Positions 1 to 64,000 of a DNA stretch of 64,000 nucleotides are shown piece by piece (the first letter of the stretch is position 1; each line of letters starts with the position of its first letter). This stretch comes from an uncultured virus (IMG/VR IMGVR_UViG_3300043409_001074). Its lineage: Duplodnaviria; Heunggongvirae; Uroviricota; Caudoviricetes. The position numbers and the translations under genes were made by a program. The stretch is from IMG/VR virus record IMGVR_UViG_3300043409_001074, one strand, 5' to 3'. A model generated the notes under the pieces. That model ran no database searches. It worked only from the letters and a program-made list of their open reading frames with translations, and was not told the origin of the DNA.

Positions 1-163
1 AAAAACAGGAATGTCAAGCATTATTTTCGCTATTTTTCAGTCAATAGTGAATCTTTTTCCTGACATTATTCTCTATTTTTAGACTCGTTTTCATAAACAT
101 AATTTCTCATATTCAACCGAGAATGTCAATGAGATTTATCATCATATTCCCTTAAAAATTCCG

Positions 164-192
164 TTGACAATGGTATGTCTATTGGCTATATT
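164..192 (+). promoter_or_regulatory. sigma70-like early promoter
   Basis: TTGACA-N17-TATATT upstream of ORF 236. Confidence 0.75.
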
Positions 193-235
193 CCTTGTAT
201 CGAAACCGCTAAAGAGACATGAAAAGGAATAGAAA

Positions 236-592
236 ATGACGTTTGATACAAAAATCCAGCCGCGCGTGACAATTTCATCCGGCCCGTCAGGCTTTGAGGC
301 AGTAATTAAGACTCCTTCAAATATTAAGACTCCTTCAAATACGGTAAATAATACCGTATTTGACGTTAATACAGTATGGGTATTTAGGAGCGGGAATCAA
401 TATCCTATTATTATCCGCAGTATCACAAACAACGTGGATACCGCGTCTTATCCGCGTATGATCACTTTTGAAACTGTCAAGGGAGAAATGCTGACATTGC
501 CAGCGAATACATTTAATTCCTCATTGACAAAGACGGAATTTAAGGCTATGAAATTTTCTGCGATCAAAAATGCCTTGAAGGATATCATCTAA
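236..592 (+). CDS. hypothetical early protein
   Basis: ORF with AAGGA RBS downstream of a promoter. Confidence 0.7.
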   Translation: MTFDTKIQPRVTISSGPSGFEAVIKTPSNIKTPSNTVNNTVFDVNTVWVFRSGNQYPIIIRSITNNVDTASYPRMITFETVKGEMLTLPANTFNSSLTKTEFKAMKFSAIKNALKDII

Positions 593-624
593 AAATAAAG
601 ATTGAAAATCCTGCAAAAAATATC

Positions 625-653
625 TTGACTACCAACATCTAATCGACTAATAT
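625..653 (+). promoter_or_regulatory. sigma70-like early promoter
   Basis: TTGACT-N17-TAATAT. Confidence 0.7.
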
Positions 654-721
654 CTCTCTCATAGGAAGCGGAATGGTTCTTCTTCCTACTCTGTGAAACA
701 AAACATAAGGAATTATACATT

Positions 722-1243
722 ATGAACGCTTCTACCGAAACCAACAATGCCGTTGTCGCCGCTGATATCCATGGTGGCCGTTATGCTCGCAAGCATGAAG
801 ACCGGGTTCGTATTACCGCGAATGAGGAAGCCCTTACCGGGCAGATTGCGGCAAGCCTGGAAGATTGCATGATTGCTTTGACTGGTAATCCCAATATGAT
901 TGCCACCATTCGTCGCAGTCCGAATCGGCGCTTCGCGCGTGTCCTGTTTGACGTTTTCATTGAAGACGGGAATGATAATCAGACCATCAATTCCGATCTG
1001 ACAATGGAGGAAGCCAAGGCTTTCGTTAAGGCGATTGAAACCGCTCATGTTTGGTTCACTCACAACAATGTCGCATCGTCGCAGGATGATGATAATACCG
1101 TTGTGGTCCTGGCCGATACCGTGGCCGATACCGTTGCCCAGGAGGTTGCCCAGGAGGTTGCCCAGGAGGTTGCCCAGGAGGTTGCCCAGGACGATACCGA
1201 GACTGTCACGGAAGCCACTACGGAAGGCGCTACGCAAGCATAA
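722..1243 (+). CDS. hypothetical acidic protein with VAQE repeats
   Basis: TAAGGA RBS; 12-bp tandem GTTGCCCAGGAG about 4 times in the C-terminal part. Confidence 0.75.
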   Translation: MNASTETNNAVVAADIHGGRYARKHEDRVRITANEEALTGQIAASLEDCMIALTGNPNMIATIRRSPNRRFARVLFDVFIEDGNDNQTINSDLTMEEAKAFVKAIETAHVWFTHNNVASSQDDDNTVVVLADTVADTVAQEVAQEVAQEVAQEVAQDDTETVTEATTEGATQA

Positions 1244-1338
1244 TACCATCGCCTAGACTAACATAGCTAATGGGATAGGGACAATTCAATAAACCCTATC
1301 CCATTAGGAATTTCTAATATCAAATAAGGATTGAAAAC

Positions 1339-1644
1339 ATGGATGATACTGAAAACCAATCTGATATTTCTAATTCTGGCCGAATCCCGAATCATCCTAA
1401 TGTAAAGGTATCGGCGGAACAACGCAAGGCAAATAGTAATTGGATTCGTAAGCGGGACCAATGGCGTAAGGAATATGAATCGACTGTTCGGGTAATTCGT
1501 TTTCTAAAGCGCGAAGTTAGGAACATGCCTACCTATGACGCCAGGACTACCCTTGCCGCCCTTCAGGATCGCGCCCTAGACCTTATGGATATCAGGGAGG
1601 GTATTGGTATCGGATTGAAGGCAACGGCATATCCATACGTCTAA
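1339..1644 (+). CDS. hypothetical protein
   Basis: TAAGGA RBS, 101-aa ORF. Confidence 0.7.
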   Translation: MDDTENQSDISNSGRIPNHPNVKVSAEQRKANSNWIRKRDQWRKEYESTVRVIRFLKREVRNMPTYDARTTLAALQDRALDLMDIREGIGIGLKATAYPYV

Positions 1645-1660
1645 TATGGATTATTTAATA

Positions 1661-1712
1661 AGGCTTATAGAGTCATTTTATGGTTGACTCTATAAGCCTA
1701 ATCGCATATGAT
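1661..1712 (+). promoter_or_regulatory. promoter overlapping a 15-bp inverted repeat
   Basis: AGGCTTATAGAGTCA...TGACTCTATAAGCCT; TTGACT(1684)-N17-TATGAT(1707). Confidence 0.7.
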
Positions 1713-1746
1713 GTTTTTATCGGAAAGAGGAAAAGGGAATAAGACT

Positions 1747-1881
1747 ATGGATGATTTTGATACCCAGGTTCAATGTGAGGAAGTATATGAGGGAAAATAT
1801 ACTAAAGAAGAATATGATGAATATATGCAATTTATTGACCAGGGTTCTCAATTCTGGGATGAAGTATTAAAATTTGAATGA
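1747..1881 (+). CDS. small acidic hypothetical protein (44 aa, MDDFDTQVQCEEVYEG...)
   Basis: Read manually; purine-rich RBS; downstream of a promoter. Confidence 0.6.
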   Translation: MDDFDTQVQCEEVYEGKYTKEEYDEYMQFIDQGSQFWDEVLKFE

Positions 1882-1896
1882 ATAATAAATAATTGT

Positions 1897-1970
1897 GTTA
1901 GTGTAGCTTAATGGCAAAGCGCGAGTCTCCAAAACTTGATACGTGGGTTCGATTCCTACCATTTTCGCCA
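1897..1970 (+). tRNA. tRNA-Trp(CCA), acceptor stem degenerate
   Basis: D arm, anticodon loop CT-CCA-AA, GGTTCGATTCC T arm, CCA end; two U-U mismatches in the acceptor stem. Confidence 0.7.
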
Positions 1971-2007
1971 TTTATCTTTTTATTTAGACTCATTATAGAT
2001 TAATTTC

Positions 2008-2036
2008 ACCCTGCTAGATTCAATGTCTAGCAGGGT
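2008..2036. terminator. bidirectional terminator hairpin between convergent units
   Basis: ACCCTGCTAGA-7nt-TCTAGCAGGGT. Confidence 0.65.
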
Positions 2037-2046
2037 ATTTCAATTT

Positions 2047-2274
2047 CTATTCATTAAATATATTAATATCTGAATAAAGAGGAAATATTTCAATATCTGT
2101 ATATTTCCTCTTATTTATTTCTAATTCTATAATTCTATTACCTACTTTCGTGCAATCATCTACCGTTTTCGCTGAATAATATTCATGCCGTTCATCAAAA
2201 TCCCAGCCATTGGGAGTCACTTCCCATTCCAAAAAAGTAATACGATATCCAGTAATCTCGCCAGTATTATTCAT
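2047..2274 (-). CDS. hypothetical protein (start revised to MNNTGEITG)
   Basis: Start overlaps the stop of the upstream ORF. Confidence 0.55.
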   Translation of the reverse strand: MNNTGEITGYRITFLEWEVTPNGWDFDERHEYYSAKTVDDCTKVGNRIIELEINKRKYTDIEIFPLYSDINIFNE

Positions 2275-2473
2275 AATAATTTGAATCCCAATCAATGGTC
2301 CAATGCTCATTCTTGGCTTGTGGCCATGCATCATGAAATTGTTCAAGAGCATGTTCGGTATTTTCAGCCTCACAAAACCACGTTTCGGCAGAATCGGTAT
2401 TTTCAATACTCAATTCAAACCGCCAGAAAATAAAATTAAAACGATACAGCCTTGGGGGATGAATGAGAGCCAT
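2267..2473 (-). CDS. hypothetical protein
   Basis: AGGA RBS; promoter TTGACA(2541)-N17-TAGTAT(2518). Confidence 0.6.
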   Translation of the reverse strand: MALIHPPRLYRFNFIFWRFELSIENTDSAETWFCEAENTEHALEQFHDAWPQAKNEHWTIDWDSNYYE

Positions 2474-2549
2474 TTTCCTAATCCTTATATGTCGGTTTCT
2501 GTCTATGAAGGTATACTAGACTATCATCATTCCTATGTCAATGAATAAA

Positions 2550-3245
2550 TCAATTCCCCTTAGCAATTTGGGATACCTTGTTTTTAGCATTGCCATGGGC
2601 CGGAAATCCAACAATGACCTTTCGATCCGCCCTAGCACATAGCTTGCAGGATTGGCACGTAACGCCCTCCATATAGGTCGCAGGACAGGTAACAACCCTA
2701 TGACCGGCCGGAGTATGGGTATCGTGACGGACGCCTTCCTTGGCGTCCTGGATGACAACAACGGGGCCAATATTCATACCCATAAGGAAATCAGCATGTT
2801 CAAGATTGTTCGCGGAAAGATTAATTGTGAATCCGTTATTATTAGCCAGCTTCACAACGTCTCTATTTTGAGAAAATCCCATAAAATGATGGGTATACGT
2901 GAAACCCATTTTGCCATTATTCGCAATAATTAGACGATCCATCATCTTCTTAGAAATAATATGTTTCCTATTTGTGGGATTCTGGGAAGGCAGATCACCA
3001 GCCTGATTATGTCTCCAAATTGATCCTTGTGGAATAGTGGATAGCTTATCACAAAAACCATTCCAAGACAAACCATATTTTGAATTGGAAAGCCTATCCC
3101 AATGGATGTTTAACGCCCCATATTTGGCGTAGCAGCCTGATTCCTTCAATGGGCAAACGTCAGGACACGTATCCTTAGAAGACGTTGAAACCGGAATAGG
3201 GCCGGTTTTCTGATTCCTTGATTCCATTGTGAGCATGTATCGCAT
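2550..3245 (-). CDS. Cys-rich conserved phage protein (possible metal or Fe-S binding)
   Basis: TCPDVCPLKESGCYA, RHNQAGD, YTHH and TCPA...TCQSCKLC motifs; promoter at 3282-3310; start MRYML. Confidence 0.7.
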   Translation of the reverse strand: MRYMLTMESRNQKTGPIPVSTSSKDTCPDVCPLKESGCYAKYGALNIHWDRLSNSKYGLSWNGFCDKLSTIPQGSIWRHNQAGDLPSQNPTNRKHIISKKMMDRLIIANNGKMGFTYTHHFMGFSQNRDVVKLANNNGFTINLSANNLEHADFLMGMNIGPVVVIQDAKEGVRHDTHTPAGHRVVTCPATYMEGVTCQSCKLCARADRKVIVGFPAHGNAKNKVSQIAKGN

Positions 3246-3368
3246 CTTATTAATACCTATGTTGTCTCTGTCTATAAACACATTATCCCACTAAACCCTC
3301 ATGGTGTCAACATGAAAATCTAGCAGGATAATATATTTTTTATTTAATATTATTAATCAGTAAGGCTA

Positions 3369-3719
3369 TTATGCGGCCTTGGCTACCTTACGCGCCTTAG
3401 TAACCATGGGCAGGACATTCTTATTGCTACCCTTACCCTGCCCAGCCTCGGCCTTGCGAACGGTATAATACCGGCGCGTGGAAGTCTTTTCACAAGAGAG
3501 AATTTGTTCCCGAGTGAGAATCACCCGAACCTTATCCTGATCCAGAGACTTTGCCGTTGTGGTGGAAAATTCCACATTGAAATTCGCTCCATACGAAACG
3601 GTATTGCTAGTCTTAATCAATTGTGCGTCAATCTTAGCCTTGAGTCGCTTGATTCGTTGATCAATCTTCCGCTGAAATTCGATTGACCGGGCATACTGAT
3701 CAGCAATAGATGCGGGCAT
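3369..3719 (-). CDS. basic hypothetical protein
   Basis: TAAGGA RBS, cassette promoter upstream. Confidence 0.75.
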   Translation of the reverse strand: MPASIADQYARSIEFQRKIDQRIKRLKAKIDAQLIKTSNTVSYGANFNVEFSTTTAKSLDQDKVRVILTREQILSCEKTSTRRYYTVRKAEAGQGKGSNKNVLPMVTKARKVAKAA

Positions 3720-3837
3720 GTTTCAATTCCTTACATGATGTTTATAGGGTTTCTTTTCCCTAGAACGTAATCTAGGCTATATCTGATCAGGAGTCAAGCT
3801 AAATCTGATCAGATATCGTCAGGATTACATGTATTAA

Positions 3838-4248
3838 TTAATAGACTGCAATCTGCGAATCCCGTTCAATATCCCAGTCTGGATTATTAGACTGCCATCC
3901 CTTTTCCCCATTAGGAAGATCATTATCTAGATCATGCATCTTGGCGATATACCAATTTTTGATACATTCATTAACGTTATTGGGAATCTTATTCTTGAAC
4001 ATTTCATCCCAATGATAGACACGAATTTTGCGCGCCTTCAATCCAATGGCAATCGTCCTATACAATTCATAGGACATACCTTGAACCCGATGAATAGAGT
4101 CTACTAGATCATAATCAAATGGCTTCCCTTGGCGAGCATGTTCCCAGCCTAGGCGAGCGTATTCCGTTCGGGTATCATCCTTGCGCCGTCCGATAATGGT
4201 CGCGCGGCCTGATCCCTTAACCTTGGTATTAGAAATAGACATAATCAA
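3838..4248 (-). CDS. hypothetical protein
   Basis: RBS; promoter TTGACA(4312)-N17-TATATT(4289). Confidence 0.7.
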   Translation of the reverse strand: MIMSISNTKVKGSGRATIIGRRKDDTRTEYARLGWEHARQGKPFDYDLVDSIHRVQGMSYELYRTIAIGLKARKIRVYHWDEMFKNKIPNNVNECIKNWYIAKMHDLDNDLPNGEKGWQSNNPDWDIERDSQIAVY

Positions 4249-4340
4249 TATTCCTTATCGTTCCAGGTTTTCTCTATGAACGTAATATAGGGGAATTTTA
4301 GTTAGGTGTCAACGATTAATTTCACGATATCAGAAGAAAT

Positions 4341-4676
4341 TCAATCCTCAATCATTGGGATAAATCTCAAAATTTCGATCATATCCATGGAGGATACCAA
4401 TTTTGGAATTGAATACTTTAATGCGAATAATTCAATCTTTCCGTTATGATAATCAAATTCCACCAAATCAGAGGCATGAATCTTAATATTTGGATTCAAT
4501 GGATAAAATCCATATACCATATAAATCTTTCCATTATTAGAAATACCATCCCAACCATTACAAAATCCCAATTTTCGTCCCATGACAACAATTTCAGTAT
4601 CATTATCCAAATTGAATAGAGGAGTCTCAATAATTGGATTATTGATAATTTCTGAATTAGAAATTAAATTATTCAT
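4341..4676 (-). CDS. hypothetical protein
   Basis: 111-aa ORF with AGGT RBS. Confidence 0.65.
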   Translation of the reverse strand: MNNLISNSEIINNPIIETPLFNLDNDTEIVVMGRKLGFCNGWDGISNNGKIYMVYGFYPLNPNIKIHASDLVEFDYHNGKIELFALKYSIPKLVSSMDMIEILRFIPMIED

Positions 4677-4708
4677 GATTCATACCTATTGTCTAGTTAA
4701 AGATAATT

Positions 4709-4793
4709 TGGTGCCCACGGAGGGACTCGAACCCCCACGTCTCACGACTGCGAGGCTTAAACTCGCTGCGTCTACCAATTCCACCACGCGGGC
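4709..4793 (-). tRNA. tRNA-Leu(TAA)
   Basis: Full cloverleaf, GCGAG-TTTAAGC-CTCGC anticodon arm, long variable arm, CCA. Confidence 0.95.
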
Positions 4794-5093
4794 ATAGTAT
4801 CAAAATTTAGATGAATTGGTATCACATTTCATACAATCCATATGATACCTTTAACGTTTATTCATCGGTAAACGATTCAATCCAGAATAGGGAGTCTAGA
4901 TATGGGTATCAACCATTTCATTCATTAGTGACCAACTAACTAGCCATTGATAAGATGGCGCGTATATTTAGAGATACATTAAACAGTCATTCTACACCTC
5001 TCATTCGTTATGTCGTCCCTAGATCAGTAATCTAGGCTATATCTGATCAGGAGTCAAGCATTAAATCTGATCAGATATCGTCTGAATTACCTT

Positions 5094-5243
5094 TATCAAT
5101 GTCTCAATAACGGTCGCAGTCTATAGAATTGCCTCGCAAAATATTACTATTTCGGGCTTTCCTAATACCATCTTACCCTATAGGTGAATAAATGCCTAAT
5201 CTAATGTTAGGTTTCATTCGTTCACATTATTGAGACATTGATA
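5094..5243 (-). ncRNA. candidate structured ncRNA (~150 nt)
   Basis: 17-bp perfect terminal inverted repeat plus inner stems with G-U pairs on the minus strand. Confidence 0.5.
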
Positions 5244-5381
5244 CCCAGCATATTCAAAAGAGAAATACCTATAATGGCTAATATACCAATCAAAGTTAAA
5301 AGTATACTTCCCCAAAATAGGTAAACATAAACTAAAAACATACTATCCATAATTATATATTTTAGTTTATGAATAGTAGGA

Positions 5382-5567
5382 TTACTCATATTCACGTTCC
5401 CGCTTCCATTCCCGATTACTCCGCTTCTTCGCCGATTTCATTTCTTTCTTACGCCATGTAGACCCAGGGGCAGGAAAACAACAAGGACAATCCCGCCCCC
5501 CAGGACCAATACAAAGAAACTTACCAGCCTTGGTATTATTACCATTAGTCGTCATGAGATTACTCAT
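5382..5567 (-). CDS. small Cys-rich basic protein
   Basis: AAGGT RBS; CIGPGGRDCPCC. Confidence 0.7.
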   Translation of the reverse strand: MSNLMTTNGNNTKAGKFLCIGPGGRDCPCCFPAPGSTWRKKEMKSAKKRSNREWKREREYE

Positions 5568-5596
5568 TTTCTAAGTTACCTTATTACTAACTATGT

Positions 5597-5776
5597 TTAA
5601 CGATTCTTCTTTGTGTCACGATACGGAACATGCTTGCTACCAAACTTCCTCCGATACATGCAAACAGTCTTATAGATATCATGGGCACTATACCCGGTAT
5701 ATCTGCTAATGTCAACAACATTCTCGCCATTGATATACAGAGTCAGAATATCCAATGTGACAGGATAGACAATCAT
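5597..5776 (-). CDS. small HTH-like protein (start revised to MIVYP)
   Basis: Cassette promoter plus AAGGT RBS; VVDISRYTGYSAHDIYK resembles an HTH. Confidence 0.6.
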   Translation of the reverse strand: MIVYPVTLDILTLYINGENVVDISRYTGYSAHDIYKTVCMYRRKFGSKHVPYRDTKKNR

Positions 5777-5869
5777 TTTCAAGTTACCTTGTTGAGTGTT
5801 CCTAGTTACTAATCTAGGCTTAATCCTTACCTGAGTCAAGTTAAAAGGTAGGGAAAAAGTATAAATTAG

Positions 5870-6031
5870 TTATTCGATATCATCATCCTCATTATCCCTA
5901 CAACATGGACAGTTTGCAGGGCCAGGACAAGCCCCTGGCCAGTCTGGATATCCACATTGACACCTATTGGCATTGCGCTCTTGTCTAGCAAAATACGCTT
6001 CTTCCGCAATATCCATATCCGTCATACTCAT
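5870..6031 (-). CDS. small Cys-rich acidic protein (53 aa)
   Basis: MSMTDMDIAEEAYFARQERNANRCQCGYPDWPGACPGPANCPCCRDNEDDDIE; GAGGT RBS; cassette promoter. Confidence 0.7.
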   Translation of the reverse strand: MSMTDMDIAEEAYFARQERNANRCQCGYPDWPGACPGPANCPCCRDNEDDDIE

Positions 6032-6122
6032 ATCTAAGTTACCTCGGTTATGTCCCTAGCAACTAATCTAGGCTATATCTGATCCAGAGTCAATAGAAAA
6101 AATGGATCAGATATTGTCAGGA

Positions 6123-6410
6123 TTACCTATTTTCGTTTCTGTAGTGTCGATTCCCACTATAGGCAAGAATACCTAGATTGTCCCTGATCCAGTTTCGTGC
6201 CTGATCAGGGTAATACCCATGCAACATATCATGATACCGCCATGATGCCCGATTATGAAAATCAGACAACTTCATATTACCTGTTTTAATGAAGAAGAAA
6301 TCCGCCGCATTACCTGTTTTAATATAGAACCTCGCCGCCGCTTCATGAATATTCATGCGACAATGCATTTCAATTTCACTCATTCCGGCCCAATATGTTT
6401 TCTTTTCCAT
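6123..6410 (-). CDS. hypothetical protein
   Basis: GAGGT RBS, cassette promoter. Confidence 0.75.
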   Translation of the reverse strand: MEKKTYWAGMSEIEMHCRMNIHEAAARFYIKTGNAADFFFIKTGNMKLSDFHNRASWRYHDMLHGYYPDQARNWIRDNLGILAYSGNRHYRNENR

Positions 6411-6507
6411 TTCTAAGTTACCTCATGTCATCCGTCTTATGAAAGTAATCTAGGCCATTTCCCTATCGGAGTCAAGTCTTATTTGATAGGGAAAAAGTAT
6501 AAATTAC

Positions 6508-6705
6508 TTATTCAATATTCGTAATGCCGAATACCGGATGATCAGGATCAAGCCTATCCTCATTAGTTATTACCATATCCAATCGAATCTTGAAATATTC
6601 ATCGCTTATTGCGTCATATATCGTAATGTCCGAGTCTAATTGTTCATCCTTCAATTTGGATAGAGCAATTAGTAAATTCCGATATGTGAAATTGAACGAG
6701 TCCAT
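6508..6705 (-). CDS. hypothetical protein
   Basis: RBS, cassette promoter. Confidence 0.75.
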   Translation of the reverse strand: MDSFNFTYRNLLIALSKLKDEQLDSDITIYDAISDEYFKIRLDMVITNEDRLDPDHPVFGITNIE

Positions 6706-6803
6706 TTCGTTATACCTTTTCTCTTATGAAAACTAATTTAGGCTAAATCCCTGCCAGAGTCAAGTTAAAAGGCAGGGAAAAAGTATAAATTAGTTATTGA
6801 TTA

Positions 6804-7136
6804 TTAAAAAGAAAAATTGTAATATTTCTCCCGAGTCCCAAAAATGATACCGATGCCGGAAGTGAGTCCACCTTCGCGCCATTGTCCCTTGCGCTGGCCA
6901 GACTTGACCTTGCGATAGGTGAACGTTCGCCCATTCAAATTCCGTGAATAATCGTAATTCTGAGTCTCACTCATGCCATTGGAGTCAATCCGCCGCGCGT
7001 GATCCTCTTGAACAATTACCTCTTTATCAGTTACAGATATGACCGTGCAAGGATAACGATCAGAGTAAGACAATACCGTTGCCGGCCCGTCCAATACAGG
7101 CAAAGAATTGTTATTGGCCAGAATACCGTTGATCAT
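6804..7136 (-). CDS. hypothetical phage protein
   Basis: GAGGT RBS, cassette promoter. Confidence 0.8.
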   Translation of the reverse strand: MINGILANNNSLPVLDGPATVLSYSDRYPCTVISVTDKEVIVQEDHARRIDSNGMSETQNYDYSRNLNGRTFTYRKVKSGQRKGQWREGGLTSGIGIIFGTREKYYNFSF

Positions 7137-7251
7137 TGTTCAGTTACCTCAATCTTGCTAGAAACTAATTTAGGCTTAATCCCTGCCAGAGTCAATAGTG
7201 AAAAGACAGGAAAAAAGTATAAATTAGTTATTGCTTATATCATTCCTTGTA

Positions 7252-7497
7252 TTATTCCTCAATTATGCCGATGATGGAATCGTCATTATCATTCTCACTA
7301 ATGAGAAACATATAACGTTCATGAGTAGAAGTATATCGGCGGATTCCAGGAGTCCCAGGAATGAGAACGTCTGAAATAATACCTAATGCACTATTTTGGA
7401 TATCATACATCCCATCACAAGATTCCGACAACGAATCCACCAATTCATCATCAGATAGGCTATCGATTCGTGTAGCAGGAAAATAGTTATTGGCCAT
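7252..7497 (-). CDS. hypothetical acidic protein
   Basis: AAGGA RBS, cassette promoter. Confidence 0.7.
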   Translation of the reverse strand: MANNYFPATRIDSLSDDELVDSLSESCDGMYDIQNSALGIISDVLIPGTPGIRRYTSTHERYMFLISENDNDDSIIGIIEE

Positions 7498-7614
7498 TGT
7501 GGTTTGTCTTCCTTATTCCTAGTTACTCATTGTAACCTAGGCTATATCTGATCCGGAGTCAATATAGAAAATGGATCAGATATCGTCAGGATTACCGAGA
7601 GAAAAAGTTATTGT

Positions 7615-8067
7615 CTACTTATTGAGACTCCTTTCCATAATGATAGAAGTAATTTCTTTTTTGTATTCTTCCTGAGTAACCTCCCCGGCCCGATACTTGT
7701 CATGAACAATCTTACCCTGAATAAAGGTATTCATGCGATTGACACTATCGGCAGGAACGCCAGCACCATAGTTATCCCGGAAAGCAACGCAATCCGCAGT
7801 ATCCATATACTCATGGAGTCCAGCATGTTGAACGTGTCCCTGATCATCCAGAAACATAGCCCCAGCCTGAGACGAATATGTGGAATACTTAGGCTTGTTC
7901 CAAATATGATACTTTTTCGGATTGCTTGTCTGACTACAAAACCGGACCCCTTTGTTATTGGATTCCAACCAATACCGAATCTTGCACCTTAGACGAAAAC
8001 CATAGGGATAGTCACACACAAGGTATGAAGTATCGGCGGAAACATGGCCCGAAAGAACATTAACCAT
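7615..8067 (-). CDS. hypothetical phage protein
   Basis: GAGGT RBS, cassette promoter. Confidence 0.8.
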   Translation of the reverse strand: MVNVLSGHVSADTSYLVCDYPYGFRLRCKIRYWLESNNKGVRFCSQTSNPKKYHIWNKPKYSTYSSQAGAMFLDDQGHVQHAGLHEYMDTADCVAFRDNYGAGVPADSVNRMNTFIQGKIVHDKYRAGEVTQEEYKKEITSIIMERSLNK

Positions 8068-8291
8068 TTTCTGAGTTACCTCTGTTTTCCCTAGTTACTA
8101 ATCTAGGCTAAATCCCTGCCTGAGTCAATAGGCTAACAGGGAAAAAGTATAAATTAGTTATATTTTATTACCTTTCATAAGACGTTGATATTGCTGATAA
8201 ATCCGTAAAGAGTTAAGGAGTCGAATTATTGAGAAAAATATGAGAATTAGTCTCAATATTGGGACAAAGAAATATTCTCAGTTATTTGTTA

Positions 8292-8513
8292 TTACTGGCC
8301 AGGATAGGGCGGAATGCTGATTCCGTCATCCACCCAGGCAGTATTCTTGCGATTCACCTTGACATGCTGAATCGAAAACCAGCCGAGTCGCGTTGTCGTG
8401 ATTCCACCCCGCTTGTTGGAAAACCATGCCGGAGTCTTGCGAACAAACCGGATTGTGGTCTGATTCTGGCCAACCGTCACGTTTAGGACGCGACCATGCT
8501 TTTGAATCTTCAT
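8292..8513 (-). CDS. hypothetical protein
   Basis: GAGGT RBS, cassette promoter. Confidence 0.7.
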   Translation of the reverse strand: MKIQKHGRVLNVTVGQNQTTIRFVRKTPAWFSNKRGGITTTRLGWFSIQHVKVNRKNTAWVDDGISIPPYPGQ

Positions 8514-8597
8514 AGTTACCTCTATTAGTTTTCCCTAGCAACGAATCTAGGCTCAATCCATACCGGAGTCAATAGGCTGGCATGGAAAGAGTCTAAA

Positions 8598-8837
8598 TTA
8601 GTTATCGAGCATATATGAGTCAAACCATGGACCATAGTTGCGAGTCCGCGCCTTGCCAGTCTTTGTTGTGCATCCGGCCGATGACGTTTGCGGATCACGG
8701 CAATGTGCCTGAGCCTCGGCCAGAGTTAGATTACGATGGATCGTAATCTTGCGTTCCCGATTCGCAAAGATGCGAACAATCTTATAGCGATTCGTATCCG
8801 CGAATGTATAGCGCCGAGTATGTTCTTCCTGAGTCAT
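8598..8837 (-). CDS. hypothetical protein (start revised to MTQEEH)
   Basis: GGAG RBS just downstream of the cassette promoter. Confidence 0.75.
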   Translation of the reverse strand: MTQEEHTRRYTFADTNRYKIVRIFANRERKITIHRNLTLAEAQAHCRDPQTSSAGCTTKTGKARTRNYGPWFDSYMLDN

Positions 8838-8925
8838 TTTATATACTCCATTTTCCCTAGCAACTAAACTAGGCGCAATCCCTACCTGAGTCAAGTTTAA
8901 TCGGTAGGGAAAACGTCTAAATTAG

Positions 8926-9333
8926 TTAATTCAAGTCTTCATCCGAGTCAGGTTCCGCATATGCCGATGCTATACGTTCACCGCTATGCTCACAATATAG
9001 GTCCGCGTCTTCCCAATTAACTTCTACCGCGACAACACCCCATCCATCCTGATAATCGTGCCGAACGGAGTCAGTCACGAGTCGCAGATTCTTGCGAACA
9101 GAGTCGAAAGATAGGGCGCATCCATCCGTTGTAATAAAATATAATGGATACCCACCTAAATCGGTATATTTACCGTATCGCAGCGCCGCCCGCAGTTTAT
9201 GTGTGTTCTGAATTGTCTTATACGATCCAGAATAGACCGGACGTAGTGGCCGGTCACGTGACCAATTAGCGTTGCGCGTATCATAGAGCGCACCATAGTC
9301 CGAGTCGCAGACAAACAAGTGATTCGGCCGCAT
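8926..9333 (-). CDS. hypothetical phage protein (start revised to MRPNH)
   Basis: GGAG RBS just downstream of the cassette promoter. Confidence 0.75.
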   Translation of the reverse strand: MRPNHLFVCDSDYGALYDTRNANWSRDRPLRPVYSGSYKTIQNTHKLRAALRYGKYTDLGGYPLYFITTDGCALSFDSVRKNLRLVTDSVRHDYQDGWGVVAVEVNWEDADLYCEHSGERIASAYAEPDSDEDLN

Positions 9334-9415
9334 AATATTTACTCCATTTTCCCTAGCAACGAATCTAGGCGTAATCCATACCGGAGTCAATAGGCTGGCA
9401 TGGAAAGAGTCAGGA

Positions 9416-9547
9416 TTAGCGTGACGCTAATCCGATTGCTTCCGCTTGTGCCCGTGCATATATTTCGGGCTTGTCCCACATTCCACGCGCCGCATTATCC
9501 ATTATGATCAGTAGATTAACAAACCGCAATTCCAATTCCATTACCAT
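9416..9547 (-). CDS. small hypothetical protein (43 aa)
   Basis: MVMELELRFVNLL...; promoter TTGACA(9596)-N17-TAATCT(9573). Confidence 0.5.
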   Translation of the reverse strand: MVMELELRFVNLLIIMDNAARGMWDKPEIYARAQAEAIGLASR

Positions 9548-10291
9548 GCTCCGTTCCTATGGATCATAGATTAGGCGAACCGGGCCGGAATGTCAAGCGG
9601 GAAAAAATGGTCATTCCCGTTTTTTCTTTCCTGCCCGACCCGTCAGCCCTTCCGTTTCCATGACCCGTTTGTAGTCGATTCATTCGATCCGGTCAATCGC
9701 AATCGTGCCGATTCGGCCCAATCTTTTTCTTGGGATTCGTCTCAATTTCCGATTGTCCGTCTATCTTTAATTTGAGACTCAATGGTCGCCTTCGCCGTAG
9801 TGCGCTGTCAGCCCCTCGTTCTATTTAAGAGTGTATCAGGTCCGAATCAGGAAAGCAACGTCTAATTTCTAGTTTTTTAATTTTCTTTTCCTGCTATTTT
9901 CCTATTGACTCTGGACTGGATTCTGATAGAATCGCTATATCAGACTAGTGGCGGGGGCCTGGCACGGCGAAGACGACTATATATCCTCATTTTTTAGATT
10001 GTCTCATAACAGTAGAATTGACGGGATTCCGCTTATCGGCAGGTTATCGGCAGGCTATCGGCAGAGGGTAGGCGATATCATCCAAGCCCCTAGGATCGTT
10101 CCCTAGGCCAGTCTGATCATGGGCCGCCAGGGCAGTGACCGAAACCATATAAAACCCGTCCTGAACGATCCTAGCAGCCCTAGCGGCAATTTCGCATATT
10201 TTTTGTTAGGTGTGAATCATCGCTTGAAATCTCTGATCAATGCGCCTACATTCCGAATCGCGGAAACGCAATGACATAAAGGATTCGTAAT

Positions 10292-11794
10292 ATGTCGGTT
10301 TTCATTCCTTCGACTCAACAGTCTGCCATTTTCGAATCGACCGGCAACATCATTATTGGCGCTGTTGCCGGTAGCGGTAAGACAACGACTCTTATCAATC
10401 TGTTGCCCTATTTGAAGGGCACCGTTGCGCTTATGGCGTTCGGTAAAAATATCGCCGCCGAGATTCGCGCGAAAGTAGCCAAACTGGATTCGAGTGTGAC
10501 GGAACGAGTCACCGTGGGAACATTCCATTCCTTCGGGTATGCCGCCGTCCGTGCGGTATACAAGCGGACGAAAGTTGAAGGCAAGAAATGCCAGATTCTT
10601 GCGGAACGGATTCAGATTCCTGCCGAACATGTTGCTTTCGCCATCGCAACGGTTGGCAAGGCAAAAAACACGGGTCTCGGCGCCTTGTCACCATTTAATG
10701 ACAAACTGGCATGGTACAGCCTTGTGGATCATTTTGACCTTGCGGATTCGCTTCCTGACGATGGTAGCGTTCCGCTTGAGTCTGCCCTACGTTCCGCTTG
10801 CCTGTTGCTGAAAGCGAGTAATGCCGCTTGTGATGAATTCATTGATTTCGATGATCAAATATACATTCCGATACTGCAAGGCTTGCGGGTTTGGCAGTAT
10901 GACAATGTTTTGCCGGATGAAGCGCAGGATACCAATGCCACAAGGCTTGCGCTGGCCAAGGCGATGCTTCGCGCGGGCGGGCGTATGATCGCGGTAGGCG
11001 ATGATCGTCAAGCCATTATGGGCTTTTCTGGCGCCGATGCTGACTCCATGGCGAATATCAAGGCGCAATTCAACGCCAAGGAATACCCGCTTACAGTGTC
11101 CTACCGTTGCCCGAAAAATGTCGTTCTGGATGCACAACAATGGGTTTCACACATTGAATCCCATGAGTCTGCCGCCGATGGTATCGTTTCGCATATTACT
11201 AATAAGGAATTTAACGATACGTTCGCCATGGATTTGACCTATGCCGATGCAATCCTATGTCGGAATACTATGCCGCTGATCACAATGGCGTATAATCTAA
11301 TTGGGCGCGGCGTAGGTTGTCAAATTGAAGGTAAAGATATTGCAACGGGCTTAGTTAAGCTGGCCACGCGCTGGCGCCGCGTAAAGACCATAAAGACTCT
11401 GCGTGATCGGCTGGAATCGTGGCTGGAAACCGAAACAACAAAGGCACTCGCGAAAGGTAACGAGAATCGCGCTGCGACGGTTAATGATCAAGCCGAGTGC
11501 CTGTTTGTTATCATGGCACAACTTTCCGATGATGATACAGTTGACTCGTTGAAGACTCGAATCGTCGCCTTGTTCGGTGATACGCCGGCCGGGGAACGTC
11601 CCAAGGTTGTTACACTGTCAACGATTCATAAGAGCAAGGGCCGGGAATGGTCGCGCGTGTTTATTTACGGGAAAGAAACATATCAGCCGTCAAAGTATGC
11701 CCGGCAGGACTGGCAAATACTACAAGAAATGAATCTTATGTATGTGGCCGCTACTCGGGCCATGGCTGAATTGCACTATGTTTCAGTGACGTAA
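10292..11794 (+). CDS. UvrD/Rep-like superfamily 1 helicase
   Basis: AVAGSGKTT Walker A, DEAQD, GDDRQAI, SYRC, TIHKSKGREW and YVAATRA motifs; promoter TTGAAA-N17-TACATT at 10224-10252. Confidence 0.92.
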   Translation: MSVFIPSTQQSAIFESTGNIIIGAVAGSGKTTTLINLLPYLKGTVALMAFGKNIAAEIRAKVAKLDSSVTERVTVGTFHSFGYAAVRAVYKRTKVEGKKCQILAERIQIPAEHVAFAIATVGKAKNTGLGALSPFNDKLAWYSLVDHFDLADSLPDDGSVPLESALRSACLLLKASNAACDEFIDFDDQIYIPILQGLRVWQYDNVLPDEAQDTNATRLALAKAMLRAGGRMIAVGDDRQAIMGFSGADADSMANIKAQFNAKEYPLTVSYRCPKNVVLDAQQWVSHIESHESAADGIVSHITNKEFNDTFAMDLTYADAILCRNTMPLITMAYNLIGRGVGCQIEGKDIATGLVKLATRWRRVKTIKTLRDRLESWLETETTKALAKGNENRAATVNDQAECLFVIMAQLSDDDTVDSLKTRIVALFGDTPAGERPKVVTLSTIHKSKGREWSRVFIYGKETYQPSKYARQDWQILQEMNLMYVAATRAMAELHYVSVT

Positions 11795-11814
11795 CGATCT
11801 GATAGCGTAACATT

Positions 11815-11854
11815 GCGGCGGCGGATCGTTTCGGTCTAGCCGCCGTTTCTATTT
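11815..11854 (+). terminator. probable intrinsic terminator
   Basis: GC-rich GCGGCGGC...GCCGCCGT hairpin followed by a T-rich tract. Confidence 0.55.
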
Positions 11855-12084
11855 GCGCTCCCATTGATACGATATGGCAATGATACGATATGTCAACGAT
11901 AATAATGTTTTACTTGCGAAATGAAACTATAATCGTTTCGGTTACGAAAGTGTAACGATACGACGGCGCAACGGACAATATTCCTATTCTAGAAAAGTTA
12001 GCGGCACTTTAGGAATAAATTCCTTGTGGGGACCCCGGCCCCCTTTAGCGGTTTTTAATTCGAGATCATTCATTATTCATTCAT

Positions 12085-12141
12085 GTAAAAAAATTTCCAG
12101 TAAAAAAATTTCCAGTAAAAAAATTTCCAGTAAAAAAATTT
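12085..12141. repeat. 15-bp tandem A-tract repeat (GTAAAAAAATTTCCA about 3.7 times)
   Basis: Direct reading. Confidence 0.9.
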
Positions 12142-12231
12142 TTCGCCAATAAAAAAATTTCTAATATACTAAATTTTCGAGTTCCTTGTTTTTATTCATA
12201 TCGTATAATACATTTCATGTTAGTCCATTTA

Positions 12232-12642
12232 TTATCTCTGTGGACCAAGAATTAGATTTAGAAGTTTTTCATGAGCTTCTTCTTTAGTTTCTTTTTTAAT
12301 TTCTTTATCAGTTAATACAAATTCATGGGTATTTCTATTAAAACTATGATATGTTTCCTTATAGATATCCGGCCATGCAATAGTATTATTATTTGTATTA
12401 ATTACTCCCCGCAATAGGATTTCGTCTACAATGAAATCTGGCACCACGGAATCATCATTGTATAATCTGGCTAATAGATTATCTTCTCCTAGCTCATATG
12501 GGATAGATAAAGTTTTAATTGTTGTAGTTAATGTATAATAGCGTTCATTAAATGTAGTTTCACTTTTTTCTGATACAGTAAATGTTGTTTCTGTATCAAT
12601 AAAAACTTGTTTTAATATATCATATGTTACATTATATCCCAT
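12232..12642 (-). CDS. hypothetical protein
   Basis: ORF coupled to its upstream neighbour. Confidence 0.7.
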   Translation of the reverse strand: MGYNVTYDILKQVFIDTETTFTVSEKSETTFNERYYTLTTTIKTLSIPYELGEDNLLARLYNDDSVVPDFIVDEILLRGVINTNNNTIAWPDIYKETYHSFNRNTHEFVLTDKEIKKETKEEAHEKLLNLILGPQR

Positions 12643-12974
12643 TATTCAGTATCCTTTTCTTTTCCATTATTAGGTAGCATATTCTGATTAAAGAAAAAGA
12701 AATAATACAATAGAACAATTGGCGCATTCCATTTATAATTTCTTTCTTTCAGATATTCCTCATAGATATCCTTAATATATTGTGGTATGTTATTGTATGA
12801 GTAAAAGATATTAATTAGGTTTAGACTAATATCCTCTATTGATTTGAATGACGTAATTTTACCAGTTGTCTCCTCAATAGCCAATAGATTATCATTGCCG
12901 GTGTCTTCATCAAAATGTTCTTGTAGGGCGGCGATGATTTCTTCTTTTGTATAATATTTGGTATTATTATCCAT
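12642..12974 (-). CDS. hypothetical protein
   Basis: TAAGGA RBS. Confidence 0.7.
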   Translation of the reverse strand: MDNNTKYYTKEEIIAALQEHFDEDTGNDNLLAIEETTGKITSFKSIEDISLNLINIFYSYNNIPQYIKDIYEEYLKERNYKWNAPIVLLYYFFFFNQNMLPNNGKEKDTE

Positions 12975-12991
12975 TATTTATTATCCTTATA

Positions 12992-13245
12992 TTAAATTTT
13001 AACATATGTAGTAACTGTTATTTCCTTGGGAGCAACCTGATAAACTTCAATATCTTCATTTCCATTATCTTGATATTCAGTGGCGCCTCTTGACCAATGA
13101 ATTTCCCAATATGTGTCATTAATTATATATCAAATGTTATTAATGTTGGTCCAATTCTATACCCATTCATAGAATATAAACCTAGACAAATACTTATAAT
13201 TGATATCTGAAAATATAATACTGCCGGCCAATATTCCCTGATCAT
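12992..13245 (-). pseudogene. probable decayed small gene
   Basis: Protein-like frame ...YWEIHWSRGATEYQDNGNEDIEVYQVAPKEITVTTYVKI* with in-frame TAG and TGA upstream. Confidence 0.35.
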
Positions 13246-13246
13246 A

Positions 13247-13525
13247 TTAGTTCATTCCTCTACTCTTATACAATTCCCACTCAATGAGAAAGTATAGTTT
13301 AGTTGCCCTAGAATTATACTTGATAGAGTGTCTATTGTAACCTAGCCAATCCTTAAATACTTCATATTTGTTAGTATCCAAACTATTACCAATTTCTATA
13401 AAATAACGCTCCGGATTATAATACTTATTATTGATCAGTAATTTTTCCCTTACCTCACCATCACTAGTAAAGATTTCCCCAATCTCCCCGAATATTAAAT
13501 CGTAATTAGCTGGTGGATTACTCAT
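13247..13525 (-). CDS. hypothetical protein
   Basis: ORF with GGAG RBS. Confidence 0.7.
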   Translation of the reverse strand: MSNPPANYDLIFGEIGEIFTSDGEVREKLLINNKYYNPERYFIEIGNSLDTNKYEVFKDWLGYNRHSIKYNSRATKLYFLIEWELYKSRGMN

Positions 13526-13988
13526 TGCGAGACTCCATTACTTCAATTTTATGTTTCAATATACCCAATACTTTCTTTGAATTATGATATTCCTTATCAA
13601 CTAAATCATTTAAGAATGCCTGAATTTCCTCCATAGTCAAGTCTGGAAAATAATTACCACTAGAATCGAAAATATCATCCACCTTCTCAATACTAGGCTT
13701 ACTAATATTTTCCCAGGATAATACTGTAAGTCTATTAACTGGAAGATATGTCGCTCTCATGAGAAACAAAATTCGTTCAAATTCTTCCTCAGAATTTACA
13801 GATTTACGTAATTGATCCATAAATTCTGGATAAGTTTTACTATCATCCCCCATCATATCATCAGGAATTCTGATTGTATGATATTTCCATTTTTTACCAG
13901 CATAATCAGTTTTATACCCCATAGTCTTAGTCACTTTAATTTTATTTAAAATAGCATCCAACATATCAAATGTCAATTTTTTACTCAT
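13518..13988 (-). CDS. hypothetical protein (paralog of next ORF)
   Basis: GGAG RBS, starts MSKKLTFD. Confidence 0.7.
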   Translation of the reverse strand: MSKKLTFDMLDAILNKIKVTKTMGYKTDYAGKKWKYHTIRIPDDMMGDDSKTYPEFMDQLRKSVNSEEEFERILFLMRATYLPVNRLTVLSWENISKPSIEKVDDIFDSSGNYFPDLTMEEIQAFLNDLVDKEYHNSKKVLGILKHKIEVMESRNE

Positions 13989-14349
13989 TATAATATTCTC
14001 CAATTATTTCGCTTTACTTTAACGTTTATTATAACTCAAAAATAGGCGCGTGCAATCTGTGTTATATTTAATTTCATTTTTTCTGACATATTCTCTAAGT
14101 TTGATAGTGTTATCATCTAAATTATCAATGAACCATAGAATGACATTTATATCTAAATATTCATAAAAATTACCATTCACATCAAATATGTCATCTAATG
14201 ATTTTAATGTCATCAATTTTTTACTAGCATAATCAGTTTTATACCCCATAGTCTTAGTCACTTTAATTTTATTTAAAATAGCATCCAACATATCAAATGT
14301 CAATTTTTTACTCATTATAATATTCTCCAATTATTTCGCTTTACTTTAA
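13899..14349. repeat. 124-bp direct repeat (13899-14022 and 14226-14349)
   Basis: Identical RBS and N-terminal coding segment in two adjacent genes. Confidence 0.9.
14019..14315 (-). CDS. hypothetical protein (paralog of previous ORF)
   Basis: Shares about 30 N-terminal residues with its neighbour. Confidence 0.65.
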   Translation of the reverse strand: MSKKLTFDMLDAILNKIKVTKTMGYKTDYASKKLMTLKSLDDIFDVNGNFYEYLDINVILWFIDNLDDNTIKLREYVRKNEIKYNTDCTRLFLSYNKR

Positions 14350-14537
14350 AGTTTATTATTAACAGATTTTTCAACATATAAAGTTGATATTACAATAATA
14401 TTGATTACACCTAGTATTATCAGTCCCCAACCAATATCATTCGTTACAACGATACTTTGATAAATGCTCATACTAATTCCTGCCGTGAAAATAGTCAAAC
14501 ATAGTCCGTAAATTACATTAATAACCGCATATTTCAT
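14346..14537 (-). CDS. small 2-TM membrane protein
   Basis: Two hydrophobic segments. Confidence 0.65.
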   Translation of the reverse strand: MKYAVINVIYGLCLTIFTAGISMSIYQSIVVTNDIGWGLIILGVINIIVISTLYVEKSVNNKL

Positions 14538-14569
14538 TTCTGTTCATCCTGTCAATTTAATATAGACAC

Positions 14570-14660
14570 ATCCTACTCCATAGACCACATGGAGTCAAGT
14601 AAAAAAAATCATTCAGGATGAAAAATAGTTCTTGACAAACTGAATTTATGTTGGTATACT
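14570..14660. promoter_or_regulatory. divergent sigma70-like promoter pair
   Basis: Minus: TTGACT(14598)-N17-TAGGAT; plus: TTGACA(14632)-N17-TATACT. Confidence 0.7.
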
Positions 14661-14715
14661 CTGTATGTCAGTTTAGACAGGGATAATAGTTACTATAGAG
14701 AGGAAATTAATTATT

Positions 14716-15144
14716 ATGAGAGTGAACATTGGTCCATATAGAAATGGCATTAAGGATAAACGACCACGATTAGAATCTGTTAGGATTGACTCATATGATA
14801 TCTGGAATGCTGATCACACCTTATCATTGATCATTCATCCTCTCCTGGTTAAGATCAGGGAACATAAACAGGGTGTTCCAATGGTGGAGGATGATGATTT
14901 ACCTATTGAGATTGTATCTAAATATCCCTATGATATTAATGGGTCTATTGATGATATGATCATTCGCTGGGAATATGTTCTGGATGAAATGATTTGGACC
15001 TTTGACATGATATCTAATAAGGAAGATACTATAGGATATAATGATAAGGGTGCATTGGATATGGAATTACATAATAAGACTTGGGAACGTATTAATAATG
15101 GGACTAGGTTATTTGGTAAATATTTTTCAGCATTATGGACATAA
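14716..15144 (+). CDS. conserved hypothetical T4-like phage protein
   Basis: GAGGA RBS; D(I)WNADHTLS and RWEYVLDEMIWTF motifs. Confidence 0.8.
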   Translation: MRVNIGPYRNGIKDKRPRLESVRIDSYDIWNADHTLSLIIHPLLVKIREHKQGVPMVEDDDLPIEIVSKYPYDINGSIDDMIIRWEYVLDEMIWTFDMISNKEDTIGYNDKGALDMELHNKTWERINNGTRLFGKYFSALWT

Positions 15145-15156
15145 AGGAATATAAAT

Positions 15157-15735
15157 ATGCATGAACAAAGTAAGTCTGCCAAGCGCAGATACAATGACGG
15201 TCAATTTCACACTAAGTATTTTAGAGGGTCTGGAATTGATGTAGGGGCGGGAAATGATACATTAGGTAATCATATTAATCATTTTCCCTCAATCACTTCT
15301 GTTAAAGGCTGGGACATGCCTGATGGGGATGCTCAATATTTGGTTACTGTTCCAGATAATACCTATGATTTTCTTCATTCCAGTCATTGTCTAGAGCATA
15401 TGGAGGATTATGGAGTAGCTTTATATAATTGGATTAGGGTTGTTAAGTCTGGTGGGTATTTGGTTATTTCTATTCCAGAAGAAACAATGTATGAGCATGA
15501 TACATGGCCATCTAAATTCAATTCTGATCATAAATGGTCATTTACATTAGGTAAGGAATTAAAACTACCTAGAAGTGTAAATGTATTGGAAATGATTAAG
15601 AAGGTCAATCATATGGCTGTTCCCCAGAAAATTGAAATTATTGATGAATTCTATTTTTCTTATGGGGGAGATTTCGATCAGACATTGCTTCCTAATGCGG
15701 AATGTTGTATTGAAATCATTCTTAGGAAGATTTAA
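15157..15735 (+). CDS. SAM-dependent methyltransferase
   Basis: IDVGAG, YDFLHSSHCLEH and RVVKSGGYL motifs. Confidence 0.85.
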   Translation: MHEQSKSAKRRYNDGQFHTKYFRGSGIDVGAGNDTLGNHINHFPSITSVKGWDMPDGDAQYLVTVPDNTYDFLHSSHCLEHMEDYGVALYNWIRVVKSGGYLVISIPEETMYEHDTWPSKFNSDHKWSFTLGKELKLPRSVNVLEMIKKVNHMAVPQKIEIIDEFYFSYGGDFDQTLLPNAECCIEIILRKI

Positions 15736-15737
15736 TT

Positions 15738-16574
15738 ATGAGTAATAGAAATATAGGAATTATTCAGGTTCGTGGAATAGGTGATGCTATTATTGCTTTA
15801 CCTATTGCCGAATTTTATTCTAGGCAGGAAGATACTACGGTATGTTTTGCATTAGACGATAGATTTGTTGATAGTTTTCAGGAAGCCGCGCCTTATTGTA
15901 AATTCATACCTGTTCCATTTTCATCATTTAAACCAGAATATGGTATCAATAATGAATATTGGTATGAGTTACCTAAGAATTTATTATATGATGCTGGTTG
16001 TAATGAGATTATATCATTTCCATTTCATGAATCTCATTTATTGAGTCGTGCCACTGATATTGAGCGCAAATCACCAGAGTTTGATCAATTGATGAATAGG
16101 TTACGTGGTGATTATGAATCTAGAATTACTAATTTAGGTTTATATAATCACTTGAAATTTGATGAATACAAGTATGCCACGGCTAAGGTTCCATTCAATA
16201 ATAAATGGAAATTAAATATTCATCGTAATTCTGCTAGAGAATTAGAATTGTATAATAAAATGGTAACTAATCCAAATAAAAAGACAGTTGTTTGTCATTT
16301 AGAGGGAAGTGATACTAAATTGAGTTCTAGTAGTTTTAATTTTGATCCGAATGAGTATGATATTATTGAGGTTAAGGATGGAATTACGAATAATATATTT
16401 GATTGGTTATTGGTATTTGAGCGGGCGGATGTAATTATCACATTAGATTCTGTATTTTGTAATCTCATTGAGCAATTGAATTTTACCAATAATAAATTTT
16501 TCATTAAGAGAAGTTCAGTATTCATGACTCCTGTATTGATGAACAATTGGAATTATGTTGAAGTTCGGAATTAG
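15738..16574 (+). CDS. glycosyltransferase-like protein (GT9/heptosyltransferase-like)
   Basis: RGIGDAIIALP at the N-terminus, ITLDS near the C-terminus. Confidence 0.65.
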   Translation: MSNRNIGIIQVRGIGDAIIALPIAEFYSRQEDTTVCFALDDRFVDSFQEAAPYCKFIPVPFSSFKPEYGINNEYWYELPKNLLYDAGCNEIISFPFHESHLLSRATDIERKSPEFDQLMNRLRGDYESRITNLGLYNHLKFDEYKYATAKVPFNNKWKLNIHRNSARELELYNKMVTNPNKKTVVCHLEGSDTKLSSSSFNFDPNEYDIIEVKDGITNNIFDWLLVFERADVIITLDSVFCNLIEQLNFTNNKFFIKRSSVFMTPVLMNNWNYVEVRN

Positions 16575-16617
16575 CATAAATATATAATATTATTATTAAA
16601 TTAATAGGTGTATATTT

Positions 16618-17232
16618 ATGATTAGTTTTAAAAATTTCCTTAAAGAAGATAAAGATAAGAAAGAAACTTATACAGCCTCTTGGTCTGGTAGAGAGGGGAC
16701 GTATGATCCTAATTATATGTCCAAGAAAGATGATCATTTAACTAACGAAGATGGTAAAGTGATAGCATCTAAGCACATTCTAGTTCCCAAAGAACATGCC
16801 CAAGAAAGGGCACCTATAGAGCATTCTCCAAATACAATGTATAGGGGAATGTCTCATGATGAATATCATAATTTTAAAAAGACTGGTGAAATAAAGAGTG
16901 ATGGAAGTTATAATTTTGACGTTCAGAAAGGGTTAACTTATTTCACCAGCGATCATCATGCAGCAGAGTCTTATGCTAATAGTTTTGCCCCAGAAAAACA
17001 TAAACCAACATGGGGTAAACATGCATATATTGTTGCTGCCCATAGAGTAGATGATAAAGATACCAAACATATTAAAGGTGTTAGTGAACATGAAATAGGT
17101 GTTACTCGGCCAGTTAAAAAACACGAAGTAACGGCGGTGTATAGAGGAAAAGTTATTGGGTATGATCCAGGAGAAAAAGACAGAATAGCTCCACATGCCA
17201 GATTACATTGGGAGAAAATTAATCATGATTAG
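16618..17232 (+). CDS. putative internal head protein, ADP-ribosyltransferase-like fold
   Basis: MISFKNFLKE leader; MYRGMS...YFTS...EHE. Confidence 0.55.
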   Translation: MISFKNFLKEDKDKKETYTASWSGREGTYDPNYMSKKDDHLTNEDGKVIASKHILVPKEHAQERAPIEHSPNTMYRGMSHDEYHNFKKTGEIKSDGSYNFDVQKGLTYFTSDHHAAESYANSFAPEKHKPTWGKHAYIVAAHRVDDKDTKHIKGVSEHEIGVTRPVKKHEVTAVYRGKVIGYDPGEKDRIAPHARLHWEKINHD

Positions 17233-17950
17233 TTTTAAAAATTTCCTTAAAGAATCTCAATGGATGTATCATGGTTCAGTTGAACCTAATTTAAATACTA
17301 TTCAAGCTAATAAGACAGATTATGGCACCATTGATTCTAGAATCGGTGCCCATTTTGCTGCCGATCCAGAAATATCTAGAAAATTTGCCAAGGGATTATA
17401 TAAAAAAACAAATTCCGCTGGTAATAGTAATGGAGCAGTTTATAAAACTAAATCATTAAAACGATCAGAACTACATGTAATTCCACAAAAAACGGATAAA
17501 TGGTCTGGGCAAAAAGAAAGTGATCAACATGCGGTCGCTGCTCATGTATTATCTACTGTTCTTAGTCATCCTAAACATAAAGAAATGTTTAAAACTTGGG
17601 TTACGAAATTCCACCATGTTAATGATAAAACGGCAGATGAAATTCATGATCATTTATCAAAAGGTAAAGCCCCAGTAGATAAGGAAAAGTTTGGTATGGC
17701 GGCGCATGAAGGCAATTCATTTAAATCTTATTTTAAGAGTTTTGATAGTGAAGATATGTATGAACCGGAAAAAGGATTTAGTGAAAAGTTAATTAGTCAT
17801 TATCATGATATTATGAAGGCCAAGGGTAAGAAGGGATTGGTATATCAGAATACCGCACCAAAGGAAAAAGAAGGTGTTAGATCAACGAAAAATTATATTG
17901 TGTTTGAGCCAGAAAACCTAAAAATAGAAAAACATGAGGAAATGAAATAA
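17225..17950 (+). CDS. putative internal head protein, ART-like
   Basis: MISFKNFLKE leader; YHGS...GAHFAAD...GAVY...YIVFEP. Confidence 0.6.
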   Translation: MISFKNFLKESQWMYHGSVEPNLNTIQANKTDYGTIDSRIGAHFAADPEISRKFAKGLYKKTNSAGNSNGAVYKTKSLKRSELHVIPQKTDKWSGQKESDQHAVAAHVLSTVLSHPKHKEMFKTWVTKFHHVNDKTADEIHDHLSKGKAPVDKEKFGMAAHEGNSFKSYFKSFDSEDMYEPEKGFSEKLISHYHDIMKAKGKKGLVYQNTAPKEKEGVRSTKNYIVFEPENLKIEKHEEMK

Positions 17951-18399
17951 TGACACCAACAACAATATCATCATTTAATAATTTTCTCTATTTACATAAT
18001 TTATATAAATTACCTGTTGATGAGAAATTTGATATAATTGAAGACATGGTAACAAATTTATCTGAAAATTCAAATGTTGATCCAGAAATAATTTGGGCGG
18101 ATTTTGAGAATGTTGATGATGATGAATTATTTGAAAGTGCTGCATGGCAACGTAAGGAAGGTAAGAGTGAATCTGGTGGATTGAATAAGAAAGGTGTTGA
18201 TAGTTATAGACGAGAAAATCCTGGTTCTAAATTACAAATGGCTGTAACAACTAAACCAAGTAAATTGAAGAAAGACTCTAAGGCTTATAATAGAAGAAAA
18301 TCATTTTGTGCTAGAATGTCTGGCGTTAAAGGTCCAATGAGGAAACCTAATGGTGAACCTACTAGAAAAGCACTAGCTCTTAGAAAGTGGAATTGCTAA
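17950..18399 (+). CDS. conserved T4-like virion-associated basic protein
   Basis: AAWQRKEGK...GGLN...RRKSFCARM...ALRKWNC motif seen in marine T4-like phages. Confidence 0.75.
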   Translation: MTPTTISSFNNFLYLHNLYKLPVDEKFDIIEDMVTNLSENSNVDPEIIWADFENVDDDELFESAAWQRKEGKSESGGLNKKGVDSYRRENPGSKLQMAVTTKPSKLKKDSKAYNRRKSFCARMSGVKGPMRKPNGEPTRKALALRKWNC

Positions 18400-19079
18400 T
18401 GATTAGTTTTAAAAATTTCCTCAATGAATCTCAATGGATGTATCATGGAACAACATATCCAAGGGAACTTACTCATATACAACGAAATGAAAAAGGTTTA
18501 AAATTTGATACTTCTATTGGCGCTCATTTTTCTGCTGATCCAGAAGTAGCAGATAAATTTTCCAAGGGAATACATAAATCCCCTAGTAATAAAGGTCTAG
18601 TTTATAAGACAAAAAGACCAAGCAGATCAGAATTAGAAGTTGTTCCACAGAAGAAAGGACATGATGACCAGGATTCGGTTGCTTCTCATGTCCTTTCTTC
18701 TGTTTTTTCCCATCCAGATAATAAAGATTTATTTGTTAAATGGCATAGAAATAAATTCGCATCTTCTCAGGAGCAAGCATCTAATGTTCATGATAAATTA
18801 AGTAATAAACAAAATATTCCATCCAATAAAAAAGAATATGGATATGATAAATCCAATAAAAATACGTTTAGATCGTATGTAGATCATCATGGGGCGTATT
18901 CATCTAGCAAAGATATTCACCACGAAATAGTAAATAAATTTATGGATCATATGAAATCTAAAGGCAAAAAAGGTTTAGTCTACAGAAACACTAATTCAAG
19001 AGAAATTGAGGGTGTAGATTCTCCTAAAAGTTATATTATATTTGAACCAGAAAAATTAAAGGTAGAAAAACATGATTAG
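18399..19079 (+). CDS. putative internal head protein, ART-like (paralog of 17225)
   Basis: MISFKNFLNE leader; YHGT...GAHFSAD...YIIFEP. Confidence 0.6.
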   Translation: MISFKNFLNESQWMYHGTTYPRELTHIQRNEKGLKFDTSIGAHFSADPEVADKFSKGIHKSPSNKGLVYKTKRPSRSELEVVPQKKGHDDQDSVASHVLSSVFSHPDNKDLFVKWHRNKFASSQEQASNVHDKLSNKQNIPSNKKEYGYDKSNKNTFRSYVDHHGAYSSSKDIHHEIVNKFMDHMKSKGKKGLVYRNTNSREIEGVDSPKSYIIFEPEKLKVEKHD

Positions 19080-19587
19080 TTTTAAAAATTTCCTAATAGA
19101 AAGAATTGTTGATCCAGAGCAATTAGCTGTAAAAACGGCTAAAATATATGGTAAAAAAACAAATTATGGTAAATGGTTAAAAGCCGATAAACAGGAAAAT
19201 ATTCCATTATCTAATTATAATAAAGGTGAAGTAACTAAGGCAGAAAATAAATTATATAAATATCATGAAAAATTAGGAATGTTTTCTGATAATACATCAG
19301 ATAGGGTTGAAGCCAATAAAAACTATGAAAGTAAATTCTCAGATAAAACAATGAAAATTACTGATCTTCATGCGACTCAGCCATTCATACGCACAAGTGA
19401 CAGAGAACAATTGAAAAATAAAATAGATAAAAAGACATCTAGTGATATAATGGTAATTAAACATAATGGTAAACACTATGTTATGGATGGTCATCATACT
19501 GTCATGGCAGCTAAATTTCGTGGAGAAAAAGAAGTTACTGTTAGACATCTGGATTTAGATGCTGAAACAGCTAAAGGAAAAAAATAA
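19072..19587 (+). CDS. putative internal head protein with ParB/Srx-like domain
   Basis: MISFKNFLIE leader; LHATQP...YVMDGHHT. Confidence 0.65.
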   Translation: MISFKNFLIERIVDPEQLAVKTAKIYGKKTNYGKWLKADKQENIPLSNYNKGEVTKAENKLYKYHEKLGMFSDNTSDRVEANKNYESKFSDKTMKITDLHATQPFIRTSDREQLKNKIDKKTSSDIMVIKHNGKHYVMDGHHTVMAAKFRGEKEVTVRHLDLDAETAKGKK

Positions 19588-20156
19588 TGTATATTACATT
19601 TAGTGCAATTGTATCATTTTTATTAGGTGCATTTGGTAGAAGAATTTGTGGTGGTTTGTTTGAAACCTGGGCAAATGTAAAATGGGGACAACCTACTAGA
19701 CTCTTCTTCGGATTAACCCTAGCATTGGCCGCATTTATCTCAGGAGCGCCTTTATGGGTATCTGCTATACTCATCCCCCTAGTCTGGGTAGGAACCACTC
19801 TGGGGCTATTTGGTGGGCTTGGTATGGGTCGTGAAGGTAGAGATGAATTACCCAATTATTTTGGTAAGGTATATCTGAGAGATTTTGGTGCCATGACCTT
19901 ACATGGAACATTATCAATTATATTACCTTCTATATGGGCATGGTATTTTGGTTATAATATATTACCAATTGTATTATCAGGTTTATTAATTGGATTTTGT
20001 TATGAACTTGGTTATAGGATTGTTGGTATTAATCCTAGACCAGAACCATTTAATAGACCAGGATGGCCAAATGGATTTAATGGTTCCCCTGAATGGGGAG
20101 AATTAATTTGGGGTGGTGTAAGAGGATTAGGAGTATCTCTAGCAGTTTTATCTTGA
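19587..20156 (+). CDS. multi-pass membrane protein
   Basis: Several hydrophobic, Gly-rich helices. Confidence 0.75.
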   Translation: MYITFSAIVSFLLGAFGRRICGGLFETWANVKWGQPTRLFFGLTLALAAFISGAPLWVSAILIPLVWVGTTLGLFGGLGMGREGRDELPNYFGKVYLRDFGAMTLHGTLSIILPSIWAWYFGYNILPIVLSGLLIGFCYELGYRIVGINPRPEPFNRPGWPNGFNGSPEWGELIWGGVRGLGVSLAVLS

Positions 20157-20222
20157 CACTAGGATTCTAACCTGATATAGATCATGTATATTAAGTGAAA
20201 CAATAGGTAAAGGATTTATATA

Positions 20223-20441
20223 ATGATTAAAATGTTAGTGTTTGGAAGTTTATTTGTATTATCAGGATGTGTTGGATATGTTCAACCTAGTCCCTATGCG
20301 GTGGGTAGTCCTTTTATTTCTAGTCCAGGTGTAATTTATCAACCACGTTACATCCCGCCTGTATACGCAAGACCCTATGTTCCATATAGGTATAATCATC
20401 GTTATCATAATAATCATCGTTATAATAGGTATTATCGCTAA
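20223..20441 (+). CDS. small putative lipoprotein
   Basis: LSGC lipobox; Pro/Tyr/Arg-rich. Confidence 0.65.
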   Translation: MIKMLVFGSLFVLSGCVGYVQPSPYAVGSPFISSPGVIYQPRYIPPVYARPYVPYRYNHRYHNNHRYNRYYR

Positions 20442-20695
20442 TGTTACGCCAATCTTATATTTCCAAATTAATGAGTAATAAATGTAGTAGTAAAAATTGT
20501 AGAATCCAGATAAATACAAGTTCTACACTCTTAGCTATTACGCCATATTTTAATGCAGATGGGGAAATGATGGTGTCTGATAACAATAGATATATTCATA
20601 CTTTATATTGTCTTGTATGTAATAAATCTATGAGTGTGGAAGAATATCAGGATAATGCTAAAATCTTACAGGAATTCAACTGTAATGATGACTAA
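20441..20695 (+). CDS. hypothetical Cys-containing protein
   Basis: CxxxxC and CxxC. Confidence 0.55.
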   Translation: MLRQSYISKLMSNKCSSKNCRIQINTSSTLLAITPYFNADGEMMVSDNNRYIHTLYCLVCNKSMSVEEYQDNAKILQEFNCNDD

Positions 20696-20987
20696 GAAAC
20701 AATTTAAAGAAGTCTTAAATTTTTTGTGCCATATGAAATATGCAAATAAAAAATATATGATGTATTTGGAAGTAAGTGGTAAAGATCGGTATATTATGGG
20801 AATGAGGAATGATTTTTTTATTACTCATGGGGATACTTATACACCAATACAAAAATGGGATCATCGTAATTTTCGTAATCCCTATGATTTAATTTCATCT
20901 ATTAAATTTATCGCTTCTAGATATTATAATTTAGATGAAATGATTCACAATATGTCACCAAATTATATACCACATATTGTAGATTAA
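20685..20987 (+). CDS. hypothetical protein
   Basis: ORF overlapping the previous stop; start uncertain. Confidence 0.55.
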   Translation: MMTKKQFKEVLNFLCHMKYANKKYMMYLEVSGKDRYIMGMRNDFFITHGDTYTPIQKWDHRNFRNPYDLISSIKFIASRYYNLDEMIHNMSPNYIPHIVD

Positions 20988-21280
20988 TATATTAAATCTG
21001 ATTCTTCATAATGTATGAGAGTGAAATTGATTTGATCTATTGCTTCTTGAACTGATAGATCAAACCATTCTCCATGTGAGCGAATATAACTCATATCTTT
21101 ATGAAGTAATTTTTCATAAAGTCTGGCATTATCTAATTTCTTCATATATTTAATTTCTAGTTTTTCAGGATGTCCAGTTTGGAGTTGTTTAACTCGTTTT
21201 TCTGGATTATCACTAATACCTATTTTACAAGGTGGATTATTAGATTTAGCACTAGAAATAACATATATGAATTTAGTCAT
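20984..21280 (-). CDS. GIY-YIG nuclease-like protein (T5orf172/MUG113 type)
   Basis: IYVI...KIGIS...RVKQLQTG...GEWF. Confidence 0.85.
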   Translation of the reverse strand: MTKFIYVISSAKSNNPPCKIGISDNPEKRVKQLQTGHPEKLEIKYMKKLDNARLYEKLLHKDMSYIRSHGEWFDLSVQEAIDQINFTLIHYEESDLIY

Positions 21281-21289
21281 ATTATTTAT

Positions 21290-22711
21290 CTAACTTTTAT
21301 TAGATAATCGTGCTAATCTATTTTTAGCTATATCTCTAATTCGTGCATCTTGATGATTGAGTCCGATTTTAAAATGGGTTTCATTTGCCTTTGGATGAAT
21401 TAACGCTTCTCTATGAAGAGCGTGGAACGCGGCATTATCACTTGTGTATCGTGGTATTTTCAATGCATTAGTAATATTATCTGAAGTTACATTTCTATTT
21501 CGTATTGCGGCTAATTTAACATGATCATCAGGATCGGATAATCCCTGATTAATATGATCTTCCGTGGCGTATTTATGTCGCACAGCTATTTCTTTTACAC
21601 GAGATTCATTAGTTTTATCTGCTAAAACAGCACCAATATGTGTTTTGTCAATTTTTGGATGCGACATTGCGGCCTCCCTGACACCGTGATCGGAATCTTT
21701 TAATGCAGTATGTAATTGAATCTTTGATACTTTTTCACTATTCATCGCTTCTTCTCGCACTAATGGTGAGCTATGGGCTAATGCAGTATCAATATGTTCT
21801 CGCTTTAATCTACTACTGCCAAGAGCAATAGATGCTATATCTTCATCATCAGATTTAATTCCATCATGTAGCATTTTATCAGTAGCATTTGGGTGATTGA
21901 AAATTGCACGATGTAGTGATAAATTATTAGGATTTTTACTTTGAAGAGTTTTCAATCCTGTTTCAGAGATTCCTGGATGTAATATTGTTTTATGGTTCAT
22001 ATCATCATATACATCAGGATGAATTTTATATACTATTTTTCCTCCCTTATGTGGACCAGATAAGTCCTGGGACAATTTATCAATATGATCTTTGAAATCG
22101 GCGTGATCAATACCATAATAACTATTTAATGCATATGCCACATGTCCCTCATCATTATGATGGGGATGTAATGTAGCTCTAGCTATTTCTTTTCCAGTAT
22201 GATCTTTAAGATATGTAACAACAGTTCCATGTTTAACTTCCGGTTCTAAATATTTTCTATTACTACCATTTTCAAAATTCTTACATGATTCATCTTCCCA
22301 TGATTGTCCACTTGAAGTTTGGCCTGCTACTCCATGTGCGCTTCTAGTTGTATGAATAGATAATCCAGTATATTTATTTCCTTGTCTGGTATTATCATTA
22401 TTGAAATCCTGTAGTAATTTTGGGTCTTTAATTAATTTACTGACACCTGTTGTTCTATTATGTTTATCTGTTGTTGTATTCTTTTTATAATCCTCAATTG
22501 ATATTTGTTTACCAAGATGGGATTCTACTTTCTTATGGATTTCAGATTTATTTTGTGTTCCCCCTAATGGTGTGATGATGTCATCATTATCTTTACCGAA
22601 GTAGTGATCAGTTGCAGATATTGCTTTCTGATCTCTAGGCCATTTAGAAACAATAGCTTTTTGAGTGGCATTTAATTCTTCTTTTAAAGCTAGAAAATGT
22701 TTAAATCTCAT
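21290..22711 (-). CDS. HEAT-like repeat protein, putative internal head protein
   Basis: MRFKHFLALKEE leader; ~24-aa repeats such as HIDTALAHSSPLVREEAM. Confidence 0.75.
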   Translation of the reverse strand: MRFKHFLALKEELNATQKAIVSKWPRDQKAISATDHYFGKDNDDIITPLGGTQNKSEIHKKVESHLGKQISIEDYKKNTTTDKHNRTTGVSKLIKDPKLLQDFNNDNTRQGNKYTGLSIHTTRSAHGVAGQTSSGQSWEDESCKNFENGSNRKYLEPEVKHGTVVTYLKDHTGKEIARATLHPHHNDEGHVAYALNSYYGIDHADFKDHIDKLSQDLSGPHKGGKIVYKIHPDVYDDMNHKTILHPGISETGLKTLQSKNPNNLSLHRAIFNHPNATDKMLHDGIKSDDEDIASIALGSSRLKREHIDTALAHSSPLVREEAMNSEKVSKIQLHTALKDSDHGVREAAMSHPKIDKTHIGAVLADKTNESRVKEIAVRHKYATEDHINQGLSDPDDHVKLAAIRNRNVTSDNITNALKIPRYTSDNAAFHALHREALIHPKANETHFKIGLNHQDARIRDIAKNRLARLSNKS

Positions 22712-22713
22712 AA

Positions 22714-24813
22714 TTATGACCGATTCATTACAGAAGGCAACCCATGTTTATGTAATACAACATTTGTTTCTTCATCTGTCATATTATCTAATATTTCTAA
22801 ATGTTTATGATAATTTACATTGGATTTAACAGAACGTGCAACTTTATGATCAGGATCATGAATTCCTCTTAATATATGTTCATGTGTAGCATTAGGGTGT
22901 TTAACTGCCGTTGCTCTTACACCGGGATTATTATCATTCATACCCCAATCTATATGATGCAATTTAATATTTGGATGTTTTAATATTTGCATACGAACAA
23001 TATCATCACTGTGACCTAATGCATGATTTATTACTTTATCATTTACATTTTTATGTTGTAATGCTGTCATTTGCGTTCCCATTTCTAGGTGGTTAATTCC
23101 TTTAATTAAATTATCCGGGGATGCATTTGGATGTTCTAGTGCAGCTTCTCTTACATTGCCACTTTTATGATCTAATGCTTTATCAATATGTTCTGGTTGT
23201 ATATCACCTTTACTATTTCTAAACATATAGGCTTTCTCACTAGATGCTACAGAAACATCGTCTAAAAATTTATGAATATGTTCTTTAGTTGCATTTTTAT
23301 GTAGAACTGCTCCTATTTTAACACTTGGGTCTTCAATATTTAATGCTTTATCAATATGTTCTTTTGTTGCATTAGGATGGTCTATTGCTGCTCGGGCAAC
23401 ATATGATTTATCAGAATCCTCTAATCCTTTATTAATATGTTCAGATTTAATTAAATGATTAACATGTTCATTATAAAATAGTGAACCTCTTACATGAAAA
23501 TCTTTATCATTTAATGCCTTATCAATATGTTCTGATGTTACATTTGGGTGTCTTATTGCAGATGCTCGCACAGATTTATCTTCATCAGTTAATGCTTTAC
23601 TTATATGTTCAGATGATAAATTTGGATGTTGCGTTATAGCTCCCCTAATATGTGGATTTTTATTATTTAATAATTTAGAAATGTGTTCATGTGTTAATTT
23701 TGTATTATCCACAATATGTGGTTTTAATTCACCAAAATGTGATTCATCGGGGGAATCAATTATTTTACTTATATCATTCATACCAACATTACGATGAGTT
23801 ACTAAACGTGATTTATGATATATTTCCATGTTACTATGTAACATTTTAGAAATATGTTCAGATGATAAATTTGGATTTTTAGTGATATCACTAAAATTGC
23901 TAGTATCTCCATTGGATGCCATTTTATCTACAATTTTATCTAAATGTTTTTGATGTAATTTAGGATGTTGTAATAACATAGATTTTTCATAATCATAAGA
24001 CCTATGCCCACCAGTTAAATGTTCGTATCTATCATTTATTATTTTCTCGTCAGCATTCGGATGCATTATTTCTTCATCACCAGAATCATTATATACATCT
24101 GGGTGTTTAGTATATACTAATGATCCACCTTTATGTTGTCCTGATAATTGTTCTGCCACCTTTTTTACGTGGTCTTTAAATCCTGCATGATCAATTCCAT
24201 AATGGGAATCTACGGCATATGCAGTATGTCCCTCGTCATTAATATGTGGATGTAATGTAGCTCTAGCTATTTCTTTACCTGTGTGATCATGTAAATATGA
24301 AATAACAGTTCCATGTTTCACTTCTCCTTTAAGATAGTGTCTATTAGACCCAGTATTATAATTTTTACATGACTCATTTTCCCATGATTGATTATGAGAA
24401 GTTTGACCTGCTACCCCTTCTGCTGATCGGGTAGTTTTAACTGTTAATCCATTGAATTCGAATTTTTTACCTTGTCTAGTGCTATCATTTTCAAAATCAC
24501 GACTTAATTCTACAGGAGCTTTTGTTTTTTTCAATAATGCACCAATTCTTACTTTACGATCATATTTGTCTTTTGTATATCCTGATTTATAATCATCAGT
24601 ATGTATTTCATTTCCTAAATGTTGTTCGATTTTTTTATGAATTTCAGATTTATTCTGAGTTCCTTCTAATTTATGATAATGGTCGTCTACACCCCGACCA
24701 AAAAAATGGTCTGTAGCTTGAACTGCTTTAGGGTCCCGTTGCCATAATGCAACTTTTTGTTTTTCTTCTGGGTATAATTCTTCTTTTAAAGCTAGAAAAT
24801 GTTTAAATCTCAT
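22714..24813 (-). CDS. HEAT-like repeat protein, paralog of previous
   Basis: Same leader and N-terminal domain; many HIDKALxDxDxxVRxxAxxHPN repeats. Confidence 0.75.
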   Translation of the reverse strand: MRFKHFLALKEELYPEEKQKVALWQRDPKAVQATDHFFGRGVDDHYHKLEGTQNKSEIHKKIEQHLGNEIHTDDYKSGYTKDKYDRKVRIGALLKKTKAPVELSRDFENDSTRQGKKFEFNGLTVKTTRSAEGVAGQTSHNQSWENESCKNYNTGSNRHYLKGEVKHGTVISYLHDHTGKEIARATLHPHINDEGHTAYAVDSHYGIDHAGFKDHVKKVAEQLSGQHKGGSLVYTKHPDVYNDSGDEEIMHPNADEKIINDRYEHLTGGHRSYDYEKSMLLQHPKLHQKHLDKIVDKMASNGDTSNFSDITKNPNLSSEHISKMLHSNMEIYHKSRLVTHRNVGMNDISKIIDSPDESHFGELKPHIVDNTKLTHEHISKLLNNKNPHIRGAITQHPNLSSEHISKALTDEDKSVRASAIRHPNVTSEHIDKALNDKDFHVRGSLFYNEHVNHLIKSEHINKGLEDSDKSYVARAAIDHPNATKEHIDKALNIEDPSVKIGAVLHKNATKEHIHKFLDDVSVASSEKAYMFRNSKGDIQPEHIDKALDHKSGNVREAALEHPNASPDNLIKGINHLEMGTQMTALQHKNVNDKVINHALGHSDDIVRMQILKHPNIKLHHIDWGMNDNNPGVRATAVKHPNATHEHILRGIHDPDHKVARSVKSNVNYHKHLEILDNMTDEETNVVLHKHGLPSVMNRS

Positions 24814-24850
24814 ATTAATAATCCAATTAAAATATTACCTGATATTATAT

Positions 24851-25039
24851 TTAGGTAATATTACTTTTAGATTCATAATAATTATTAGAAAAGAATGAGG
24901 GAGTGTTGCCACTAAAGCCATTCCCTCTTTTTAGTTGGTTTATTAATTTTCTAGCATTATTTTTATTTGTGTCAAAATGAATAATTTGTTTTGTAGTATT
25001 TTCATAGATTTTATATTCATCAATAATCTCATACGTCAT
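24851..25039 (-). CDS. conserved hypothetical protein
   Basis: GFSGNTPSFF motif; lies downstream of gp41. Confidence 0.65.
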   Translation of the reverse strand: MTYEIIDEYKIYENTTKQIIHFDTNKNNARKLINQLKRGNGFSGNTPSFFSNNYYESKSNIT

Positions 25040-26468
25040 TTACAAATTCCTCCAATGATTTTCCATTATTAAATTTCTTTCTACCACCAGCTTTCTTTTT
25101 ACTAAATTTATCCTTAGTATCATCCATGGCAAAACTTGTATTATCCATTACCGGAGTATCATTTTCCATAACATTTTCCTGTGCAGATTGATCACAATCA
25201 TATAATCTCATATATGCCTTATCAATACCTAATACAAATCTCTTATTCTTATCATTATCAGCATAACGATTTTTCAGTTGTTTAACTAACATTTGTTGTA
25301 ATGATGCAAGATCATCATTTGTTATTAGTGCCGCCATGAAGTCTACAGTCTGCGGTAGGCCCCATGAGTCAGAAGTGTTATCCATCTCCACATCACTGTT
25401 CCGGGAGCCTGCACGGTTAGTCTGTGTGGCACTAATGATGCATGTATTCGTCTCTACTGCAAGTCCACGTAGTTCCTCGGCAATAGATTTAATGTAAATA
25501 TATGGATTTGATGAATGGTGTGGTTTTAACCTGGAACTTGAACAAATATTAATATAATCAATGAAAATGATATCAGGGGTAAACCCTTTCTTAATTTTTA
25601 AATCTTCTAGAAGATGTTTGAAGTGTAAAGCATTGGCACCAGTGGTTGGATACTCCTTAATAATTAATTTACCAACACTTTTACTCTTCAATTTATCCAT
25701 TTTATCTGAATATGTTTTTCTAGTCGTATTTGATAGATCGGATAATGGAATATTAAGAAGATTTGACTCTATTCGTTTGGCAATTTTTACTTCGGCCATT
25801 TCCATTGTAATATAGAGAACATTATATCCTCTTAGAAATGCAGCAGCGGCCATATGACACATTAATAATGTCTTACCTGTGCCAGTTGAACCCATGAATA
25901 CATTAATAGATTTTCTCTCAAATCCACCTTCTGTAATTAGGTTCAACATTTCTAGATCAAATTCAATTTTTTCCTCACAGGTTAAATATGAATTAAACCT
26001 GTCCTCAGAGTCTTCAAGAAAATTATGACCAATATTATTGGAGAATTTAATAGCCAATGCATCTTCTAATATCTTCGGAATTGCATTCTTATCAAAATCT
26101 TTATTCTCATTATTAATAATTTTGATAGAATCCATAATGGCCAAATAAACTGCCCTATCCTGACAGTATTTTTCCGTATTATCTATAGCCCAGGGAACAT
26201 TAAATTCTGTATCATTATTATTTAATTCTTGAAGAAATGATTCACATTCTTTATATTGATTTTCATTTAATGTAGTTAGATTATCTAATTCTATTTCAAG
26301 TATTTTACTATTAGCTAATGTCTTATATTTGAGATAATGGTCATTAATAATATTAAAATACGTTTTTCCTGCAATAGATACGAAATATTCTTCTTTTAGA
26401 AAGGGCAATACTTGTCGAGAATAATCTTGACTACCGATTAGATAGTCAATAATTAAAGATTCTTTCAT
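25029..26468 (-). CDS. gp41: DnaB-like replicative helicase
   Basis: GSTGTGKT, ITMEM, FIDY, ATQTNR and LKNRY motifs. Confidence 0.95.
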   Translation of the reverse strand: MKESLIIDYLIGSQDYSRQVLPFLKEEYFVSIAGKTYFNIINDHYLKYKTLANSKILEIELDNLTTLNENQYKECESFLQELNNNDTEFNVPWAIDNTEKYCQDRAVYLAIMDSIKIINNENKDFDKNAIPKILEDALAIKFSNNIGHNFLEDSEDRFNSYLTCEEKIEFDLEMLNLITEGGFERKSINVFMGSTGTGKTLLMCHMAAAAFLRGYNVLYITMEMAEVKIAKRIESNLLNIPLSDLSNTTRKTYSDKMDKLKSKSVGKLIIKEYPTTGANALHFKHLLEDLKIKKGFTPDIIFIDYINICSSSRLKPHHSSNPYIYIKSIAEELRGLAVETNTCIISATQTNRAGSRNSDVEMDNTSDSWGLPQTVDFMAALITNDDLASLQQMLVKQLKNRYADNDKNKRFVLGIDKAYMRLYDCDQSAQENVMENDTPVMDNTSFAMDDTKDKFSKKKAGGRKKFNNGKSLEEFVNDV

Positions 26469-26484
26469 CTATTTTCCTATACTA

Positions 26485-27495
26485 TTATAGTTTATATTTT
26501 TCCGATAGGGATTTTTTGAATTTATCTGTCATTACAGATTTCCAGATTTCATCATTATTTACGAAATCTTTTGCTCTACGTTTAGGTTCAAGGAGTTCAC
26601 CTGTTTCCTGGTCAACGACCTGATACCAGCCATTAGAGGGCTTTGCAATGTATCCTAGTTCCAGGGCAATGTCAAGCATTCCAGACCATTTATCAATGCC
26701 ACCGTCAAAGGTAACAGTTAATGGAAAATGTGATTTTTCCTTAACGAATCTAGATTTTTCAATATTGATAATGAATTCATAACCAATTACATCATCACCT
26801 TCCTTAGTTTGTCGTCTACCGATAATCCAGATGTTATCCGCGCTATAATATCCGCCCGAACCGCCGGAAACGACTGCTTTACTATATTTTTCCTGTGTCT
26901 GGTAAGTATGATTGATACCAATTAGTGGAATATCTCGCATATGAAGATAAGGAGTAATCATTCGGAACACTGATTTTAGTGCTTTAGCTCTAGTCATATC
27001 CATGGCACTATTTTCTTTTAGAGCATCCTCTAATTCTTTCTTAGATGCCATATTGCCTAATGAGTCAATTAGAATAGCAACTTCATCTCTTTTACTAATA
27101 TTACTTAGTTGTTTAATAATATCAAATTTAAGTTCTTCAATATTCATAATTGGAGAATGGACGACTCTATCTTTATCAATATCAGATGCATCAAAATATT
27201 CTTTAGGTGTTCCAAATTCATTATCATATACTAATCCAACACCATTATCATTATCAGATAGAAATCCATTTAACATGGTTAGTGCTATTTTAGATTTAAA
27301 ATGTTTACTTGGGCCAGCAATGATAGTTACACCAGCAAATAATCCACCATCAACACTTCCGCTTAATGCTAAATTTAGAATAGGAATTTTAGTATCATAA
27401 AACTTCTTTGGTAGGAATACATCACTCTTACTTAGAATTTCAGTATCTTTAAGAGTGGTATTTTTCATTAGTTTTTCTATTAATGGGTTTGCCAT
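26485..27495 (-). CDS. uvsX: RecA-like recombinase
   Basis: AGPSKHFKS, YDNEFG, IDSLGN and DMTRAK motifs. Confidence 0.95.
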   Translation of the reverse strand: MANPLIEKLMKNTTLKDTEILSKSDVFLPKKFYDTKIPILNLALSGSVDGGLFAGVTIIAGPSKHFKSKIALTMLNGFLSDNDNGVGLVYDNEFGTPKEYFDASDIDKDRVVHSPIMNIEELKFDIIKQLSNISKRDEVAILIDSLGNMASKKELEDALKENSAMDMTRAKALKSVFRMITPYLHMRDIPLIGINHTYQTQEKYSKAVVSGGSGGYYSADNIWIIGRRQTKEGDDVIGYEFIINIEKSRFVKEKSHFPLTVTFDGGIDKWSGMLDIALELGYIAKPSNGWYQVVDQETGELLEPKRRAKDFVNNDEIWKSVMTDKFKKSLSEKYKL

Positions 27496-27505
27496 GTTTT
27501 ATCCT

Positions 27506-30121
27506 TTAGTTAAAAAATTCAGCTAATGTATTGATAGGTGGTTTATATTCCCAATTCCAACCAACTACGTCCAGAATGTGTTGAATAGGAGCTATCAATG
27601 TTTTTTCAAATTGTAATTTATAGTCTATGAATTCATGAATATTTAATTCCTCTGGAAGAACATCACTGAAACCAATAACATTCTCATGAATTGTATTTGG
27701 GACCTTTAAGTATATAAATTTAATCTTATCGCCAGAAAATATACTCTGATATTTCTTATCAAGATTGTTTTTCTTTAGATAATAATTATATAAAATTGAT
27801 CCTCTTACATGAATTGGAGTGCCTTTCTCATATAGACCACTACTAGATATGTAGTTTTCTATGCCATTGACTCCTCGCGGAAATGCCACATCTTCGGGGG
27901 GTAATGTATTAAATTTTTTGTAACATTCCTGTAAATAATCCTGAATATCTTTCTCATTTTTATTCAAAATAATCTTAATAGAATCCTTAATCATACTTCT
28001 ACAAACCATAGGAGTTGATGATTTGACAGCTTCAATTCCCATAATTTTTAAAGTAGGTTCAGAATATCTAACTCCTTCACTATCCAATACTTGTAAAACA
28101 TATTTCTTCTTTGCTACCCATAATCCCTTATCGGCAATTACCTCACGTTTCATACGCATCTTCTGTGAATATACATTTAAATATTCGCCTAGATTGTCAT
28201 ATGATTGTTTGATAATTTCCTCTAATTTATCACGACATAATTTATCCAGATAATCCAATTTTGATACAGAAGTATCTTTATAATATACGTCAAGATAAGG
28301 TTCAATATTAATAACAACGGAATCAGTATCAGATGCAACAATATAATCTACATTTTCAGTATTCAGTTCTTTATTGAGATATATGTTAATATCATTCTCT
28401 ACCCATCTAATTGCTACTTGTCCAGATAGAGTAATAGCTTCGGCATTGATAATCTTAAAGTATCTAAAATATTGATTTCCAATTGCACCATATGCAGAAT
28501 TTAATAGAATTTTCTTAGACATTTGAATATTATTAAATCGAGAAATATCATTTTTAGCGTTGATATCCCCAGTTCTCTCATATTCTTTCTTAGCTTCAAT
28601 CATTTTCTTTTTATATAATACACGATCATTATACATTTTCTCCATTAAGTCATAGAAAATGCCTTGATCTTTAATATAAGCCGCACCATTGGCCGTGATT
28701 GTTAGATTTAATCTTTTCAGAAATGATAAATCATACTCCTTACGTAGAATGCCATCGACATTTACTTCTGATGTAATTCTTAGTAGTGTTTTTAAATCTT
28801 CAAGGTCATTATCTATAGGATTATCGGACATTTCAATTTCATTAATCTTAGTTAGAATATCTAATTTATCGACTAATGTTTCAGGACCAATATTTGCCTG
28901 CATGATTAGATGTGGATATAGAGAATCCAGGTCAAATGTTAATACATGTTCATATTTTCCAATGTGTGGTTCCTTAACATAGGCGCCAGCATATTGATGA
29001 GTTTTATTCACATGTTCCTTGGGTGGAATAATAATGTTTCTATCATAGAGATAATTATTAATTACTTGATCCCATACATTAACCGGGGAAAATGTATCTG
29101 ATAAATTAACATTTGTCTCAAATGCCATAGTGATAACTAAATCTAATAGTTTTTCTTTATCATTCATTCTCACTATTAGATGAGTATCTTTAATATTATA
29201 GTCACAGAATAATTGAAAATTATCCTTGTATAATTCAGATAAATCTTTATATTGAGAATAGTCTAATTTTTTCTCACCCAATACCACATTTGCAATATGG
29301 TCAAGTTTATATGTTTCCTGCATTGGATATGAGTATGCGAATTTCTTGAATACTTTCATGAAATCTAATTGTTGAATTCCAACTATATTGTATGTTTGTT
29401 GGGATTTACCATTATAGATTTCTTCTTTCTCATGAATAATATTCCAGGGAGATAAAGTCTTGGCCACTTCCCAGGATAAAATATTTGTAATTCTATTAAT
29501 GAGATATGGAATATCATAGAAATCAGTATTCCAGCCACTAATAATATCAGGAATATCTAATCGCCAGTGATCTAGAAACTTGATGATTAGATCAGTTTCA
29601 CTATTACATTTTATGTATTTAATTTTAATATCTTTAACTATACTTTTAGCTGGATCATAGTCGCCTAATCCCCAGCACATATAGTTTTCATTTTTACTGC
29701 TTTTATATGAAATGGTAATAATAGGTTGTTTAGCTTCATTAGCTGGGGAGTATCCATTCTCTCCCTTGGCAACCTCGATATCAAAAAATCCAATATTAAA
29801 ATGATCAATGTTAAATTCAATATTAGAATATTTTCTCATATCTGTCATAAATTGATATATGTAATCTTGCATACCATATATCTTGAAGTTATTCACGTCT
29901 TTATATTTTTTAGTGAATTCTCGTGCTTCTTTTATAGATTCAAATTTCTTTGGTGCTAAATCTATATAATCTAATGATCGGAATTTAGATTTTGGTTTGT
30001 TTGTTTCTAGAAATAACGTGGGTTTAAATTTGATATTTTCTTTAATACGTTTACCATCTTTATACCCACGAAATAAAATGTCGTCATAATGTAAGTCTAC
30101 TGAACTATAAAAAAACGTCAT
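27506..30121 (-). CDS. gp43: family B DNA polymerase
   Basis: FDIE exonuclease motif, DLDSLYPH, KILLNSAYG, SDTDS. Confidence 0.97.
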   Translation of the reverse strand: MTFFYSSVDLHYDDILFRGYKDGKRIKENIKFKPTLFLETNKPKSKFRSLDYIDLAPKKFESIKEAREFTKKYKDVNNFKIYGMQDYIYQFMTDMRKYSNIEFNIDHFNIGFFDIEVAKGENGYSPANEAKQPIITISYKSSKNENYMCWGLGDYDPAKSIVKDIKIKYIKCNSETDLIIKFLDHWRLDIPDIISGWNTDFYDIPYLINRITNILSWEVAKTLSPWNIIHEKEEIYNGKSQQTYNIVGIQQLDFMKVFKKFAYSYPMQETYKLDHIANVVLGEKKLDYSQYKDLSELYKDNFQLFCDYNIKDTHLIVRMNDKEKLLDLVITMAFETNVNLSDTFSPVNVWDQVINNYLYDRNIIIPPKEHVNKTHQYAGAYVKEPHIGKYEHVLTFDLDSLYPHLIMQANIGPETLVDKLDILTKINEIEMSDNPIDNDLEDLKTLLRITSEVNVDGILRKEYDLSFLKRLNLTITANGAAYIKDQGIFYDLMEKMYNDRVLYKKKMIEAKKEYERTGDINAKNDISRFNNIQMSKKILLNSAYGAIGNQYFRYFKIINAEAITLSGQVAIRWVENDINIYLNKELNTENVDYIVASDTDSVVINIEPYLDVYYKDTSVSKLDYLDKLCRDKLEEIIKQSYDNLGEYLNVYSQKMRMKREVIADKGLWVAKKKYVLQVLDSEGVRYSEPTLKIMGIEAVKSSTPMVCRSMIKDSIKIILNKNEKDIQDYLQECYKKFNTLPPEDVAFPRGVNGIENYISSSGLYEKGTPIHVRGSILYNYYLKKNNLDKKYQSIFSGDKIKFIYLKVPNTIHENVIGFSDVLPEELNIHEFIDYKLQFEKTLIAPIQHILDVVGWNWEYKPPINTLAEFFN

Positions 30122-30136
30122 ATTTTCTCCCGTATA

Positions 30137-30928
30137 TTATCCACTTCCCATACTAAAATCTTGCATAGGATCATTTGGTTTTTTATTTTTATCCGATACA
30201 TCAATAATGATTGGAATACTTTCCTCACTTTTACCTAGATCATTATTCAATTCAAGTAAAAGTTCTGCTCCTTTATTATTTGATTTAGTATTGGCGTATT
30301 CTAGATAAACACTGGAATTTTTCAATTGATGAAGAAATTCATTATATAACCGTTCTCTATCGGCTAATCCATTACTACCACCATTGATCAGTTTTGTCAA
30401 GGCTAATACATCACCTTTATCTGCTGGAACTGAACATCCCGTTCGTTCCCAATACCAAACAGCACTTAGAAATGCTCCATGTGGGGATAATAAATAATCA
30501 GGATTATTCACTACATCAATTCCACAGAAATCCGAGAATTTTTGATAATTATCTTTTCCCGTGAGTTGAATTAGTCCACGCCCACGGTATCTATATCCAT
30601 CACCTGACGCCTCACTATCATTACCCATTCTATTTGCATAAACTCTATTGGCAATTTTAATAGATTGCCTATGATACTCACCAACATAAATTTTAGTAAA
30701 ATATTTGGGAAATACTCGCAGTAAACCATCTGCGGAATAATTTAGGTTTTCTTCAACAACACTAAACCCCATAGATTCATGACCAACTTGGGATAGGAAT
30801 CCTGCTAATTTTCTGTCGGTATTAATTCCATATGAAACTAAGGTATTTAAATCAGTTTCATATTGATTAATTTTATGAGATTCTGTTCGTGGAAATACAG
30901 TTTTAATAATATCAGTAATTTTACTCAT
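30137..30928 (-). CDS. GH19 (chitinase-class) endolysin
   Basis: FLSQVGHES, ENLNYS, YRGRGLIQLTG and INGG motifs. Confidence 0.9.
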   Translation of the reverse strand: MSKITDIIKTVFPRTESHKINQYETDLNTLVSYGINTDRKLAGFLSQVGHESMGFSVVEENLNYSADGLLRVFPKYFTKIYVGEYHRQSIKIANRVYANRMGNDSEASGDGYRYRGRGLIQLTGKDNYQKFSDFCGIDVVNNPDYLLSPHGAFLSAVWYWERTGCSVPADKGDVLALTKLINGGSNGLADRERLYNEFLHQLKNSSVYLEYANTKSNNKGAELLLELNNDLGKSEESIPIIIDVSDKNKKPNDPMQDFSMGSG

Positions 30929-31274
30929 TAGTTTCTTTCCTCATTTCAAATTGCCATTTAAAATTATCTTTTAGATTTTTTTCATTGATAATTAAAATAA
31001 CGGAATTATCCAATACCTTTGGTTTAATATATTCTGGATTATACATTAAATTATGAAATGGTTCTTTACCACCTTCAGTAGAAGTATCATATTCATTTTT
31101 AAGAATTCTAATCAATCTATCAATCGCAATACCCAATGTATTTCCCTGTGCTCCAATATCATAATCTAGACATTCTCCAAGCCATACTCCATTAGTGTTA
31201 TAATAGAAGACTAGAGTGATGTCATTAGTTTTCTCATCTTTAAGTGAGAAAAACTGAATAATTTTCTTTAACAT
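30921..31274 (-). CDS. hypothetical protein with HicB-like N-terminal fold
   Basis: WLGECLDYDIGAQGNTLGIAIDRL. Confidence 0.5.
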   Translation of the reverse strand: MLKKIIQFFSLKDEKTNDITLVFYYNTNGVWLGECLDYDIGAQGNTLGIAIDRLIRILKNEYDTSTEGGKEPFHNLMYNPEYIKPKVLDNSVILIINEKNLKDNFKWQFEMRKETNE

Positions 31275-31277
31275 GTA

Positions 31278-31820
31278 TTATCCTTTTTTAATTAGTCTAT
31301 TAAATTCCATTAGAAATTGGGTTTTTGCTTGTAGTGGGTTCCAGCCATGAATTTTTACGCCTAATGCTTTAGGTTTAATTAACCATTCCCTATCTGGTTT
31401 ACCCATTAAACAACTCATTTCATCGCTACATAGATTAAAATCTACATCTTTAACGTTAGGTGGTTCATTTAAATCTAAATTATATTTAATACATACCGCA
31501 TCCATTAATTTACGTTCCATTTCTTTCCACCCCGAAATATATTTCTTCAATGGACTAGGGATATCGGCTGAATATGCCTCCGTAGCGTCATGTAGAAGCC
31601 CCCAGAGGGCGTTCTTGGGATGGACGTTCTGTGATACGATAACTGAATGTTCTGCCACTGAGTAGAAACGTTCAACGTGCCCAGCATATCTACAGGTCAT
31701 ACTCAATGAATGAGCAATGTCCATAATATCAATTTCCTCTGGTCGTGGATCAAGAGGATAAAAGCATTTACCAGTATAGGTCTGAATCCAATCACCAATT
31801 CTGTTTATATTATTATTCAT
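31278..31820 (-). CDS. HD-domain phosphohydrolase (YfdR/YfbR-like)
   Basis: DIAHSLS..CRYAGH...YSVAEHS...LLHDATEAY. Confidence 0.9.
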   Translation of the reverse strand: MNNNINRIGDWIQTYTGKCFYPLDPRPEEIDIMDIAHSLSMTCRYAGHVERFYSVAEHSVIVSQNVHPKNALWGLLHDATEAYSADIPSPLKKYISGWKEMERKLMDAVCIKYNLDLNEPPNVKDVDFNLCSDEMSCLMGKPDREWLIKPKALGVKIHGWNPLQAKTQFLMEFNRLIKKG

Positions 31821-31821
31821 T

Positions 31822-32019
31822 CTATAATTCCTTTTGATTAGGTTCATTACTATTTGTGCATTTAAATTCATGATTATGGTGATGTGGGCATCGTTTATTG
31901 CCACATATTTCACATGCATATCTGAAATATTGATACATGTTCATTATGTTGTCAAATGAAATCTTTTTAAATCTATTTTTATCATAACAAGTTTGGCAAC
32001 CACAAAAATCCATAATCAA
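31822..32019 (-). CDS. small Cys-rich protein
   Basis: CGCQTC and CEICGNKRCPH. Confidence 0.7.
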   Translation of the reverse strand: MIMDFCGCQTCYDKNRFKKISFDNIMNMYQYFRYACEICGNKRCPHHHNHEFKCTNSNEPNQKEL

Positions 32020-32026
32020 AATTCTT

Positions 32027-32482
32027 TTAGAATTTCAGAATACCATGTAGATTTGGTGGAGAATAATTTGGCCCCTTCATAATCTTACCATCCTCTCTTT
32101 TAATAGCTTTACCATCTTCTCCTAATTTACTCATATTTGATCGTTGGATTTCATTGAAACATGCATCTAGATCAATACCATAGGCATGTCCTGCACCATA
32201 TACAACATATAGTAAATCTGTGAGAGCATCAGCAATTTCAATTAAATTTTTTCGTGAATCGTTAATAAATTTTAATTTATTTGGCCATTCAATACCAGAA
32301 TCGTCACTATCTTCTAAATCGTATTGCTTAGCCATAGCTTCATGTAATTCACTAAGTTCTTCGTAAATTAGATCATGCCGCAATTCACGAATTTTTTCTG
32401 ATGGGAACCTTGCAGTAGTATGAACGTCTTGCTCATACGCCTTCATAAATTCACCAACTTTTTGAAAATTTGTTTGTTCCAT
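32027..32482 (-). CDS. MazG-like/PRA-PH NTP pyrophosphohydrolase
   Basis: EELSE...EIADALTDLLYV...SNMSK...KGPNY. Confidence 0.9.
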   Translation of the reverse strand: MEQTNFQKVGEFMKAYEQDVHTTARFPSEKIRELRHDLIYEELSELHEAMAKQYDLEDSDDSGIEWPNKLKFINDSRKNLIEIADALTDLLYVVYGAGHAYGIDLDACFNEIQRSNMSKLGEDGKAIKREDGKIMKGPNYSPPNLHGILKF

Positions 32483-32488
32483 AATAAT

Positions 32489-32899
32489 TTATTTCCCTAT
32501 TGTATATTTTGAAACTAAATTCCAGGAGGATTTTTCACCGAATGGAAGAATTTTAATATTTTTGATAATTTCTTTATCAATATCATCTTTATAATTACTA
32601 TCATCAATTTTTATGAGTTTCCAATCATGAAGTAATTTTACAATATAATTGCGTCTATCATAATCACTAACTTCAATATCTGAGAATTTCTTATCAAGAA
32701 CGAATAATTCTTTAAAATGAAGAATACCATACATTCCACGTTTATGTAGAATATGACAAGATTGGTATAGAGTTTTATTTTTATTTGATGCAATACCAAT
32801 ACGAGTGAGAGTTTCTTTAATTTTTAGAAAATCTGTGTCATTGATTTTAATTTCAATACCATTCCTACTAAAGACATTATCATATTCATTACTATTCAT
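32489..32899 (-). CDS. regA: translational repressor RegA
   Basis: FLKIKETLTRIGIA...LYQSCHILHKRG...HFKELF. Confidence 0.95.
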   Translation of the reverse strand: MNSNEYDNVFSRNGIEIKINDTDFLKIKETLTRIGIASNKNKTLYQSCHILHKRGMYGILHFKELFVLDKKFSDIEVSDYDRRNYIVKLLHDWKLIKIDDSNYKDDIDKEIIKNIKILPFGEKSSWNLVSKYTIGK

Positions 32900-33335
32900 T
32901 GTTTTCACTTTCATCCTTTTTACTATAACGTTGTTCAATTTTTTTAAATTGACTTTTAGATAACAATTTATTTATGGTTGATGCACGGCGAAGATTAACG
33001 TTATATGCTCTCGATATGAGACTTAATTTATCAAATATATCATCAGATTTAGGTGGCCATTTTGACCATCTATTTCTTTTCCTAATAACATTCATATAAT
33101 AGTCATATTGATATTTACGGGGAATTTTATTATTAATATTCATTTCATTACTATAGAGAATAGTATCCAAATATAATGAAAATCCTTTATTTACAATAAA
33201 TGCATTATATTCAAGTAATAGTTTTTCAGTAGTAGATTTACTGGTATCCTTACCTGATGATAAATTTTTAATTACATCAAATACATTTGTTTCCTTAATT
33301 CCTGTATCATTATCATGCTGTAAGTTTTGGGTCAT
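32892..33335 (-). CDS. gp62: clamp loader small subunit
   Basis: FIVNKGFS...NEMN...QYDY; synteny with regA and gp44. Confidence 0.85.
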   Translation of the reverse strand: MTQNLQHDNDTGIKETNVFDVIKNLSSGKDTSKSTTEKLLLEYNAFIVNKGFSLYLDTILYSNEMNINNKIPRKYQYDYYMNVIRKRNRWSKWPPKSDDIFDKLSLISRAYNVNLRRASTINKLLSKSQFKKIEQRYSKKDESENNE

Positions 33336-33606
33336 TATTCACTATCTTTTTTGGTTTAGGTTTATTCGGAAAAATTGGATCAGATGTTATCTTAATTGAA
33401 CATTTCTTACATACAGTATAATTATTGATATTAACGATCTTATTTTCCTCCGTTACATCAATAAGAGTTACCAGTGTGCAAAAATATTTATATAATGGAA
33501 TGTCTTCCTCACATGAAAAACATACTCTATTTTCCTTGGACTTCTTAATTGGAGAAAGGGATAATAATCTTTCTCCATTAATTTCCATGTATTCCTCAAA
33601 ATCCAT
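33313..33606 (-). CDS. hypothetical Zn-ribbon protein
   Basis: CFSC...CKKC; inserted between gp44 and gp62. Confidence 0.6.
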   Translation of the reverse strand: MDFEEYMEINGERLLSLSPIKKSKENRVCFSCEEDIPLYKYFCTLVTLIDVTEENKIVNINNYTVCKKCSIKITSDPIFPNKPKPKKIVNNDPKLTA

Positions 33607-34541
33607 TATTTATACTCAATCGTCATTAATTCTGTTAGACATGCGGCCAGATTAATCTCCTGAGATGCAACAAATGCTGATTGATATTGATATTTACCAA
33701 TAATTAAAATAGCATCAGGAATTGAATCCTTCATACATTGTGGCAATAACATTTCATATAAGCTATTATATACATTAATGCCTAAATTACTGAATAATTT
33801 ACCAGTATAGTTTCTAATCTCCGTAAAATTCTTAGTCTTTAGAAAAGACACTAATGATGTAACATCCAGATCACTTTCTAATAGTGAGTCTAATGTAATA
33901 TCGCCAGTAATTGATAACCCTTGTAGTTTATTTAAAATTTTGCGAAAATCTGGAAAATCTTTTTGAATAATACTTGTCAATGCATTCTTGTCGTATTTTA
34001 CATTTTCATGATCAAGAATATATCTACATTTCTTATAGAATTCCATGGCAACATCAGGAATTTCTTTATTCTTGAATTTGAATTCAATTACATGACACCT
34101 ACCATGTAGAGGCTCGATAATCTTATTGAACATATTACAGGTGAGAATAAACCCACAATTGTTTTTGTGTTCATCCATAAAATTACGTAAGGCCGGCTGA
34201 GTAGAATTATGATTTAAATAATCCGCCTCATCCAAAATCACAATTTTACGTTTATCCTTGAAGGATACTGTAGATGCGAAATTCTTAATCTCATTCCGCA
34301 GAGTATCAATCCCACCATCCATACTACCATTGATCATAATATAGTCAAGATCAAGCTGTTCAACAATAGCGCGGGCAACTGTGGTTTTCCCAATTCCAGG
34401 TGTTCCTGTTAAAATTAAATTTGGGAAATTTTCATTAGATACTATTCCATTTAGAACGTCTTTAATCCTACTAGGTAAAATACAATCGTTAACCGTTCTT
34501 GGGCGATATTTCTCTTCCCAAATGAAACTTTCTATACTCAT
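33606..34541 (-). CDS. gp44: clamp loader large subunit
   Basis: WEEKYRP, GTPGIGKTT, DEAD. Confidence 0.95.
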   Translation of the reverse strand: MSIESFIWEEKYRPRTVNDCILPSRIKDVLNGIVSNENFPNLILTGTPGIGKTTVARAIVEQLDLDYIMINGSMDGGIDTLRNEIKNFASTVSFKDKRKIVILDEADYLNHNSTQPALRNFMDEHKNNCGFILTCNMFNKIIEPLHGRCHVIEFKFKNKEIPDVAMEFYKKCRYILDHENVKYDKNALTSIIQKDFPDFRKILNKLQGLSITGDITLDSLLESDLDVTSLVSFLKTKNFTEIRNYTGKLFSNLGINVYNSLYEMLLPQCMKDSIPDAILIIGKYQYQSAFVASQEINLAACLTELMTIEYK

Positions 34542-34569
34542 ATTATTATTCTCCATTATATAATTATTG

Positions 34570-35247
34570 TTATTCTGCGTTAGATGGCGCAACCCAATAG
34601 ATTATCGCTTTATCTTCACTCTCAAATTGTAGTAATTTAGAAGTTGGAATAGTCGTAATATAGTTTCTCTTAATTAATTTAAGATTATCAATATTAAAAA
34701 CTCTCTTAAAATTAGTTGTAATTTCATCATTAATATTTTTAGTCGCAATGATATAACTACTAGATGTTTTATCCTTATAATTTCCAGCGATAATATTGAT
34801 TTCTCCCGTATCACTGTCACCTTCAATAGTAACATCCTTTGATTTTAGAATACTGCAAGCCTTTAGAATATTATCGAAATCCGATGAACTAAAATAGAAT
34901 TGAGTAATCACATCAGTAGGAGAAATATCAATTCTCTTATACGGCGAACTGATAATACTATCTACATTAGTAAATGTATATTTTACAGTTTTATTGTCAT
35001 CCTTTAGAATAATCTGATTTTTAGTAAACTCAGCTTTAGGTTCATTCAGAATTGATAAAATTCCTAGAAATTCATTTAAATCATAGATTGCAAATTCAAC
35101 GGGAATTTCTACATTCACCTTAGCCATTGAAACAATATTCAATTCTTTTGATCGCGTGGAAACTATATTTCCTGGTTTAAATAGTATTGAGGAATTAATA
35201 ATACTATAATTCCTCAATACTTCAATTAGATTATTCGTAAATTGCAT
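34570..35247 (-). CDS. gp45: sliding clamp
   Basis: LRNYSIINSSI, FAIYDLNEFL; synteny. Confidence 0.9.
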   Translation of the reverse strand: MQFTNNLIEVLRNYSIINSSILFKPGNIVSTRSKELNIVSMAKVNVEIPVEFAIYDLNEFLGILSILNEPKAEFTKNQIILKDDNKTVKYTFTNVDSIISSPYKRIDISPTDVITQFYFSSSDFDNILKACSILKSKDVTIEGDSDTGEINIIAGNYKDKTSSSYIIATKNINDEITTNFKRVFNIDNLKLIKRNYITTIPTSKLLQFESEDKAIIYWVAPSNAE

Positions 35248-35274
35248 AATATAGACTCCAATTATTAGTTATAA

Positions 35275-37221
35275 TTAAGTAGTAATCTTTTTATTCTTTT
35301 TTAACTGACTAACATCAGCCGTGGCGCTTGCCCCTAATTGTGCAAGGTCTGCAAGAGTTCCCCCAAATATGTATGATCCAACATGCTGTAATGCAATCCA
35401 GGGACATAACCATACCTTGCCACCCATCTTTCTCACATTCTGACAAAAGAAATAATCTTCTGATAAATATCTTTTTGTCTCTGGATCAATGATACAATCG
35501 AAATATGCCGTAATTTCTCTACTACCATCGAATGCATCCGTGCGAACATGATCCGGCTTATAACTATACTGTGGATATGCCTCTTTGTAAAGATCAAAAG
35601 TTTTACGACGAATCATCATAAAGCCAGTTCCAGTTTCCATAACTTCGGCAGGTTCATTAATTTGAATATGAGTAGTATTGCCAGCAGGATTAAATACATA
35701 ATCTCCAACATATTTATTTAAATTCTCTGGATCATCATCTGCAAATCCTTTATCGACCGCCATTTTAATTTTTTCCCAGCTAATACAATTGCGAATAAAA
35801 ACTGTATTATATAGGAAATTATGATTATTTTCAACTCCAATATCATATTGATCACTATCATAATCAATTTTTTCTACAGATTCAATTTTAGTGGCAGCGA
35901 ATTCTAATCTATCATTATTTAATGGAACGAATTCACTGTTTCTATATTTTTCTGGAAGTTTATATTGCATATGTTCTGGAATATGTTTTGATATAATTTG
36001 AAAAAATTTATCAGCATCGCCATTAACGAATCTTAATCTTTTATATGTTCTTTTAGTAACATCATTGGCTGTAGGTTGCATTTCATCAATACGAACATTA
36101 AATCCATATGTGTTCTTAAAATATTCTACAAGAAGTAATTGATCCTCATCAGAAAATCCCTGAGTATTCAATTCACAATAATGTGCAGTATCGCCAGACT
36201 TCTTTAGGCAACCATCATCCATATACCAAAATGCTAGTGCAATATCGTTAATATATGGAATTATATTTTTAACAGTTTTTTCATTATTTTCAAAAAATAA
36301 TTCTCTGGCATATTTTGTTTGTCCATTAACTATAGATGAAAGTTGAAAAATTTGTGAAGTGGAATATCCAACTGATTTATATTCTCTAATAGTTCCACCA
36401 AATAAATTTTGTTTATATTCTAAATATTCTTTTTGTTTTTCTCCATGACTACATGATAATCTATTATATCTACCAGATATATGACTATCTCCCATCAATG
36501 TCCCAATTAATGCAGAAACAACATCTGTATTATATAAAGCCTGTGATCTTACGTTTTCTGGGTTTAATGAAGTGTATTTTCCGACCATTTCATCAACTCT
36601 TTTAAATTGAATAGTTGGATTAAATAAATCTTCAACATAAGAAATTTCATGATCATATGTCATAATCAATTTTTTAGCTTTAGTTGGGTGTTTTGATAAT
36701 TTAACTTCTACCCATTTGTTATTATTAGGGTTTAAGTGATGTTCTAGAATATTATTCCATGATGTCTTACCAGTATCATCAATGGTTAATACCTTTCCAT
36801 TATATTTGTTATCAACAATCCATTTAATTTTCTTGTAACCATCCTCAGTTAAAATTTTGGCATTTTTATGAATTGATTTTTTTGGATACGGACCTGCAAG
36901 GACATCATATGGTGATTCATCTGATTGCATCGCTAACATAGCAATAACATCATTAGCATTGAAACCAATATCAGCGTCAACGAATAGAAAATGTGTTGAG
37001 TCACTACGTAGAAATTCATCTACACAATAATTTCTTGCCCGAGGGATTAGTGATTCGTTGAATAAAGAGTAGAATTTCATTTCTATTCCATATTTCATAC
37101 AAACTGCTGTCAGATCAGATATCGACCTATTATAGATGCCCGCGCACATGCCGCCGAACATTGGACTGGCCAAAAATAATTTCTTTTTTTGTAGCTCTTC
37201 GTGGGTAATTTTAATTTCCAT
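35275..37221 (-). CDS. glycosyltransferase-like protein interrupted by an intein
   Basis: ESLIPRARN, FVDADI, GTGFM and LSEDYFFC (GT-A-like). Confidence 0.75.
   Translation of the reverse strand: MEIKITHEELQKKKLFLASPMFGGMCAGIYNRSISDLTAVCMKYGIEMKFYSLFNESLIPRARNYCVDEFLRSDSTHFLFVDADIGFNANDVIAMLAMQSDESPYDVLAGPYPKKSIHKNAKILTEDGYKKIKWIVDNKYNGKVLTIDDTGKTSWNNILEHHLNPNNNKWVEVKLSKHPTKAKKLIMTYDHEISYVEDLFNPTIQFKRVDEMVGKYTSLNPENVRSQALYNTDVVSALIGTLMGDSHISGRYNRLSCSHGEKQKEYLEYKQNLFGGTIREYKSVGYSTSQIFQLSSIVNGQTKYARELFFENNEKTVKNIIPYINDIALAFWYMDDGCLKKSGDTAHYCELNTQGFSDEDQLLLVEYFKNTYGFNVRIDEMQPTANDVTKRTYKRLRFVNGDADKFFQIISKHIPEHMQYKLPEKYRNSEFVPLNNDRLEFAATKIESVEKIDYDSDQYDIGVENNHNFLYNTVFIRNCISWEKIKMAVDKGFADDDPENLNKYVGDYVFNPAGNTTHIQINEPAEVMETGTGFMMIRRKTFDLYKEAYPQYSYKPDHVRTDAFDGSREITAYFDCIIDPETKRYLSEDYFFCQNVRKMGGKVWLCPWIALQHVGSYIFGGTLADLAQLGASATADVSQLKKNKKITT
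35788..36876 (-). mobile_element. intein with LAGLIDADG homing endonuclease (363 aa)
   Basis: YPKK|SIHKNAKIL...TYDH...LIGTLMGDS...FWYMDDG...YDIGVENNHNF...FIRN|C. Confidence 0.9.
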
Positions 37222-37887
37222 TTAGGTTTCCTTAGAATAATTTTCTCTTGTTATAAATTTGCCGGTCACATCATGGTTCATAATACGACCAACGGCCCAG
37301 TTTTCAACCAAAAATTTATTTAAATCTTCTGGTTTGATCCTTTTATGTTTTCCATCTTTATTGATCCATAATCTATTATTACAACTGTCTCTATTTTTAT
37401 AATAGGTAGATTTAAATTCTGGATCAATATTATTCATGGCTATTTTAGTATTTTTCTTTATTAGTGCTAATTGTTCATCAGAATATCTATTAGTAACTCC
37501 TTTAAATATACTTTTCTGAACTCCAATTTTTCCTTTGTTCCATGGCACAGAACCTTTTTTCCTTATAAAATCATCTAAACCGCCGGGATTTCGTTGATTA
37601 AGGAATCGTTTATCTCTAACTATATTCATTCTTTTAATAACTTTAATTTCCCAAAGTCTGGTGGAAATTTTATCATTAAATTTTTTACGGATTTGAATTA
37701 CATTAGGTTCGCCATGATTTTCTCTAATATTTTTAACTAATTTAGATGAAGTAAAATATTTCTTCCACAAATCATTAGGATTACACCCGGCGGCGTATCT
37801 ACATCCATAATACCAAAGGTCTAAATTCGACCAACCTATCAGATATGTATAAGGTATAGTTTCATCATTTTCAATATTTGTATAAAT
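37222..37887 (-). CDS. GIY-YIG-like homing endonuclease, probable ATT start
   Basis: Frame continues upstream of the called start through PYTYLIGWS...WYYGCRY; GGAG 8 nt before ATT. Confidence 0.65.
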   Translation of the reverse strand: MYTNIENDETIPYTYLIGWSNLDLWYYGCRYAAGCNPNDLWKKYFTSSKLVKNIRENHGEPNVIQIRKKFNDKISTRLWEIKVIKRMNIVRDKRFLNQRNPGGLDDFIRKKGSVPWNKGKIGVQKSIFKGVTNRYSDEQLALIKKNTKIAMNNIDPEFKSTYYKNRDSCNNRLWINKDGKHKRIKPEDLNKFLVENWAVGRIMNHDVTGKFITRENYSKET

Positions 37888-38037
37888 TTTATTAACTCCA
37901 CATTTTTTAATTATTTCATATTATTTGATTGATTTTATTGAGACTTGATTTTTTATCATTGACAGGAGTTTAACTCTACTGTATATCATAGTCTTCAATA
38001 TTATATATGCATTCAAAAAACATAAATGAGGAAAAAT

Positions 38038-38703
38038 ATGAGTTTTATTACAACAAATGATGATGCAATGGGAAATTCTAATTTTGAGAGAAAGGAATTA
38101 GATTATTATCCAACACCATCTTGGGTTACGGCCGCACTTATTGATAGTCTATTTGAAAACCGTCATGTGAGCGAGCATTATAACGTATGGGAACCTGCGG
38201 CGGGCGAAGGACATATGGTTAATATATTAACTAATCATTTTCTTAAATTACGATATTCAGATATTAAGGATTACGGTTATCGGAATGATAGTATGCACCT
38301 TAAATCATTTGTTATTGGTGATTTTTTAGCTGATACTGGCGATGCAGGATATTCAGATATTCTTGGAGAAAATTTTCATGCAATTATTACTAATCCACCA
38401 TATGGTGATGATGCCGAGAAATTTATTAGAAAAGCATTACAACTTTCTGGAAGAACTATTGGTGTATGTGCATTCCTATTACGTAATGAATATGATTGTT
38501 CCAAGGGTCGAGTAGATTTGTTTAACCAATATCCATTTGCTCGTAAAATAGTTTTGACCAGCCGACCAAAATGGATTGAGGGATCAACTGGGGCACCAAG
38601 ACACAATTATTCCTGGTATATTTGGGATTATAAATATATAAACAAGTTACCAGTTATTGAATATTATGTTCGTCCATCCACTAAGAAAGATGACAAAGCC
38701 TGA
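38038..38703 (+). CDS. N6-adenine/N4-cytosine DNA methyltransferase
   Basis: DYYPTP, WEPAAGEG, ITNPPY. Confidence 0.9.
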   Translation: MSFITTNDDAMGNSNFERKELDYYPTPSWVTAALIDSLFENRHVSEHYNVWEPAAGEGHMVNILTNHFLKLRYSDIKDYGYRNDSMHLKSFVIGDFLADTGDAGYSDILGENFHAIITNPPYGDDAEKFIRKALQLSGRTIGVCAFLLRNEYDCSKGRVDLFNQYPFARKIVLTSRPKWIEGSTGAPRHNYSWYIWDYKYINKLPVIEYYVRPSTKKDDKA

Positions 38704-38712
38704 AATTAAGTG

Positions 38713-38741
38713 TTGACATGGATGCCTGATCTGAGTATAAT
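38713..38741 (+). promoter_or_regulatory. consensus sigma70 promoter for the tRNA cluster
   Basis: TTGACA-N17-TATAAT. Confidence 0.85.
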
Positions 38742-38757
38742 GCGTCCATAGAATAAA

Positions 38758-38840
38758 CCAGACGTAACCGAGGTAGACTTCTAATCTATTAAACGTAAAT
38801 GGAGTTGAAAATGGGGGTTCGAGTCCCTCCGTCTGGACCA
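38758..38840 (+). tRNA. tRNA-Arg(TCT)-like RNA lacking a D arm
   Basis: CCAGACG/CGTCTGG acceptor, GTAGA-CTTCTAA-TCTAT anticodon arm, canonical T arm, ACCA. Confidence 0.65.
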
Positions 38841-38877
38841 ATACACATTACTTTCAATTTTATAAAGGAAATATATT

Positions 38878-38958
38878 ATGGACAAATTGGAACAACATAT
38901 CGTAATTATTCGTGATCATAGTATGTCTATGCGTTCACTCGCACCGGCCAAGCTATAG
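38878..38958 (+). pseudogene. truncated vWA-domain gene fragment
   Basis: AAGGA RBS; MDKLEQHIVIIRDHSMSM (DxSxS MIDAS-like) then a stop. Confidence 0.4.
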
Positions 38959-38994
38959 ATGGAATAAATTTAAGACAATATAGGAATCAATGCT

Positions 38995-39186
38995 ATGACA
39001 ATTTTTAGATTTCTTGTAGTGAATAGGAATAACAATTTATTAAAGAAATTTACGAATTCTGAAGCCGTAAGAATATTTCTTGGAAATAAGAATGTGGATG
39101 ACTATATCATCATTAAGAATAATTCAGATGGAGTAAGGGTTGTGAATTTTAATGAATTAGACAAACCACTAGTAACAGGGCAGTAG
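38995..39186 (+). CDS. hypothetical protein
   Basis: AGGA RBS, 63 aa. Confidence 0.55.
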   Translation: MTIFRFLVVNRNNNLLKKFTNSEAVRIFLGNKNVDDYIIIKNNSDGVRVVNFNELDKPLVTGQ

Positions 39187-39254
39187 TTTAAATGGTTAAA
39201 ACGTCGGACTGTGATTCCGAAGAGTGTCGGTTCGAGTCCGACCGCACCTGACCA
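39176..39254 (+). tRNA. tRNA-His(GTG), irregular acceptor stem
   Basis: TCGGA-CTGTGAT-TCCGA anticodon arm, canonical D and T arms, ACCA. Confidence 0.8.
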
Positions 39255-39265
39255 ATAAATATTAT

Positions 39266-39349
39266 GAAATAGGTAGTTTAACAAGAAAAATAGCTTCATG
39301 CCGGTTGTTCGTTGCAGATATTGGTTCAAGTCCAATCCTATTTCTAACA
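39266..39349 (+). pseudogene. tRNA-like element without a clear anticodon arm
   Basis: GAAATAGG/CCTATTTC acceptor; ATTGG-TTCAAGT-CCAAT T arm. Confidence 0.5.
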
Positions 39350-39432
39350 ATCAATAAAGGATTTACTATGATAGACCTTTCAGAAAAAATCTATGATAAA
39401 TTAAAAAATATATTGTATGATGAAAACTATAA

Positions 39433-39520
39433 GGGATGGTATACCACTAAAGACGTGGCCTGGACTGTAAATCCAGTGTTCGATTGAACTGATAAGGAGC
39501 GTTACCTTGACATCCCACCA
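39433..39520 (+). tRNA. tRNA-Tyr(GTA) with non-canonical T loop
   Basis: CTGGA-CTGTAAA-TCCAG anticodon arm, variable stem GTTC/GAAC, T loop AGCGTTA, ACCA. Confidence 0.75.
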
Positions 39521-39563
39521 AATTTTTCATTATTGGTTACTATATAAAATACAATAATATTAA

Positions 39564-39709
39564 TCCCAGCTGGCTCAATGGTAGAGCACTTGACTGTAGG
39601 ACCAAGCGCAGAATGCAGTTGGGTAGAATATACCCGACATTGCCGTGCAATACGGATAGGTCCGAGATTAATCAGGTGGTTGCAGGTTCGAGTCCTGCGC
39701 TGGGAGCCA
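39564..39709 (+). tRNA. tRNA-Asn(GTT) interrupted by a 71-nt insert in the anticodon
   Basis: Joining 39564-39596 and 39668-39709 gives a canonical 75-nt tRNA-Asn (U1-A72, G73, CCA). Confidence 0.85.
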
Positions 39710-39766
39710 TTTTTTCCTCTTGACTTCGATAATCAGATAGAGTAGTATCCACAAACAATAGAATAT

Positions 39767-39843
39767 GGGTCTGTAGCTTAATTAGTTAAAGCCGTCACCT
39801 CATAAGTGATTTTATGTCAGTGCAAATCCGACCGGACCTACCA
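39767..39843 (+). tRNA. tRNA-Met/Ile2(CAT)
   Basis: GTCAC-CTCATAA-GTGAT anticodon arm, ACCA; promoter TTGACT-N17-TAGTAT at 39720-39748. Confidence 0.85.
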
Positions 39844-39870
39844 AAATTTATCACATAAAGGAATTACATC

Positions 39871-40479
39871 ATGGCAGTAGTAAATCTTCGCAAGGCTTCC
39901 GTTATTCAACGCAACATTCAGGCGCGTATTAAGGAATTACAATCTTCCTTAGAAATCACTACACGCACTATGCAAATTTGGAATACATATCCAAATTCAT
40001 TCGTGGTAGATAGTCGCACGGCTGCACAAAATAATATTACACAAGTTGTTAAGCTGCGCCGAATTCTGGGTGATATTCGTCATAGTGTTGGTGCCGCAAA
40101 TCATAATTGTGGTATTAATGCCTACCTAACTTCCAGGGAACTAATTAAGCATAACGTTAGCATGTTTAATTCTCTGCGGAAAGCTGATATACAACTATCT
40201 CCCGAGGAATTGGAAAGTAAAATTCAGTATATCAAGAATTCTGATACTGCTGATACTTCCTCATATGGTCGAGGTGCCTATGGGCGAAATTCCTCTGCTT
40301 CTTCCGTGGAATTAAATATTTTCACTAAGGAAGATATCGAAAACATGGAAGATATGTATAATAGTTATAAAGCCGATCTTGTCGTAATTGAGGATGAACT
40401 ACTTCGCATTAATATGAATAGTAATATTACTATTTCCGAAGTAGATTATTCCTTTCTAAAAGAATTACATCTGGTATGA
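39871..40479 (+). CDS. coiled-coil hypothetical protein
   Basis: AAGGA RBS; helical heptad pattern. Confidence 0.8.
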   Translation: MAVVNLRKASVIQRNIQARIKELQSSLEITTRTMQIWNTYPNSFVVDSRTAAQNNITQVVKLRRILGDIRHSVGAANHNCGINAYLTSRELIKHNVSMFNSLRKADIQLSPEELESKIQYIKNSDTADTSSYGRGAYGRNSSASSVELNIFTKEDIENMEDMYNSYKADLVVIEDELLRINMNSNITISEVDYSFLKELHLV

Positions 40480-40496
40480 CCGTATACTGGATGTGA

Positions 40497-40707
40497 TACT
40501 ACTATTATGGTTATGGTAGAGGTATAATTTAAAATAACAAACGACCGGGGCATTTAGCCAAATATATCTTGATCTTTTCTTTAAATTATTCTAATTAATT
40601 AGAATTTGTATTTTGATGAAAAGTTATGATTTCTTGTTGGTTGTATTTTGTTCGTTGTTCTTTGTTCTTTGTTCAAAATTATATTTTATCGTGCCATAAT
40701 AGTAGTA
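40497..40707 (+). ncRNA. candidate ~210-nt structured RNA with heptamer repeats
   Basis: 14-bp perfect inverted repeat extended by G-U-rich pairing; unpaired (TTGTTCN)x4. Confidence 0.65.
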
Positions 40708-40744
40708 GACTACCATTTATTATATTTAATAGAGGAAATATATT

Positions 40745-41704
40745 ATGAAAATTTGGGATAATATCAAGCGTATTGATGATGAAGCCGAACGTGTTGCTAA
40801 GTTTATTTTTACCCGTGATAACGCGGTCGCAGAGGCGGTTTTATACCGTTACCCTACCTACCTAGAGCGAACGGTTATCTGCTGCTCTACGCAGTCTGGA
40901 TGCCCCGTAGGATGCCGGTTTTGTGGCGCCGGGGATTACTTCGTTCGCTCACTGACTACTGAGGAAATCGTTAGTCAGGTAGAGCATCTATTAGAGGAAA
41001 CTAACTGCAACCCGGCATCCATGAAGCGGCTGCAAATTATGTTCATGTCCATGGGTGAACCATTATTGAATTTGAAGAATTTAGTTCCAGCATTACGTAT
41101 TCTGTATAACATGTATCCTAATGCTACATTGTTAATCTCTACATCTGCACCTAGAATTAATGATGAAAACCGTAAACTGCTGATGGATATTTCTGTTGAA
41201 ATTCCTACTATTGGTCTACAATTCTCGGTTCATGAGTCAACAGATGAAGAACGAAATCTATTAATTCCATTTAAAAAGAAATTGACATTGGACGAAATTG
41301 TAGATTTTGGAACGGAATGGTTTACAACTACGTCTCGCAAGCCATTTTTTAACTATTGCGCTCACGATAATAATTCATCCGAGGTTAATGCAGATGAAAT
41401 TTATTTAAAGTTTAACCCATTTGTATTCAATGCAACGGTATCTGTTGTATGCGAACGAAATGATGGTATGGCCGCAAGCAATCAGCATCAACGAGATTTA
41501 GCAGTTGACTTTGCCGCTAAATTGGTAGAACGTGGCTATGACGTTCGGGTATTTGATCCTGCTGGCCAGGATACTATTGGTGGTGGATGTGGGCAGTTAC
41601 ACTATGTTCAACAATGGTTTAAGGATAACCCTAACAATACCCGACCATCTATTGGATATGGAAAAGACGTTGTTCATGCACCGAGGGAAGTAGAATTAAC
41701 TTAA
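40745..41704 (+). CDS. RlmN/Cfr-like radical SAM RNA methyltransferase
   Basis: STQSGCPVGCRFC, MSMGEPLLN, GCGQL. Confidence 0.85.
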   Translation: MKIWDNIKRIDDEAERVAKFIFTRDNAVAEAVLYRYPTYLERTVICCSTQSGCPVGCRFCGAGDYFVRSLTTEEIVSQVEHLLEETNCNPASMKRLQIMFMSMGEPLLNLKNLVPALRILYNMYPNATLLISTSAPRINDENRKLLMDISVEIPTIGLQFSVHESTDEERNLLIPFKKKLTLDEIVDFGTEWFTTTSRKPFFNYCAHDNNSSEVNADEIYLKFNPFVFNATVSVVCERNDGMAASNQHQRDLAVDFAAKLVERGYDVRVFDPAGQDTIGGGCGQLHYVQQWFKDNPNNTRPSIGYGKDVVHAPREVELT

Positions 41705-41727
41705 ATACTATACTATATAACTGATAT

Positions 41728-41808
41728 GCGGATATTTTGGCCGAAGGGTGGTCACTAGGCTTCCAACCTAGCCTTTAATTAGACGGAGTTCGATTCTCCA
41801 TATCCGCT
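41728..41808 (+). tRNA. tRNA-Gly(TCC), atypical (long variable loop, no encoded CCA)
   Basis: GCGGATA/TATCCGC acceptor, CTAGG-CTTCCAA-CCTAG anticodon arm, TTCGATT T loop. Confidence 0.75.
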
Positions 41809-41903
41809 TATTTTCCTATCATAAAATTTGAATAAAGAGTATTGCTATGAGTTCACATATGAGTGTATACTTAATGTATGGCTTTATGGTATGAGAGGAT
41901 AAA

Positions 41904-42383
41904 ATGAATATTTTCTATGTAGATAGCGATCCATGGATTTCGGCTGTATCATTAGGTGATAAGCATATAATAAAAATGATTCTAGAGTCAGCCCAGATGC
42001 TATCAACGACTCATAGAATTGTTGATAATGCCGATAATGACGTGTTATATAAGGCAACACATGTTAACCATCCATCAACAAAATGGATTCGAGAAAGTAA
42101 GTCTAATTATAATTGGTTATATCATCATTTTTGTTATCTGGGAATGGAGTATAATTTTCGTTATGGTAAAATTCATAAATCTATTTCTATGTTATCAGAC
42201 GTTCTAAGGTATGCTCCTAAAAATTTGGCAGATATTGGCCTAACTAAAATACCATGTGCTATGCCCAAGGAATATATTATTTCTGATGATTCAGTATCCA
42301 ATTATAGAAATTATTATATTAAAGGTAAGTCTCACTTACATAAGTGGACAAAACGCACACCCCCAGAATGGATTTCATCATAA
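41904..42383 (+). CDS. pyrimidine-dimer DNA glycosylase-like protein
   Basis: MNIFY...DKHIIKMILESAQMLST...HVNHPS. Confidence 0.8.
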   Translation: MNIFYVDSDPWISAVSLGDKHIIKMILESAQMLSTTHRIVDNADNDVLYKATHVNHPSTKWIRESKSNYNWLYHHFCYLGMEYNFRYGKIHKSISMLSDVLRYAPKNLADIGLTKIPCAMPKEYIISDDSVSNYRNYYIKGKSHLHKWTKRTPPEWISS

Positions 42384-42448
42384 TACATTTCATTAAATTG
42401 AAAGATATAAAATCATAAATAATAACGAAAATATAACGAGGATTTAAC

Positions 42449-42796
42449 ATGGTTCCGGCGGGGGGGAAGCATCTTTTAATTGACTATTGGGATATCCAAG
42501 AAGAATTATTAGATGACGTGAATAAGATACAGGAAATTTTAATTGCTGGTGCCGAATTAGGTGGTGCCACGGTTTTGTTTTCATATATGCATCCCTTTGG
42601 GGAAGATTATGGAGTAAGTGGAGTAATAGTGCTTGCAGAAAGTCATGTTTCGTGGCATTCTTGGAAAGACGAAAATTTCGTGGCGATTGATATTTTCATG
42701 TGTGGAAATTGTGATCCAGAAATTACTGAAAATTATTTTAACAAAATGTTCCAGCCATTACGGAGTGTGAAACATTTAAGAATGAGAGGCGAATAA
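42449..42796 (+). CDS. speD: S-adenosylmethionine decarboxylase
   Basis: GKHL...GVSGVIVLAESH...DIFMCG. Confidence 0.9.
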   Translation: MVPAGGKHLLIDYWDIQEELLDDVNKIQEILIAGAELGGATVLFSYMHPFGEDYGVSGVIVLAESHVSWHSWKDENFVAIDIFMCGNCDPEITENYFNKMFQPLRSVKHLRMRGE

Positions 42797-42797
42797 A

Positions 42798-43187
42798 ATG
42801 GAAAATAAATATTGGGGTTATCATGGAATTTTTGATTGCTATAAAGGTGATATTTCAAAGGTTACATCCCCAGAAAATATCAGAGAATTTATCATTGATT
42901 TAGTGAAAACTATTGATATGGTTGCATATGGCGAACCAATTATTGAGCATTTTGCTCTCCATGATCCAGATAAGGCTGGATGGTCATTAGTTCAATTGAT
43001 TGAAACTTCTTCAATCACTGGACATTTTGTAGATAAGACTGGTGAGTTTTATATTGATGTATTTTCATGCAAACCATATGACATTCAATTAGTTAAAAAT
43101 TCTATTCAGGAATATTTCAATCCCGAAAATATTGACACTACTACATTAGTTAGACAGGCTAATCCTATTAATCAAACTAATTGGTAA
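42798..43187 (+). CDS. second AdoMetDC-family protein
   Basis: WGYH..DC...QLIETSSITGHF...DVFSCK. Confidence 0.8.
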   Translation: MENKYWGYHGIFDCYKGDISKVTSPENIREFIIDLVKTIDMVAYGEPIIEHFALHDPDKAGWSLVQLIETSSITGHFVDKTGEFYIDVFSCKPYDIQLVKNSIQEYFNPENIDTTTLVRQANPINQTNW

Positions 43188-43194
43188 ATATATT

Positions 43195-43392
43195 ATGGAA
43201 AACAGTAGACAAATTATACTTGATAAATTTAATGAAAATGAAAAGGCCATTACAAATAGTATTGAAGAATTATCTACATTACGAGACGAACTTCATAATT
43301 TAAGAATGACTTATAGTAAGTCTAATGACACCCAATATTTCTATAACGATCCAATCATTACTATTGTAGAGCCTATTCTTATTAGTAAGTAA
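43195..43392 (+). CDS. hypothetical protein
   Basis: 65-aa ORF within the operon. Confidence 0.55.
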   Translation: MENSRQIILDKFNENEKAITNSIEELSTLRDELHNLRMTYSKSNDTQYFYNDPIITIVEPILISK

Positions 43393-43465
43393 TTATGAAT
43401 AAGAATACTTAACGTGCTATATAAAAATAGGGCCTTGATATGAACAGGGCTTCATGTTAAACTAT

Positions 43466-43493
43466 CGGCGGGCTTATGTTCCGCCTTTTTTAT
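43466..43493 (+). terminator. intrinsic terminator just upstream of rlpA
   Basis: GGCGGGC-TTAT-GTTCCGCC followed by TTTTTTATT. Confidence 0.65.
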
Positions 43494-43510
43494 TTATAAG
43501 GAGAAGTATT

Positions 43511-43909
43511 TTGAAAAAGTTTGGAGCAATTACTTTGCTCATTATAGGGATGTTAACATTCAATAATGGACAAGTGTATGCTACATCAACTAATTCTGGT
43601 GATAGTAATAAATTAAACATCGTAAAAACATATAATGCCAAGGTATCTTGGTATAAACATGGAACAAAAACCGCCAATGGTGAAAAATTCAATCCTAACA
43701 ATCTGACTGTAGCCCACAAGAATCTACCCTTCGGAACCCTGGTTAGATTTACCCATCCTGACACACAGAAGACCGTCATAGCCCGTGTAAATGATCGGGG
43801 ACCCTACATCAAGGGTAGAGAGTTTGACGTGTCTCTGCGCTGCGCTGTATACCTTGGCATTAAATATGTTGGGGTGACTAAAATGAAGGTTGAAATTCTG
43901 AAATCCTAA
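43511..43909 (+). CDS. rlpA: RlpA-like lytic transglycosylase (DPBB fold)
   Basis: Signal peptide; SWY...TANGE...AHKNLPFGT...RVNDRGPY. Confidence 0.9.
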   Translation: MKKFGAITLLIIGMLTFNNGQVYATSTNSGDSNKLNIVKTYNAKVSWYKHGTKTANGEKFNPNNLTVAHKNLPFGTLVRFTHPDTQKTVIARVNDRGPYIKGREFDVSLRCAVYLGIKYVGVTKMKVEILKS

Positions 43910-43922
43910 TAGGAGATATATT

Positions 43923-44537
43923 ATGAGTGAAGTTTATACAAATGGGTTTAATGTCCATGATCATCTAAAAAATAATACATTAGAAGAATTGCAGGAAATT
44001 TCTATGAAAGACAGATTGAATTTTTCTGTATGTCTATTCAATCTGGACTATGATAATAATATCGGTAACTGCATTCGCACCGCTCATATTATGGGAGCGA
44101 AGAATGTTTATATTTTTGGTAAGCATCGGTTTGATTCTAGGTCTACTGTTGGCTGTAAGAATTACACGAACATTATTCGTCATACGATTCCAATTGATTT
44201 ATCTGAAAATGATTTACGAAAAGAATTTAACCGAATGATGGTTACTAATAATATGGTCCCATTATTCATTGAGAAGAACCAGAATTCTATTTCTATTGAT
44301 GAATTGCCAAACTGGATGGATAATGATAATTTTGACTATTGGTATCATTATTGGGATAGATCACCAAATTTTACTCTAGTATTTGGGAATGAGAATAAAG
44401 GTATCCCTGATAGTATCGGTAATAATTGCAATAGATTTCATATTCCACAATTAGGTGTAATTCGATCATTAAATGTTGCATCTGCTGCGGCTATTGCAAT
44501 GTATGAAATGAATAAATACTGTAGTCAACATCAATAA
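43923..44537 (+). CDS. SpoU/TrmH RNA 2'-O-methyltransferase
   Basis: NIGNCIRTA, VFGNENKG, SLNVASA. Confidence 0.9.
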   Translation: MSEVYTNGFNVHDHLKNNTLEELQEISMKDRLNFSVCLFNLDYDNNIGNCIRTAHIMGAKNVYIFGKHRFDSRSTVGCKNYTNIIRHTIPIDLSENDLRKEFNRMMVTNNMVPLFIEKNQNSISIDELPNWMDNDNFDYWYHYWDRSPNFTLVFGNENKGIPDSIGNNCNRFHIPQLGVIRSLNVASAAAIAMYEMNKYCSQHQ

Positions 44538-44550
44538 TAAGGATTAAATA

Positions 44551-44790
44551 ATGCATATTTTAATTTACACTAAATCTGATTGTCCGTATTGTGTGAAAAC
44601 AAAGCAATTTCTACGAGACAAAAATTTAAATTATAATGAGAAAGTTATTGGTGTAGATATTACATCAGAAAAATTCACTAGAACAATTCAAGCAACAGTT
44701 CCCGCTATTTTTATTGATGATAATTTCATTGGTGGATATGATCAATTAATGATGCTCAATACAGTGGCGCCAGAAATATTAAATGGATAA
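44551..44790 (+). CDS. glutaredoxin
   Basis: CPYC, TVPAIF, IGGY. Confidence 0.92.
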   Translation: MHILIYTKSDCPYCVKTKQFLRDKNLNYNEKVIGVDITSEKFTRTIQATVPAIFIDDNFIGGYDQLMMLNTVAPEILNG

Positions 44791-45028
44791 TAAAATCATT
44801 GACTACTCCTTATTGAAAGGATATGCATTAGCTATCTTTTATAAGAAAGATGGGTCATATCGTAGAGTAGTTTGCACCACTAATCTAAAATTAATCCCAA
44901 AGGATAAATGGCCAAAAACCAATATCCCCTGGGATGATAATGTTAGAATTTTTGATTTAGATGAAAATAAATGGAAGTCTTTTAAGAAAATTAATTTTAT
45001 TGGTTTAGTTGAATTACAGAAACGATAG
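44783..45028 (+). CDS. conserved T4-like small protein
   Basis: KKDGSYR...CTTN...FDLDENKWKSF. Confidence 0.7.
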   Translation: MDNKIIDYSLLKGYALAIFYKKDGSYRRVVCTTNLKLIPKDKWPKTNIPWDDNVRIFDLDENKWKSFKKINFIGLVELQKR

Positions 45029-45032
45029 AATA

Positions 45033-45278
45033 TTACACTTTCTCAAAATGATATCCCCAGAATATTTTCATTAATATTCTTTTCCATCTAGCTATATCAT
45101 ATCTCACAGTATAGAAAAATGTCTCATATTCACCCAAGGGATAAATTTTCCATTTAATGGATTCCTGATCGCGTGTAGTGTATAGTAATATATTTTTTGG
45201 TAAATCTAATTCATAAATATCTTCCATACTCATATCCGTGATTTCATTATTTGCACTATTTTTATTATTACTACTCAT
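45033..45278 (-). CDS. hypothetical protein
   Basis: ORF coupled to the upstream gene; start uncertain. Confidence 0.55.
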   Translation of the reverse strand: MSSNNKNSANNEITDMSMEDIYELDLPKNILLYTTRDQESIKWKIYPLGEYETFFYTVRYDIARWKRILMKIFWGYHFEKV

Positions 45279-45711
45279 TATCATTAACCTTTTTCTTTTC
45301 AATTATATTAGATTTTACTATTCTACAAAAAATCCATTCATTATAATAATCATCTTTTTCTAGGACTTTTCTAGAAAACTGTTCCCTGGCTTCATGATAA
45401 GTGGCCAGGGATTTTTTATGACATAAATGTAGAATTTGTCTACTAAAATTTTCCTTACCATATTCCTTAACGTCTAATAATAAAGATTTGGATGATCCAT
45501 AATATTTCTTCCAATCACTTTCTTTTTTCACCGTCTTCTTTAATTTTCTCGTTCCCTGCTTAACCCGAAGAATATTAACAAAAGTTTTCTTACCAATATA
45601 TTTTTTATTATTAATAGTATTAGTGATGATATAAACAAAACATAGACTATTCTTTATATCATCACTCGTAAAATTTTTATTTTTATACGTCCAGGGATTG
45701 TCATAGTCCAT
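45271..45711 (-). CDS. GIY-YIG endonuclease
   Basis: FVYIITN...YIGKK...ESDWKKYYGSS. Confidence 0.85.
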   Translation of the reverse strand: MDYDNPWTYKNKNFTSDDIKNSLCFVYIITNTINNKKYIGKKTFVNILRVKQGTRKLKKTVKKESDWKKYYGSSKSLLLDVKEYGKENFSRQILHLCHKKSLATYHEAREQFSRKVLEKDDYYNEWIFCRIVKSNIIEKKKVNDNE

Positions 45712-45717
45712 AATTAA

Positions 45718-45873
45718 TTATTCGTCTAAATCTTCGTCATCGTCATCATCATAGAAAGTCTCATCTAAATCTTCCCCACAATATGGGCAATAATTTATTG
45801 AATCTCCATCATTCCCTTCTTCATTAAGCAGAACACTAAATTCAGCATAACAATGATTACATGTAATATTCAT
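45718..45873 (-). CDS. small acidic Zn-ribbon protein (51 aa)
   Basis: MNITCNHC...YCPYCGE...DDDD; AGGAG RBS. Confidence 0.75.
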   Translation of the reverse strand: MNITCNHCYAEFSVLLNEEGNDGDSINYCPYCGEDLDETFYDDDDDEDLDE

Positions 45874-45884
45874 AATTTCTCCTA

Positions 45885-46871
45885 TTAAACTTTAAATACT
45901 AAAAAATCTTTTTCTAATTTTCTTGATTCTACTGTATCATATTTAGATAGTAGATTTCTCATTACCCATTCCCATTGATTTGAAATTTTCGTAATGTTAT
46001 ATCTAGTATCTGTATATGTCTTAACATAATTTAAATAATTTTCTAATTTTTTCTCTTTGATTTGCATAATTGCTGAATGTAATGTCTGTAGAAAAATATT
46101 CGCATGATTGCTATGGTCACTGTCCCCCTGATACATGAGATTAAGCCCACCAGACGTGTCAGGAAGGGCCGCAAAGTTTGGATGGACACAAAGTAGCCCA
46201 GCACTCATAGCCTCGATCAGCGCCCTACAGGAAGTCTCCTGCCATATACAAGGATAGGCGAAGATATCTGATTCTGACAAATATTCTCTAACCGTATCAT
46301 ATGGAGCAAACCCATGATAGGTAATATCTTTATGTTCATTACATTTATCATAAATGGCCTTAAAATGGTTATCAGATTCTTCCCAACCATAAATTTTAAA
46401 ACTAGAAAATACATTCAAATGAATATCATCAAAATGTTCTGCTAATTTTTCAAATACTGGAACTAAAATACCTAATCCCCTCTGGGGAGTTGATGTGTAA
46501 ATAATATTTACTTTCTTTTTCATATGTAATGATTTATCTAATGGCGTAATACCATTCTCAATTACAATATCATTATCACTATATGGAATTCCTAATTTCT
46601 CCCGAAACATGTTGTATTGCCAATTACTGACATACACAATTTTGTGAAACTTACTTCTGAAATTATGATCCTTTAGTTTATTACATTCTGGGTCTTCTGG
46701 TAAATCATGAACCCAATAAATTCTAATTTTAGATTCATCTAATTCCCTAACCCTAGAACAAATAATTTGAAATTCAGATTGCAAATCCTGGGGCAGTAGC
46801 CTAGCTAGGTGGCGCTTGGCGAGTTCAGTGCCGCCATTAGCATTGATAGAAATTTCATTTTCTTCAAACAT
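45885..46871 (-). CDS. GT-B (GT4-like) glycosyltransferase
   Basis: GGTE, YTSTPQRGL, ETSCRALIEAMSAG. Confidence 0.88.
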   Translation of the reverse strand: MFEENEISINANGGTELAKRHLARLLPQDLQSEFQIICSRVRELDESKIRIYWVHDLPEDPECNKLKDHNFRSKFHKIVYVSNWQYNMFREKLGIPYSDNDIVIENGITPLDKSLHMKKKVNIIYTSTPQRGLGILVPVFEKLAEHFDDIHLNVFSSFKIYGWEESDNHFKAIYDKCNEHKDITYHGFAPYDTVREYLSESDIFAYPCIWQETSCRALIEAMSAGLLCVHPNFAALPDTSGGLNLMYQGDSDHSNHANIFLQTLHSAIMQIKEKKLENYLNYVKTYTDTRYNITKISNQWEWVMRNLLSKYDTVESRKLEKDFLVFKV

Positions 46872-47301
46872 AAGTGTCTAATACCTTTTCATAACTTAAA
46901 ATTGGAATATCGCATTTTCGGAGGAAATTAATTCCTTCCAGGGAGCGGTATACATGCTTGTATATAACTTTACTTGCTCCTGCTTGGTATATAGCCTTAG
47001 CGCATTCAATACAGGGGGAATGTGTGGTGAATAATACCGAATTCTTTGAACTGTCATTTGATTGTGCTAATTTCATGAGACAATTCATTTCCGCATGTAT
47101 GACTTCCGGTTTAGTAACTAATTTGCCGCCAATTAATTCCTCACATGCATTATCCCATCCACTTACAGTGCCATTATATCCAATACTAAGAATTCTGTCA
47201 TTATTTACTGCTATACAACCCACTTTTAATTTAATAGCCGAAGAAAGTTTTGATGTTTCCTCGGCTATATTCATAAAATAATTAATAAATTTTAATTTCA
47301 T
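46864..47301 (-). CDS. cd: dCMP deaminase
   Basis: GYNG, HAEMN, SPCIECAK. Confidence 0.92.
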   Translation of the reverse strand: MKLKFINYFMNIAEETSKLSSAIKLKVGCIAVNNDRILSIGYNGTVSGWDNACEELIGGKLVTKPEVIHAEMNCLMKLAQSNDSSKNSVLFTTHSPCIECAKAIYQAGASKVIYKHVYRSLEGINFLRKCDIPILSYEKVLDTYV

Positions 47302-48209
47302 TATGATAAATCGTCCTTGTCTCTAATACCTTTATATGATGGATGGCGAGGTAAATCCTTCATTCCTACTGGAAAATATCTATATTTGATAATTAAACCT
47401 GATACTTTATCTCTATTTTCCCAGAACCATTTTCTGTCATCATCATTAAATCCAGTCCCTAGACCAAATTCTAGACCATTATGAATATCTCTTACATGTA
47501 GAACTCCCATAGTATCCATTGGCACTAGGTCTGCCTGCGCGGATGATCTAGCTGTTCTACCTAATTCATTAGTAAACGATGGATTATCATTATGATATTT
47601 ACATTCCATGGATAGAATTACTGCCTCAGAATCTACAAACCGTTTTAGTTTACCCAATCCACCTTCCTTAGCTGTAGATCGGCCATATTTATAATGTGAA
47701 TGTGGACTTCTTACCATTACTCCTTCATAGCCTAATTCAGTATAATAAACTTCAAGAGCATTTAGTTCGTCTATTGAATGAATTACTTTATTAGGAAGAA
47801 CCGATACATTTGTCTTAATTTTTAGATTATCATCATTATTAATAAAATACATTCTATCTAAAAATTTATAATCTGGCAATTTAAAATTATCGAAAATATA
47901 AAATGTAGTATGTTCTTCGCCATCAAAAGACATTACATTTGATGTAGTTTTATTAAAGACATTAGGATCGGTTAGATTTCCAGTAATTAATTCTCCATCA
48001 TATCCAATCAATTCTTTAAAATTAAATTTTTGTTGAACCATTCTATTCCGAATTGGTTTTAATGATCGGGATAATACTCCATCTTCAGTAATTGCCGCAC
48101 GAATACCATCAATCTTTGGACTTACATATAGAAATTTATCTCTGTCTAGCAATTTTTCAAAAATCTCCAAATCACCACTATATGCAAGCATAGGTTTAAA
48201 TGTTTTCAT
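47301..48209 (-). CDS. ATP-dependent DNA ligase
   Basis: PKIDGIR, DGEL, EGVM, GTGF, PRHP. Confidence 0.93.
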   Translation of the reverse strand: MKTFKPMLAYSGDLEIFEKLLDRDKFLYVSPKIDGIRAAITEDGVLSRSLKPIRNRMVQQKFNFKELIGYDGELITGNLTDPNVFNKTTSNVMSFDGEEHTTFYIFDNFKLPDYKFLDRMYFINNDDNLKIKTNVSVLPNKVIHSIDELNALEVYYTELGYEGVMVRSPHSHYKYGRSTAKEGGLGKLKRFVDSEAVILSMECKYHNDNPSFTNELGRTARSSAQADLVPMDTMGVLHVRDIHNGLEFGLGTGFNDDDRKWFWENRDKVSGLIIKYRYFPVGMKDLPRHPSYKGIRDKDDLS

Positions 48210-48226
48210 TATTTAATCTCCAAAAT

Positions 48227-48844
48227 TTAAATTAACCAATCTAAGATTATTGGGCCATTATAATCATTTTCAAAAATATACCAAAAATACTCACTATTAT
48301 CAAAATTTATATTATCCATCCCATCTAACTCCCATTTAGGTCTATTTGGGATTACTAAAATTTGTTTTAATTTTTTTAAATTATTAAACCAAATAGTTCG
48401 TTTTTGTGTGCCTATCCAAGAAGATTTCTGTAAAATGATAACTCTATCTGAATATAATAATCCTTTTTCTACAAAATGACAAGCAAGACTAAAAGGAGGA
48501 TTTGTTATAATAGAATCATATTTTTCTCGTATTTCTTCCAGTAAAAAATCTCCAATTATACAATTGTTTTTACCTAAAATATTCAAAATCCCATTATTAT
48601 TCCAATTATCGTATTCTTCAACTCTAATGTCAATTATTTTATGATTGTTGATATTAGATTTATTTTCTATAATATATTTAATCATTCTGCCGTCACCCGC
48701 TGATGGGTCCAATATTCTTCCTGAAAAATATTCCGGGTAATTATCTATTAATTTTTTATAAACATATATTGGACTTCTAAATACTTCATATTGTTTATGT
48801 TCTAATTTTAAATTAGATTTGATTGTTCTTTTATCTATTTTCAT
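48227..48844 (-). CDS. DNA methyltransferase
   Basis: LDPSAGDG, ITNPPF. Confidence 0.85.
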   Translation of the reverse strand: MKIDKRTIKSNLKLEHKQYEVFRSPIYVYKKLIDNYPEYFSGRILDPSAGDGRMIKYIIENKSNINNHKIIDIRVEEYDNWNNNGILNILGKNNCIIGDFLLEEIREKYDSIITNPPFSLACHFVEKGLLYSDRVIILQKSSWIGTQKRTIWFNNLKKLKQILVIPNRPKWELDGMDNINFDNSEYFWYIFENDYNGPIILDWLI

Positions 48845-49151
48845 TATTATATTCCCATTTAGTATTTCCACAATCATAAATTCTCATATATCCATTTTCT
48901 TTCATTATTTGAAATTCAGTTAAATGTTTATTAGTTTCATTGGATATTTTATGTTTTTGAAATTGTGTCCTATGGTATCTTTTATTATTTTCTGTTGGTT
49001 TAAAATAATAATATGATACTGGTGTTATTCCTAAATCAATAAATCCCGATTTAGAATATCCTACTCCATTACCCCATCTATTGCAACTATATGATATAAT
49101 TTTATTATAATTTAAATTTTTCAAAAATCTCCAAATCACCACTATATGCAA
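48831..49151 (-). pseudogene. homing endonuclease (Hef-like) C-terminal fragment
   Basis: IISYSCNRWGNG...GF...RYHRTQFQKHK...RIYDCGN; N-terminus missing. Confidence 0.6.
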
Positions 49152-49198
49152 GCATAGGTTTAAATGTTTTCATTATTTAATCTCCATAATAGTATAAT

Positions 49199-49810
49199 TT
49201 ATTTCCATACGTCTCCCCATGATCCTTCCAGGGCGCCTTTAGAATAATCTGTGTTGTTGCTTTCAAAAAAGTTACCGTGGGTTTTAACGTTAATCATATA
49301 CTCTACCCAGGGTAGTGGATTTTTCTTAATTTTGAATATTCCTTTTAGTCCTAGTGAGATTAATCGTCTATCACAGATATAACGAATATATTGTTTAACT
49401 TCATCTGCGGTTAAATTTTTCATTGGTCCCATTTTGAATGCAAGATCAATGAAGTTATCTTCTAATTCAACAATTTTAGTTGCCATACTATAAATTTCAG
49501 ATTTCAGTTTATCTTTCCAAATATGTCTATTTTCCTCAATGTATGCACGAAACAATTTAATCATATTATCACAATGCATCGTATTACCAGTTACACTTAT
49601 TTTTCCATTTTTTCTAATAAAAAAGGCTTTTCCTGGCACCCCAACACAAAATAAATCAACTAATTCACCATACTCATGTTTCAATTTTTTAATATTTTCA
49701 AAACGTATTCTATTGCAATCTATAATTTCAATTTTATCGTTCTTAAATTCTATTTGCTTATCGCAAAACGTAGCAATAACTTGTAAAATTTCTTTATCTT
49801 TAACTAACAT
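49199..49810 (-). CDS. nrdB: RNR beta subunit C-part with split intein C-half (49583-49810)
   Basis: LFCVGVPGKAFFIRKNGKISVTGN|TMH...YICDRRL...NFFE. Confidence 0.9.
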   Translation of the reverse strand: MLVKDKEILQVIATFCDKQIEFKNDKIEIIDCNRIRFENIKKLKHEYGELVDLFCVGVPGKAFFIRKNGKISVTGNTMHCDNMIKLFRAYIEENRHIWKDKLKSEIYSMATKIVELEDNFIDLAFKMGPMKNLTADEVKQYIRYICDRRLISLGLKGIFKIKKNPLPWVEYMINVKTHGNFFESNNTDYSKGALEGSWGDVWK

Positions 49811-49811
49811 T

Positions 49812-50573
49812 TTATTTTTTCCTTCGTGTCATTCCTGGTCTAAAACCTTCAGGTGGGTCTATACCAAATTGTAATTTGATATTATTAATACCATCAGTAT
49901 AACATTTAATACCTTTAATATTTGGATGATTAGCTATTTTACTTTTAGATATTTCACTATGTTTTTTGTCTAAAAAATAAGATAAATTTCCTTTAGTGAA
50001 TCCTTCTGGTATTTGGCCATTCTGTTTGATTAATTTTGTTGATATCCCATTATTGATCCAATAATACTCCCCAAGTTTATTTTTGGCAGCTTTTCTCATA
50101 TTTTCTAATGCTTTACCTTCATGTTTTCTATTTTTATTATGTGGAAGGGTATGTGGAAATAATTTAATTCTATTTTTTGCTGCCAATTTTTTCTTTTCTC
50201 GAACTTCTAAAGAATCTTTTTTATTATTCCTCAATTTTGTAATTAAATATTTCTTTTTAATTAATTCTAACTCTTCCTTGGTTTTCCCAATGCGGGTATT
50301 TCCACCATCGCCACCAATTCTGATATTATAACAATTTTCATCTAAGACTAATTCTAAAGTTACTAATTCTTTTTCTTTTAAAGTTGCAGCTTCTTTATTA
50401 TGAAAAGAAAATAATATTTCTCTAATAAAATTTTCTTTTCCATGTTTCTTAATAGCTCGTTTTAATAAATTACCAGACCCATAATAGTGATCAAAATCTT
50501 CACTTTTTTGTTTATGATAACCAATATAATACCTTCCATTAATTTTATTAATAGTTTTATAAACGATATACAT
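49812..50573 (-). CDS. free-standing GIY-YIG homing endonuclease
   Basis: VYKTINKINGRYYIGYH...YYGSG...YNIRIGG. Confidence 0.9.
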   Translation of the reverse strand: MYIVYKTINKINGRYYIGYHKQKSEDFDHYYGSGNLLKRAIKKHGKENFIREILFSFHNKEAATLKEKELVTLELVLDENCYNIRIGGDGGNTRIGKTKEELELIKKKYLITKLRNNKKDSLEVREKKKLAAKNRIKLFPHTLPHNKNRKHEGKALENMRKAAKNKLGEYYWINNGISTKLIKQNGQIPEGFTKGNLSYFLDKKHSEISKSKIANHPNIKGIKCYTDGINNIKLQFGIDPPEGFRPGMTRRKK

Positions 50574-50620
50574 AAATTCCTCCTATATAGAATATTATAT
50601 ATTCGTCTATAATAAACCAA

Positions 50621-51670
50621 TTATTCTTGATGTAATTTATAGAGTATTAAAAATTCTTCGCTCCATTCTGAAGATATAATATCATATAATTCTTTTACCC
50701 ATTCTAATGATATTTCATTTTTTGCCGACATAATGCATAATTCTTTTTGGGTTTCGGTCATTTTTAAAAGTTTCCCGATTTTCCTGCCCGAAGATATAAA
50801 ATTTGCATTATTTTCAGTTAATTCTAAATCTTTTCCTTTGCTTTCTTTTATAATTGAATTTTGTTCATAAATCATTCTATGATTTGGTGACACATGTTGC
50901 TCAAAATTATCACCAATATACTCATATGTGGTATTTCTTTGAACTTTTTGAATTTTATTTGGAAATACGAATGAACATTCTTGGGTATTCGTATTATATT
51001 CTAATATACGACATTCTTTAGTTAATTTATCAATAGCAATCCAATCGCCATTTGATAGTAATACCTCTGTATCTGGGGTAACTGCCTCGTCAACAATGCT
51101 CCATACGATAATTTGTCCCATTCCCTTCATCATACCATTACGTTGAAAATTAAGCAACATAACAAAGCTACTGAATAACTGAACACCTTCGGTAAATGCT
51201 GAAAATGCTGCAATTTGTTGTGCCAATGAATTTTCATCAGATGATGCAATATTTTCAAAGAAATCATGTTTATCGGCCATTTCTTTATATTGACTAAATT
51301 CCTGATATGTCACTTCTGGCATACCAAGACTTTCAATCAAATGTGAGTATCCTGCAATATGAATTGACTCTCTATTGGCAAAGGATAATAACATCATTCT
51401 AACTTCTGGTTGGGGAAAATACGGAAGATATTTTGTTACATATCCCTCGGATACATCTATATCCCCTTGCGTAAAGAAACGAAAGATTTGTGTTAGAAAA
51501 TATCTTTCATTATCATTTAATTTATTATTCCAATCTTTAACATCGTCAATCATAGAAACTTCCGTGTGAAGCCAATGTGATTGTTCTGATTCTAGAAACG
51601 CATCATACGCCCATGGGTATGAAAATGGTTTAAAATAATTTCTTTTATCTGTTAGTTTAATTTTACTCAT
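50621..51670 (-). CDS. nrdB: RNR beta subunit N-part with split intein N-half (50624-51085)
   Basis: FFTQGD, ESIH, EGVQLFSSF, IVDE|AVTPDTEVLLSNGDW...VSPNHRM. Confidence 0.9.
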   Translation of the reverse strand: MSKIKLTDKRNYFKPFSYPWAYDAFLESEQSHWLHTEVSMIDDVKDWNNKLNDNERYFLTQIFRFFTQGDIDVSEGYVTKYLPYFPQPEVRMMLLSFANRESIHIAGYSHLIESLGMPEVTYQEFSQYKEMADKHDFFENIASSDENSLAQQIAAFSAFTEGVQLFSSFVMLLNFQRNGMMKGMGQIIVWSIVDEAVTPDTEVLLSNGDWIAIDKLTKECRILEYNTNTQECSFVFPNKIQKVQRNTTYEYIGDNFEQHVSPNHRMIYEQNSIIKESKGKDLELTENNANFISSGRKIGKLLKMTETQKELCIMSAKNEISLEWVKELYDIISSEWSEEFLILYKLHQE

Positions 51671-51675
51671 ATCAA

Positions 51676-52743
51676 TTAGCCCTCACATGCCAAACATTCA
51701 TTATCATCATTATTCATTTGTAATTCTGGAATTTCTTCAATTACATTTCTCTCGATTTGTTCAGATAGATTATCTGCTCTTTTTAATTTTTCACTTCTAC
51801 AATAATACAATGATTTAATACCAAATTTCCAGGCCAGAAAATGTGTATTATGTAATTTTGGTATCTTCACATTTGGTGGTAGAAATATATTAATAGATTG
51901 TCCCTGATCAATATATTTTTGTCTCATTGCTGCTAATAGAATAATCCAATTCTGATCAAGTTCCATGGCAGTTTTAAATACATTTTTCTGATGTTTAGTC
52001 AGAAAACTTAGATGTTGAACTGATCCATTATTTGATGCGATATTTCTCCACATATCCTCAATATCTAAATTCAATTCGGCACATTTTTTCACTAGAATTT
52101 TATTTAGAAATTTATTCTTATTCAATCCCGCACCAGATAATGTATCTTGTCTATATGCATTAGCTGAGAATGGTTCAATGGATGGTGAGGTATTTCCCAT
52201 AATAATAGATGTAGATGCATTAGGAGCAACACTCATTACATGTGATAATCTATTACCTGTTCCCTCTGCATCTGGGGCTTCTCCACGTTCCTTACCTAAT
52301 CTTTTATTAGCAATATCACATTGTTCCCTAATATGTTTAAACATTACATTATTAATATTAATTGCTGCTAGACTTTCAAATACAATGTTATTTTTCTGAA
52401 GATATGCATGAAAACCTAATGCACCTAAACCAACTGATCTTTCTCTAGTAGCAGAATAAATTGCTCTAGAAATTGCCTGTGGGGCATCATCAATAAATGT
52501 CTGTAATACATTATCTAACATTTCCATAATATCAGAAATGAATAATTCATTATTTTTCCATTCATCAAAATATTCTAATCCTACTGATGATAGGCAACAT
52601 ACTGCTGTTCTATCTTTATTAGTGGGTAATTCTATTTCGCTACAATTATGTAATAATATCCCATTACCAAAGAAATTATGATTTCCTTCAACTGTAATAT
52701 CATATACTGAAATTTCCTCGTCAAGATATTCTATTTTTAACAT
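51676..52743 (-). CDS. nrdA: RNR alpha subunit C-part with split intein C-half (52645-52743)
   Basis: VYDITVEGNHNFFGNGILLHN|CSEI; APNASTS; KSLYY; CLACEG. Confidence 0.93.
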   Translation of the reverse strand: MLKIEYLDEEISVYDITVEGNHNFFGNGILLHNCSEIELPTNKDRTAVCCLSSVGLEYFDEWKNNELFISDIMEMLDNVLQTFIDDAPQAISRAIYSATRERSVGLGALGFHAYLQKNNIVFESLAAININNVMFKHIREQCDIANKRLGKERGEAPDAEGTGNRLSHVMSVAPNASTSIIMGNTSPSIEPFSANAYRQDTLSGAGLNKNKFLNKILVKKCAELNLDIEDMWRNIASNNGSVQHLSFLTKHQKNVFKTAMELDQNWIILLAAMRQKYIDQGQSINIFLPPNVKIPKLHNTHFLAWKFGIKSLYYCRSEKLKRADNLSEQIERNVIEEIPELQMNNDDNECLACEG

Positions 52744-53479
52744 TTATTCTTCCTTTTATGTAACCTTTATTTAAATATTCATTTAATTGTGATTTATTTA
52801 CTGCAATATTTTTGATACCATTATTTATAAATATTTTCCCCATTATAGACAGAGATAGTTTTTTAATATGATCTTCAGTTTTCTTATTTTTTTCAATTTT
52901 TAATCCTGTCATATCTACTAACTTTGAATATATGTAATCTTTATTTCCTCTATATTTAGAAAGAGATTTAGGAAAATTTACTATTCCATCATCAATTATT
53001 AGTTGGGATAATTTTCCGAAACTTAATATTTTACCTAATTCAATACATTTGCTGTAAAGTAAATTAATAAAATTTTCATTATCTATTCCAGAATAACGCG
53101 GATTATTTTCCCCAGTTGAAGTTTCAATTATTTTTTGTCTCCATAATTCTTGTCTCTCTAATGTCATTCTAGGTATCATCCAACCGCCTGTTCCCCCGGA
53201 AGTAGCATTGTATCCTAATTTCGGATTATCAGATTTATACATTTTTATCCAATATATTTCTTTTTCTTTGGCTAAACTTTCATTTTCAATATTATCTTCT
53301 AATTTTTCAATAAAGAAATTTTCCGGTTTATGAAAATTTATGGCGAAATGAAATCTAAATTTAGGAATATTTCTAGCAACAGTTAAATGGGATTTAAATC
53401 TTGCTTCTAATTTTCTTCCAGTATATCCAATATAATTTTTATTATTAATAGTATTCCGTATTATATAAACAGTAAACAT
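52721..53479 (-). CDS. free-standing GIY-YIG homing endonuclease
   Basis: VYIIRNTINNKNYIGYT...R...GYNATSGG. Confidence 0.9.
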   Translation of the reverse strand: MFTVYIIRNTINNKNYIGYTGRKLEARFKSHLTVARNIPKFRFHFAINFHKPENFFIEKLEDNIENESLAKEKEIYWIKMYKSDNPKLGYNATSGGTGGWMIPRMTLERQELWRQKIIETSTGENNPRYSGIDNENFINLLYSKCIELGKILSFGKLSQLIIDDGIVNFPKSLSKYRGNKDYIYSKLVDMTGLKIEKNKKTEDHIKKLSLSIMGKIFINNGIKNIAVNKSQLNEYLNKGYIKGRINVKNRIS

Positions 53480-53536
53480 AAATTCTCCTTGGTAAAATTA
53501 TTTCTAGAAGTATTTATACCAAGGAGAATAGTTTAA

Positions 53537-54661
53537 TTAAGAATCACAAAATAATTTATCAGTTTCCAATAATTCTTTAGCCATAACATATCCTCTATTA
53601 GTTGTATAAATTTTATGTTCTGGCGTGCAAATTATATAATTCCCATTTTCCATAGTTATTTTCATAACTTTAGCTTTTGGATTAGTTAATGAAAAATGAG
53701 TTACAGGTTTAAATTCAAATTTATTTGTATTAATGTCATATGAATAAACTTTTATCAGCGATTTATTCATATAATTTCCTAGTTCACTCATTTTTACATC
53801 TATAATATTTTCATTTTCATCCAATATGGTAATTATTGTATCACCAGATACACAGAGATTCGACTGTTGAATTTTCAATCCTCTATCTTTTAACCAATAT
53901 GGTAAACCTTTATTAGCAGTATCAATAAAATGAAGATACGGTTCGCCAGTTTCAATTCTAGTAGTCATAATTTTCTGCCATAATTGTTTAGCAGAAATAG
54001 TATTTTTTACTTTCCCATTGGGGTCCTTCAATTGCCAGGAATCATCATAATTTTCATATTTCATGCAATTTTCAATAATTTTCATGAAATCATCAGTAAT
54101 ATTAATGCCATGATGAATATTAGGTGCCCGCATTCGGGGATCGCCTGTTGCTTTACGCATATCAATAAACATTTCAATATCAGGATGATCAATATTTAAA
54201 TATGTTGCAAATGATCCACGTCTGCTAGTGCCTTGTTTATATGCTAATGTTGCAGCATCATAAATTTTAAGATGTGGCATAATACCAACAGACAATTCAT
54301 CTGCTGATCTAATATCAAAACCAATTCCAACACCACCACCAAGCATTGATAACCAATTAGTTTCTGATAATGTATCTACTAACCCTTCCTTACTGTCGTG
54401 CAAATAGGGCAGATAGCAGGAAATAGGAAGTCCATTTTTAGTTCTTCCATATGATAACACTGGTGTTGCGTATGATAACCAATGTTTAGAACTATAATCA
54501 TATAATCTTTGTGCGTGTTCTGGATTTGAACTGAATTTCTGTGAAACGTATGCAAATCGTTCCTGGGGTGAGGTTTCCTCTGGTCGCATATATGATTCTT
54601 TAAGTCTAGTAATTCCCAATTCATCAAATAAATTATCACGAGTTGTATCAATTTTAATCAT
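53537..54661 (-). CDS. nrdA: RNR alpha subunit N-part with split intein N-half (53540-53854)
   Basis: PISCY, GGGVG, RRGSFA, GEPY, QSNL|CVSGDT...CTPEHKI. Confidence 0.93.
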   Translation of the reverse strand: MIKIDTTRDNLFDELGITRLKESYMRPEETSPQERFAYVSQKFSSNPEHAQRLYDYSSKHWLSYATPVLSYGRTKNGLPISCYLPYLHDSKEGLVDTLSETNWLSMLGGGVGIGFDIRSADELSVGIMPHLKIYDAATLAYKQGTSRRGSFATYLNIDHPDIEMFIDMRKATGDPRMRAPNIHHGINITDDFMKIIENCMKYENYDDSWQLKDPNGKVKNTISAKQLWQKIMTTRIETGEPYLHFIDTANKGLPYWLKDRGLKIQQSNLCVSGDTIITILDENENIIDVKMSELGNYMNKSLIKVYSYDINTNKFEFKPVTHFSLTNPKAKVMKITMENGNYIICTPEHKIYTTNRGYVMAKELLETDKLFCDS

Positions 54662-54701
54662 CTATTTTCCTATTACTATTTTTATGGTAGAGTATCTATT
54701 A

Positions 54702-55406
54702 TTATTGAATAAAGGAAAAATGCTTCTTTATTTCTTTTTTCATTAAATCAGAAATAATTCTATGTTCTTTCTGGGAAGCCATTTCACTACGAATATCAGT
54801 ATAATGAATAAACGATCTCAATGTTCCACTAAAATACATTCTAGTCATTAGATTACCTTCTGGTAATACACTTCTAGCATTTTCTTTTGCAATACCCAAT
54901 TCAATTGCTCTATTATATTTCGATTCGGCAAATTCAATTACTTCTACTTGAATTTTATACCATTCCTCATTAATAGGATCGTTATCATCAACAATTTCAA
55001 TTGAATTTTGTCTATTTTTATTATCTTGTAATCTTGCCTCTCTGGAAACAAATCCTAATTCTTTTGTTGGATCAGAATATCTTCCGCTAAACTCTTGAAT
55101 CGAAAAGGATTTATGTCGGATAATTTGCCTTCCGATATCTCTTGTTGTATTAATTTCAAAACATAATGATACAATCTCAAATACTGACCAATGTTTATTT
55201 TTGATACAATAATTTAACAATTTTCCGCTAGTTAATGTATTCATTTGGTTTGATGGATTCGATACTCTAGCAGTATATGCCAGAAATTCCTCTGGTGTCA
55301 ATCGACAATTTGTTAGAGGATTGATTTTTAATGGTTCCGTCATTGCGATTAATTCTACTGAAACATAATCACTATAATCTTTATATTTTTTATTTTTATC
55401 AATCAT
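54702..55406 (-). CDS. thyX: flavin-dependent thymidylate synthase
   Basis: HWSVFE, RHKSFSIQEFSGRY. Confidence 0.93.
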   Translation of the reverse strand: MIDKNKKYKDYSDYVSVELIAMTEPLKINPLTNCRLTPEEFLAYTARVSNPSNQMNTLTSGKLLNYCIKNKHWSVFEIVSLCFEINTTRDIGRQIIRHKSFSIQEFSGRYSDPTKELGFVSREARLQDNKNRQNSIEIVDDNDPINEEWYKIQVEVIEFAESKYNRAIELGIAKENARSVLPEGNLMTRMYFSGTLRSFIHYTDIRSEMASQKEHRIISDLMKKEIKKHFSFIQ

Positions 55407-55602
55407 TATTTTCTGGTTTCTCCCATGTCCAATTTACAACAACCCAATCATCTATACATATATCTTCTGTAATCCATTCATGATCTGGCCCAAATTTTTC
55501 TATCATCCTTTTACACCACCATGGCCAATATGTTTTCAATATTTCTTCTCTGGTGATTTCTAAGGGACGATCTTCACCTAATTCATTATATAAATATATC
55601 AT
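55399..55602 (-). CDS. hypothetical protein
   Basis: Trp-rich ORF within the operon. Confidence 0.65.
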   Translation of the reverse strand: MIYLYNELGEDRPLEITREEILKTYWPWWCKRMIEKFGPDHEWITEDICIDDWVVVNWTWEKPENND

Positions 55603-56634
55603 TTAACATTTTCTCCAATATTTCAATCTAAGTAATCCATCTAATGAAGAATGAATATTATTCTTAATAATTATTTTAATTTCATTCTCATTCATGCCTG
55701 ACATCACCATATCATTTATGTCTTTATGGTGTAGATTATCCGGCCAGATTACCACTTTTACACCACGTTTTATACAATTTTCTATTTTATGGACAATCTC
55801 TTTATTGCGGGGTTCATTATCGTATATTACAATTCCATTAGTATATAAATTTGGAAGTATAGTGTCATTGAATACAAAATCCGATCCACCCATTGCAATA
55901 GAATTATTTATAAACATAGAGTCAAATGGACCCTCGGTTATATAATATTCTTTATTGAAATTAATTGTATCAAGACCAAATATTTTAGGATAATCTTCAT
56001 TGATTACTATCGAAAAATATTTCGGTTCTATCTTAGGATTAAATGCTCTACCCTGAACAACAAACACTTCTTTCTTTTTATTGAAGAATGGAATTACCAA
56101 TCTCGGTTCATCGCTATTAAGACTAAATTTATCTGGAAGTAGAGTATTAATCCATTCTCTAAATTTAGGAGCATAATATAACTTATGGTGATATTGTGTA
56201 GGAATTTTCCTATTCTCTACATACAATTTAGCTGAATGGTTATGTTTCAATTGTGAGATTTTCTTTAACCCATTCATGATGATATCAACACCAATAAATT
56301 TAGGTTTGCTCATTTCTACATTTGGTAGTTTAGTATTATTTCTATGAACTTCTGTTGTAATTTCTAGAAATAATTCCTGACAATACTCATCATAGAGTGT
56401 AGTATTATATTGTTTTAGGAAATTCTTAAAGGACATACTTGCACTACAGTTATGACAATAGAGAAAATATGAACTACCTTTCTCAAAGAAATAACATCTA
56501 GCCTTTAATTTATTAGTTGAACTATCTCCACATATTGGACATGAACAATTAGCTAGATTATTAGATTTCCATCTAAAATTTCTTAATGCCGAACTATTTA
56601 AATTTACATATTTTTTATCTAACCATATACTCAT
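55603..56634 (-). CDS. gp61: DNA primase
   Basis: CPICGDS...CHNC Zn finger, EGPFDS, DNEPRN, KDIND. Confidence 0.95.
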   Translation of the reverse strand: MSIWLDKKYVNLNSSALRNFRWKSNNLANCSCPICGDSSTNKLKARCYFFEKGSSYFLYCHNCSASMSFKNFLKQYNTTLYDEYCQELFLEITTEVHRNNTKLPNVEMSKPKFIGVDIIMNGLKKISQLKHNHSAKLYVENRKIPTQYHHKLYYAPKFREWINTLLPDKFSLNSDEPRLVIPFFNKKKEVFVVQGRAFNPKIEPKYFSIVINEDYPKIFGLDTINFNKEYYITEGPFDSMFINNSIAMGGSDFVFNDTILPNLYTNGIVIYDNEPRNKEIVHKIENCIKRGVKVVIWPDNLHHKDINDMVMSGMNENEIKIIIKNNIHSSLDGLLRLKYWRKC

Positions 56635-56666
56635 ACTCTCTCCCAATTGAACTATAAGGAGAGAGT

Positions 56667-56695
56667 ATTATATCGTATGTCGGTTAATCTGTCAA
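56667..56695 (-). promoter_or_regulatory. consensus sigma70 promoter
   Basis: TTGACA-N17-TATAAT upstream of primase. Confidence 0.8.
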
Positions 56696-56698
56696 CAA

Positions 56699-57022
56699 CT
56701 ATAGTTTTAGGATAAACTTGTATACTAGAGGCATAATGAACATTAATACAGCTAGAATACCTGTGGCATACCATTTAAATTGTTCTAAGCTAGTTACTCT
56801 TTTTGCAATTTCTTTAACATTTTCATTGTCATGGATTTCTGATTTTTCCTGATTTACTAATTTAAAATCATGCATAACAATAGTTTCTTTTAGTGATGCC
56901 AATACTAAAGAAAGTCTATCCATAGTATTTTCTAATCTAGTGAAAAATCCTACCAATTGTGCCTGCTCCTTTTCAATGATAGCTAGGCGGGTATTTAAAT
57001 TATTAGGAATTTCCGTTTCCAT
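56699..57022 (-). CDS. coiled-coil protein with C-terminal TM helix
   Basis: Hydrophobic C-terminus. Confidence 0.7.
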   Translation of the reverse strand: METEIPNNLNTRLAIIEKEQAQLVGFFTRLENTMDRLSLVLASLKETIVMHDFKLVNQEKSEIHDNENVKEIAKRVTSLEQFKWYATGILAVLMFIMPLVYKFILKL

Positions 57023-57561
57023 TATTTGTTATCCCCTATTAGAACATCTATTTGTTTCGTTTTCATAAATGATCCATTACTTGATCCAAAATAATAACTA
57101 AAAATAACCCCTATAATAGCATCCAAAGTCCCTAACGTTCTCATAATAATTTCCCGCATCTCAGCAGGTAGTGTTTGTCCTGATACTACTAACCATATTT
57201 GGATAAAGGCATATACTATTAATATAAAATATGCTAAATATTTATTAGTATTATCCTGAGTATTTATTTCTCTGCTTCTAGCATTACTTCTATCATTAGT
57301 ATCTAGAGAAATAACATCAATTTCCAATTGTTTCATTTGCAATTTGAAATTAGTTTCTAATTCTTTTAGTTTTAATAAAGTTTCTGGATTAGCCTTAGCG
57401 ATTTCTTCATATACTTTGTCTTCGGGAGTATCTTCACTTAATCCTAATACTCCGGCTAATGATCTCACAGCCATTCCAGCTAGTGGGCCACCTAATGCCG
57501 TGGCGATAGTTGGAGCTACCGTTCCTAATATATTTTTAGCCGCTCGTAGTAATTCGTCCAT
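57022..57561 (-). CDS. holin-like membrane protein
   Basis: APTIATALGGPLAG; two TM helices; YYFGSS. Confidence 0.65.
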   Translation of the reverse strand: MDELLRAAKNILGTVAPTIATALGGPLAGMAVRSLAGVLGLSEDTPEDKVYEEIAKANPETLLKLKELETNFKLQMKQLEIDVISLDTNDRSNARSREINTQDNTNKYLAYFILIVYAFIQIWLVVSGQTLPAEMREIIMRTLGTLDAIIGVIFSYYFGSSNGSFMKTKQIDVLIGDNK

Positions 57562-58027
57562 CTTCCTTATCCTTATCCTTTTTCTTTATTTTCCTATTTT
57601 TTATACGAGATAATAAAGAAACAGATAGAAGCATATCTTTTCCTGCTATAGCAGGGCCAGTAACATTTACAGGAACTTCGGATTCTTGAACTAATAAAGA
57701 TGTTTTAGTATGTAGAGGTAAATTTTTATTCATGAACATTTCTGAATTATTTTTCTCTAGAGATTTTTTAATTTTTAATACAATCATGTCAAATTGAGTA
57801 AAATACTTTAAATGATTTCTATCCATATGTTTTCTAGAAATTAAGATATTTCCATTTTCATCAATAATTTTGCATTGATACGCTGGCCAATCTTTAAATG
57901 GGACTAATAATCTACTTAATAATTCATATGAATAGACATTATTTAAATCTATTCTATCATTATAAAGTGGATTTTTAATGATTCCATTTACTCTTAATGT
58001 ATTTTCTACTGATCTACTATTATTCAT
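57536..58027 (-). CDS. conserved T4-like hypothetical protein
   Basis: PFKDWPAY...IIDENG. Confidence 0.7.
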   Translation of the reverse strand: MNNSRSVENTLRVNGIIKNPLYNDRIDLNNVYSYELLSRLLVPFKDWPAYQCKIIDENGNILISRKHMDRNHLKYFTQFDMIVLKIKKSLEKNNSEMFMNKNLPLHTKTSLLVQESEVPVNVTGPAIAGKDMLLSVSLLSRIKNRKIKKKDKDKEDGRITTSG

Positions 58028-58437
58028 CTTTTAATCGTCCTAAGAACCCTAATTACTCCTTCATCCATTTCTATATCGTTAATATAAATATTATTATTAT
58101 TATTATTTATATTAATTATAACTTCCGGTAGTGTGTTTAACATCACTAAAAATGGTTTTAGGATTGTATGGTATTTATCTAATTTTAGAAACAATATTCT
58201 ATTGAGTGCCGTTTTATTGAATACGTTATACAACACAGTTAAATGATTTAATATTAATCTGTATTGTAATTCTTCAGTTCTTAAATATTTATTAAAAATT
58301 CGTTTAATATAAATTATTCGCTCTAAATCTTCATAGAACTCTTTAGTTCCCATAGAATTAATATTTTCATAATTTCTTGCTGCATATAATAGATAATTAT
58401 CATTGGTTAATATTTCATTGTGTAAATTATTATTCAT
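58024..58437 (-). CDS. conserved T4-like hypothetical protein
   Basis: EFYEDL...RLILNHL..LYNVF. Confidence 0.8.
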   Translation of the reverse strand: MNNNLHNEILTNDNYLLYAARNYENINSMGTKEFYEDLERIIYIKRIFNKYLRTEELQYRLILNHLTVLYNVFNKTALNRILFLKLDKYHTILKPFLVMLNTLPEVIININNNNNNIYINDIEMDEGVIRVLRTIKR

Positions 58438-58448
58438 AATTATCTCTA

Positions 58449-58736
58449 TTAAAATGCGGTTAGAGAAATTCTTCGTAATGTATTATTTGCTGTTGATAAG
58501 TAAAGATAATTAGCATCATAAAACATTTTACCTTTAGTAATAGTAATACTACTATTGCTTGGTGTAGTATTATTTGTAATGATAAAATTATTAACTGTCA
58601 ATATATCTACATTACTAAAAAAATTATTGACGGTCACTTTTTTTGTGACCGCCAAAGTATCAGGATTAGTAACCATTACTAAATAATCAGAATTTAATAC
58701 TGAATTTGCTGTAGATAATTCCGTAATTTTTGGCAT
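58449..58736 (-). CDS. probable virion structural protein
   Basis: PKITELST...; G.MFYDANYLY. Confidence 0.65.
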   Translation of the reverse strand: MPKITELSTANSVLNSDYLVMVTNPDTLAVTKKVTVNNFFSNVDILTVNNFIITNNTTPSNSSITITKGKMFYDANYLYLSTANNTLRRISLTAF

Positions 58737-58758
58737 ACTATATCCTTATGATTAATTA

Positions 58759-59607
58759 TTAGGTATCAGGATATATAGTATCGTCAGAACCATCACTAGC
58801 AATTGTTCCCATGGCAACTAATACTTCTGTTTGAACACGTCCAGCCCTATTACCCGTTCCAACACTACGTAAAACCCAGCCAGAATGCGCTACGCCGGTA
58901 TTTTTACCACCACCTACGGCAACAGCCCCGGTAGCCTGAACGCCTTGTAGGGCATGTCCAGTTTGTGTTAAACCCTTGGTTAATGTAATACGATCGCCGG
59001 CTTTAGTTTCGGTTAAAGCCACAACAGTTGAATTAGCAAATTGGATATAATAATAATTCCCACTTGTTAATCCTGAAATTGCAGTATTAGTAGAACTACA
59101 TTCATATTTAACTCTATCATCCGCAGCGAAGAATGCAGCAGAGGAAATAGTAATTACGCTATTCGCGCCACCATTTAGACCGGCTGTTACTGCGGAATTA
59201 CTATTAAATGTAGTATTTGCAGGGGCAGCAATGGAAACTGATGGAGGCAATTTATAAGCACTTCCAGCAGTAGATACATTTAATGCACTAACTTTACCAA
59301 TTGAATTTGCAGTAGCATTGGCAACGGCAGAGGCACCACCATTAACAGCAGTTAAAGTAACAACTGCATTTGCTGTATATCCACTACCAGTAGTAATTAC
59401 AATTCCCTGAATTACTCCACCAGAATCAATTCCTACTTCTGTAGTATCTACTGCAAATTGGCCAACTGATTTCCCAGTTACAAAACTACCTACAGTAACG
59501 TTTCCGTATAATGCAGTCCTATTTGCGGCATTTGCAGTTACACCAAATTGCGCTGGTGCATAAAATACTGAGTTTGCAGCATTATCTGTTTTATTCCATT
59601 GAGGCAT
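58759..59607 (-). CDS. probable virion structural protein
   Basis: Ala/Thr/Gly-rich beta protein; HSGW...GRVQTEVLVAM. Confidence 0.75.
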   Translation of the reverse strand: MPQWNKTDNAANSVFYAPAQFGVTANAANRTALYGNVTVGSFVTGKSVGQFAVDTTEVGIDSGGVIQGIVITTGSGYTANAVVTLTAVNGGASAVANATANSIGKVSALNVSTAGSAYKLPPSVSIAAPANTTFNSNSAVTAGLNGGANSVITISSAAFFAADDRVKYECSSTNTAISGLTSGNYYYIQFANSTVVALTETKAGDRITLTKGLTQTGHALQGVQATGAVAVGGGKNTGVAHSGWVLRSVGTGNRAGRVQTEVLVAMGTIASDGSDDTIYPDT

Positions 59608-59608
59608 C

Positions 59609-60955
59609 TTATTTTCTCCTAGCTACGTCTAAAAATTGTTTAAATGATGATCGCATTAATTTCGCGGTCTGTGCTTTTTCAAATGCACTTAACCCATTAT
59701 AATATCTTAATGCTAATTTTGCTAATGCAGGAGAAATATTCATAGTAGTTTTATTCTCAAAATTAAACGGCACTTCAACATCATTTTGAGATGCTTTTTG
59801 TAATGCTTTAACTATTCTAACACTAGATGCGATTTTGCCTGTATGTGTGGCATTACCTTCCGATTCACTTAATGCATCAAAATCAATTTCTTCTTCCTCG
59901 TTAACTGTAGGGGAAATTTCTTTCATTCTATTCTTAATTCGATCAACTGCACTTTCTTTTTCTTTTTTAAGTGGTTCTGCAACAGCCGGAGTATTACCTT
60001 TAACTAAATCAAGAGAAATACTATTTAAATCATCGGCAGACAATTCAGGTTTAGATACTGGTTTAGCAACTGGTTTAGCAACTGGTTTAGCAACTGGTTT
60101 AGCAGCAGGCATTCTGCTATTACTAGATGATCCATCGGGCATTGTTGGTTTATCAGCAGGCATTCTGCTATTACTAGATGATCCATCGGGCATTGTTGGT
60201 TTATCAGCAGGCGTAATAGGATCAGATGCTTTAGCTGTATCTTTACTTAGTAATAATGGAGCAGCTAAAATTGATGGGATTGCAGCTTTCTTAACAATTG
60301 AACCGGCAATTTTAGGTGGTTCTTTAAATACTGATCCGTCAATATCAATTCCAGGTTTATTGGTCTGCGGCGATCTCACGACTGATCTTGGAGGAAGAAC
60401 TTCGCCTTTATTAACATATGGATCAACAGCCCTATTGCCTTGAACTGCCGGCAAATTGGATTTTGGAGTAGGTGGAGATACATCAGGTAAATTACTATCA
60501 TTAGCAGGAGATAAACTATCCATTTTTCTAGTTAATGATTTTCCTGGTGCTGGTGTTCCTGGGAGTTTAATATTAGGAACATCTGGGGTAGCATCTCTAG
60601 CTACAGATGGGGATGGTGTGGATGGTGGGGATGGTGGTTTAGTTGGAGTAACTTTTGGTGCAACACCTTTAAGTCTATCCGCAGCTTTTTGTGCAAGAAA
60701 TTTTGCAACATTAAAAACTGTCTCCACACGACCTTCTGGAATTAATTCTTCTCCAACTATATCAGATACTTCTTTTTTAGTTGTAACTAAATCATCATCT
60801 TTATCGTCTTTATCTGAAACTTTTTTATGTTTAGTTTTATACTTAGATTTATCTTTAGATTTATTTTCATCTAAAGATTCTCTATTAAAAATACTTCTTA
60901 CAATATCCATTTCTGCATCAGAAACGCCTAATTTACCTTGTAATGTTACTGACAT
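59609..60955 (-). CDS. Pro-rich low-complexity protein, possibly an internal head component
   Basis: 51-bp repeat twice and 12-bp (KPVA) repeat four times at about 60057-60211. Confidence 0.7.
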   Translation of the reverse strand: MSVTLQGKLGVSDAEMDIVRSIFNRESLDENKSKDKSKYKTKHKKVSDKDDKDDDLVTTKKEVSDIVGEELIPEGRVETVFNVAKFLAQKAADRLKGVAPKVTPTKPPSPPSTPSPSVARDATPDVPNIKLPGTPAPGKSLTRKMDSLSPANDSNLPDVSPPTPKSNLPAVQGNRAVDPYVNKGEVLPPRSVVRSPQTNKPGIDIDGSVFKEPPKIAGSIVKKAAIPSILAAPLLLSKDTAKASDPITPADKPTMPDGSSSNSRMPADKPTMPDGSSSNSRMPAAKPVAKPVAKPVAKPVSKPELSADDLNSISLDLVKGNTPAVAEPLKKEKESAVDRIKNRMKEISPTVNEEEEIDFDALSESEGNATHTGKIASSVRIVKALQKASQNDVEVPFNFENKTTMNISPALAKLALRYYNGLSAFEKAQTAKLMRSSFKQFLDVARRK

Positions 60956-61021
60956 ACCATACTCCAAATTACATTTATTTATTCTTTTATATATTATTTA
61001 TGTAATTTGGATTGTCTTTAT

Positions 61022-61441
61022 TTACAAATAATTATACTCATTATTATCACAGGTATAAACGACCTTCCGAATATCATAAGTAGCGATAGCCTTAATACAG
61101 CCGCTACAAGGCCGACTGAGGCCCCAAACTAATTTCCGCTCCATTGTATCATGATGCTTCACGCGGCAGACGTAGAGCGTAGATTTGGCCACTTCCTCTA
61201 GTGATACGAGACGTAGGGCATTCCTCAGGCAATCCGTTTCAGCATGAAGGTAAATGCTCTCAATATTTCTAGAAAATTTTGCCTGAAATGGATGTGACTT
61301 CATTTGATTTACGCCGATGGCGACAATATCGTTCTTATAAACAAGACAAGCCGCCAACCTTGCACGATTAGCGGACTCAGAATTAATTGCAATTGCGATC
61401 TTTTCCAAATAGGAAAGATACTTATGTTCACGCGACTTCAT
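61022..61441 (-). CDS. second cytidine/dCMP deaminase-family protein
   Basis: LHAE...RPCSGC. Confidence 0.8.
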   Translation of the reverse strand: MKSREHKYLSYLEKIAIAINSESANRARLAACLVYKNDIVAIGVNQMKSHPFQAKFSRNIESIYLHAETDCLRNALRLVSLEEVAKSTLYVCRVKHHDTMERKLVWGLSRPCSGCIKAIATYDIRKVVYTCDNNEYNYL

Positions 61442-61452
61442 TTTATAAAATC

Positions 61453-61965
61453 CTATATGGTCACTTTGGTTATATTAGCATATATCTCAGCATAGTCAAG
61501 TTTAAAGACTGATTGATTCAACCTATAGTCTTTCCTGAGCATGTTGAAGATTGAAACTTCATATCCATTAGCTTCAATTTCCCAGGGAAGTAACCAATAT
61601 TCATCTTTGTCTATATTATATAAATTATTATTCCATATAAACTGAGAATTCTCATCCAGGTCCACCAACTCTTTTTTAAAAAATTGTTTTACATGGACCA
61701 TTTCATGAATGATCGTTTGTGTTAATATTTTTTTATTCTTAATGTATGTTATGTAAATTTTACATTTCTTAGGATCGTAATTATTATCATCCCAGGAGGT
61801 TTCTGCATATATCTTAGATTCGATTTCATCCACGAATACTAATTTTACTGAATGTTCTGGGGATTTTAATATTTCTGGCATTGTAATTAATAAAGTATAT
61901 TCCATAATAAATTTGACATATTTCGTCATAATTCTGCTTTCAGAATTTTCCACTATAAATTTCAT
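61453..61965 (-). CDS. HEXXH metallopeptidase-like protein
   Basis: HEMVHVKQ...PWEIEA. Confidence 0.8.
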   Translation of the reverse strand: MKFIVENSESRIMTKYVKFIMEYTLLITMPEILKSPEHSVKLVFVDEIESKIYAETSWDDNNYDPKKCKIYITYIKNKKILTQTIIHEMVHVKQFFKKELVDLDENSQFIWNNNLYNIDKDEYWLLPWEIEANGYEVSIFNMLRKDYRLNQSVFKLDYAEIYANITKVTI

Positions 61966-62109
61966 TGATGTTCACCTAAAATAATTTCTGTAGTAAATAG
62001 AAAATTTGTTTTTTATGCTTGACAAATACGATTTTTATTGACATACTAAGGATGTCCGAAACAGATAATATATATTATATAGTTAATAACAGGGAGAATA
62101 AAAATTATT

Positions 62110-62520
62110 ATGAGATTAAGTATATCTGAGATTTTGAAAAAAGCCGATGAGATTGATGAGTCTGCTGCTAGGATTGAATTTATTAGAAAAGAACGTAGCA
62201 CGGCATTGGAGACGGTTTTACAATATTGTTATCATCCGAGTGTGAAATGGTTATTACCAAAAGGTCCAGCACCATTCAAACCATCTGACTTTCCTGATGC
62301 TCATGGTATGTTGTATTCAGAAGCCAGAAAATTATATTTGTTTGTTGAAGGTGGGAATAATAATCTTACTAAAATTAAAAGAGAACAGATTTTCATTAAT
62401 ATGCTAGAAAGTATTGACAAGGATGATGCTGCTCTGCTAGTATCAATTAAGGATGGCGTTATGCCATATCGACGTATAACCAAAAAATTTGTAGAAAAGG
62501 CGTTTCCTGGTTTAGTATGA
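62110..62520 (+). CDS. conserved T4-like hypothetical protein
   Basis: WLLPKG.APF...KREQIFINMLE. Confidence 0.8.
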   Translation: MRLSISEILKKADEIDESAARIEFIRKERSTALETVLQYCYHPSVKWLLPKGPAPFKPSDFPDAHGMLYSEARKLYLFVEGGNNNLTKIKREQIFINMLESIDKDDAALLVSIKDGVMPYRRITKKFVEKAFPGLV

Positions 62521-62711
62521 GCAAGACATTCAAAAAAAATAGAACTAAGTTCGATGATGATTATCTAGATTATAATGATGAATCAAATCGTAATAAGGAT
62601 AAACAGAAGTGGAAGATTGAACGTAGAAAACAATCTCGTAGAGATAATATGATATCAGATAAATTTGATGATAGTGAAGGTGATAATAACAATGAAAAAG
62701 ATTACATTTAA
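62517..62711 (+). CDS. small charged protein
   Basis: Coupled ORF. Confidence 0.6.
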   Translation: MSKTFKKNRTKFDDDYLDYNDESNRNKDKQKWKIERRKQSRRDNMISDKFDDSEGDNNNEKDYI

Positions 62712-62997
62712 TGAAAACCCAACTATCATTAATTCTGGTGTCTTATATGATCATATTGATTTTTGCAGTAATATACCTGTAGGAAAATATACTCTAAGAA
62801 TTATTAATTGTTATGTCGGAATAGGCATGAGTGATAGATACTTTCAGGAATCATTTATAGAGATATATTTGGGAGAAGAAAATGTAACAAAATCACTTCT
62901 TAGGAAATGGGCATATGAGAATGAGTCTATTTTTCCAATTTCCGCCACGTCAGAAAATCTTAGAGATATTTTAAATCTATTACATAGCATTGGATAA
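62692..62997 (+). CDS. hypothetical protein
   Basis: ORF within the operon; start uncertain. Confidence 0.55.
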   Translation: MKKITFNENPTIINSGVLYDHIDFCSNIPVGKYTLRIINCYVGIGMSDRYFQESFIEIYLGEENVTKSLLRKWAYENESIFPISATSENLRDILNLLHSIG

Positions 62998-62999
62998 AA

Positions 63000-63239
63000 A
63001 TGCCAAATTACACATTTACAGACACAAAGACAAATGAACAATTCTTAGAATTCATGTCTATGTCTGAGAAAGACGAATTTTTAAAAAACAATCCTCATAT
63101 TTTACAAACATTAATTACTCCAATTGGATTAGTTGATTCAGTTAGAATTGGAGTAAAAAAGCCAGATAATGGTTTCCGGGATGTTCTGAAAAAAATTAAA
63201 AAGGCTAATCCATTAGCAAAGGGAATTAATATTCATTAA
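63000..63239 (+). CDS. FmdB-like small protein
   Basis: MPNYTF...KPDNGFRDVL; usually upstream of phoH in T4-like phages. Confidence 0.7.
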   Translation: MPNYTFTDTKTNEQFLEFMSMSEKDEFLKNNPHILQTLITPIGLVDSVRIGVKKPDNGFRDVLKKIKKANPLAKGINIH

Positions 63240-63265
63240 TCATACAAGACGAAAGGATATGTTGT

Positions 63266-63997
63266 ATGGCATTATCTGCTACTAAAAAAATCAGAAAAAG
63301 ATCAAGAGTAGATTTAGAAGAACAGGAACAATTCAAGTTAAAAACTAAGGAAATAAAACCATTAACCCTTTCGCAAGAAGATGCATTTGACTATTATGAT
63401 GATGGAAATCATTTAGTTTTTCATGGTATAGCAGGAACAGGCAAAACCTTTATATCATTATATTTGGCAATCAATGATATATTAGATGAAAAAAGTAAAT
63501 ATGATAAAATTCTGATTGTCAGATCAGTTGTGCCGTCTAGAGATATTGGATATCTCCCTGGAAATATTAAAGATAAAATTTCCATTTATGAATTGCCCTA
63601 TGAAAATATTTGTAATGAACTATTCACAATGAGAAATTCATATGCATATCTAAAAAGTAAAAATAAACTAGAATTCCAGTCTACATCATTTATTCGTGGA
63701 TTGACCTTCGATAATACAATTATCATTATTGATGAAATGCAGAATATGACATCAATGGAATTACATTCAATTCTCACTAGGATTGGCAAAAATAGTAAAT
63801 TTATTATGTGTGGTGATTATCGTCAGAATGATTTATTGGATAAAAAACATGGACAATCATCAGGATTAAATGAAATTTTAAAAGTATTAGAAATAGTTAA
63901 ATCGGTTAAGATAGTTGATTTTGGTATTGATGATATTGTCAGATCAGGATTTGTTAAAGAATATATTATAGCAAGAGATAAACTTGGATTATCATAA
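63266..63997 (+). CDS. phoH: PhoH-like ATPase
   Basis: GIAGTGKT, IGYLPG, FIRGLTF, DEMQN, GDYRQ, DIVRSG. Confidence 0.93.
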   Translation: MALSATKKIRKRSRVDLEEQEQFKLKTKEIKPLTLSQEDAFDYYDDGNHLVFHGIAGTGKTFISLYLAINDILDEKSKYDKILIVRSVVPSRDIGYLPGNIKDKISIYELPYENICNELFTMRNSYAYLKSKNKLEFQSTSFIRGLTFDNTIIIIDEMQNMTSMELHSILTRIGKNSKFIMCGDYRQNDLLDKKHGQSSGLNEILKVLEIVKSVKIVDFGIDDIVRSGFVKEYIIARDKLGLS

Positions 63998-64000
63998 TAG

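What the first reader, a model, noticed from the sequence alone, without database searches (positions are those of the whole stretch)
39564..39709. tRNA-Asn split in its anticodon by a 71-nt structured mini-intron
Seen: both exons are canonical. The insert (39597-39667, or shifted by 1) falls inside the GTT anticodon, is closed by GGACC/GGTCC, and holds hairpins GTTGGGTA/TACCCGAC and CCGT/ACGG. Established: bacterial tRNA introns are group I or II ribozymes of about 200 nt or more, and archaeal introns need a bulge-helix-bulge, which I cannot see here. Inference: an undescribed small intron class (self-cleaving, or nuclease plus RNA ligase dependent), or a tRNA-scaffolded RNA that hides its anticodon from host anticodon nucleases.
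Basis: partly seen in the sequence, partly recalled or inferred. Interest (0 to 1): 0.82.

Follow-up and report, generated by a model that had tools for sequence, protein, structure and literature searches.

The report
Mobile mini-intron in phage tRNA-Asn
A freshwater T4-like phage carries an asparagine tRNA gene split inside its anticodon by a 71-base folded insert, far too small to be a known bacterial self-splicing intron; the same kind of insert sits at the same spot in other phages, including lab-grown ones, so how it is removed can now be tested.

Summary
Window 39564-39709 is a canonical tRNA-Asn(GUU) gene (Rfam tRNA 52.3 bits) split at 35/36 (or one base earlier) by a 71-nt insert that folds into a four-way junction.

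It matches no group I intron, archaeal bulge-helix-bulge intron or Rfam ribozyme. It is kept in every related phage contig I saw. All 8 helix substitutions preserve pairing.

It belongs to a family of 43-71-nt inserts at this site in five phage lineages, including cultured Sinorhizobium phages phiM12, phiM7 and phiM19. Members share the junction CUGU|R-GGA...UCC-RARAK|UAA and a covarying closing helix. Their interiors differ.

A homologous HNH homing-endonuclease gene abuts the split gene in three lineages. Sister phage phiN3 has the unsplit gene and no HNH.

Best reading (about 0.5): an endonuclease-linked mobile mini-intron, cut out by a protein nuclease at the conserved junction and resealed by an RNA ligase. 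No RNA data were available, so splicing is unproven. A dead, selfishly interrupted gene is the main rival.

This scan noted the same cassette type earlier on other DNA (e1-5839573). Lak-phage "enigmatic" tRNA introns (Devoto 2019) are the closest published relatives.

The parts
39564..39597 (+). 5' exon of tRNA-Asn(GUU): acceptor 5' strand, D arm, anticodon stem 5' strand, loop C32 U33 G34 U35
   Evidence: Rfam tRNA alignment; ARAGORN -i cloverleaf
39598..39668 (+). 71-nt insert (mini-intron); equally well 39597-39667
   Evidence: kept in all related contigs
39669..39709 (+). 3' exon: U36 A37 A38, anticodon stem 3' strand, variable loop, T arm, acceptor 3' strand, G73, encoded CCA (39707-39709)
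39599..39603 (+). closing helix 5' strand GGACC; pairs with 39659-39663
   Evidence: folds; C39602U keeps a G.U pair; covaries across lineages
39659..39663 (+). closing helix 3' strand GGUCC
39608..39616 (+). weak hairpin GCA-GAA-UGC
   Evidence: C39609U gives U.G
39618..39638 (+). 8-bp hairpin GUUGGGUA-GAAUA-UACCCGAC
   Evidence: four one-sided changes (39625, 39634, 39636, 39637) all keep pairing
39643..39655 (+). hairpin CCGUG-CAA-UACGG
   Evidence: loop base 39649 varies
39664..39668 (+). purine-rich 3' tail GAGAU (family consensus R-A-R-A-K) just before the 3' junction; 39664 changes together with 39598 (A/G versus G/A)

Best explanation
What it is. The stretch is a phage tRNA-Asn(GUU) gene carrying a mobile mini-intron between U35 and U36. 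The insert belongs to a family of 43-71-nt structured inserts that occupy exactly this site in tRNA-Asn genes of several phage lineages. The family travels with a free-standing HNH homing-endonuclease gene.

DNA level (inferred). The HNH enzyme cuts uninterrupted tRNA-Asn genes of competing phages. Repair copies in the nuclease gene together with the neighbouring part of the tRNA gene. The insert breaks the target in the carrier's own gene. This would be collaborative homing with a mini-intron in the place of a group I intron. The window's phage has kept the insert but lost the HNH gene, which its close relative L130/L132 still has.

RNA level (inferred, not shown). The pre-tRNA is transcribed and folds as predicted. 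A protein endonuclease, host or phage and not identified, recognises the conserved junction. That junction is the anticodon stem, then CUGU|R-GGA on the 5' side and UCC-R-A-R-A-K|UAA on the 3' side, with a purine-purine pair under a 5-bp helix. The nuclease cuts on both sides. The two tRNA halves stay held together by the tRNA body and are sealed in the anticodon loop by an RNA ligase of the T4 Rnl1/Rnl2 kind.

Shown here: the gene, the fold, structure-preserving evolution, the family, the shared junction, the HNH linkage, an empty-site allele in a sister phage, and RNA ligase genes in the two complete carrier genomes.

Not shown here: transcription, cleavage, ligation, and the HNH target.
For: (1) Real gene. 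Rfam tRNA scores 52.3 bits. The spliced form is a perfect cloverleaf with G73 and CCA.

(2) Kept, never lost. The insert is present in 4 of 4 sequences that reach this region among the 6 scanned with ARAGORN -i (window, L127, L128, L130), and in metagenome contig L132. In all 4 DNA runs laid, every phage-like contig over the site keeps it: X2 record 15, X11 record 1, X15 record 10, and X3 records 20 and 22, which each cover part. There are no indels inside 39564-39709, whereas the flanking spacers carry five (table 4).

(3) RNA-level constraint. All 8 substitutions at paired positions in this clade keep the pair. In the intron these are C39602U, C39609U, A39625G, C39634U, G39636A and A39637G; in the exons, A39568G and C39683U. 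Seven of the eight are at Watson-Crick pairs and are all of the wobble-making kind. My rough estimate of the chance of that is (1/2)^7, about 0.008. Positions 39598 and 39664 change together (A/G to G/A) and never alone.

(4) Family. The cultured phages phiM12, phiM7 and phiM19 were found by exon similarity only. They have a tRNA-Asn (58.7 bits) with a 46-nt insert at the same site. L200 was found with an exon-only pattern. G004/L142 and G005 were found with a junction pattern. All five lineages share the junction. Pair 4 of the closing helix reads C-G, G-C, U.G, A-U, U-A.

(5) Function sits at the junction. The interiors differ between lineages: three hairpins in the window clade, one hairpin with a 7-nt loop in the others.

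(6) Mobility. Homologous HNH genes lie directly beside the split gene in L130/L132, phiM12 and L200. They are 42% identical by BLASTP (E 2e-44) and 41-47% by tblastn. phiN3, of the same genus as phiM12, has an uninterrupted tRNA-Asn 12 nt from the same tRNA-Met (98% identical) and no HNH. Its acceptor and T stems match phiM12's, while its D and anticodon arms differ.

(7) The same 35/36 site holds bona fide group I introns (189-262 nt) in bacterial tRNA-Asn genes (L204, L206, L208, L221).

(8) Ligases. Rnl1 (PF09511) is in 2 of 5 records searched and Rnl2 (PF09414) in 3 of 5. Both are present in the two complete genomes, phiM12 and G004.
Against: No enzyme is known in bacteria or phages that would make the two cuts. 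EndA was found in 0 of 5 records, RNase III in 0 of 5 and RtcB in 0 of 5.

The 64-kb window encodes no RNA ligase, polynucleotide kinase, RtcB or RNase III that Pfam or PHROGs can see, across the 88 ORFs scanned with Pfam and the 62 with PHROGs. The rest of the genome, roughly 110 kb by the CheckV-based figure, was not available.

RNA ligases are common in T4-like phages that have no tRNA introns, T4 itself included, so point 8 discriminates little.

In three lineages an intact tRNA-Asn lies nearby. G005 has one directly beside the split copy, whose T loop is degenerate. L200 has two. G004 has one 5 kb away. There the split copy could be dispensable.

The intron's substitution density (11 variable sites in 71 nt) is about that of the spacers, so only its structure looks constrained, not its sequence.

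There are no double compensatory changes inside the window clade.

The junction motif in lineages C and D was enforced by my search pattern.

GenBank marks the phiM12 gene as a pseudo 'tRNA-OTHER'.
Confidence: 0.5

Rival explanations
1. The insert is never removed. An HNH-linked selfish DNA insertion has broken a dispensable phage tRNA-Asn gene. The exons look intact because the cassette spread recently by gene conversion into resident genes. The conserved helices serve the DNA element or are inherited.
For: HNH linkage, and an empty site in phiN3. Intact spare tRNA-Asn genes lie beside the split copy in G005 and L200 and 5 kb away in G004, and G005's split copy has a degenerate T loop. No splicing enzyme was identified. 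Earlier notes of this scan describe the same HNH family killing phage tRNA-Asn genes (e1-5674392, e1-5770060; not checked here). phiM12's central exon sequence differs from phiN3's while the acceptor and T stems agree, as a recent conversion tract would leave.
Against: In the window clade all 8 helix substitutions, exon and intron, preserve RNA pairing, as G.U on the sense strand. The exons (3 changes in 75 nt) are roughly as conserved as the neighbouring tRNA-Met and tRNA-His (one change each seen in the laid runs). There are no indels. phiM12 (whole genome scanned) has no other tRNA-Asn, and none was seen in the parts of the window clade that are held (window, G001, G002). Precise excision always restores CU-GUU-AA. 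The junction is conserved while the interiors diverge.
Confidence: 0.27
2. The mechanism is excision by the cell's own tRNA end-processing enzymes. The insert mimics a tRNA or an acceptor/T-arm minihelix. RNase P would cut at U35|R1 and an RNase Z-like or RNase E-like activity at the 3' side. Both leave 3'-OH and 5'-phosphate ends, which Rnl1/Rnl2 can seal without end healing. This is a sub-case of the best explanation.
For: In lineages B-E the interior is one hairpin with a 7-nt T-loop-like loop (UUCAAUU, UGCAACU, UUCGAUU twice). From that hairpin to the purine under the closing helix the 3' strand is 12 nt, as in tRNA positions 61-72. An A and exactly 3 nt follow (my count). Rfam's tRNA model aligns the 3' half of the phiM12 insert to T arm + acceptor strand + discriminator (9.9 bits, E 7.6). 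U at -1 and a purine at +1 suit RNase P (recalled). The window's insert has cloverleaf topology and is 71 nt long. The Lak phage insert at this site holds a clear T-arm-like hairpin.
Against: The tRNA-model match is not significant, and L200 gave none. The window's own insert has no T-loop, and its 3' strand is 14 nt rather than 12; Rfam sees no tRNA likeness in it. RNase Z normally cuts after the discriminator, which would leave 3 extra bases on the 3' exon (recalled).
Confidence: 0.15
3. The RNA works unspliced: a stable tRNA-scaffolded RNA (decoy, sponge or regulator) whose anticodon is deliberately masked.
For: The body and insert structure are conserved. T4's tRNA cluster also encodes stable RNAs of unknown role, one with a tRNA-like T arm. 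Earlier notes of the scan describe anticodon-less phage tRNA mimics (e1-5890208; not checked).
Against: The part that would carry such a function, the interior, is unrelated between lineages, while the junction and the exact restorable anticodon loop are what is shared. HNH linkage and the empty-site allele point to an intron-like mobile insert rather than a dedicated RNA gene.
Confidence: 0.1
4. The insert is a new small self-cleaving or self-splicing ribozyme, or a group I remnant spliced with help in trans.
For: A U precedes the 5' junction. GCAG, which could pair with exon CUGU as in a group I P1, occurs twice in the window's insert and once in lineages D and E. Inserts of lineages B, D and E end in G. 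The fold is compact.
Against: No Rfam ribozyme or group I match even at E up to 10 on the insert alone. At 43-71 nt it is far below the 189-262 nt of real group I introns at this site. The window's insert ends in U or A, not G. The interior is not conserved between lineages, and 5 of 29 unpaired bases vary within the clade. GCAG is a 4-mer that is easily there by chance.
Confidence: 0.07

Closest known systems
'Enigmatic' introns in tRNA genes of Lak megaphages (Devoto et al. 2019, PMC6784885; passages read, Table S6 seen)
   Same: These are small, non-group-I, conserved inserts in the anticodon loop of phage tRNA genes, with no known splicing route. One of them (filed there as Tyr GTA) reads GACTGT|...|TAATC, which I read as tRNA-Asn interrupted at 35/36. 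In Lak-B6 it lies about 100 nt upstream of a homolog of the same HNH family.
   Different: The Lak insert is 93-142 nt. It has a different junction (CUGU|AUACAGG...GUAGC|UAA) and holds a tRNA-like element. The paper describes no junction motif and no link to a homing endonuclease in the passages I read. Lak-A1 has that HNH next to an uninterrupted tRNA-Asn.
Group I introns at 35/36 of bacterial tRNA-Asn(GUU). The label 'Asn.4Ug' of Williams 2020 (bioRxiv 10.1101/2020.01.27.920355) comes from earlier notes of this scan; I read the abstract and Results, and the table with the classes is an image I could not see.
   Same: Same gene, same insertion point and U at -1. According to earlier notes an HNH of this family rides in or beside these introns. 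I saw four such introns here (L204, L206, L208, L221).
   Different: Those are 189-262 nt, end in G, and have a ribozyme core. The window's insert is 71 nt, ends in U or A, and matches no group I model.
Collaborative or trans homing: a free-standing homing endonuclease paired with an ORF-less intron; also T4 SegB in the tRNA cluster (review PMC2988022, passages read)
   Same: A free-standing endonuclease gene next to an interrupted conserved gene, presence/absence between sister phages, and a conversion-like exon mosaic.
   Different: The known partners are self-splicing group I introns. Here the partner is a mini-insert with no ribozyme. The cleavage specificity of this HNH is untested.
Archaeal/eukaryal tRNA introns (bulge-helix-bulge, EndA, then RtcB or Trl1 ligase)
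   Same: A small protein-dependent intron in the anticodon region. The two junctions sit symmetrically, each directly 3' of one strand of a short (imperfect) 4-position helix, in the phiM12 fold.
   Different: There are no two 3-nt bulges and the register is off by two. EndA was found in 0 of 5 records and RtcB in 0 of 5. The host is bacterial.
T4 anticodon-loop repair (PrrC cut healed by Pnk and sealed by Rnl1; recalled, not read here)
   Same: It provides a known phage enzyme that seals a break inside a tRNA anticodon loop. Rnl1 homologs are in phiM12 and G004.
   Different: That pathway repairs one host-inflicted cut. Here two programmed cuts that remove 71 nt would be needed, and no nuclease is identified.

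Membership tests
tRNA-Asn(GUU) | Canonical cloverleaf, anticodon GUU, discriminator G73 once the insert is removed | tested here: met
   Rfam tRNA 52.3 bits over the full model. ARAGORN -i gives a 75-nt cloverleaf with GUU, G73 and CCA. The exons match other phage tRNA-Asn genes.
Group I intron | Conserved catalytic core (P3-P9) detectable by covariance model | tested here: not met
   No Intron_gpI or other Rfam match at gathering score, at E<=1 on 3.5 kb, or at E<=10 on the insert alone.
Group I intron | Size sufficient for the ribozyme (real ones at this very site are 189-262 nt) | tested here: not met
   71 nt, against 189-262 nt in L204, L206, L208 and L221.
Group I intron | U at -1 and G as the last intron base | tested here: not met
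   U35 can be -1, but the last base is U (39668) or A (39667). G ends the insert only in lineages B, D and E.
Archaeal-type BHB intron | Two 3-nt bulges separated by a 4-bp helix, with cuts inside the bulges | tested here: not met
   The folds show a 2 x 5-nt internal loop, or a single 3-nt bulge. The required pairing of positions 30-33 with the intron bases is absent (hand check).
Archaeal-type BHB intron | Splicing endonuclease EndA available | tested here: not met
   PF01974 in 0 of 5 carrier records. None in the window's ORFs. The host genome is unknown.
Known self-cleaving ribozymes (hammerhead, twister, twister-sister, pistol, hatchet, HDV-like, hairpin) | Match to the family's covariance model | tested here: not met
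   No Rfam match at E<=10 on 39585-39680.
Phage tRNA mini-introns of unknown mechanism (Lak type) | Short non-ribozyme insert in the anticodon loop of an otherwise intact phage tRNA gene, conserved among relatives | tested here: met
   compare.
Homing-endonuclease-associated intron (collaborative homing) | Endonuclease gene in or beside the interrupted gene | tested here: inconclusive
   No HNH in the window, G001 or G003. It is present beside the same split gene in L130/L132 of the same clade, and in phiM12 and L200.
Homing-endonuclease-associated intron (collaborative homing) | Closely related genomes with the uninterrupted gene and no endonuclease | tested here: met
   phiN3 versus phiM12. 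No empty-site allele was found for the window's own clade.
Homing-endonuclease-associated intron (collaborative homing) | The endonuclease cuts the intron-less allele at or near the insertion site | not testable with these tools
   Needs a cleavage assay.
Any intron | Spliced product exists | not testable with these tools
   Needs RNA from infected cells.

The most novel reading that the evidence does not exclude
Bacteriophages have a protein-dependent tRNA splicing pathway of their own. It is neither ribozyme-based nor of the archaeal BHB type. A mobile mini-intron is recognised through a short conserved junction (CUGU|R-GGA...UCC-RARAK|UAA), cut out by a tRNA-processing or still unknown nuclease, and the anticodon loop is resealed by T4-type RNA ligase. 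That would give those ligases a routine splicing job. It would also explain the 'enigmatic' tRNA introns of megaphages.
Probability: 0.35. Interest if true: 0.9.

Novelty: new variant of a known kind. Interest (0 to 1): 0.72.

Why it matters
By textbook account (recalled), bacterial and phage tRNA introns are self-splicing group I ribozymes, and protein-made tRNA splicing belongs to archaea and eukaryotes. Short non-ribozyme inserts in phage tRNA genes were reported once, in Lak megaphages in 2019, and left unexplained.

This case adds four things. There is a recognisable family with a conserved junction. There is evidence that the RNA fold is under selection. There is a tie to a homing endonuclease that also lives at the same tRNA-Asn site in other phages.

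Most usefully, members exist in cultured phages (phiM12, phiM7, phiM19) of a tractable, harmless host. The question 'is it spliced, and by what?' becomes a week of bench work.

If the insert is spliced, that would be a new RNA processing route in bacteria and a physiological role for phage RNA ligases. If it is not, it shows how selfish nucleases wreck and replace phage tRNA genes, and that such genes should be annotated as broken.

Gene finders either miss these genes or mislabel them (tRNA-Thr, tRNA-OTHER, Tyr).

Tried and rejected
RNA evidence. The one run search listed 22 runs and no RNA holder, so expression and splicing could not be looked at.

Intron-less allele. In the DNA runs one 451-nt contig (X3 record 21) joins 39596 to 39668. 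Its flanks are unlike the phage, so I take it for another organism's ordinary tRNA-Asn, not an intron-less allele.

Exact-pattern scans.
- The scan with GCAATACGGATAGG gave 112 stretches, of which only the 2 already known contigs were real.
- GGTCCGAGATTAATC gave 11 stretches, 2 of them real.
- The 3' exon 25-mer found only those 2 contigs.
- The single metagenome scan found one contig, the same variant as L130.

Miscounted pattern. Two scans used a pattern with one N too many and found nothing. The corrected pattern was run. Of its 22 genome-contig hits, 15 are ordinary uninterrupted tRNA-Asn genes with a chance TAATC downstream, 4 are group I introns (L204, L206, L208, L221), 2 are other tRNAs (L203 His, L209 Tyr), and L207 was left unresolved. 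Of its 10 viral hits, 5 are known contigs, 4 are uninterrupted genes, and 1 (L200) is new.

Dropped rows. L144 and L145 lie inside a 609-aa capsid-type ORF and were dropped as chance.

Other negatives.
- blastn of 1.4 kb around the gene against cultured phages found nothing.
- Covariance model R1 of the insert found one copy per record and no second copy in 129,785 bases, so the insert is not a repeat element.
- T4's stable RNAs rnaC and rnaD were checked as possible analogues. rnaC has a tRNA-like T arm but is not a split tRNA.
- The GU...AG reading of the ends (giving anticodons AUU or AGU, as ARAGORN and GenBank suggest for some members) was rejected, because the bodies and G73 are those of tRNA-Asn.

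Literature. Searches for a described bacterial or phage protein-dependent tRNA intron found none. The phiM9 paper's passages say nothing on the phiM12 split tRNA. I could not find the original phiM12 genome paper in the library, and it may mention the gene.

Full report
**The observation**

The window is part of a T4-like phage. It encodes a gp44/gp62 clamp loader, a gp45 clamp, a family-B DNA polymerase, a gp41-type helicase, UvsX, RegA and ribonucleotide reductase. Its polymerase is 47% identical to those of Synechococcus myophages. Holders of the DNA are freshwater, river and drinking-water metagenomes. No whole genome is held.

Rfam's tRNA model matches 39564-39706 over its full length at 52.3 bits, with 74 unaligned bases in the anticodon loop. 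ARAGORN finds the gene only when introns are allowed. It then reports tRNA-Asn(gtt) with a 71-nt intron and a perfect 75-nt cloverleaf with G73 and an encoded CCA.

The insert is 39598-39668, or 39597-39667. A 5-bp helix closes it, and inside are one strong, one medium and one weak hairpin, which together make a four-way junction. The arm folds 3.2 standard deviations better than shuffles.

**What it is not**

No Rfam family other than tRNA matches the region at E<=1, and nothing matches the insert alone at E<=10. That excludes a recognisable group I intron and the catalogued small ribozymes.

Real group I introns do occupy exactly this site in bacterial tRNA-Asn genes. Four turned up in my own exon-pattern scan. 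They are 189-262 nt long and end in G.

No bulge-helix-bulge can be drawn (hand check). No EndA, RNase III or RtcB gene is present in any of the five related or carrier records searched.

**Conservation in the window's own clade**

Close relatives with the same split gene are three IMG/VR contigs (L127, L128, L130) and one metagenome contig (L132).

I laid contigs of four DNA runs from four studies on 39150-39900. Every phage-like contig over the site keeps the 71 bases, and X11 and X15 add a further sequence variant. I found no allele of this gene without the insert. The one contig that skips the 71 bases has unrelated flanks.

Eleven positions of the insert vary. All six that lie in helices keep the pair (C39602U, C39609U, A39625G, C39634U, G39636A, A39637G), as do both stem changes in the exons (A39568G, C39683U). 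One search counts 84 of 84 cells paired on the four full sequences, with no double compensatory change.

Seven of these eight changes hit Watson-Crick pairs and are all of the kind that leaves a G.U pair on the sense strand. By my rough reckoning that has a chance of about 0.008. Positions 39598 and 39664, which face each other under the closing helix, switch together from A/G to G/A and never singly.

There are no indels in the gene, whereas the spacers beside it have five. The transcript's fold, insert included, therefore appears to be under selection. The insert's sequence as such is not more conserved than the spacers.

**A wider family**

A blastn of the whole pre-tRNA against cultured phages hit Sinorhizobium phages phiM12, phiM7 and phiM19 in two pieces. 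Their gene is a tRNA-Asn (58.7 bits) with a 46-nt insert at the same place. GenBank files it as pseudo 'tRNA-OTHER' or as 'tRNA-Thr'.

Its ends resemble those of the window's family. A pattern built on that junction found two more lineages: a 452-kb phage contig (G004, and L142 on a second contig) and G005. A pattern built on exons alone found a fifth, L200.

tabulates them. All read CUGU|R-GGANN...NNUCC-R-A-R-A-K|UAA, with inserts of 71, 46, 43, 48 and 50 nt. The fourth pair of the closing helix is C-G, G-C, U.G, A-U and U-A in the five lineages. Lineages A, B and E were found without the junction being imposed, so the motif is not an artefact of my pattern. For C and D it was imposed.

The interiors are not alike. 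The window has three hairpins. The others have a single hairpin with a 7-nt loop of T-loop type. Whatever is selected therefore sits at the junction. This argues for processing and against both a ribozyme core and a function of the interior.

**Mobility**

In L130/L132 a 198-aa HNH endonuclease gene lies on the opposite strand between the split tRNA-Asn and tRNA-Met. phiM12 has a homolog in the same place and orientation (42% identity, E 2e-44). L200 has one directly upstream on the same strand (47%). The window, G001, G003, the complete G004 and the G005 fragment have none.

phiM12, phiM7 and phiM19 are identical over the 781-nt module. phiN3, of the same genus, has the same tRNA-Met (98%), an uninterrupted tRNA-Asn 12 nt upstream of it, and no HNH. 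The acceptor and T stems of the phiN3 and phiM12 genes agree, while the D and anticodon arms differ. A gene-conversion tract that brought in insert and nuclease together would look like this.

This is the pattern described for free-standing homing endonucleases and for collaborative homing (PMC2988022, passages).

The HNH nuclease domain has 153 matching records among cultured or assembled phages. In Lak megaphages a homolog lies just downstream of tRNA-Asn. That gene is uninterrupted in Lak-A1. In Lak-B6 it is interrupted at 35/36 by about 141 nt holding a tRNA-like T arm.

Table S6 of Devoto et al. lists a near-identical arrangement in Lak-A1 as 'Tyr GTA' with a possible intron. Reading it as tRNA-Asn 35/36 is my inference. 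The published 'enigmatic' introns are thus neighbours of this family at the same site, with a different junction.

**How it may work**

Precise removal restores CU-GUU-AA in every member. phiM12, whose whole genome I scanned, has no other tRNA-Asn, and none was seen in the held parts of the window clade.

Both complete carrier genomes encode Rnl1-type and Rnl2-type RNA ligases. G004 also has a PNK-like kinase 3 kb from its Rnl1. From recall, T4 Rnl1 seals breaks in tRNA anticodon loops.

I therefore favour the following route: a protein nuclease cuts at the conserved junction, the halves stay together through the tRNA body, and a ligase reseals the loop. The nuclease is unknown.

One attractive sub-model is that the insert mimics a tRNA minihelix and is released by RNase P and a 3' processing nuclease, leaving ends a ligase can join directly. 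The 12-nt spacing and the T-like loops of lineages B-E fit this, and Rfam's tRNA model aligns the phiM12 insert that way. But that score (9.9 bits, E 7.6) is not significant, L200 gives nothing, and the window's own insert does not fit.

**What speaks against splicing**

- No enzyme is known for the two cuts.
- RNA ligases are common in T4-like phages anyway.
- The 64 kb I hold of this phage encode none.
- In G005, L200 and G004 intact tRNA-Asn genes lie near the split one, and G005's split copy has a damaged T loop.
- Earlier notes of this scan describe the same nuclease family simply destroying phage tRNA-Asn genes.

A broken, selfishly maintained gene is thus a serious rival (0.27). Against it stand the structure-preserving substitutions and the intact, slowly evolving exons in the window's clade.

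**Verdict**

The self-cleaving and anticodon-hiding variants have no support.

What is new relative to print, as far as my four literature searches reach, is the family with its junction motif, its HNH partner, and its presence in cultured phages.

The same cassette type was already noted by this scan on other DNA (e1-5839573, seen after I had reached the same reading). Its recurrence is not independent proof.

Noticed in passing
window 39434-39523 (+): A tRNA-Tyr(GUA)-like element with an acceptor stem, CCA end, CUGUAAA anticodon loop and long variable region. Its T arm is odd (AAGG-AGCGUUA-CCUU). Neither ARAGORN nor Rfam calls it. It is identical in L127, L128, L130 and L132. In runs X2, X3 and X11, G39496A and C39506U change together and keep the T-like stem paired.
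   Followed up: partly
window 38758-38837 (+): A tRNA-like gene (Rfam tRNA 36.9 bits) with anticodon loop CUUCUAA (Arg UCU), a D arm cut down to 5 nt and a 20-nt variable region. Default ARAGORN skips it. Relatives have a normal tRNA-Arg(tct) in this neighbourhood.
   Followed up: no
window 41728-41808 (+): tRNA-Gly(UCC) of 81 nt with a hairpin in the variable region, unusual for a glycine tRNA. Rfam did not report it even at E<=1.
   Followed up: no
window 49199-54661 (-): Both ribonucleotide reductase genes are in pieces around GIY-YIG endonuclease genes. The small subunit is split as 50621-51670 and 49199-49810, with an endonuclease at 49812-50573. The large subunit is split as 53537-54661 and 51676-52743, with an endonuclease at 52721-53479 and intein-splicing-domain matches on both flanking pieces. 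This suggests a split or endonuclease-invaded intein. Rfam reported no group I intron here.
   Followed up: no
window 35275-37221 (-): A 648-aa ORF next to gp45 holds a LAGLIDADG intein inside a PHROG of unknown function. The phage is unusually rich in selfish elements; there is also a SegE-like GIY-YIG gene at 45271-45711 and a T5orf172 gene at 20984-21280.
   Followed up: no
window 39420-39845 versus L001/L127: The ~420-nt block from the Tyr-like element through tRNA-Asn to tRNA-Met is about 99% identical between the window and contig L127, while the sequence on both sides is unalignable. The tRNA block looks like a cassette in a variable setting.
   Followed up: partly
G004 contig, 400744-400913 (-) (locus series L162-L184): The 452-kb phage that carries a 43-nt tRNA-Asn insert also has a tRNA-Tyr(GUA) split at 35/36 by a 93-nt structured insert ending ...GUCCAAG, like the Asn inserts. 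A tRNA-Lys-like gene at 44228-44357 has extra sequence between the D and anticodon arms.
   Followed up: partly
G005 contig, 2142-2343 (-): ARAGORN calls a tRNA-Ser(tga) with a 109-nt insert at 37/38. I did not examine it further.
   Followed up: no
L137 2828-2918 (phiM12): A second 'tRNA-OTHER' pseudo-tRNA in phiM12: Rfam tRNA 33.7 bits, with the anticodon arm replaced by a 22-nt block.
   Followed up: no
L136 1909-2047 (T4 rnaC): T4's stable 'species 1' RNA folds strongly (z = -4.6) and ends in a tRNA-like acceptor/T-arm module (CCGGGUUCGAAUCCCGG). It matches no Rfam family above threshold.
   Followed up: partly
window 43923-44537 (+) and 40745-41704 (+): A SpoU-type RNA 2'-O-methyltransferase gene and a radical-SAM gene lie within 5 kb of the tRNA cluster. 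They are possible tRNA-modifying enzymes of the phage.
   Followed up: no

Follow-up and report, generated by a model that had tools for sequence, protein, structure and literature searches.

A protein gene and a structured RNA in a phage tRNA cluster

The DNA described here, a 64-kb stretch that we refer to throughout as the window, carries a region of T4-like phage replication genes with a G+C content of ~30%. It encodes a UvsX-like protein, a clamp-loader subunit, a family B polymerase, a DnaB-like helicase and a ligase, as well as a ribonucleotide reductase with inteins. The present analysis concerns a gene for a helical protein, which we call cc, and the structured RNA that follows it on the same strand. 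Both are surrounded by tRNA-His, a tRNA with an insert that was detected by Rfam only, tRNA-Met and tRNA-Gly, in agreement with the first-pass annotation of this DNA, which had placed the ORF inside a tRNA cluster. A scan of the locus and of the whole window against Rfam 15 matched tRNAs alone and gave no GOLLD or ROOL RNA, and a DNA search with positions 39700-41000 against 50,697 phage records returned no match. The locus contains the following features:

39720..39748, plus strand: sigma-70-like promoter match (TTGACT-17-TAGTAT; 9/12 matches), preceding tRNA-Met
39767..39843, plus strand: tRNA-Met (CAT), directly 5' of the protein gene, from tRNA calls
39871..40479, plus strand: cc protein gene (202 aa, helical), from the ORF, its homologues, and AlphaFold and dimer models
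40497..40707, plus strand: structured RNA, from its fold (z -4.86), its bounding closing stem and a covariance-model match

Promoter-like matches are no more frequent at this locus than in shuffled sequence; the counterpart of the 39720..39748 site in the related locus L054 reads TTGACA-17-TATACT and occupies the same place. The RNA had been described as beginning 18 nt past the stop of the 202-aa ORF. Its position just behind the gene stands, and the interval measures 17 nt between stop and stem.

Fold and strand of the RNA

The plus strand of the spacer folds with a free energy of -66.5 kcal/mol (z -4.86), a stability reached by none of 200 shuffles, whereas the minus strand reaches -39.3 kcal/mol (z -2.77) and is equaled by three shuffles. 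Because the plus-strand fold is the stronger and because G-U pairs make up 14 of its 92 predicted pairs, a plus-strand RNA, as originally proposed, is the better reading. The following elements were recognized within it:

40497..40530, plus strand: 5' arm of the closing stem, from the minimum-energy fold and the comparison with L054
40549..40559, plus strand: small hairpin GGC-AUUUA-GCC, aligned by the model to the conserved small hairpin of the RNA family described below and unchanged in L054
40566..40630, plus strand: inner stem-loop, the equivalent of family helix 3, from the minimum-energy fold and its alignment to the model helix; contains the first two UUG
40606..40615, plus strand: UUG block 1, two UUG 7 nt apart, from the minimum-energy fold and model alignment
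40634..40671, plus strand: UUG block 2, which continues the register of block 1 with six UUG spaced 7 nt apart, from shuffles and model alignment
40676..40707, plus strand: 3' arm of the closing stem, from the minimum-energy fold and the comparison with L054

The closing stem is built of three helices, 40497-40511/40693-40707 (15 bp), 40513-40521/40684-40692 (9 bp) and 40523-40530/40676-40683 (8 bp), for a total of 32 bp, and weaker outer pairs extend the structure to 40488-40715. Two 14-mers at its base, 40497-40510 and 40694-40707, are fully complementary, exactly as first described, and the further ~18 bp with many G-U pairs that had been expected beyond them correspond to 18 additional pairs in the minimum-energy fold. 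The inner stem-loop is capped by an apical hairpin at 40588-40605. A second stem, reported earlier between 40531-40550 and 40631-40649, was located only roughly; the fold pairs 40548-40552 with 40649-40653 and 40555-40561 with 40637-40643. The accompanying description of the TTGTTC repeats as largely unpaired holds for the family consensus, in which the repeats fall outside every covarying helix, but not for the window fold, in which they are partly paired to 40533-40545. Since this single-sequence fold engages part of the repeat block in pairing with the 5' arm, the repeats of the window RNA are possibly not free.

UUG repeats in a 7-nt register

Four TTGTTC-type heptamers had been noticed in this region. 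They are present, and the array is larger: eight TTG lie in one 7-nt register, at 40606, 40613, 40634, 40641, 40648, 40655, 40662 and 40669. In 20,000 dinucleotide shuffles of the spacer, the maxima were five TTG in register and a run of four, compared with eight and six observed, and no shuffle matched the observed pattern. This array is also the sole run of four or more TTG at a 7-nt step on either strand of the 64-kb window.

Close relatives preserve the fold and the repeats

Among loci of the window lineage, only two distinct spacers were found, one shared by the window and L001 and the other by L003 and L054. The L001 protein (the locus was also fetched as L002 and L053) is 92% identical to that of the window, and from 40411 to 40758 the two sequences show zero differences over 348 nt, the whole spacer included. 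In the L001 contig, HNH endonuclease genes take the place of the upstream tRNAs and of the radical SAM gene that lies downstream in the window; the downstream HNH gene is truncated and the RNA is retained. Because HNH genes replace both flanks, this identity may stem from a recent recombination tract next to a homing-endonuclease gene instead of pointing to selection. The downstream radical SAM gene was itself considered as a partner and rejected, given that the cc gene occurs in none of 80 loci of its relatives and that the RNA stays in L001, where an HNH gene replaces it.

The L003/L054 pair, whose protein is 55-57% identical to that of the window, is more informative. Between the window and L054, the spacer is 82% identical, compared with 65% for the cc gene and 56% for the third codon positions in the radical SAM gene, and both versions adopt the same hairpin fold. 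A joint structure of 74 pairs contains 65 unchanged pairs, five with one-sided changes, four with changes on both sides and none broken. Differences affect 13 of 148 paired columns compared with 36 of 124 unpaired columns. In the closing stem, one pair has changed on both sides (40510-40694, GC to AT) and four have changed on one side with pairing preserved; in the inner stem-loop, both-sided changes occur at 40584-40612 and 40585-40611. All eight TTG are retained in L054. Furthermore, a third, near-identical variant, present in contigs from two sequencing runs, carries two substitutions and three small indels in the RNA, none of which touches a TTG. Of 22 public runs, none was listed as an RNA source of the sequence, and the four runs compared consist of DNA contigs. 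Covariation within the lineage comes from one comparison, because the loci provide only two distinct spacers.

The cc protein belongs to a large unannotated family

Distant homologues of the cc protein, 23-32% identical to that of the window, were found in 50 viral loci by a pattern scan followed by alignment, many of the contigs concerned measuring 100-400 kb. When 1.84 billion representatives were searched with a profile, 1,843 proteins were recovered at E <= 0.001, including 372 at E <= 1e-30; among the best 150 of the 1,843, the length is almost always 184-200 aa. No Pfam family rose above noise (E <= 0.01) in the 40 members scanned, and the window protein itself gave sub-threshold coiled-coil noise, for example DUF1978 at 21.3 bits against a cut-off of 25.4. 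NCBIfam yielded scattered weak matches and nothing consistent, and phrog_25230, annotated in PHROGs as of unknown function, was matched by 12 of the 40. A tblastn search of phages with the L011 protein produced no match, and other members found two Caulobacter phages only. A sequence profile run against PDB chains gave nothing below E 0.03.

AlphaFold, supplied with a 40-row alignment, models the protein as a helical bundle closed by a small sheet from both termini (pLDDT 86.8). The best solved structural match is 3kdq, a Corynebacterium protein (VIA-align Z 11.2 over 144/152 residues, rmsd 5.2), although for helical bundles a Z of 11 may reflect a mere common arrangement; the Foldseek E-value for the same structure is 0.025. 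A structure search of the Atlas gave TM 0.61 to a 'DIP1984 family' cluster and named the Pfam entry DUF6847. The likeness of the cc model to DIP1984/DUF6847 (PF20935) is structural, and none of the 40 members matches that family in sequence at E <= 0.01. Predicted viral structures sharing the fold include proteins of Caulobacter phage CcrColossus, Vibrio phage Vp_R1 and Erwinia phage pEa_SNUABM_47.

When two copies were modeled together, the prediction was a symmetric dimer with a large interface (partner pLDDT 84), at least 96% of its contacts being common to three runs. The ipSAE was 0.61 compared with 0.00 for the best control. Among proteins of solved structure, this mark was reached by 20 of the 30 that form pairs and by 1 of the 23 that are single chains. 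This modeling supports self-association of the cc protein as a homodimer.

A structured RNA accompanies the cc gene across distant phages

The first-pass annotation had proposed a protein-plus-RNA module and suggested looking for a downstream structured repeat RNA next to homologues of the protein. We carried out this check, and the RNA was there. Nearly every distant homologue, at 23-32% protein identity, is flanked by a structured RNA of 225-270 nt that bears UUG repeats at 7-nt steps and lies on the same strand as the cc gene. A first alignment, made from 16 stretches 3' of homologue stop codons, revealed eight invariant TG at 7-nt steps, in blocks of 2, 4 and 2, together with a hairpin and three helices: one of 13 bp that closes the structure, one of 6 bp and an inner one. 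A sequence profile built from these 16 RNAs found a match in 45 of the 48 distant protein loci, all on the plus strand of the locus; in the three misses (L008, L040 and L042) a contig end cuts the expected RNA position. The same profile gave no match in 80 control loci of large phages lacking the cc gene, which had been fetched by their radical SAM protein.

The linkage was also examined in reverse, starting from the RNA. A 24-nt pattern from the 3' part of the RNA retrieved 80 viral loci, in which the profile confirmed 67 RNAs. The cc gene lies within 1.5 kb on the same strand in 65 of the 67 confirmed RNAs and in none of the 13 chance matches. The two exceptions are a record in which the gene is located 1.5 kb upstream and another that ends at the contig edge, so that the protein gene is present in the same record for 66 of the 67 distinct RNAs. 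Taken together, these searches establish the RNA family as real, encoded on the strand of the protein and tightly linked to the protein gene in both directions. Two cultured Caulobacter phages, CcrColossus and CcrPW, both carry the protein-RNA pair, with gp272 and gp279 as the respective proteins and the RNA in the unannotated gap that follows.

The RNA is usually 0-80 nt from the gene, and in some loci a whole tRNA, another ORF or ~1.5 kb intervenes. The downstream position seen in the window, which the first-pass annotation had suggested looking for in homologues, is no rule of the family: among 65 distinct RNAs placed, 34 lie upstream of the gene and 31 (31-32) downstream. Downstream-placed RNAs often precede a terminator-like hairpin with a T run, for example in L047, L022 and L014, and tRNAs flank the RNA in loci such as L004 and L006.

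tRNA genes were found near the cc gene in 29 of 31 loci scanned, all on the strand of the gene and often with tRNA-Met adjacent, and 7 of the 20 loci scanned for it have a GOLLD RNA no more than 2.5 kb away. No tRNA is annotated within 1.5-3 kb of the Caulobacter copies, and the tRNA link is therefore common without being universal. Searches of Rfam 15 with L009, a canonical member, and with the CcrPW copy matched no family and gave nothing below E 1 in a search extended to E 10; across 20 loci, Rfam 15 detected only tRNAs and GOLLD, neither at the place of the RNA.

Compensatory changes and invariant repeats define the RNA family

In an alignment of 34 sequences, 93.8% of the cells at paired positions are paired and 23 of 26 pairs show changes on both sides, a result matched by none of 500 shuffles and compared with 43-55% in slid controls; an alignment of 40 sequences gave 91.9%, 23 of 26 pairs and again 0/500. 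Both alignments were fitted to the model, which leans these figures towards structure; in the first alignment, made by MAFFT only, compensation is seen in 25 of 31 pairs. G-U and U-G account for ~97 of the 878 cells (~11%) in the pair table of the 34 sequences, and these cells would be A-C mismatches on the other strand. On account of this share of G-U among paired cells, we read the structure as that of an RNA on the strand of the gene.

Conservation within the RNA is highest in the repeats. The TG of all eight form invariant columns, the repeat logo reads N-U(71%)-U-G-Y(88%)-N-N, and the repeat TG account for most of the invariant letters outside the helices. In the Caulobacter copies, the outer helix is preserved and the inner closing helix is a poor match, with non-standard pairs; the repeats of CcrPW, as read from its sequence, adopt a 2+6 layout.

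The window RNA as a probable diverged family member

The sequence-only profile (nhmmer) did not find the RNAs of the window, L001, L003 or L054. Covariance models were built from 16 RNAs (R1), 34 (R2) and 40 (R3, with the two Caulobacter copies), the window lineage being left out of all three. R1 scored the window at 11.2 bits, with an E-value of 0.12 in 20 kb and 0.0021 in 351 nt, and in L054 the RNA was the top match, at E 0.045. With R2, the window reached 14.4 bits (E 0.036) and L054 17.0 bits (E 0.009). R3 aligned 40537-40675 at 22.7 bits (E 6.1e-5), the best match in 70.6 kb; the score for L054 was 26.5 bits (E 5.6e-6). The window match carries a 14-bit composition correction, and the E-values of these models are rough.

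The R3 alignment is colinear and partial, covering model positions 47-199 of 224. In order, it takes in the GGC...GCC hairpin, the inner helix that holds the first two UUG, and the six remaining UUG, the variable hairpin being deleted; R1 and R2 produced the same colinear alignment more weakly. Block 2 of the window thus corresponds to the family blocks of four and two minus the hairpin between them, as in CcrPW. The outer helices of the family, with their purine-rich 5' strand, and the 3' motif GUCUAUYACU are not aligned in the window, which has its own 32-bp stem of unrelated sequence, and we take the closing-stem sequence to be a variable trait, not a defining one. The window RNA is a same-strand neighbor of a cc-family gene and carries eight (U)UG at an exact 7-nt spacing in a 2+6 layout. 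Repeat count and register, position and model scores, taken together, make it very probable that this RNA is a diverged, AT-rich member of the UUG-heptamer family with the 2+6 layout.

A proposed two-part phage module

We propose that the gene and RNA of the window are probably one copy of a two-part module conserved in many large tailed phages, most likely a ribonucleoprotein in which protein dimers would sit on pairs of UUG sites. The RNA would be transcribed together with the gene and the neighboring tRNAs; in the window, the promoter-like site before tRNA-Met may serve as the start of a single transcript spanning tRNA-Met, the protein gene and the RNA. The ends of the RNA may then be set by tRNA-trimming enzymes or by a terminator. 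The protein would act as a symmetric dimer, each dimer reading two UUG 7 nt apart, such that four dimers on eight sites could coat one RNA and form a ribonucleoprotein. The earlier suggestion that an oligomeric protein binds at the repeats is plausible in this light. We infer binding from the persistent linkage, from the invariant repeat TG arranged in even-numbered, fixed-step blocks and from the symmetric dimer of the model. Because the linkage persists despite flips in order and despite intervening tRNAs or genes, we favor a trans-acting pair over a leader or 3' UTR.

The usual home of the pair in tRNA clusters, often near a GOLLD RNA, suggests a role of the particle in the RNA handling or translation of the phage during infection. 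More tentatively, at somewhat less than even odds, the pair could represent a widespread, unnamed phage ribonucleoprotein in which four predicted dimers occupy eight UUG and which, made together with the phage tRNAs, acts on host or phage RNA metabolism, for instance in take-over of translation or in defense against tRNA-targeting host immunity.

A different arrangement to be considered is an RNA that works without the protein, as an RNA-only machine or as a decoy with UUG repeats that titrate a host RNA-binding protein, the gene being a co-expressed neighbor whose task is related yet separate. PMC12286853 describes GOLLD and ROOL, large phage RNAs encoded near tRNAs, as able to act as RNA-only assemblies, and GOLLD is a neighbor within 2.5 kb in the 7 of 20 loci noted above. 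Nevertheless, a near-complete two-way linkage across proteins only 23-32% identical would be hard to keep without a direct functional tie, and eight repeats in pairs suit a dimeric reader; we consider the RNA-alone explanation unlikely.

Flips in order bear more directly on the idea of a cis-acting control element, a leader or 3' UTR through which the protein regulates its own synthesis. An element of this kind would be expected neither upstream in 34 and downstream in 31 distinct cases nor behind a tRNA, an ORF or ~1.5 kb of other DNA, and an eight-site RNA of 230-270 nt far exceeds the needs of known autoregulatory operators. These observations make autoregulation in cis rather improbable, even though gene and RNA always share a strand and usually lie 0-80 nt apart, and downstream copies are often followed by a terminator-like hairpin and T run.

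Could the 7-bp repeats instead function in DNA, as iterons or promoter elements for a DNA-binding protein, with the inverted repeat marking an origin? Direct repeats together with an inverted repeat in AT-rich DNA do recall iteron origins, and a weak promoter-like match lies in the 3' arm (40672-40700). The G-U pairs that make up ~11% of paired cells are tolerated on the plus strand only, the plus strand of the window folds much better than the minus strand, and the strand is always shared with the gene and the tRNAs; we regard a DNA element as very improbable. An ordinary long terminator, or a functionless chance hairpin of the sort that intergenic, AT-rich spacers readily form, is scarcely credible given the z score of -4.86, a repeat pattern absent from 20,000 shuffles, a spacer conserved above the flanking coding DNA with compensated pairs, the match to the family model and the lack of any terminator-like site called at the RNA.

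Novelty and significance

Full-text literature searches, judged by titles and abstract openings, returned no description of the protein-RNA pair. This RNA may be included, unnamed, among the 10,006 candidate viral RNAs catalogued in PMC10690425; six contig names of the present analysis are absent from six supplementary files of that work, which form part of its supplement. The RNA family, the unannotated protein family and their pairing thus appear to be new, and their true distance from known kinds depends on function. Neither part is named in Rfam 15, Pfam or NCBIfam despite the 1,843 representative clusters of the protein.

The family adds, besides GOLLD, a second conserved RNA defined near the tRNA clusters of large phages; what sets it apart from GOLLD is a dedicated protein gene and a testable recognition code of eight UUG at a 7-nt step. 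Because the pair is present in the cultured phages CcrColossus and CcrPW, whose host Caulobacter is a harmless laboratory organism, binding, stoichiometry, processing and phenotype are directly testable. The pairing would also provide a functional lead for the many 'hypothetical' phage proteins of this large family, and so simple a repeat code could make the RNA-protein pair useful as a tool. If the proposal is correct, the pair would constitute a new class of RNA-protein machine in large phages.

Comparison with known RNA-protein systems

The first-pass annotation had likened the locus to a type III toxin-antitoxin system. In these systems, tandem repeats of ~34-40 nt are cut by an endoribonuclease toxin, and a terminator separates the toxin gene from the RNA gene upstream of it. 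The pair described here resembles ToxIN in that a protein gene and a repeat-bearing RNA gene stand together in phage-related DNA, and the likeness ends there. The repeats measure 7 nt and lie within a single folded RNA; they are not tandem units of ~34-40 nt. In place of a ToxN/AbiQ-type endoribonuclease, the partner is modeled as a helical bundle and matches no Pfam family, and hence no nuclease family, in 40 members; no nuclease is among the top fold matches either, an absence that is weak evidence by itself. The RNA-upstream order of ToxIN is likewise lacking, as the RNA is downstream in the window and upstream or downstream (34 and 31) in the family. We therefore set the toxin-antitoxin comparison aside.

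The closest known working principle to our proposal, several dimers on one multi-site RNA, is that of CsrB and CsrA. CsrB and RsmZ present many GGA in hairpin loops at irregular spacing, each bound by one half of a CsrA dimer; CsrA is small, beta-rich and host-encoded, and its gene is not next to the RNA gene. Here, by comparison, the UUG recur at an exact 7-nt step and the predicted reader is a 190-aa helical bundle encoded next door. The HutP and TRAP oligomers read triplets at fixed spacing, and HutP, which reads UAG followed by 4 nt, has a 7-nt period like that of the UUG array. Their target RNAs are short leader segments that control termination in one operon, and the cc protein differs in that no HutP or TRAP Pfam family was matched in 40 members and the model is helical.

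In gene organization, the nearest examples are structured RNAs that lie beside the gene of their partner protein. The ends of bacterial and phage Y RNAs, which associate with Rsr (Ro), form a long closing stem. OLE RNA also has a partner protein, which is named in PMC3413148. The OLE/Oap and Y RNA/Rsr pairs share this arrangement with the module proposed here, yet their RNA and protein families are unrelated to ours, they lack a UUG array and they occur in other hosts and contexts; the module belongs to none of the systems compared so far. The tRNA cluster of phage T4 encodes two small stable RNAs and, like GOLLD (RF02032), these are phage non-coding RNAs located inside tRNA clusters. In comparison with GOLLD, the UUG-heptamer RNA is a separate and smaller family, of 225-270 nt, with a protein gene of its own.

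A second conserved element beside the cc gene

One branch of the cc-protein family, the phage family of the 202-aa helical protein, carries a second conserved non-coding element of ~215 nt that begins directly 3′ of the stop codon (CAGACCCCG ... GGCUAGACACUUUAUAAA). We located this element in the following viral loci encoding cc-protein relatives.

Positions of the ~215-nt element
L007, 1980-2215
L008, 3068-3290
L013, 3068-3290
L017, 3068-3300
L018, 1010-1240
L024, 3068-3300
L025, 2422-2650

Compensated changes were found at 16 of the 31 predicted base pairs (n = 7 sequences), and a search of Rfam returned no family match at the position of the element, which possibly represents another unnamed RNA linked with the cc protein.

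Exchanges flanking the module

Comparison of the window with its closest relative, L001, revealed that the tRNA-His to tRNA-Met stretch is swapped in L001 for an HNH endonuclease gene on one side, and that the radical SAM gene and tRNA-Gly are swapped for an N-terminally truncated HNH gene on the other. The right-hand junction lies 14 nt inside the radical SAM ORF and is adjoined by a 348-nt tract in which L001 is identical to the window.

Segments compared at the two flanks
L001 1567-2157 (-), with window 39177-39843
L001 2951-3334 (+), with window 40745-41808

The radical SAM protein (319 aa, window 40745-41704, +, phrog_24834) is highly conserved in large phages, with relatives encoded by 208 viral stretches, the best 80 of which share 55-70% identity. 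Across 80 loci with radical SAM relatives, the gene showed no linkage to the cc gene.

Other features of the window

Inteins occur in the window, and both ORFs of the ribonucleotide reductase large subunit, separated by a 252-aa ORF (window 52721-53479), end or start in intein-splicing sequence. Two adjacent genes match S-adenosylmethionine decarboxylase, and this pair is retained in L001 and in the more distant relative L054. The first 12 kb (window 1-12000) encodes a UvrD-like helicase as well as a DUF7227 protein and has a G+C content of 38-49%, compared with ~30% over the remaining window.

Additional features (window)
35275-37221 (-), 648-aa ORF with LAGLIDADG intein
42449-42796 (+), S-adenosylmethionine decarboxylase match, E = 4.9e-28
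42798-43187 (+), S-adenosylmethionine decarboxylase match, E = 1.1e-15
51676-52743 (-), ribonucleotide reductase large subunit
53537-54661 (-), ribonucleotide reductase large subunit

A long tRNA and GOLLD RNA

Upstream of the cc gene, Rfam matched a full-length tRNA of 143 nt (window 39564-39706, +), exceeding the normal length by ~70 nt and absent from the ARAGORN calls. A long tRNA of the same kind was matched by Rfam in L054 (2102-2244), where it is overlapped by an opposite-strand ORF (2210-2806). The 143-nt match may represent a tRNA gene interrupted by an intervening sequence.

GOLLD (RF02032), a large phage non-coding RNA found in tRNA clusters, was detected with Rfam within 2.5 kb of the module, the cc gene with its adjoining structured RNA, in 7 of 20 loci (191-238 bits).

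GOLLD matches
L009, 3792-4253
L010, 3304-3736
L018, 1971-2427
L023, 4719-5180
L024, 49-512
L027, 357-820
L046, 961-1423

A tRNA lies within the GOLLD match in at least three of these seven loci (L018, L009 and L027).
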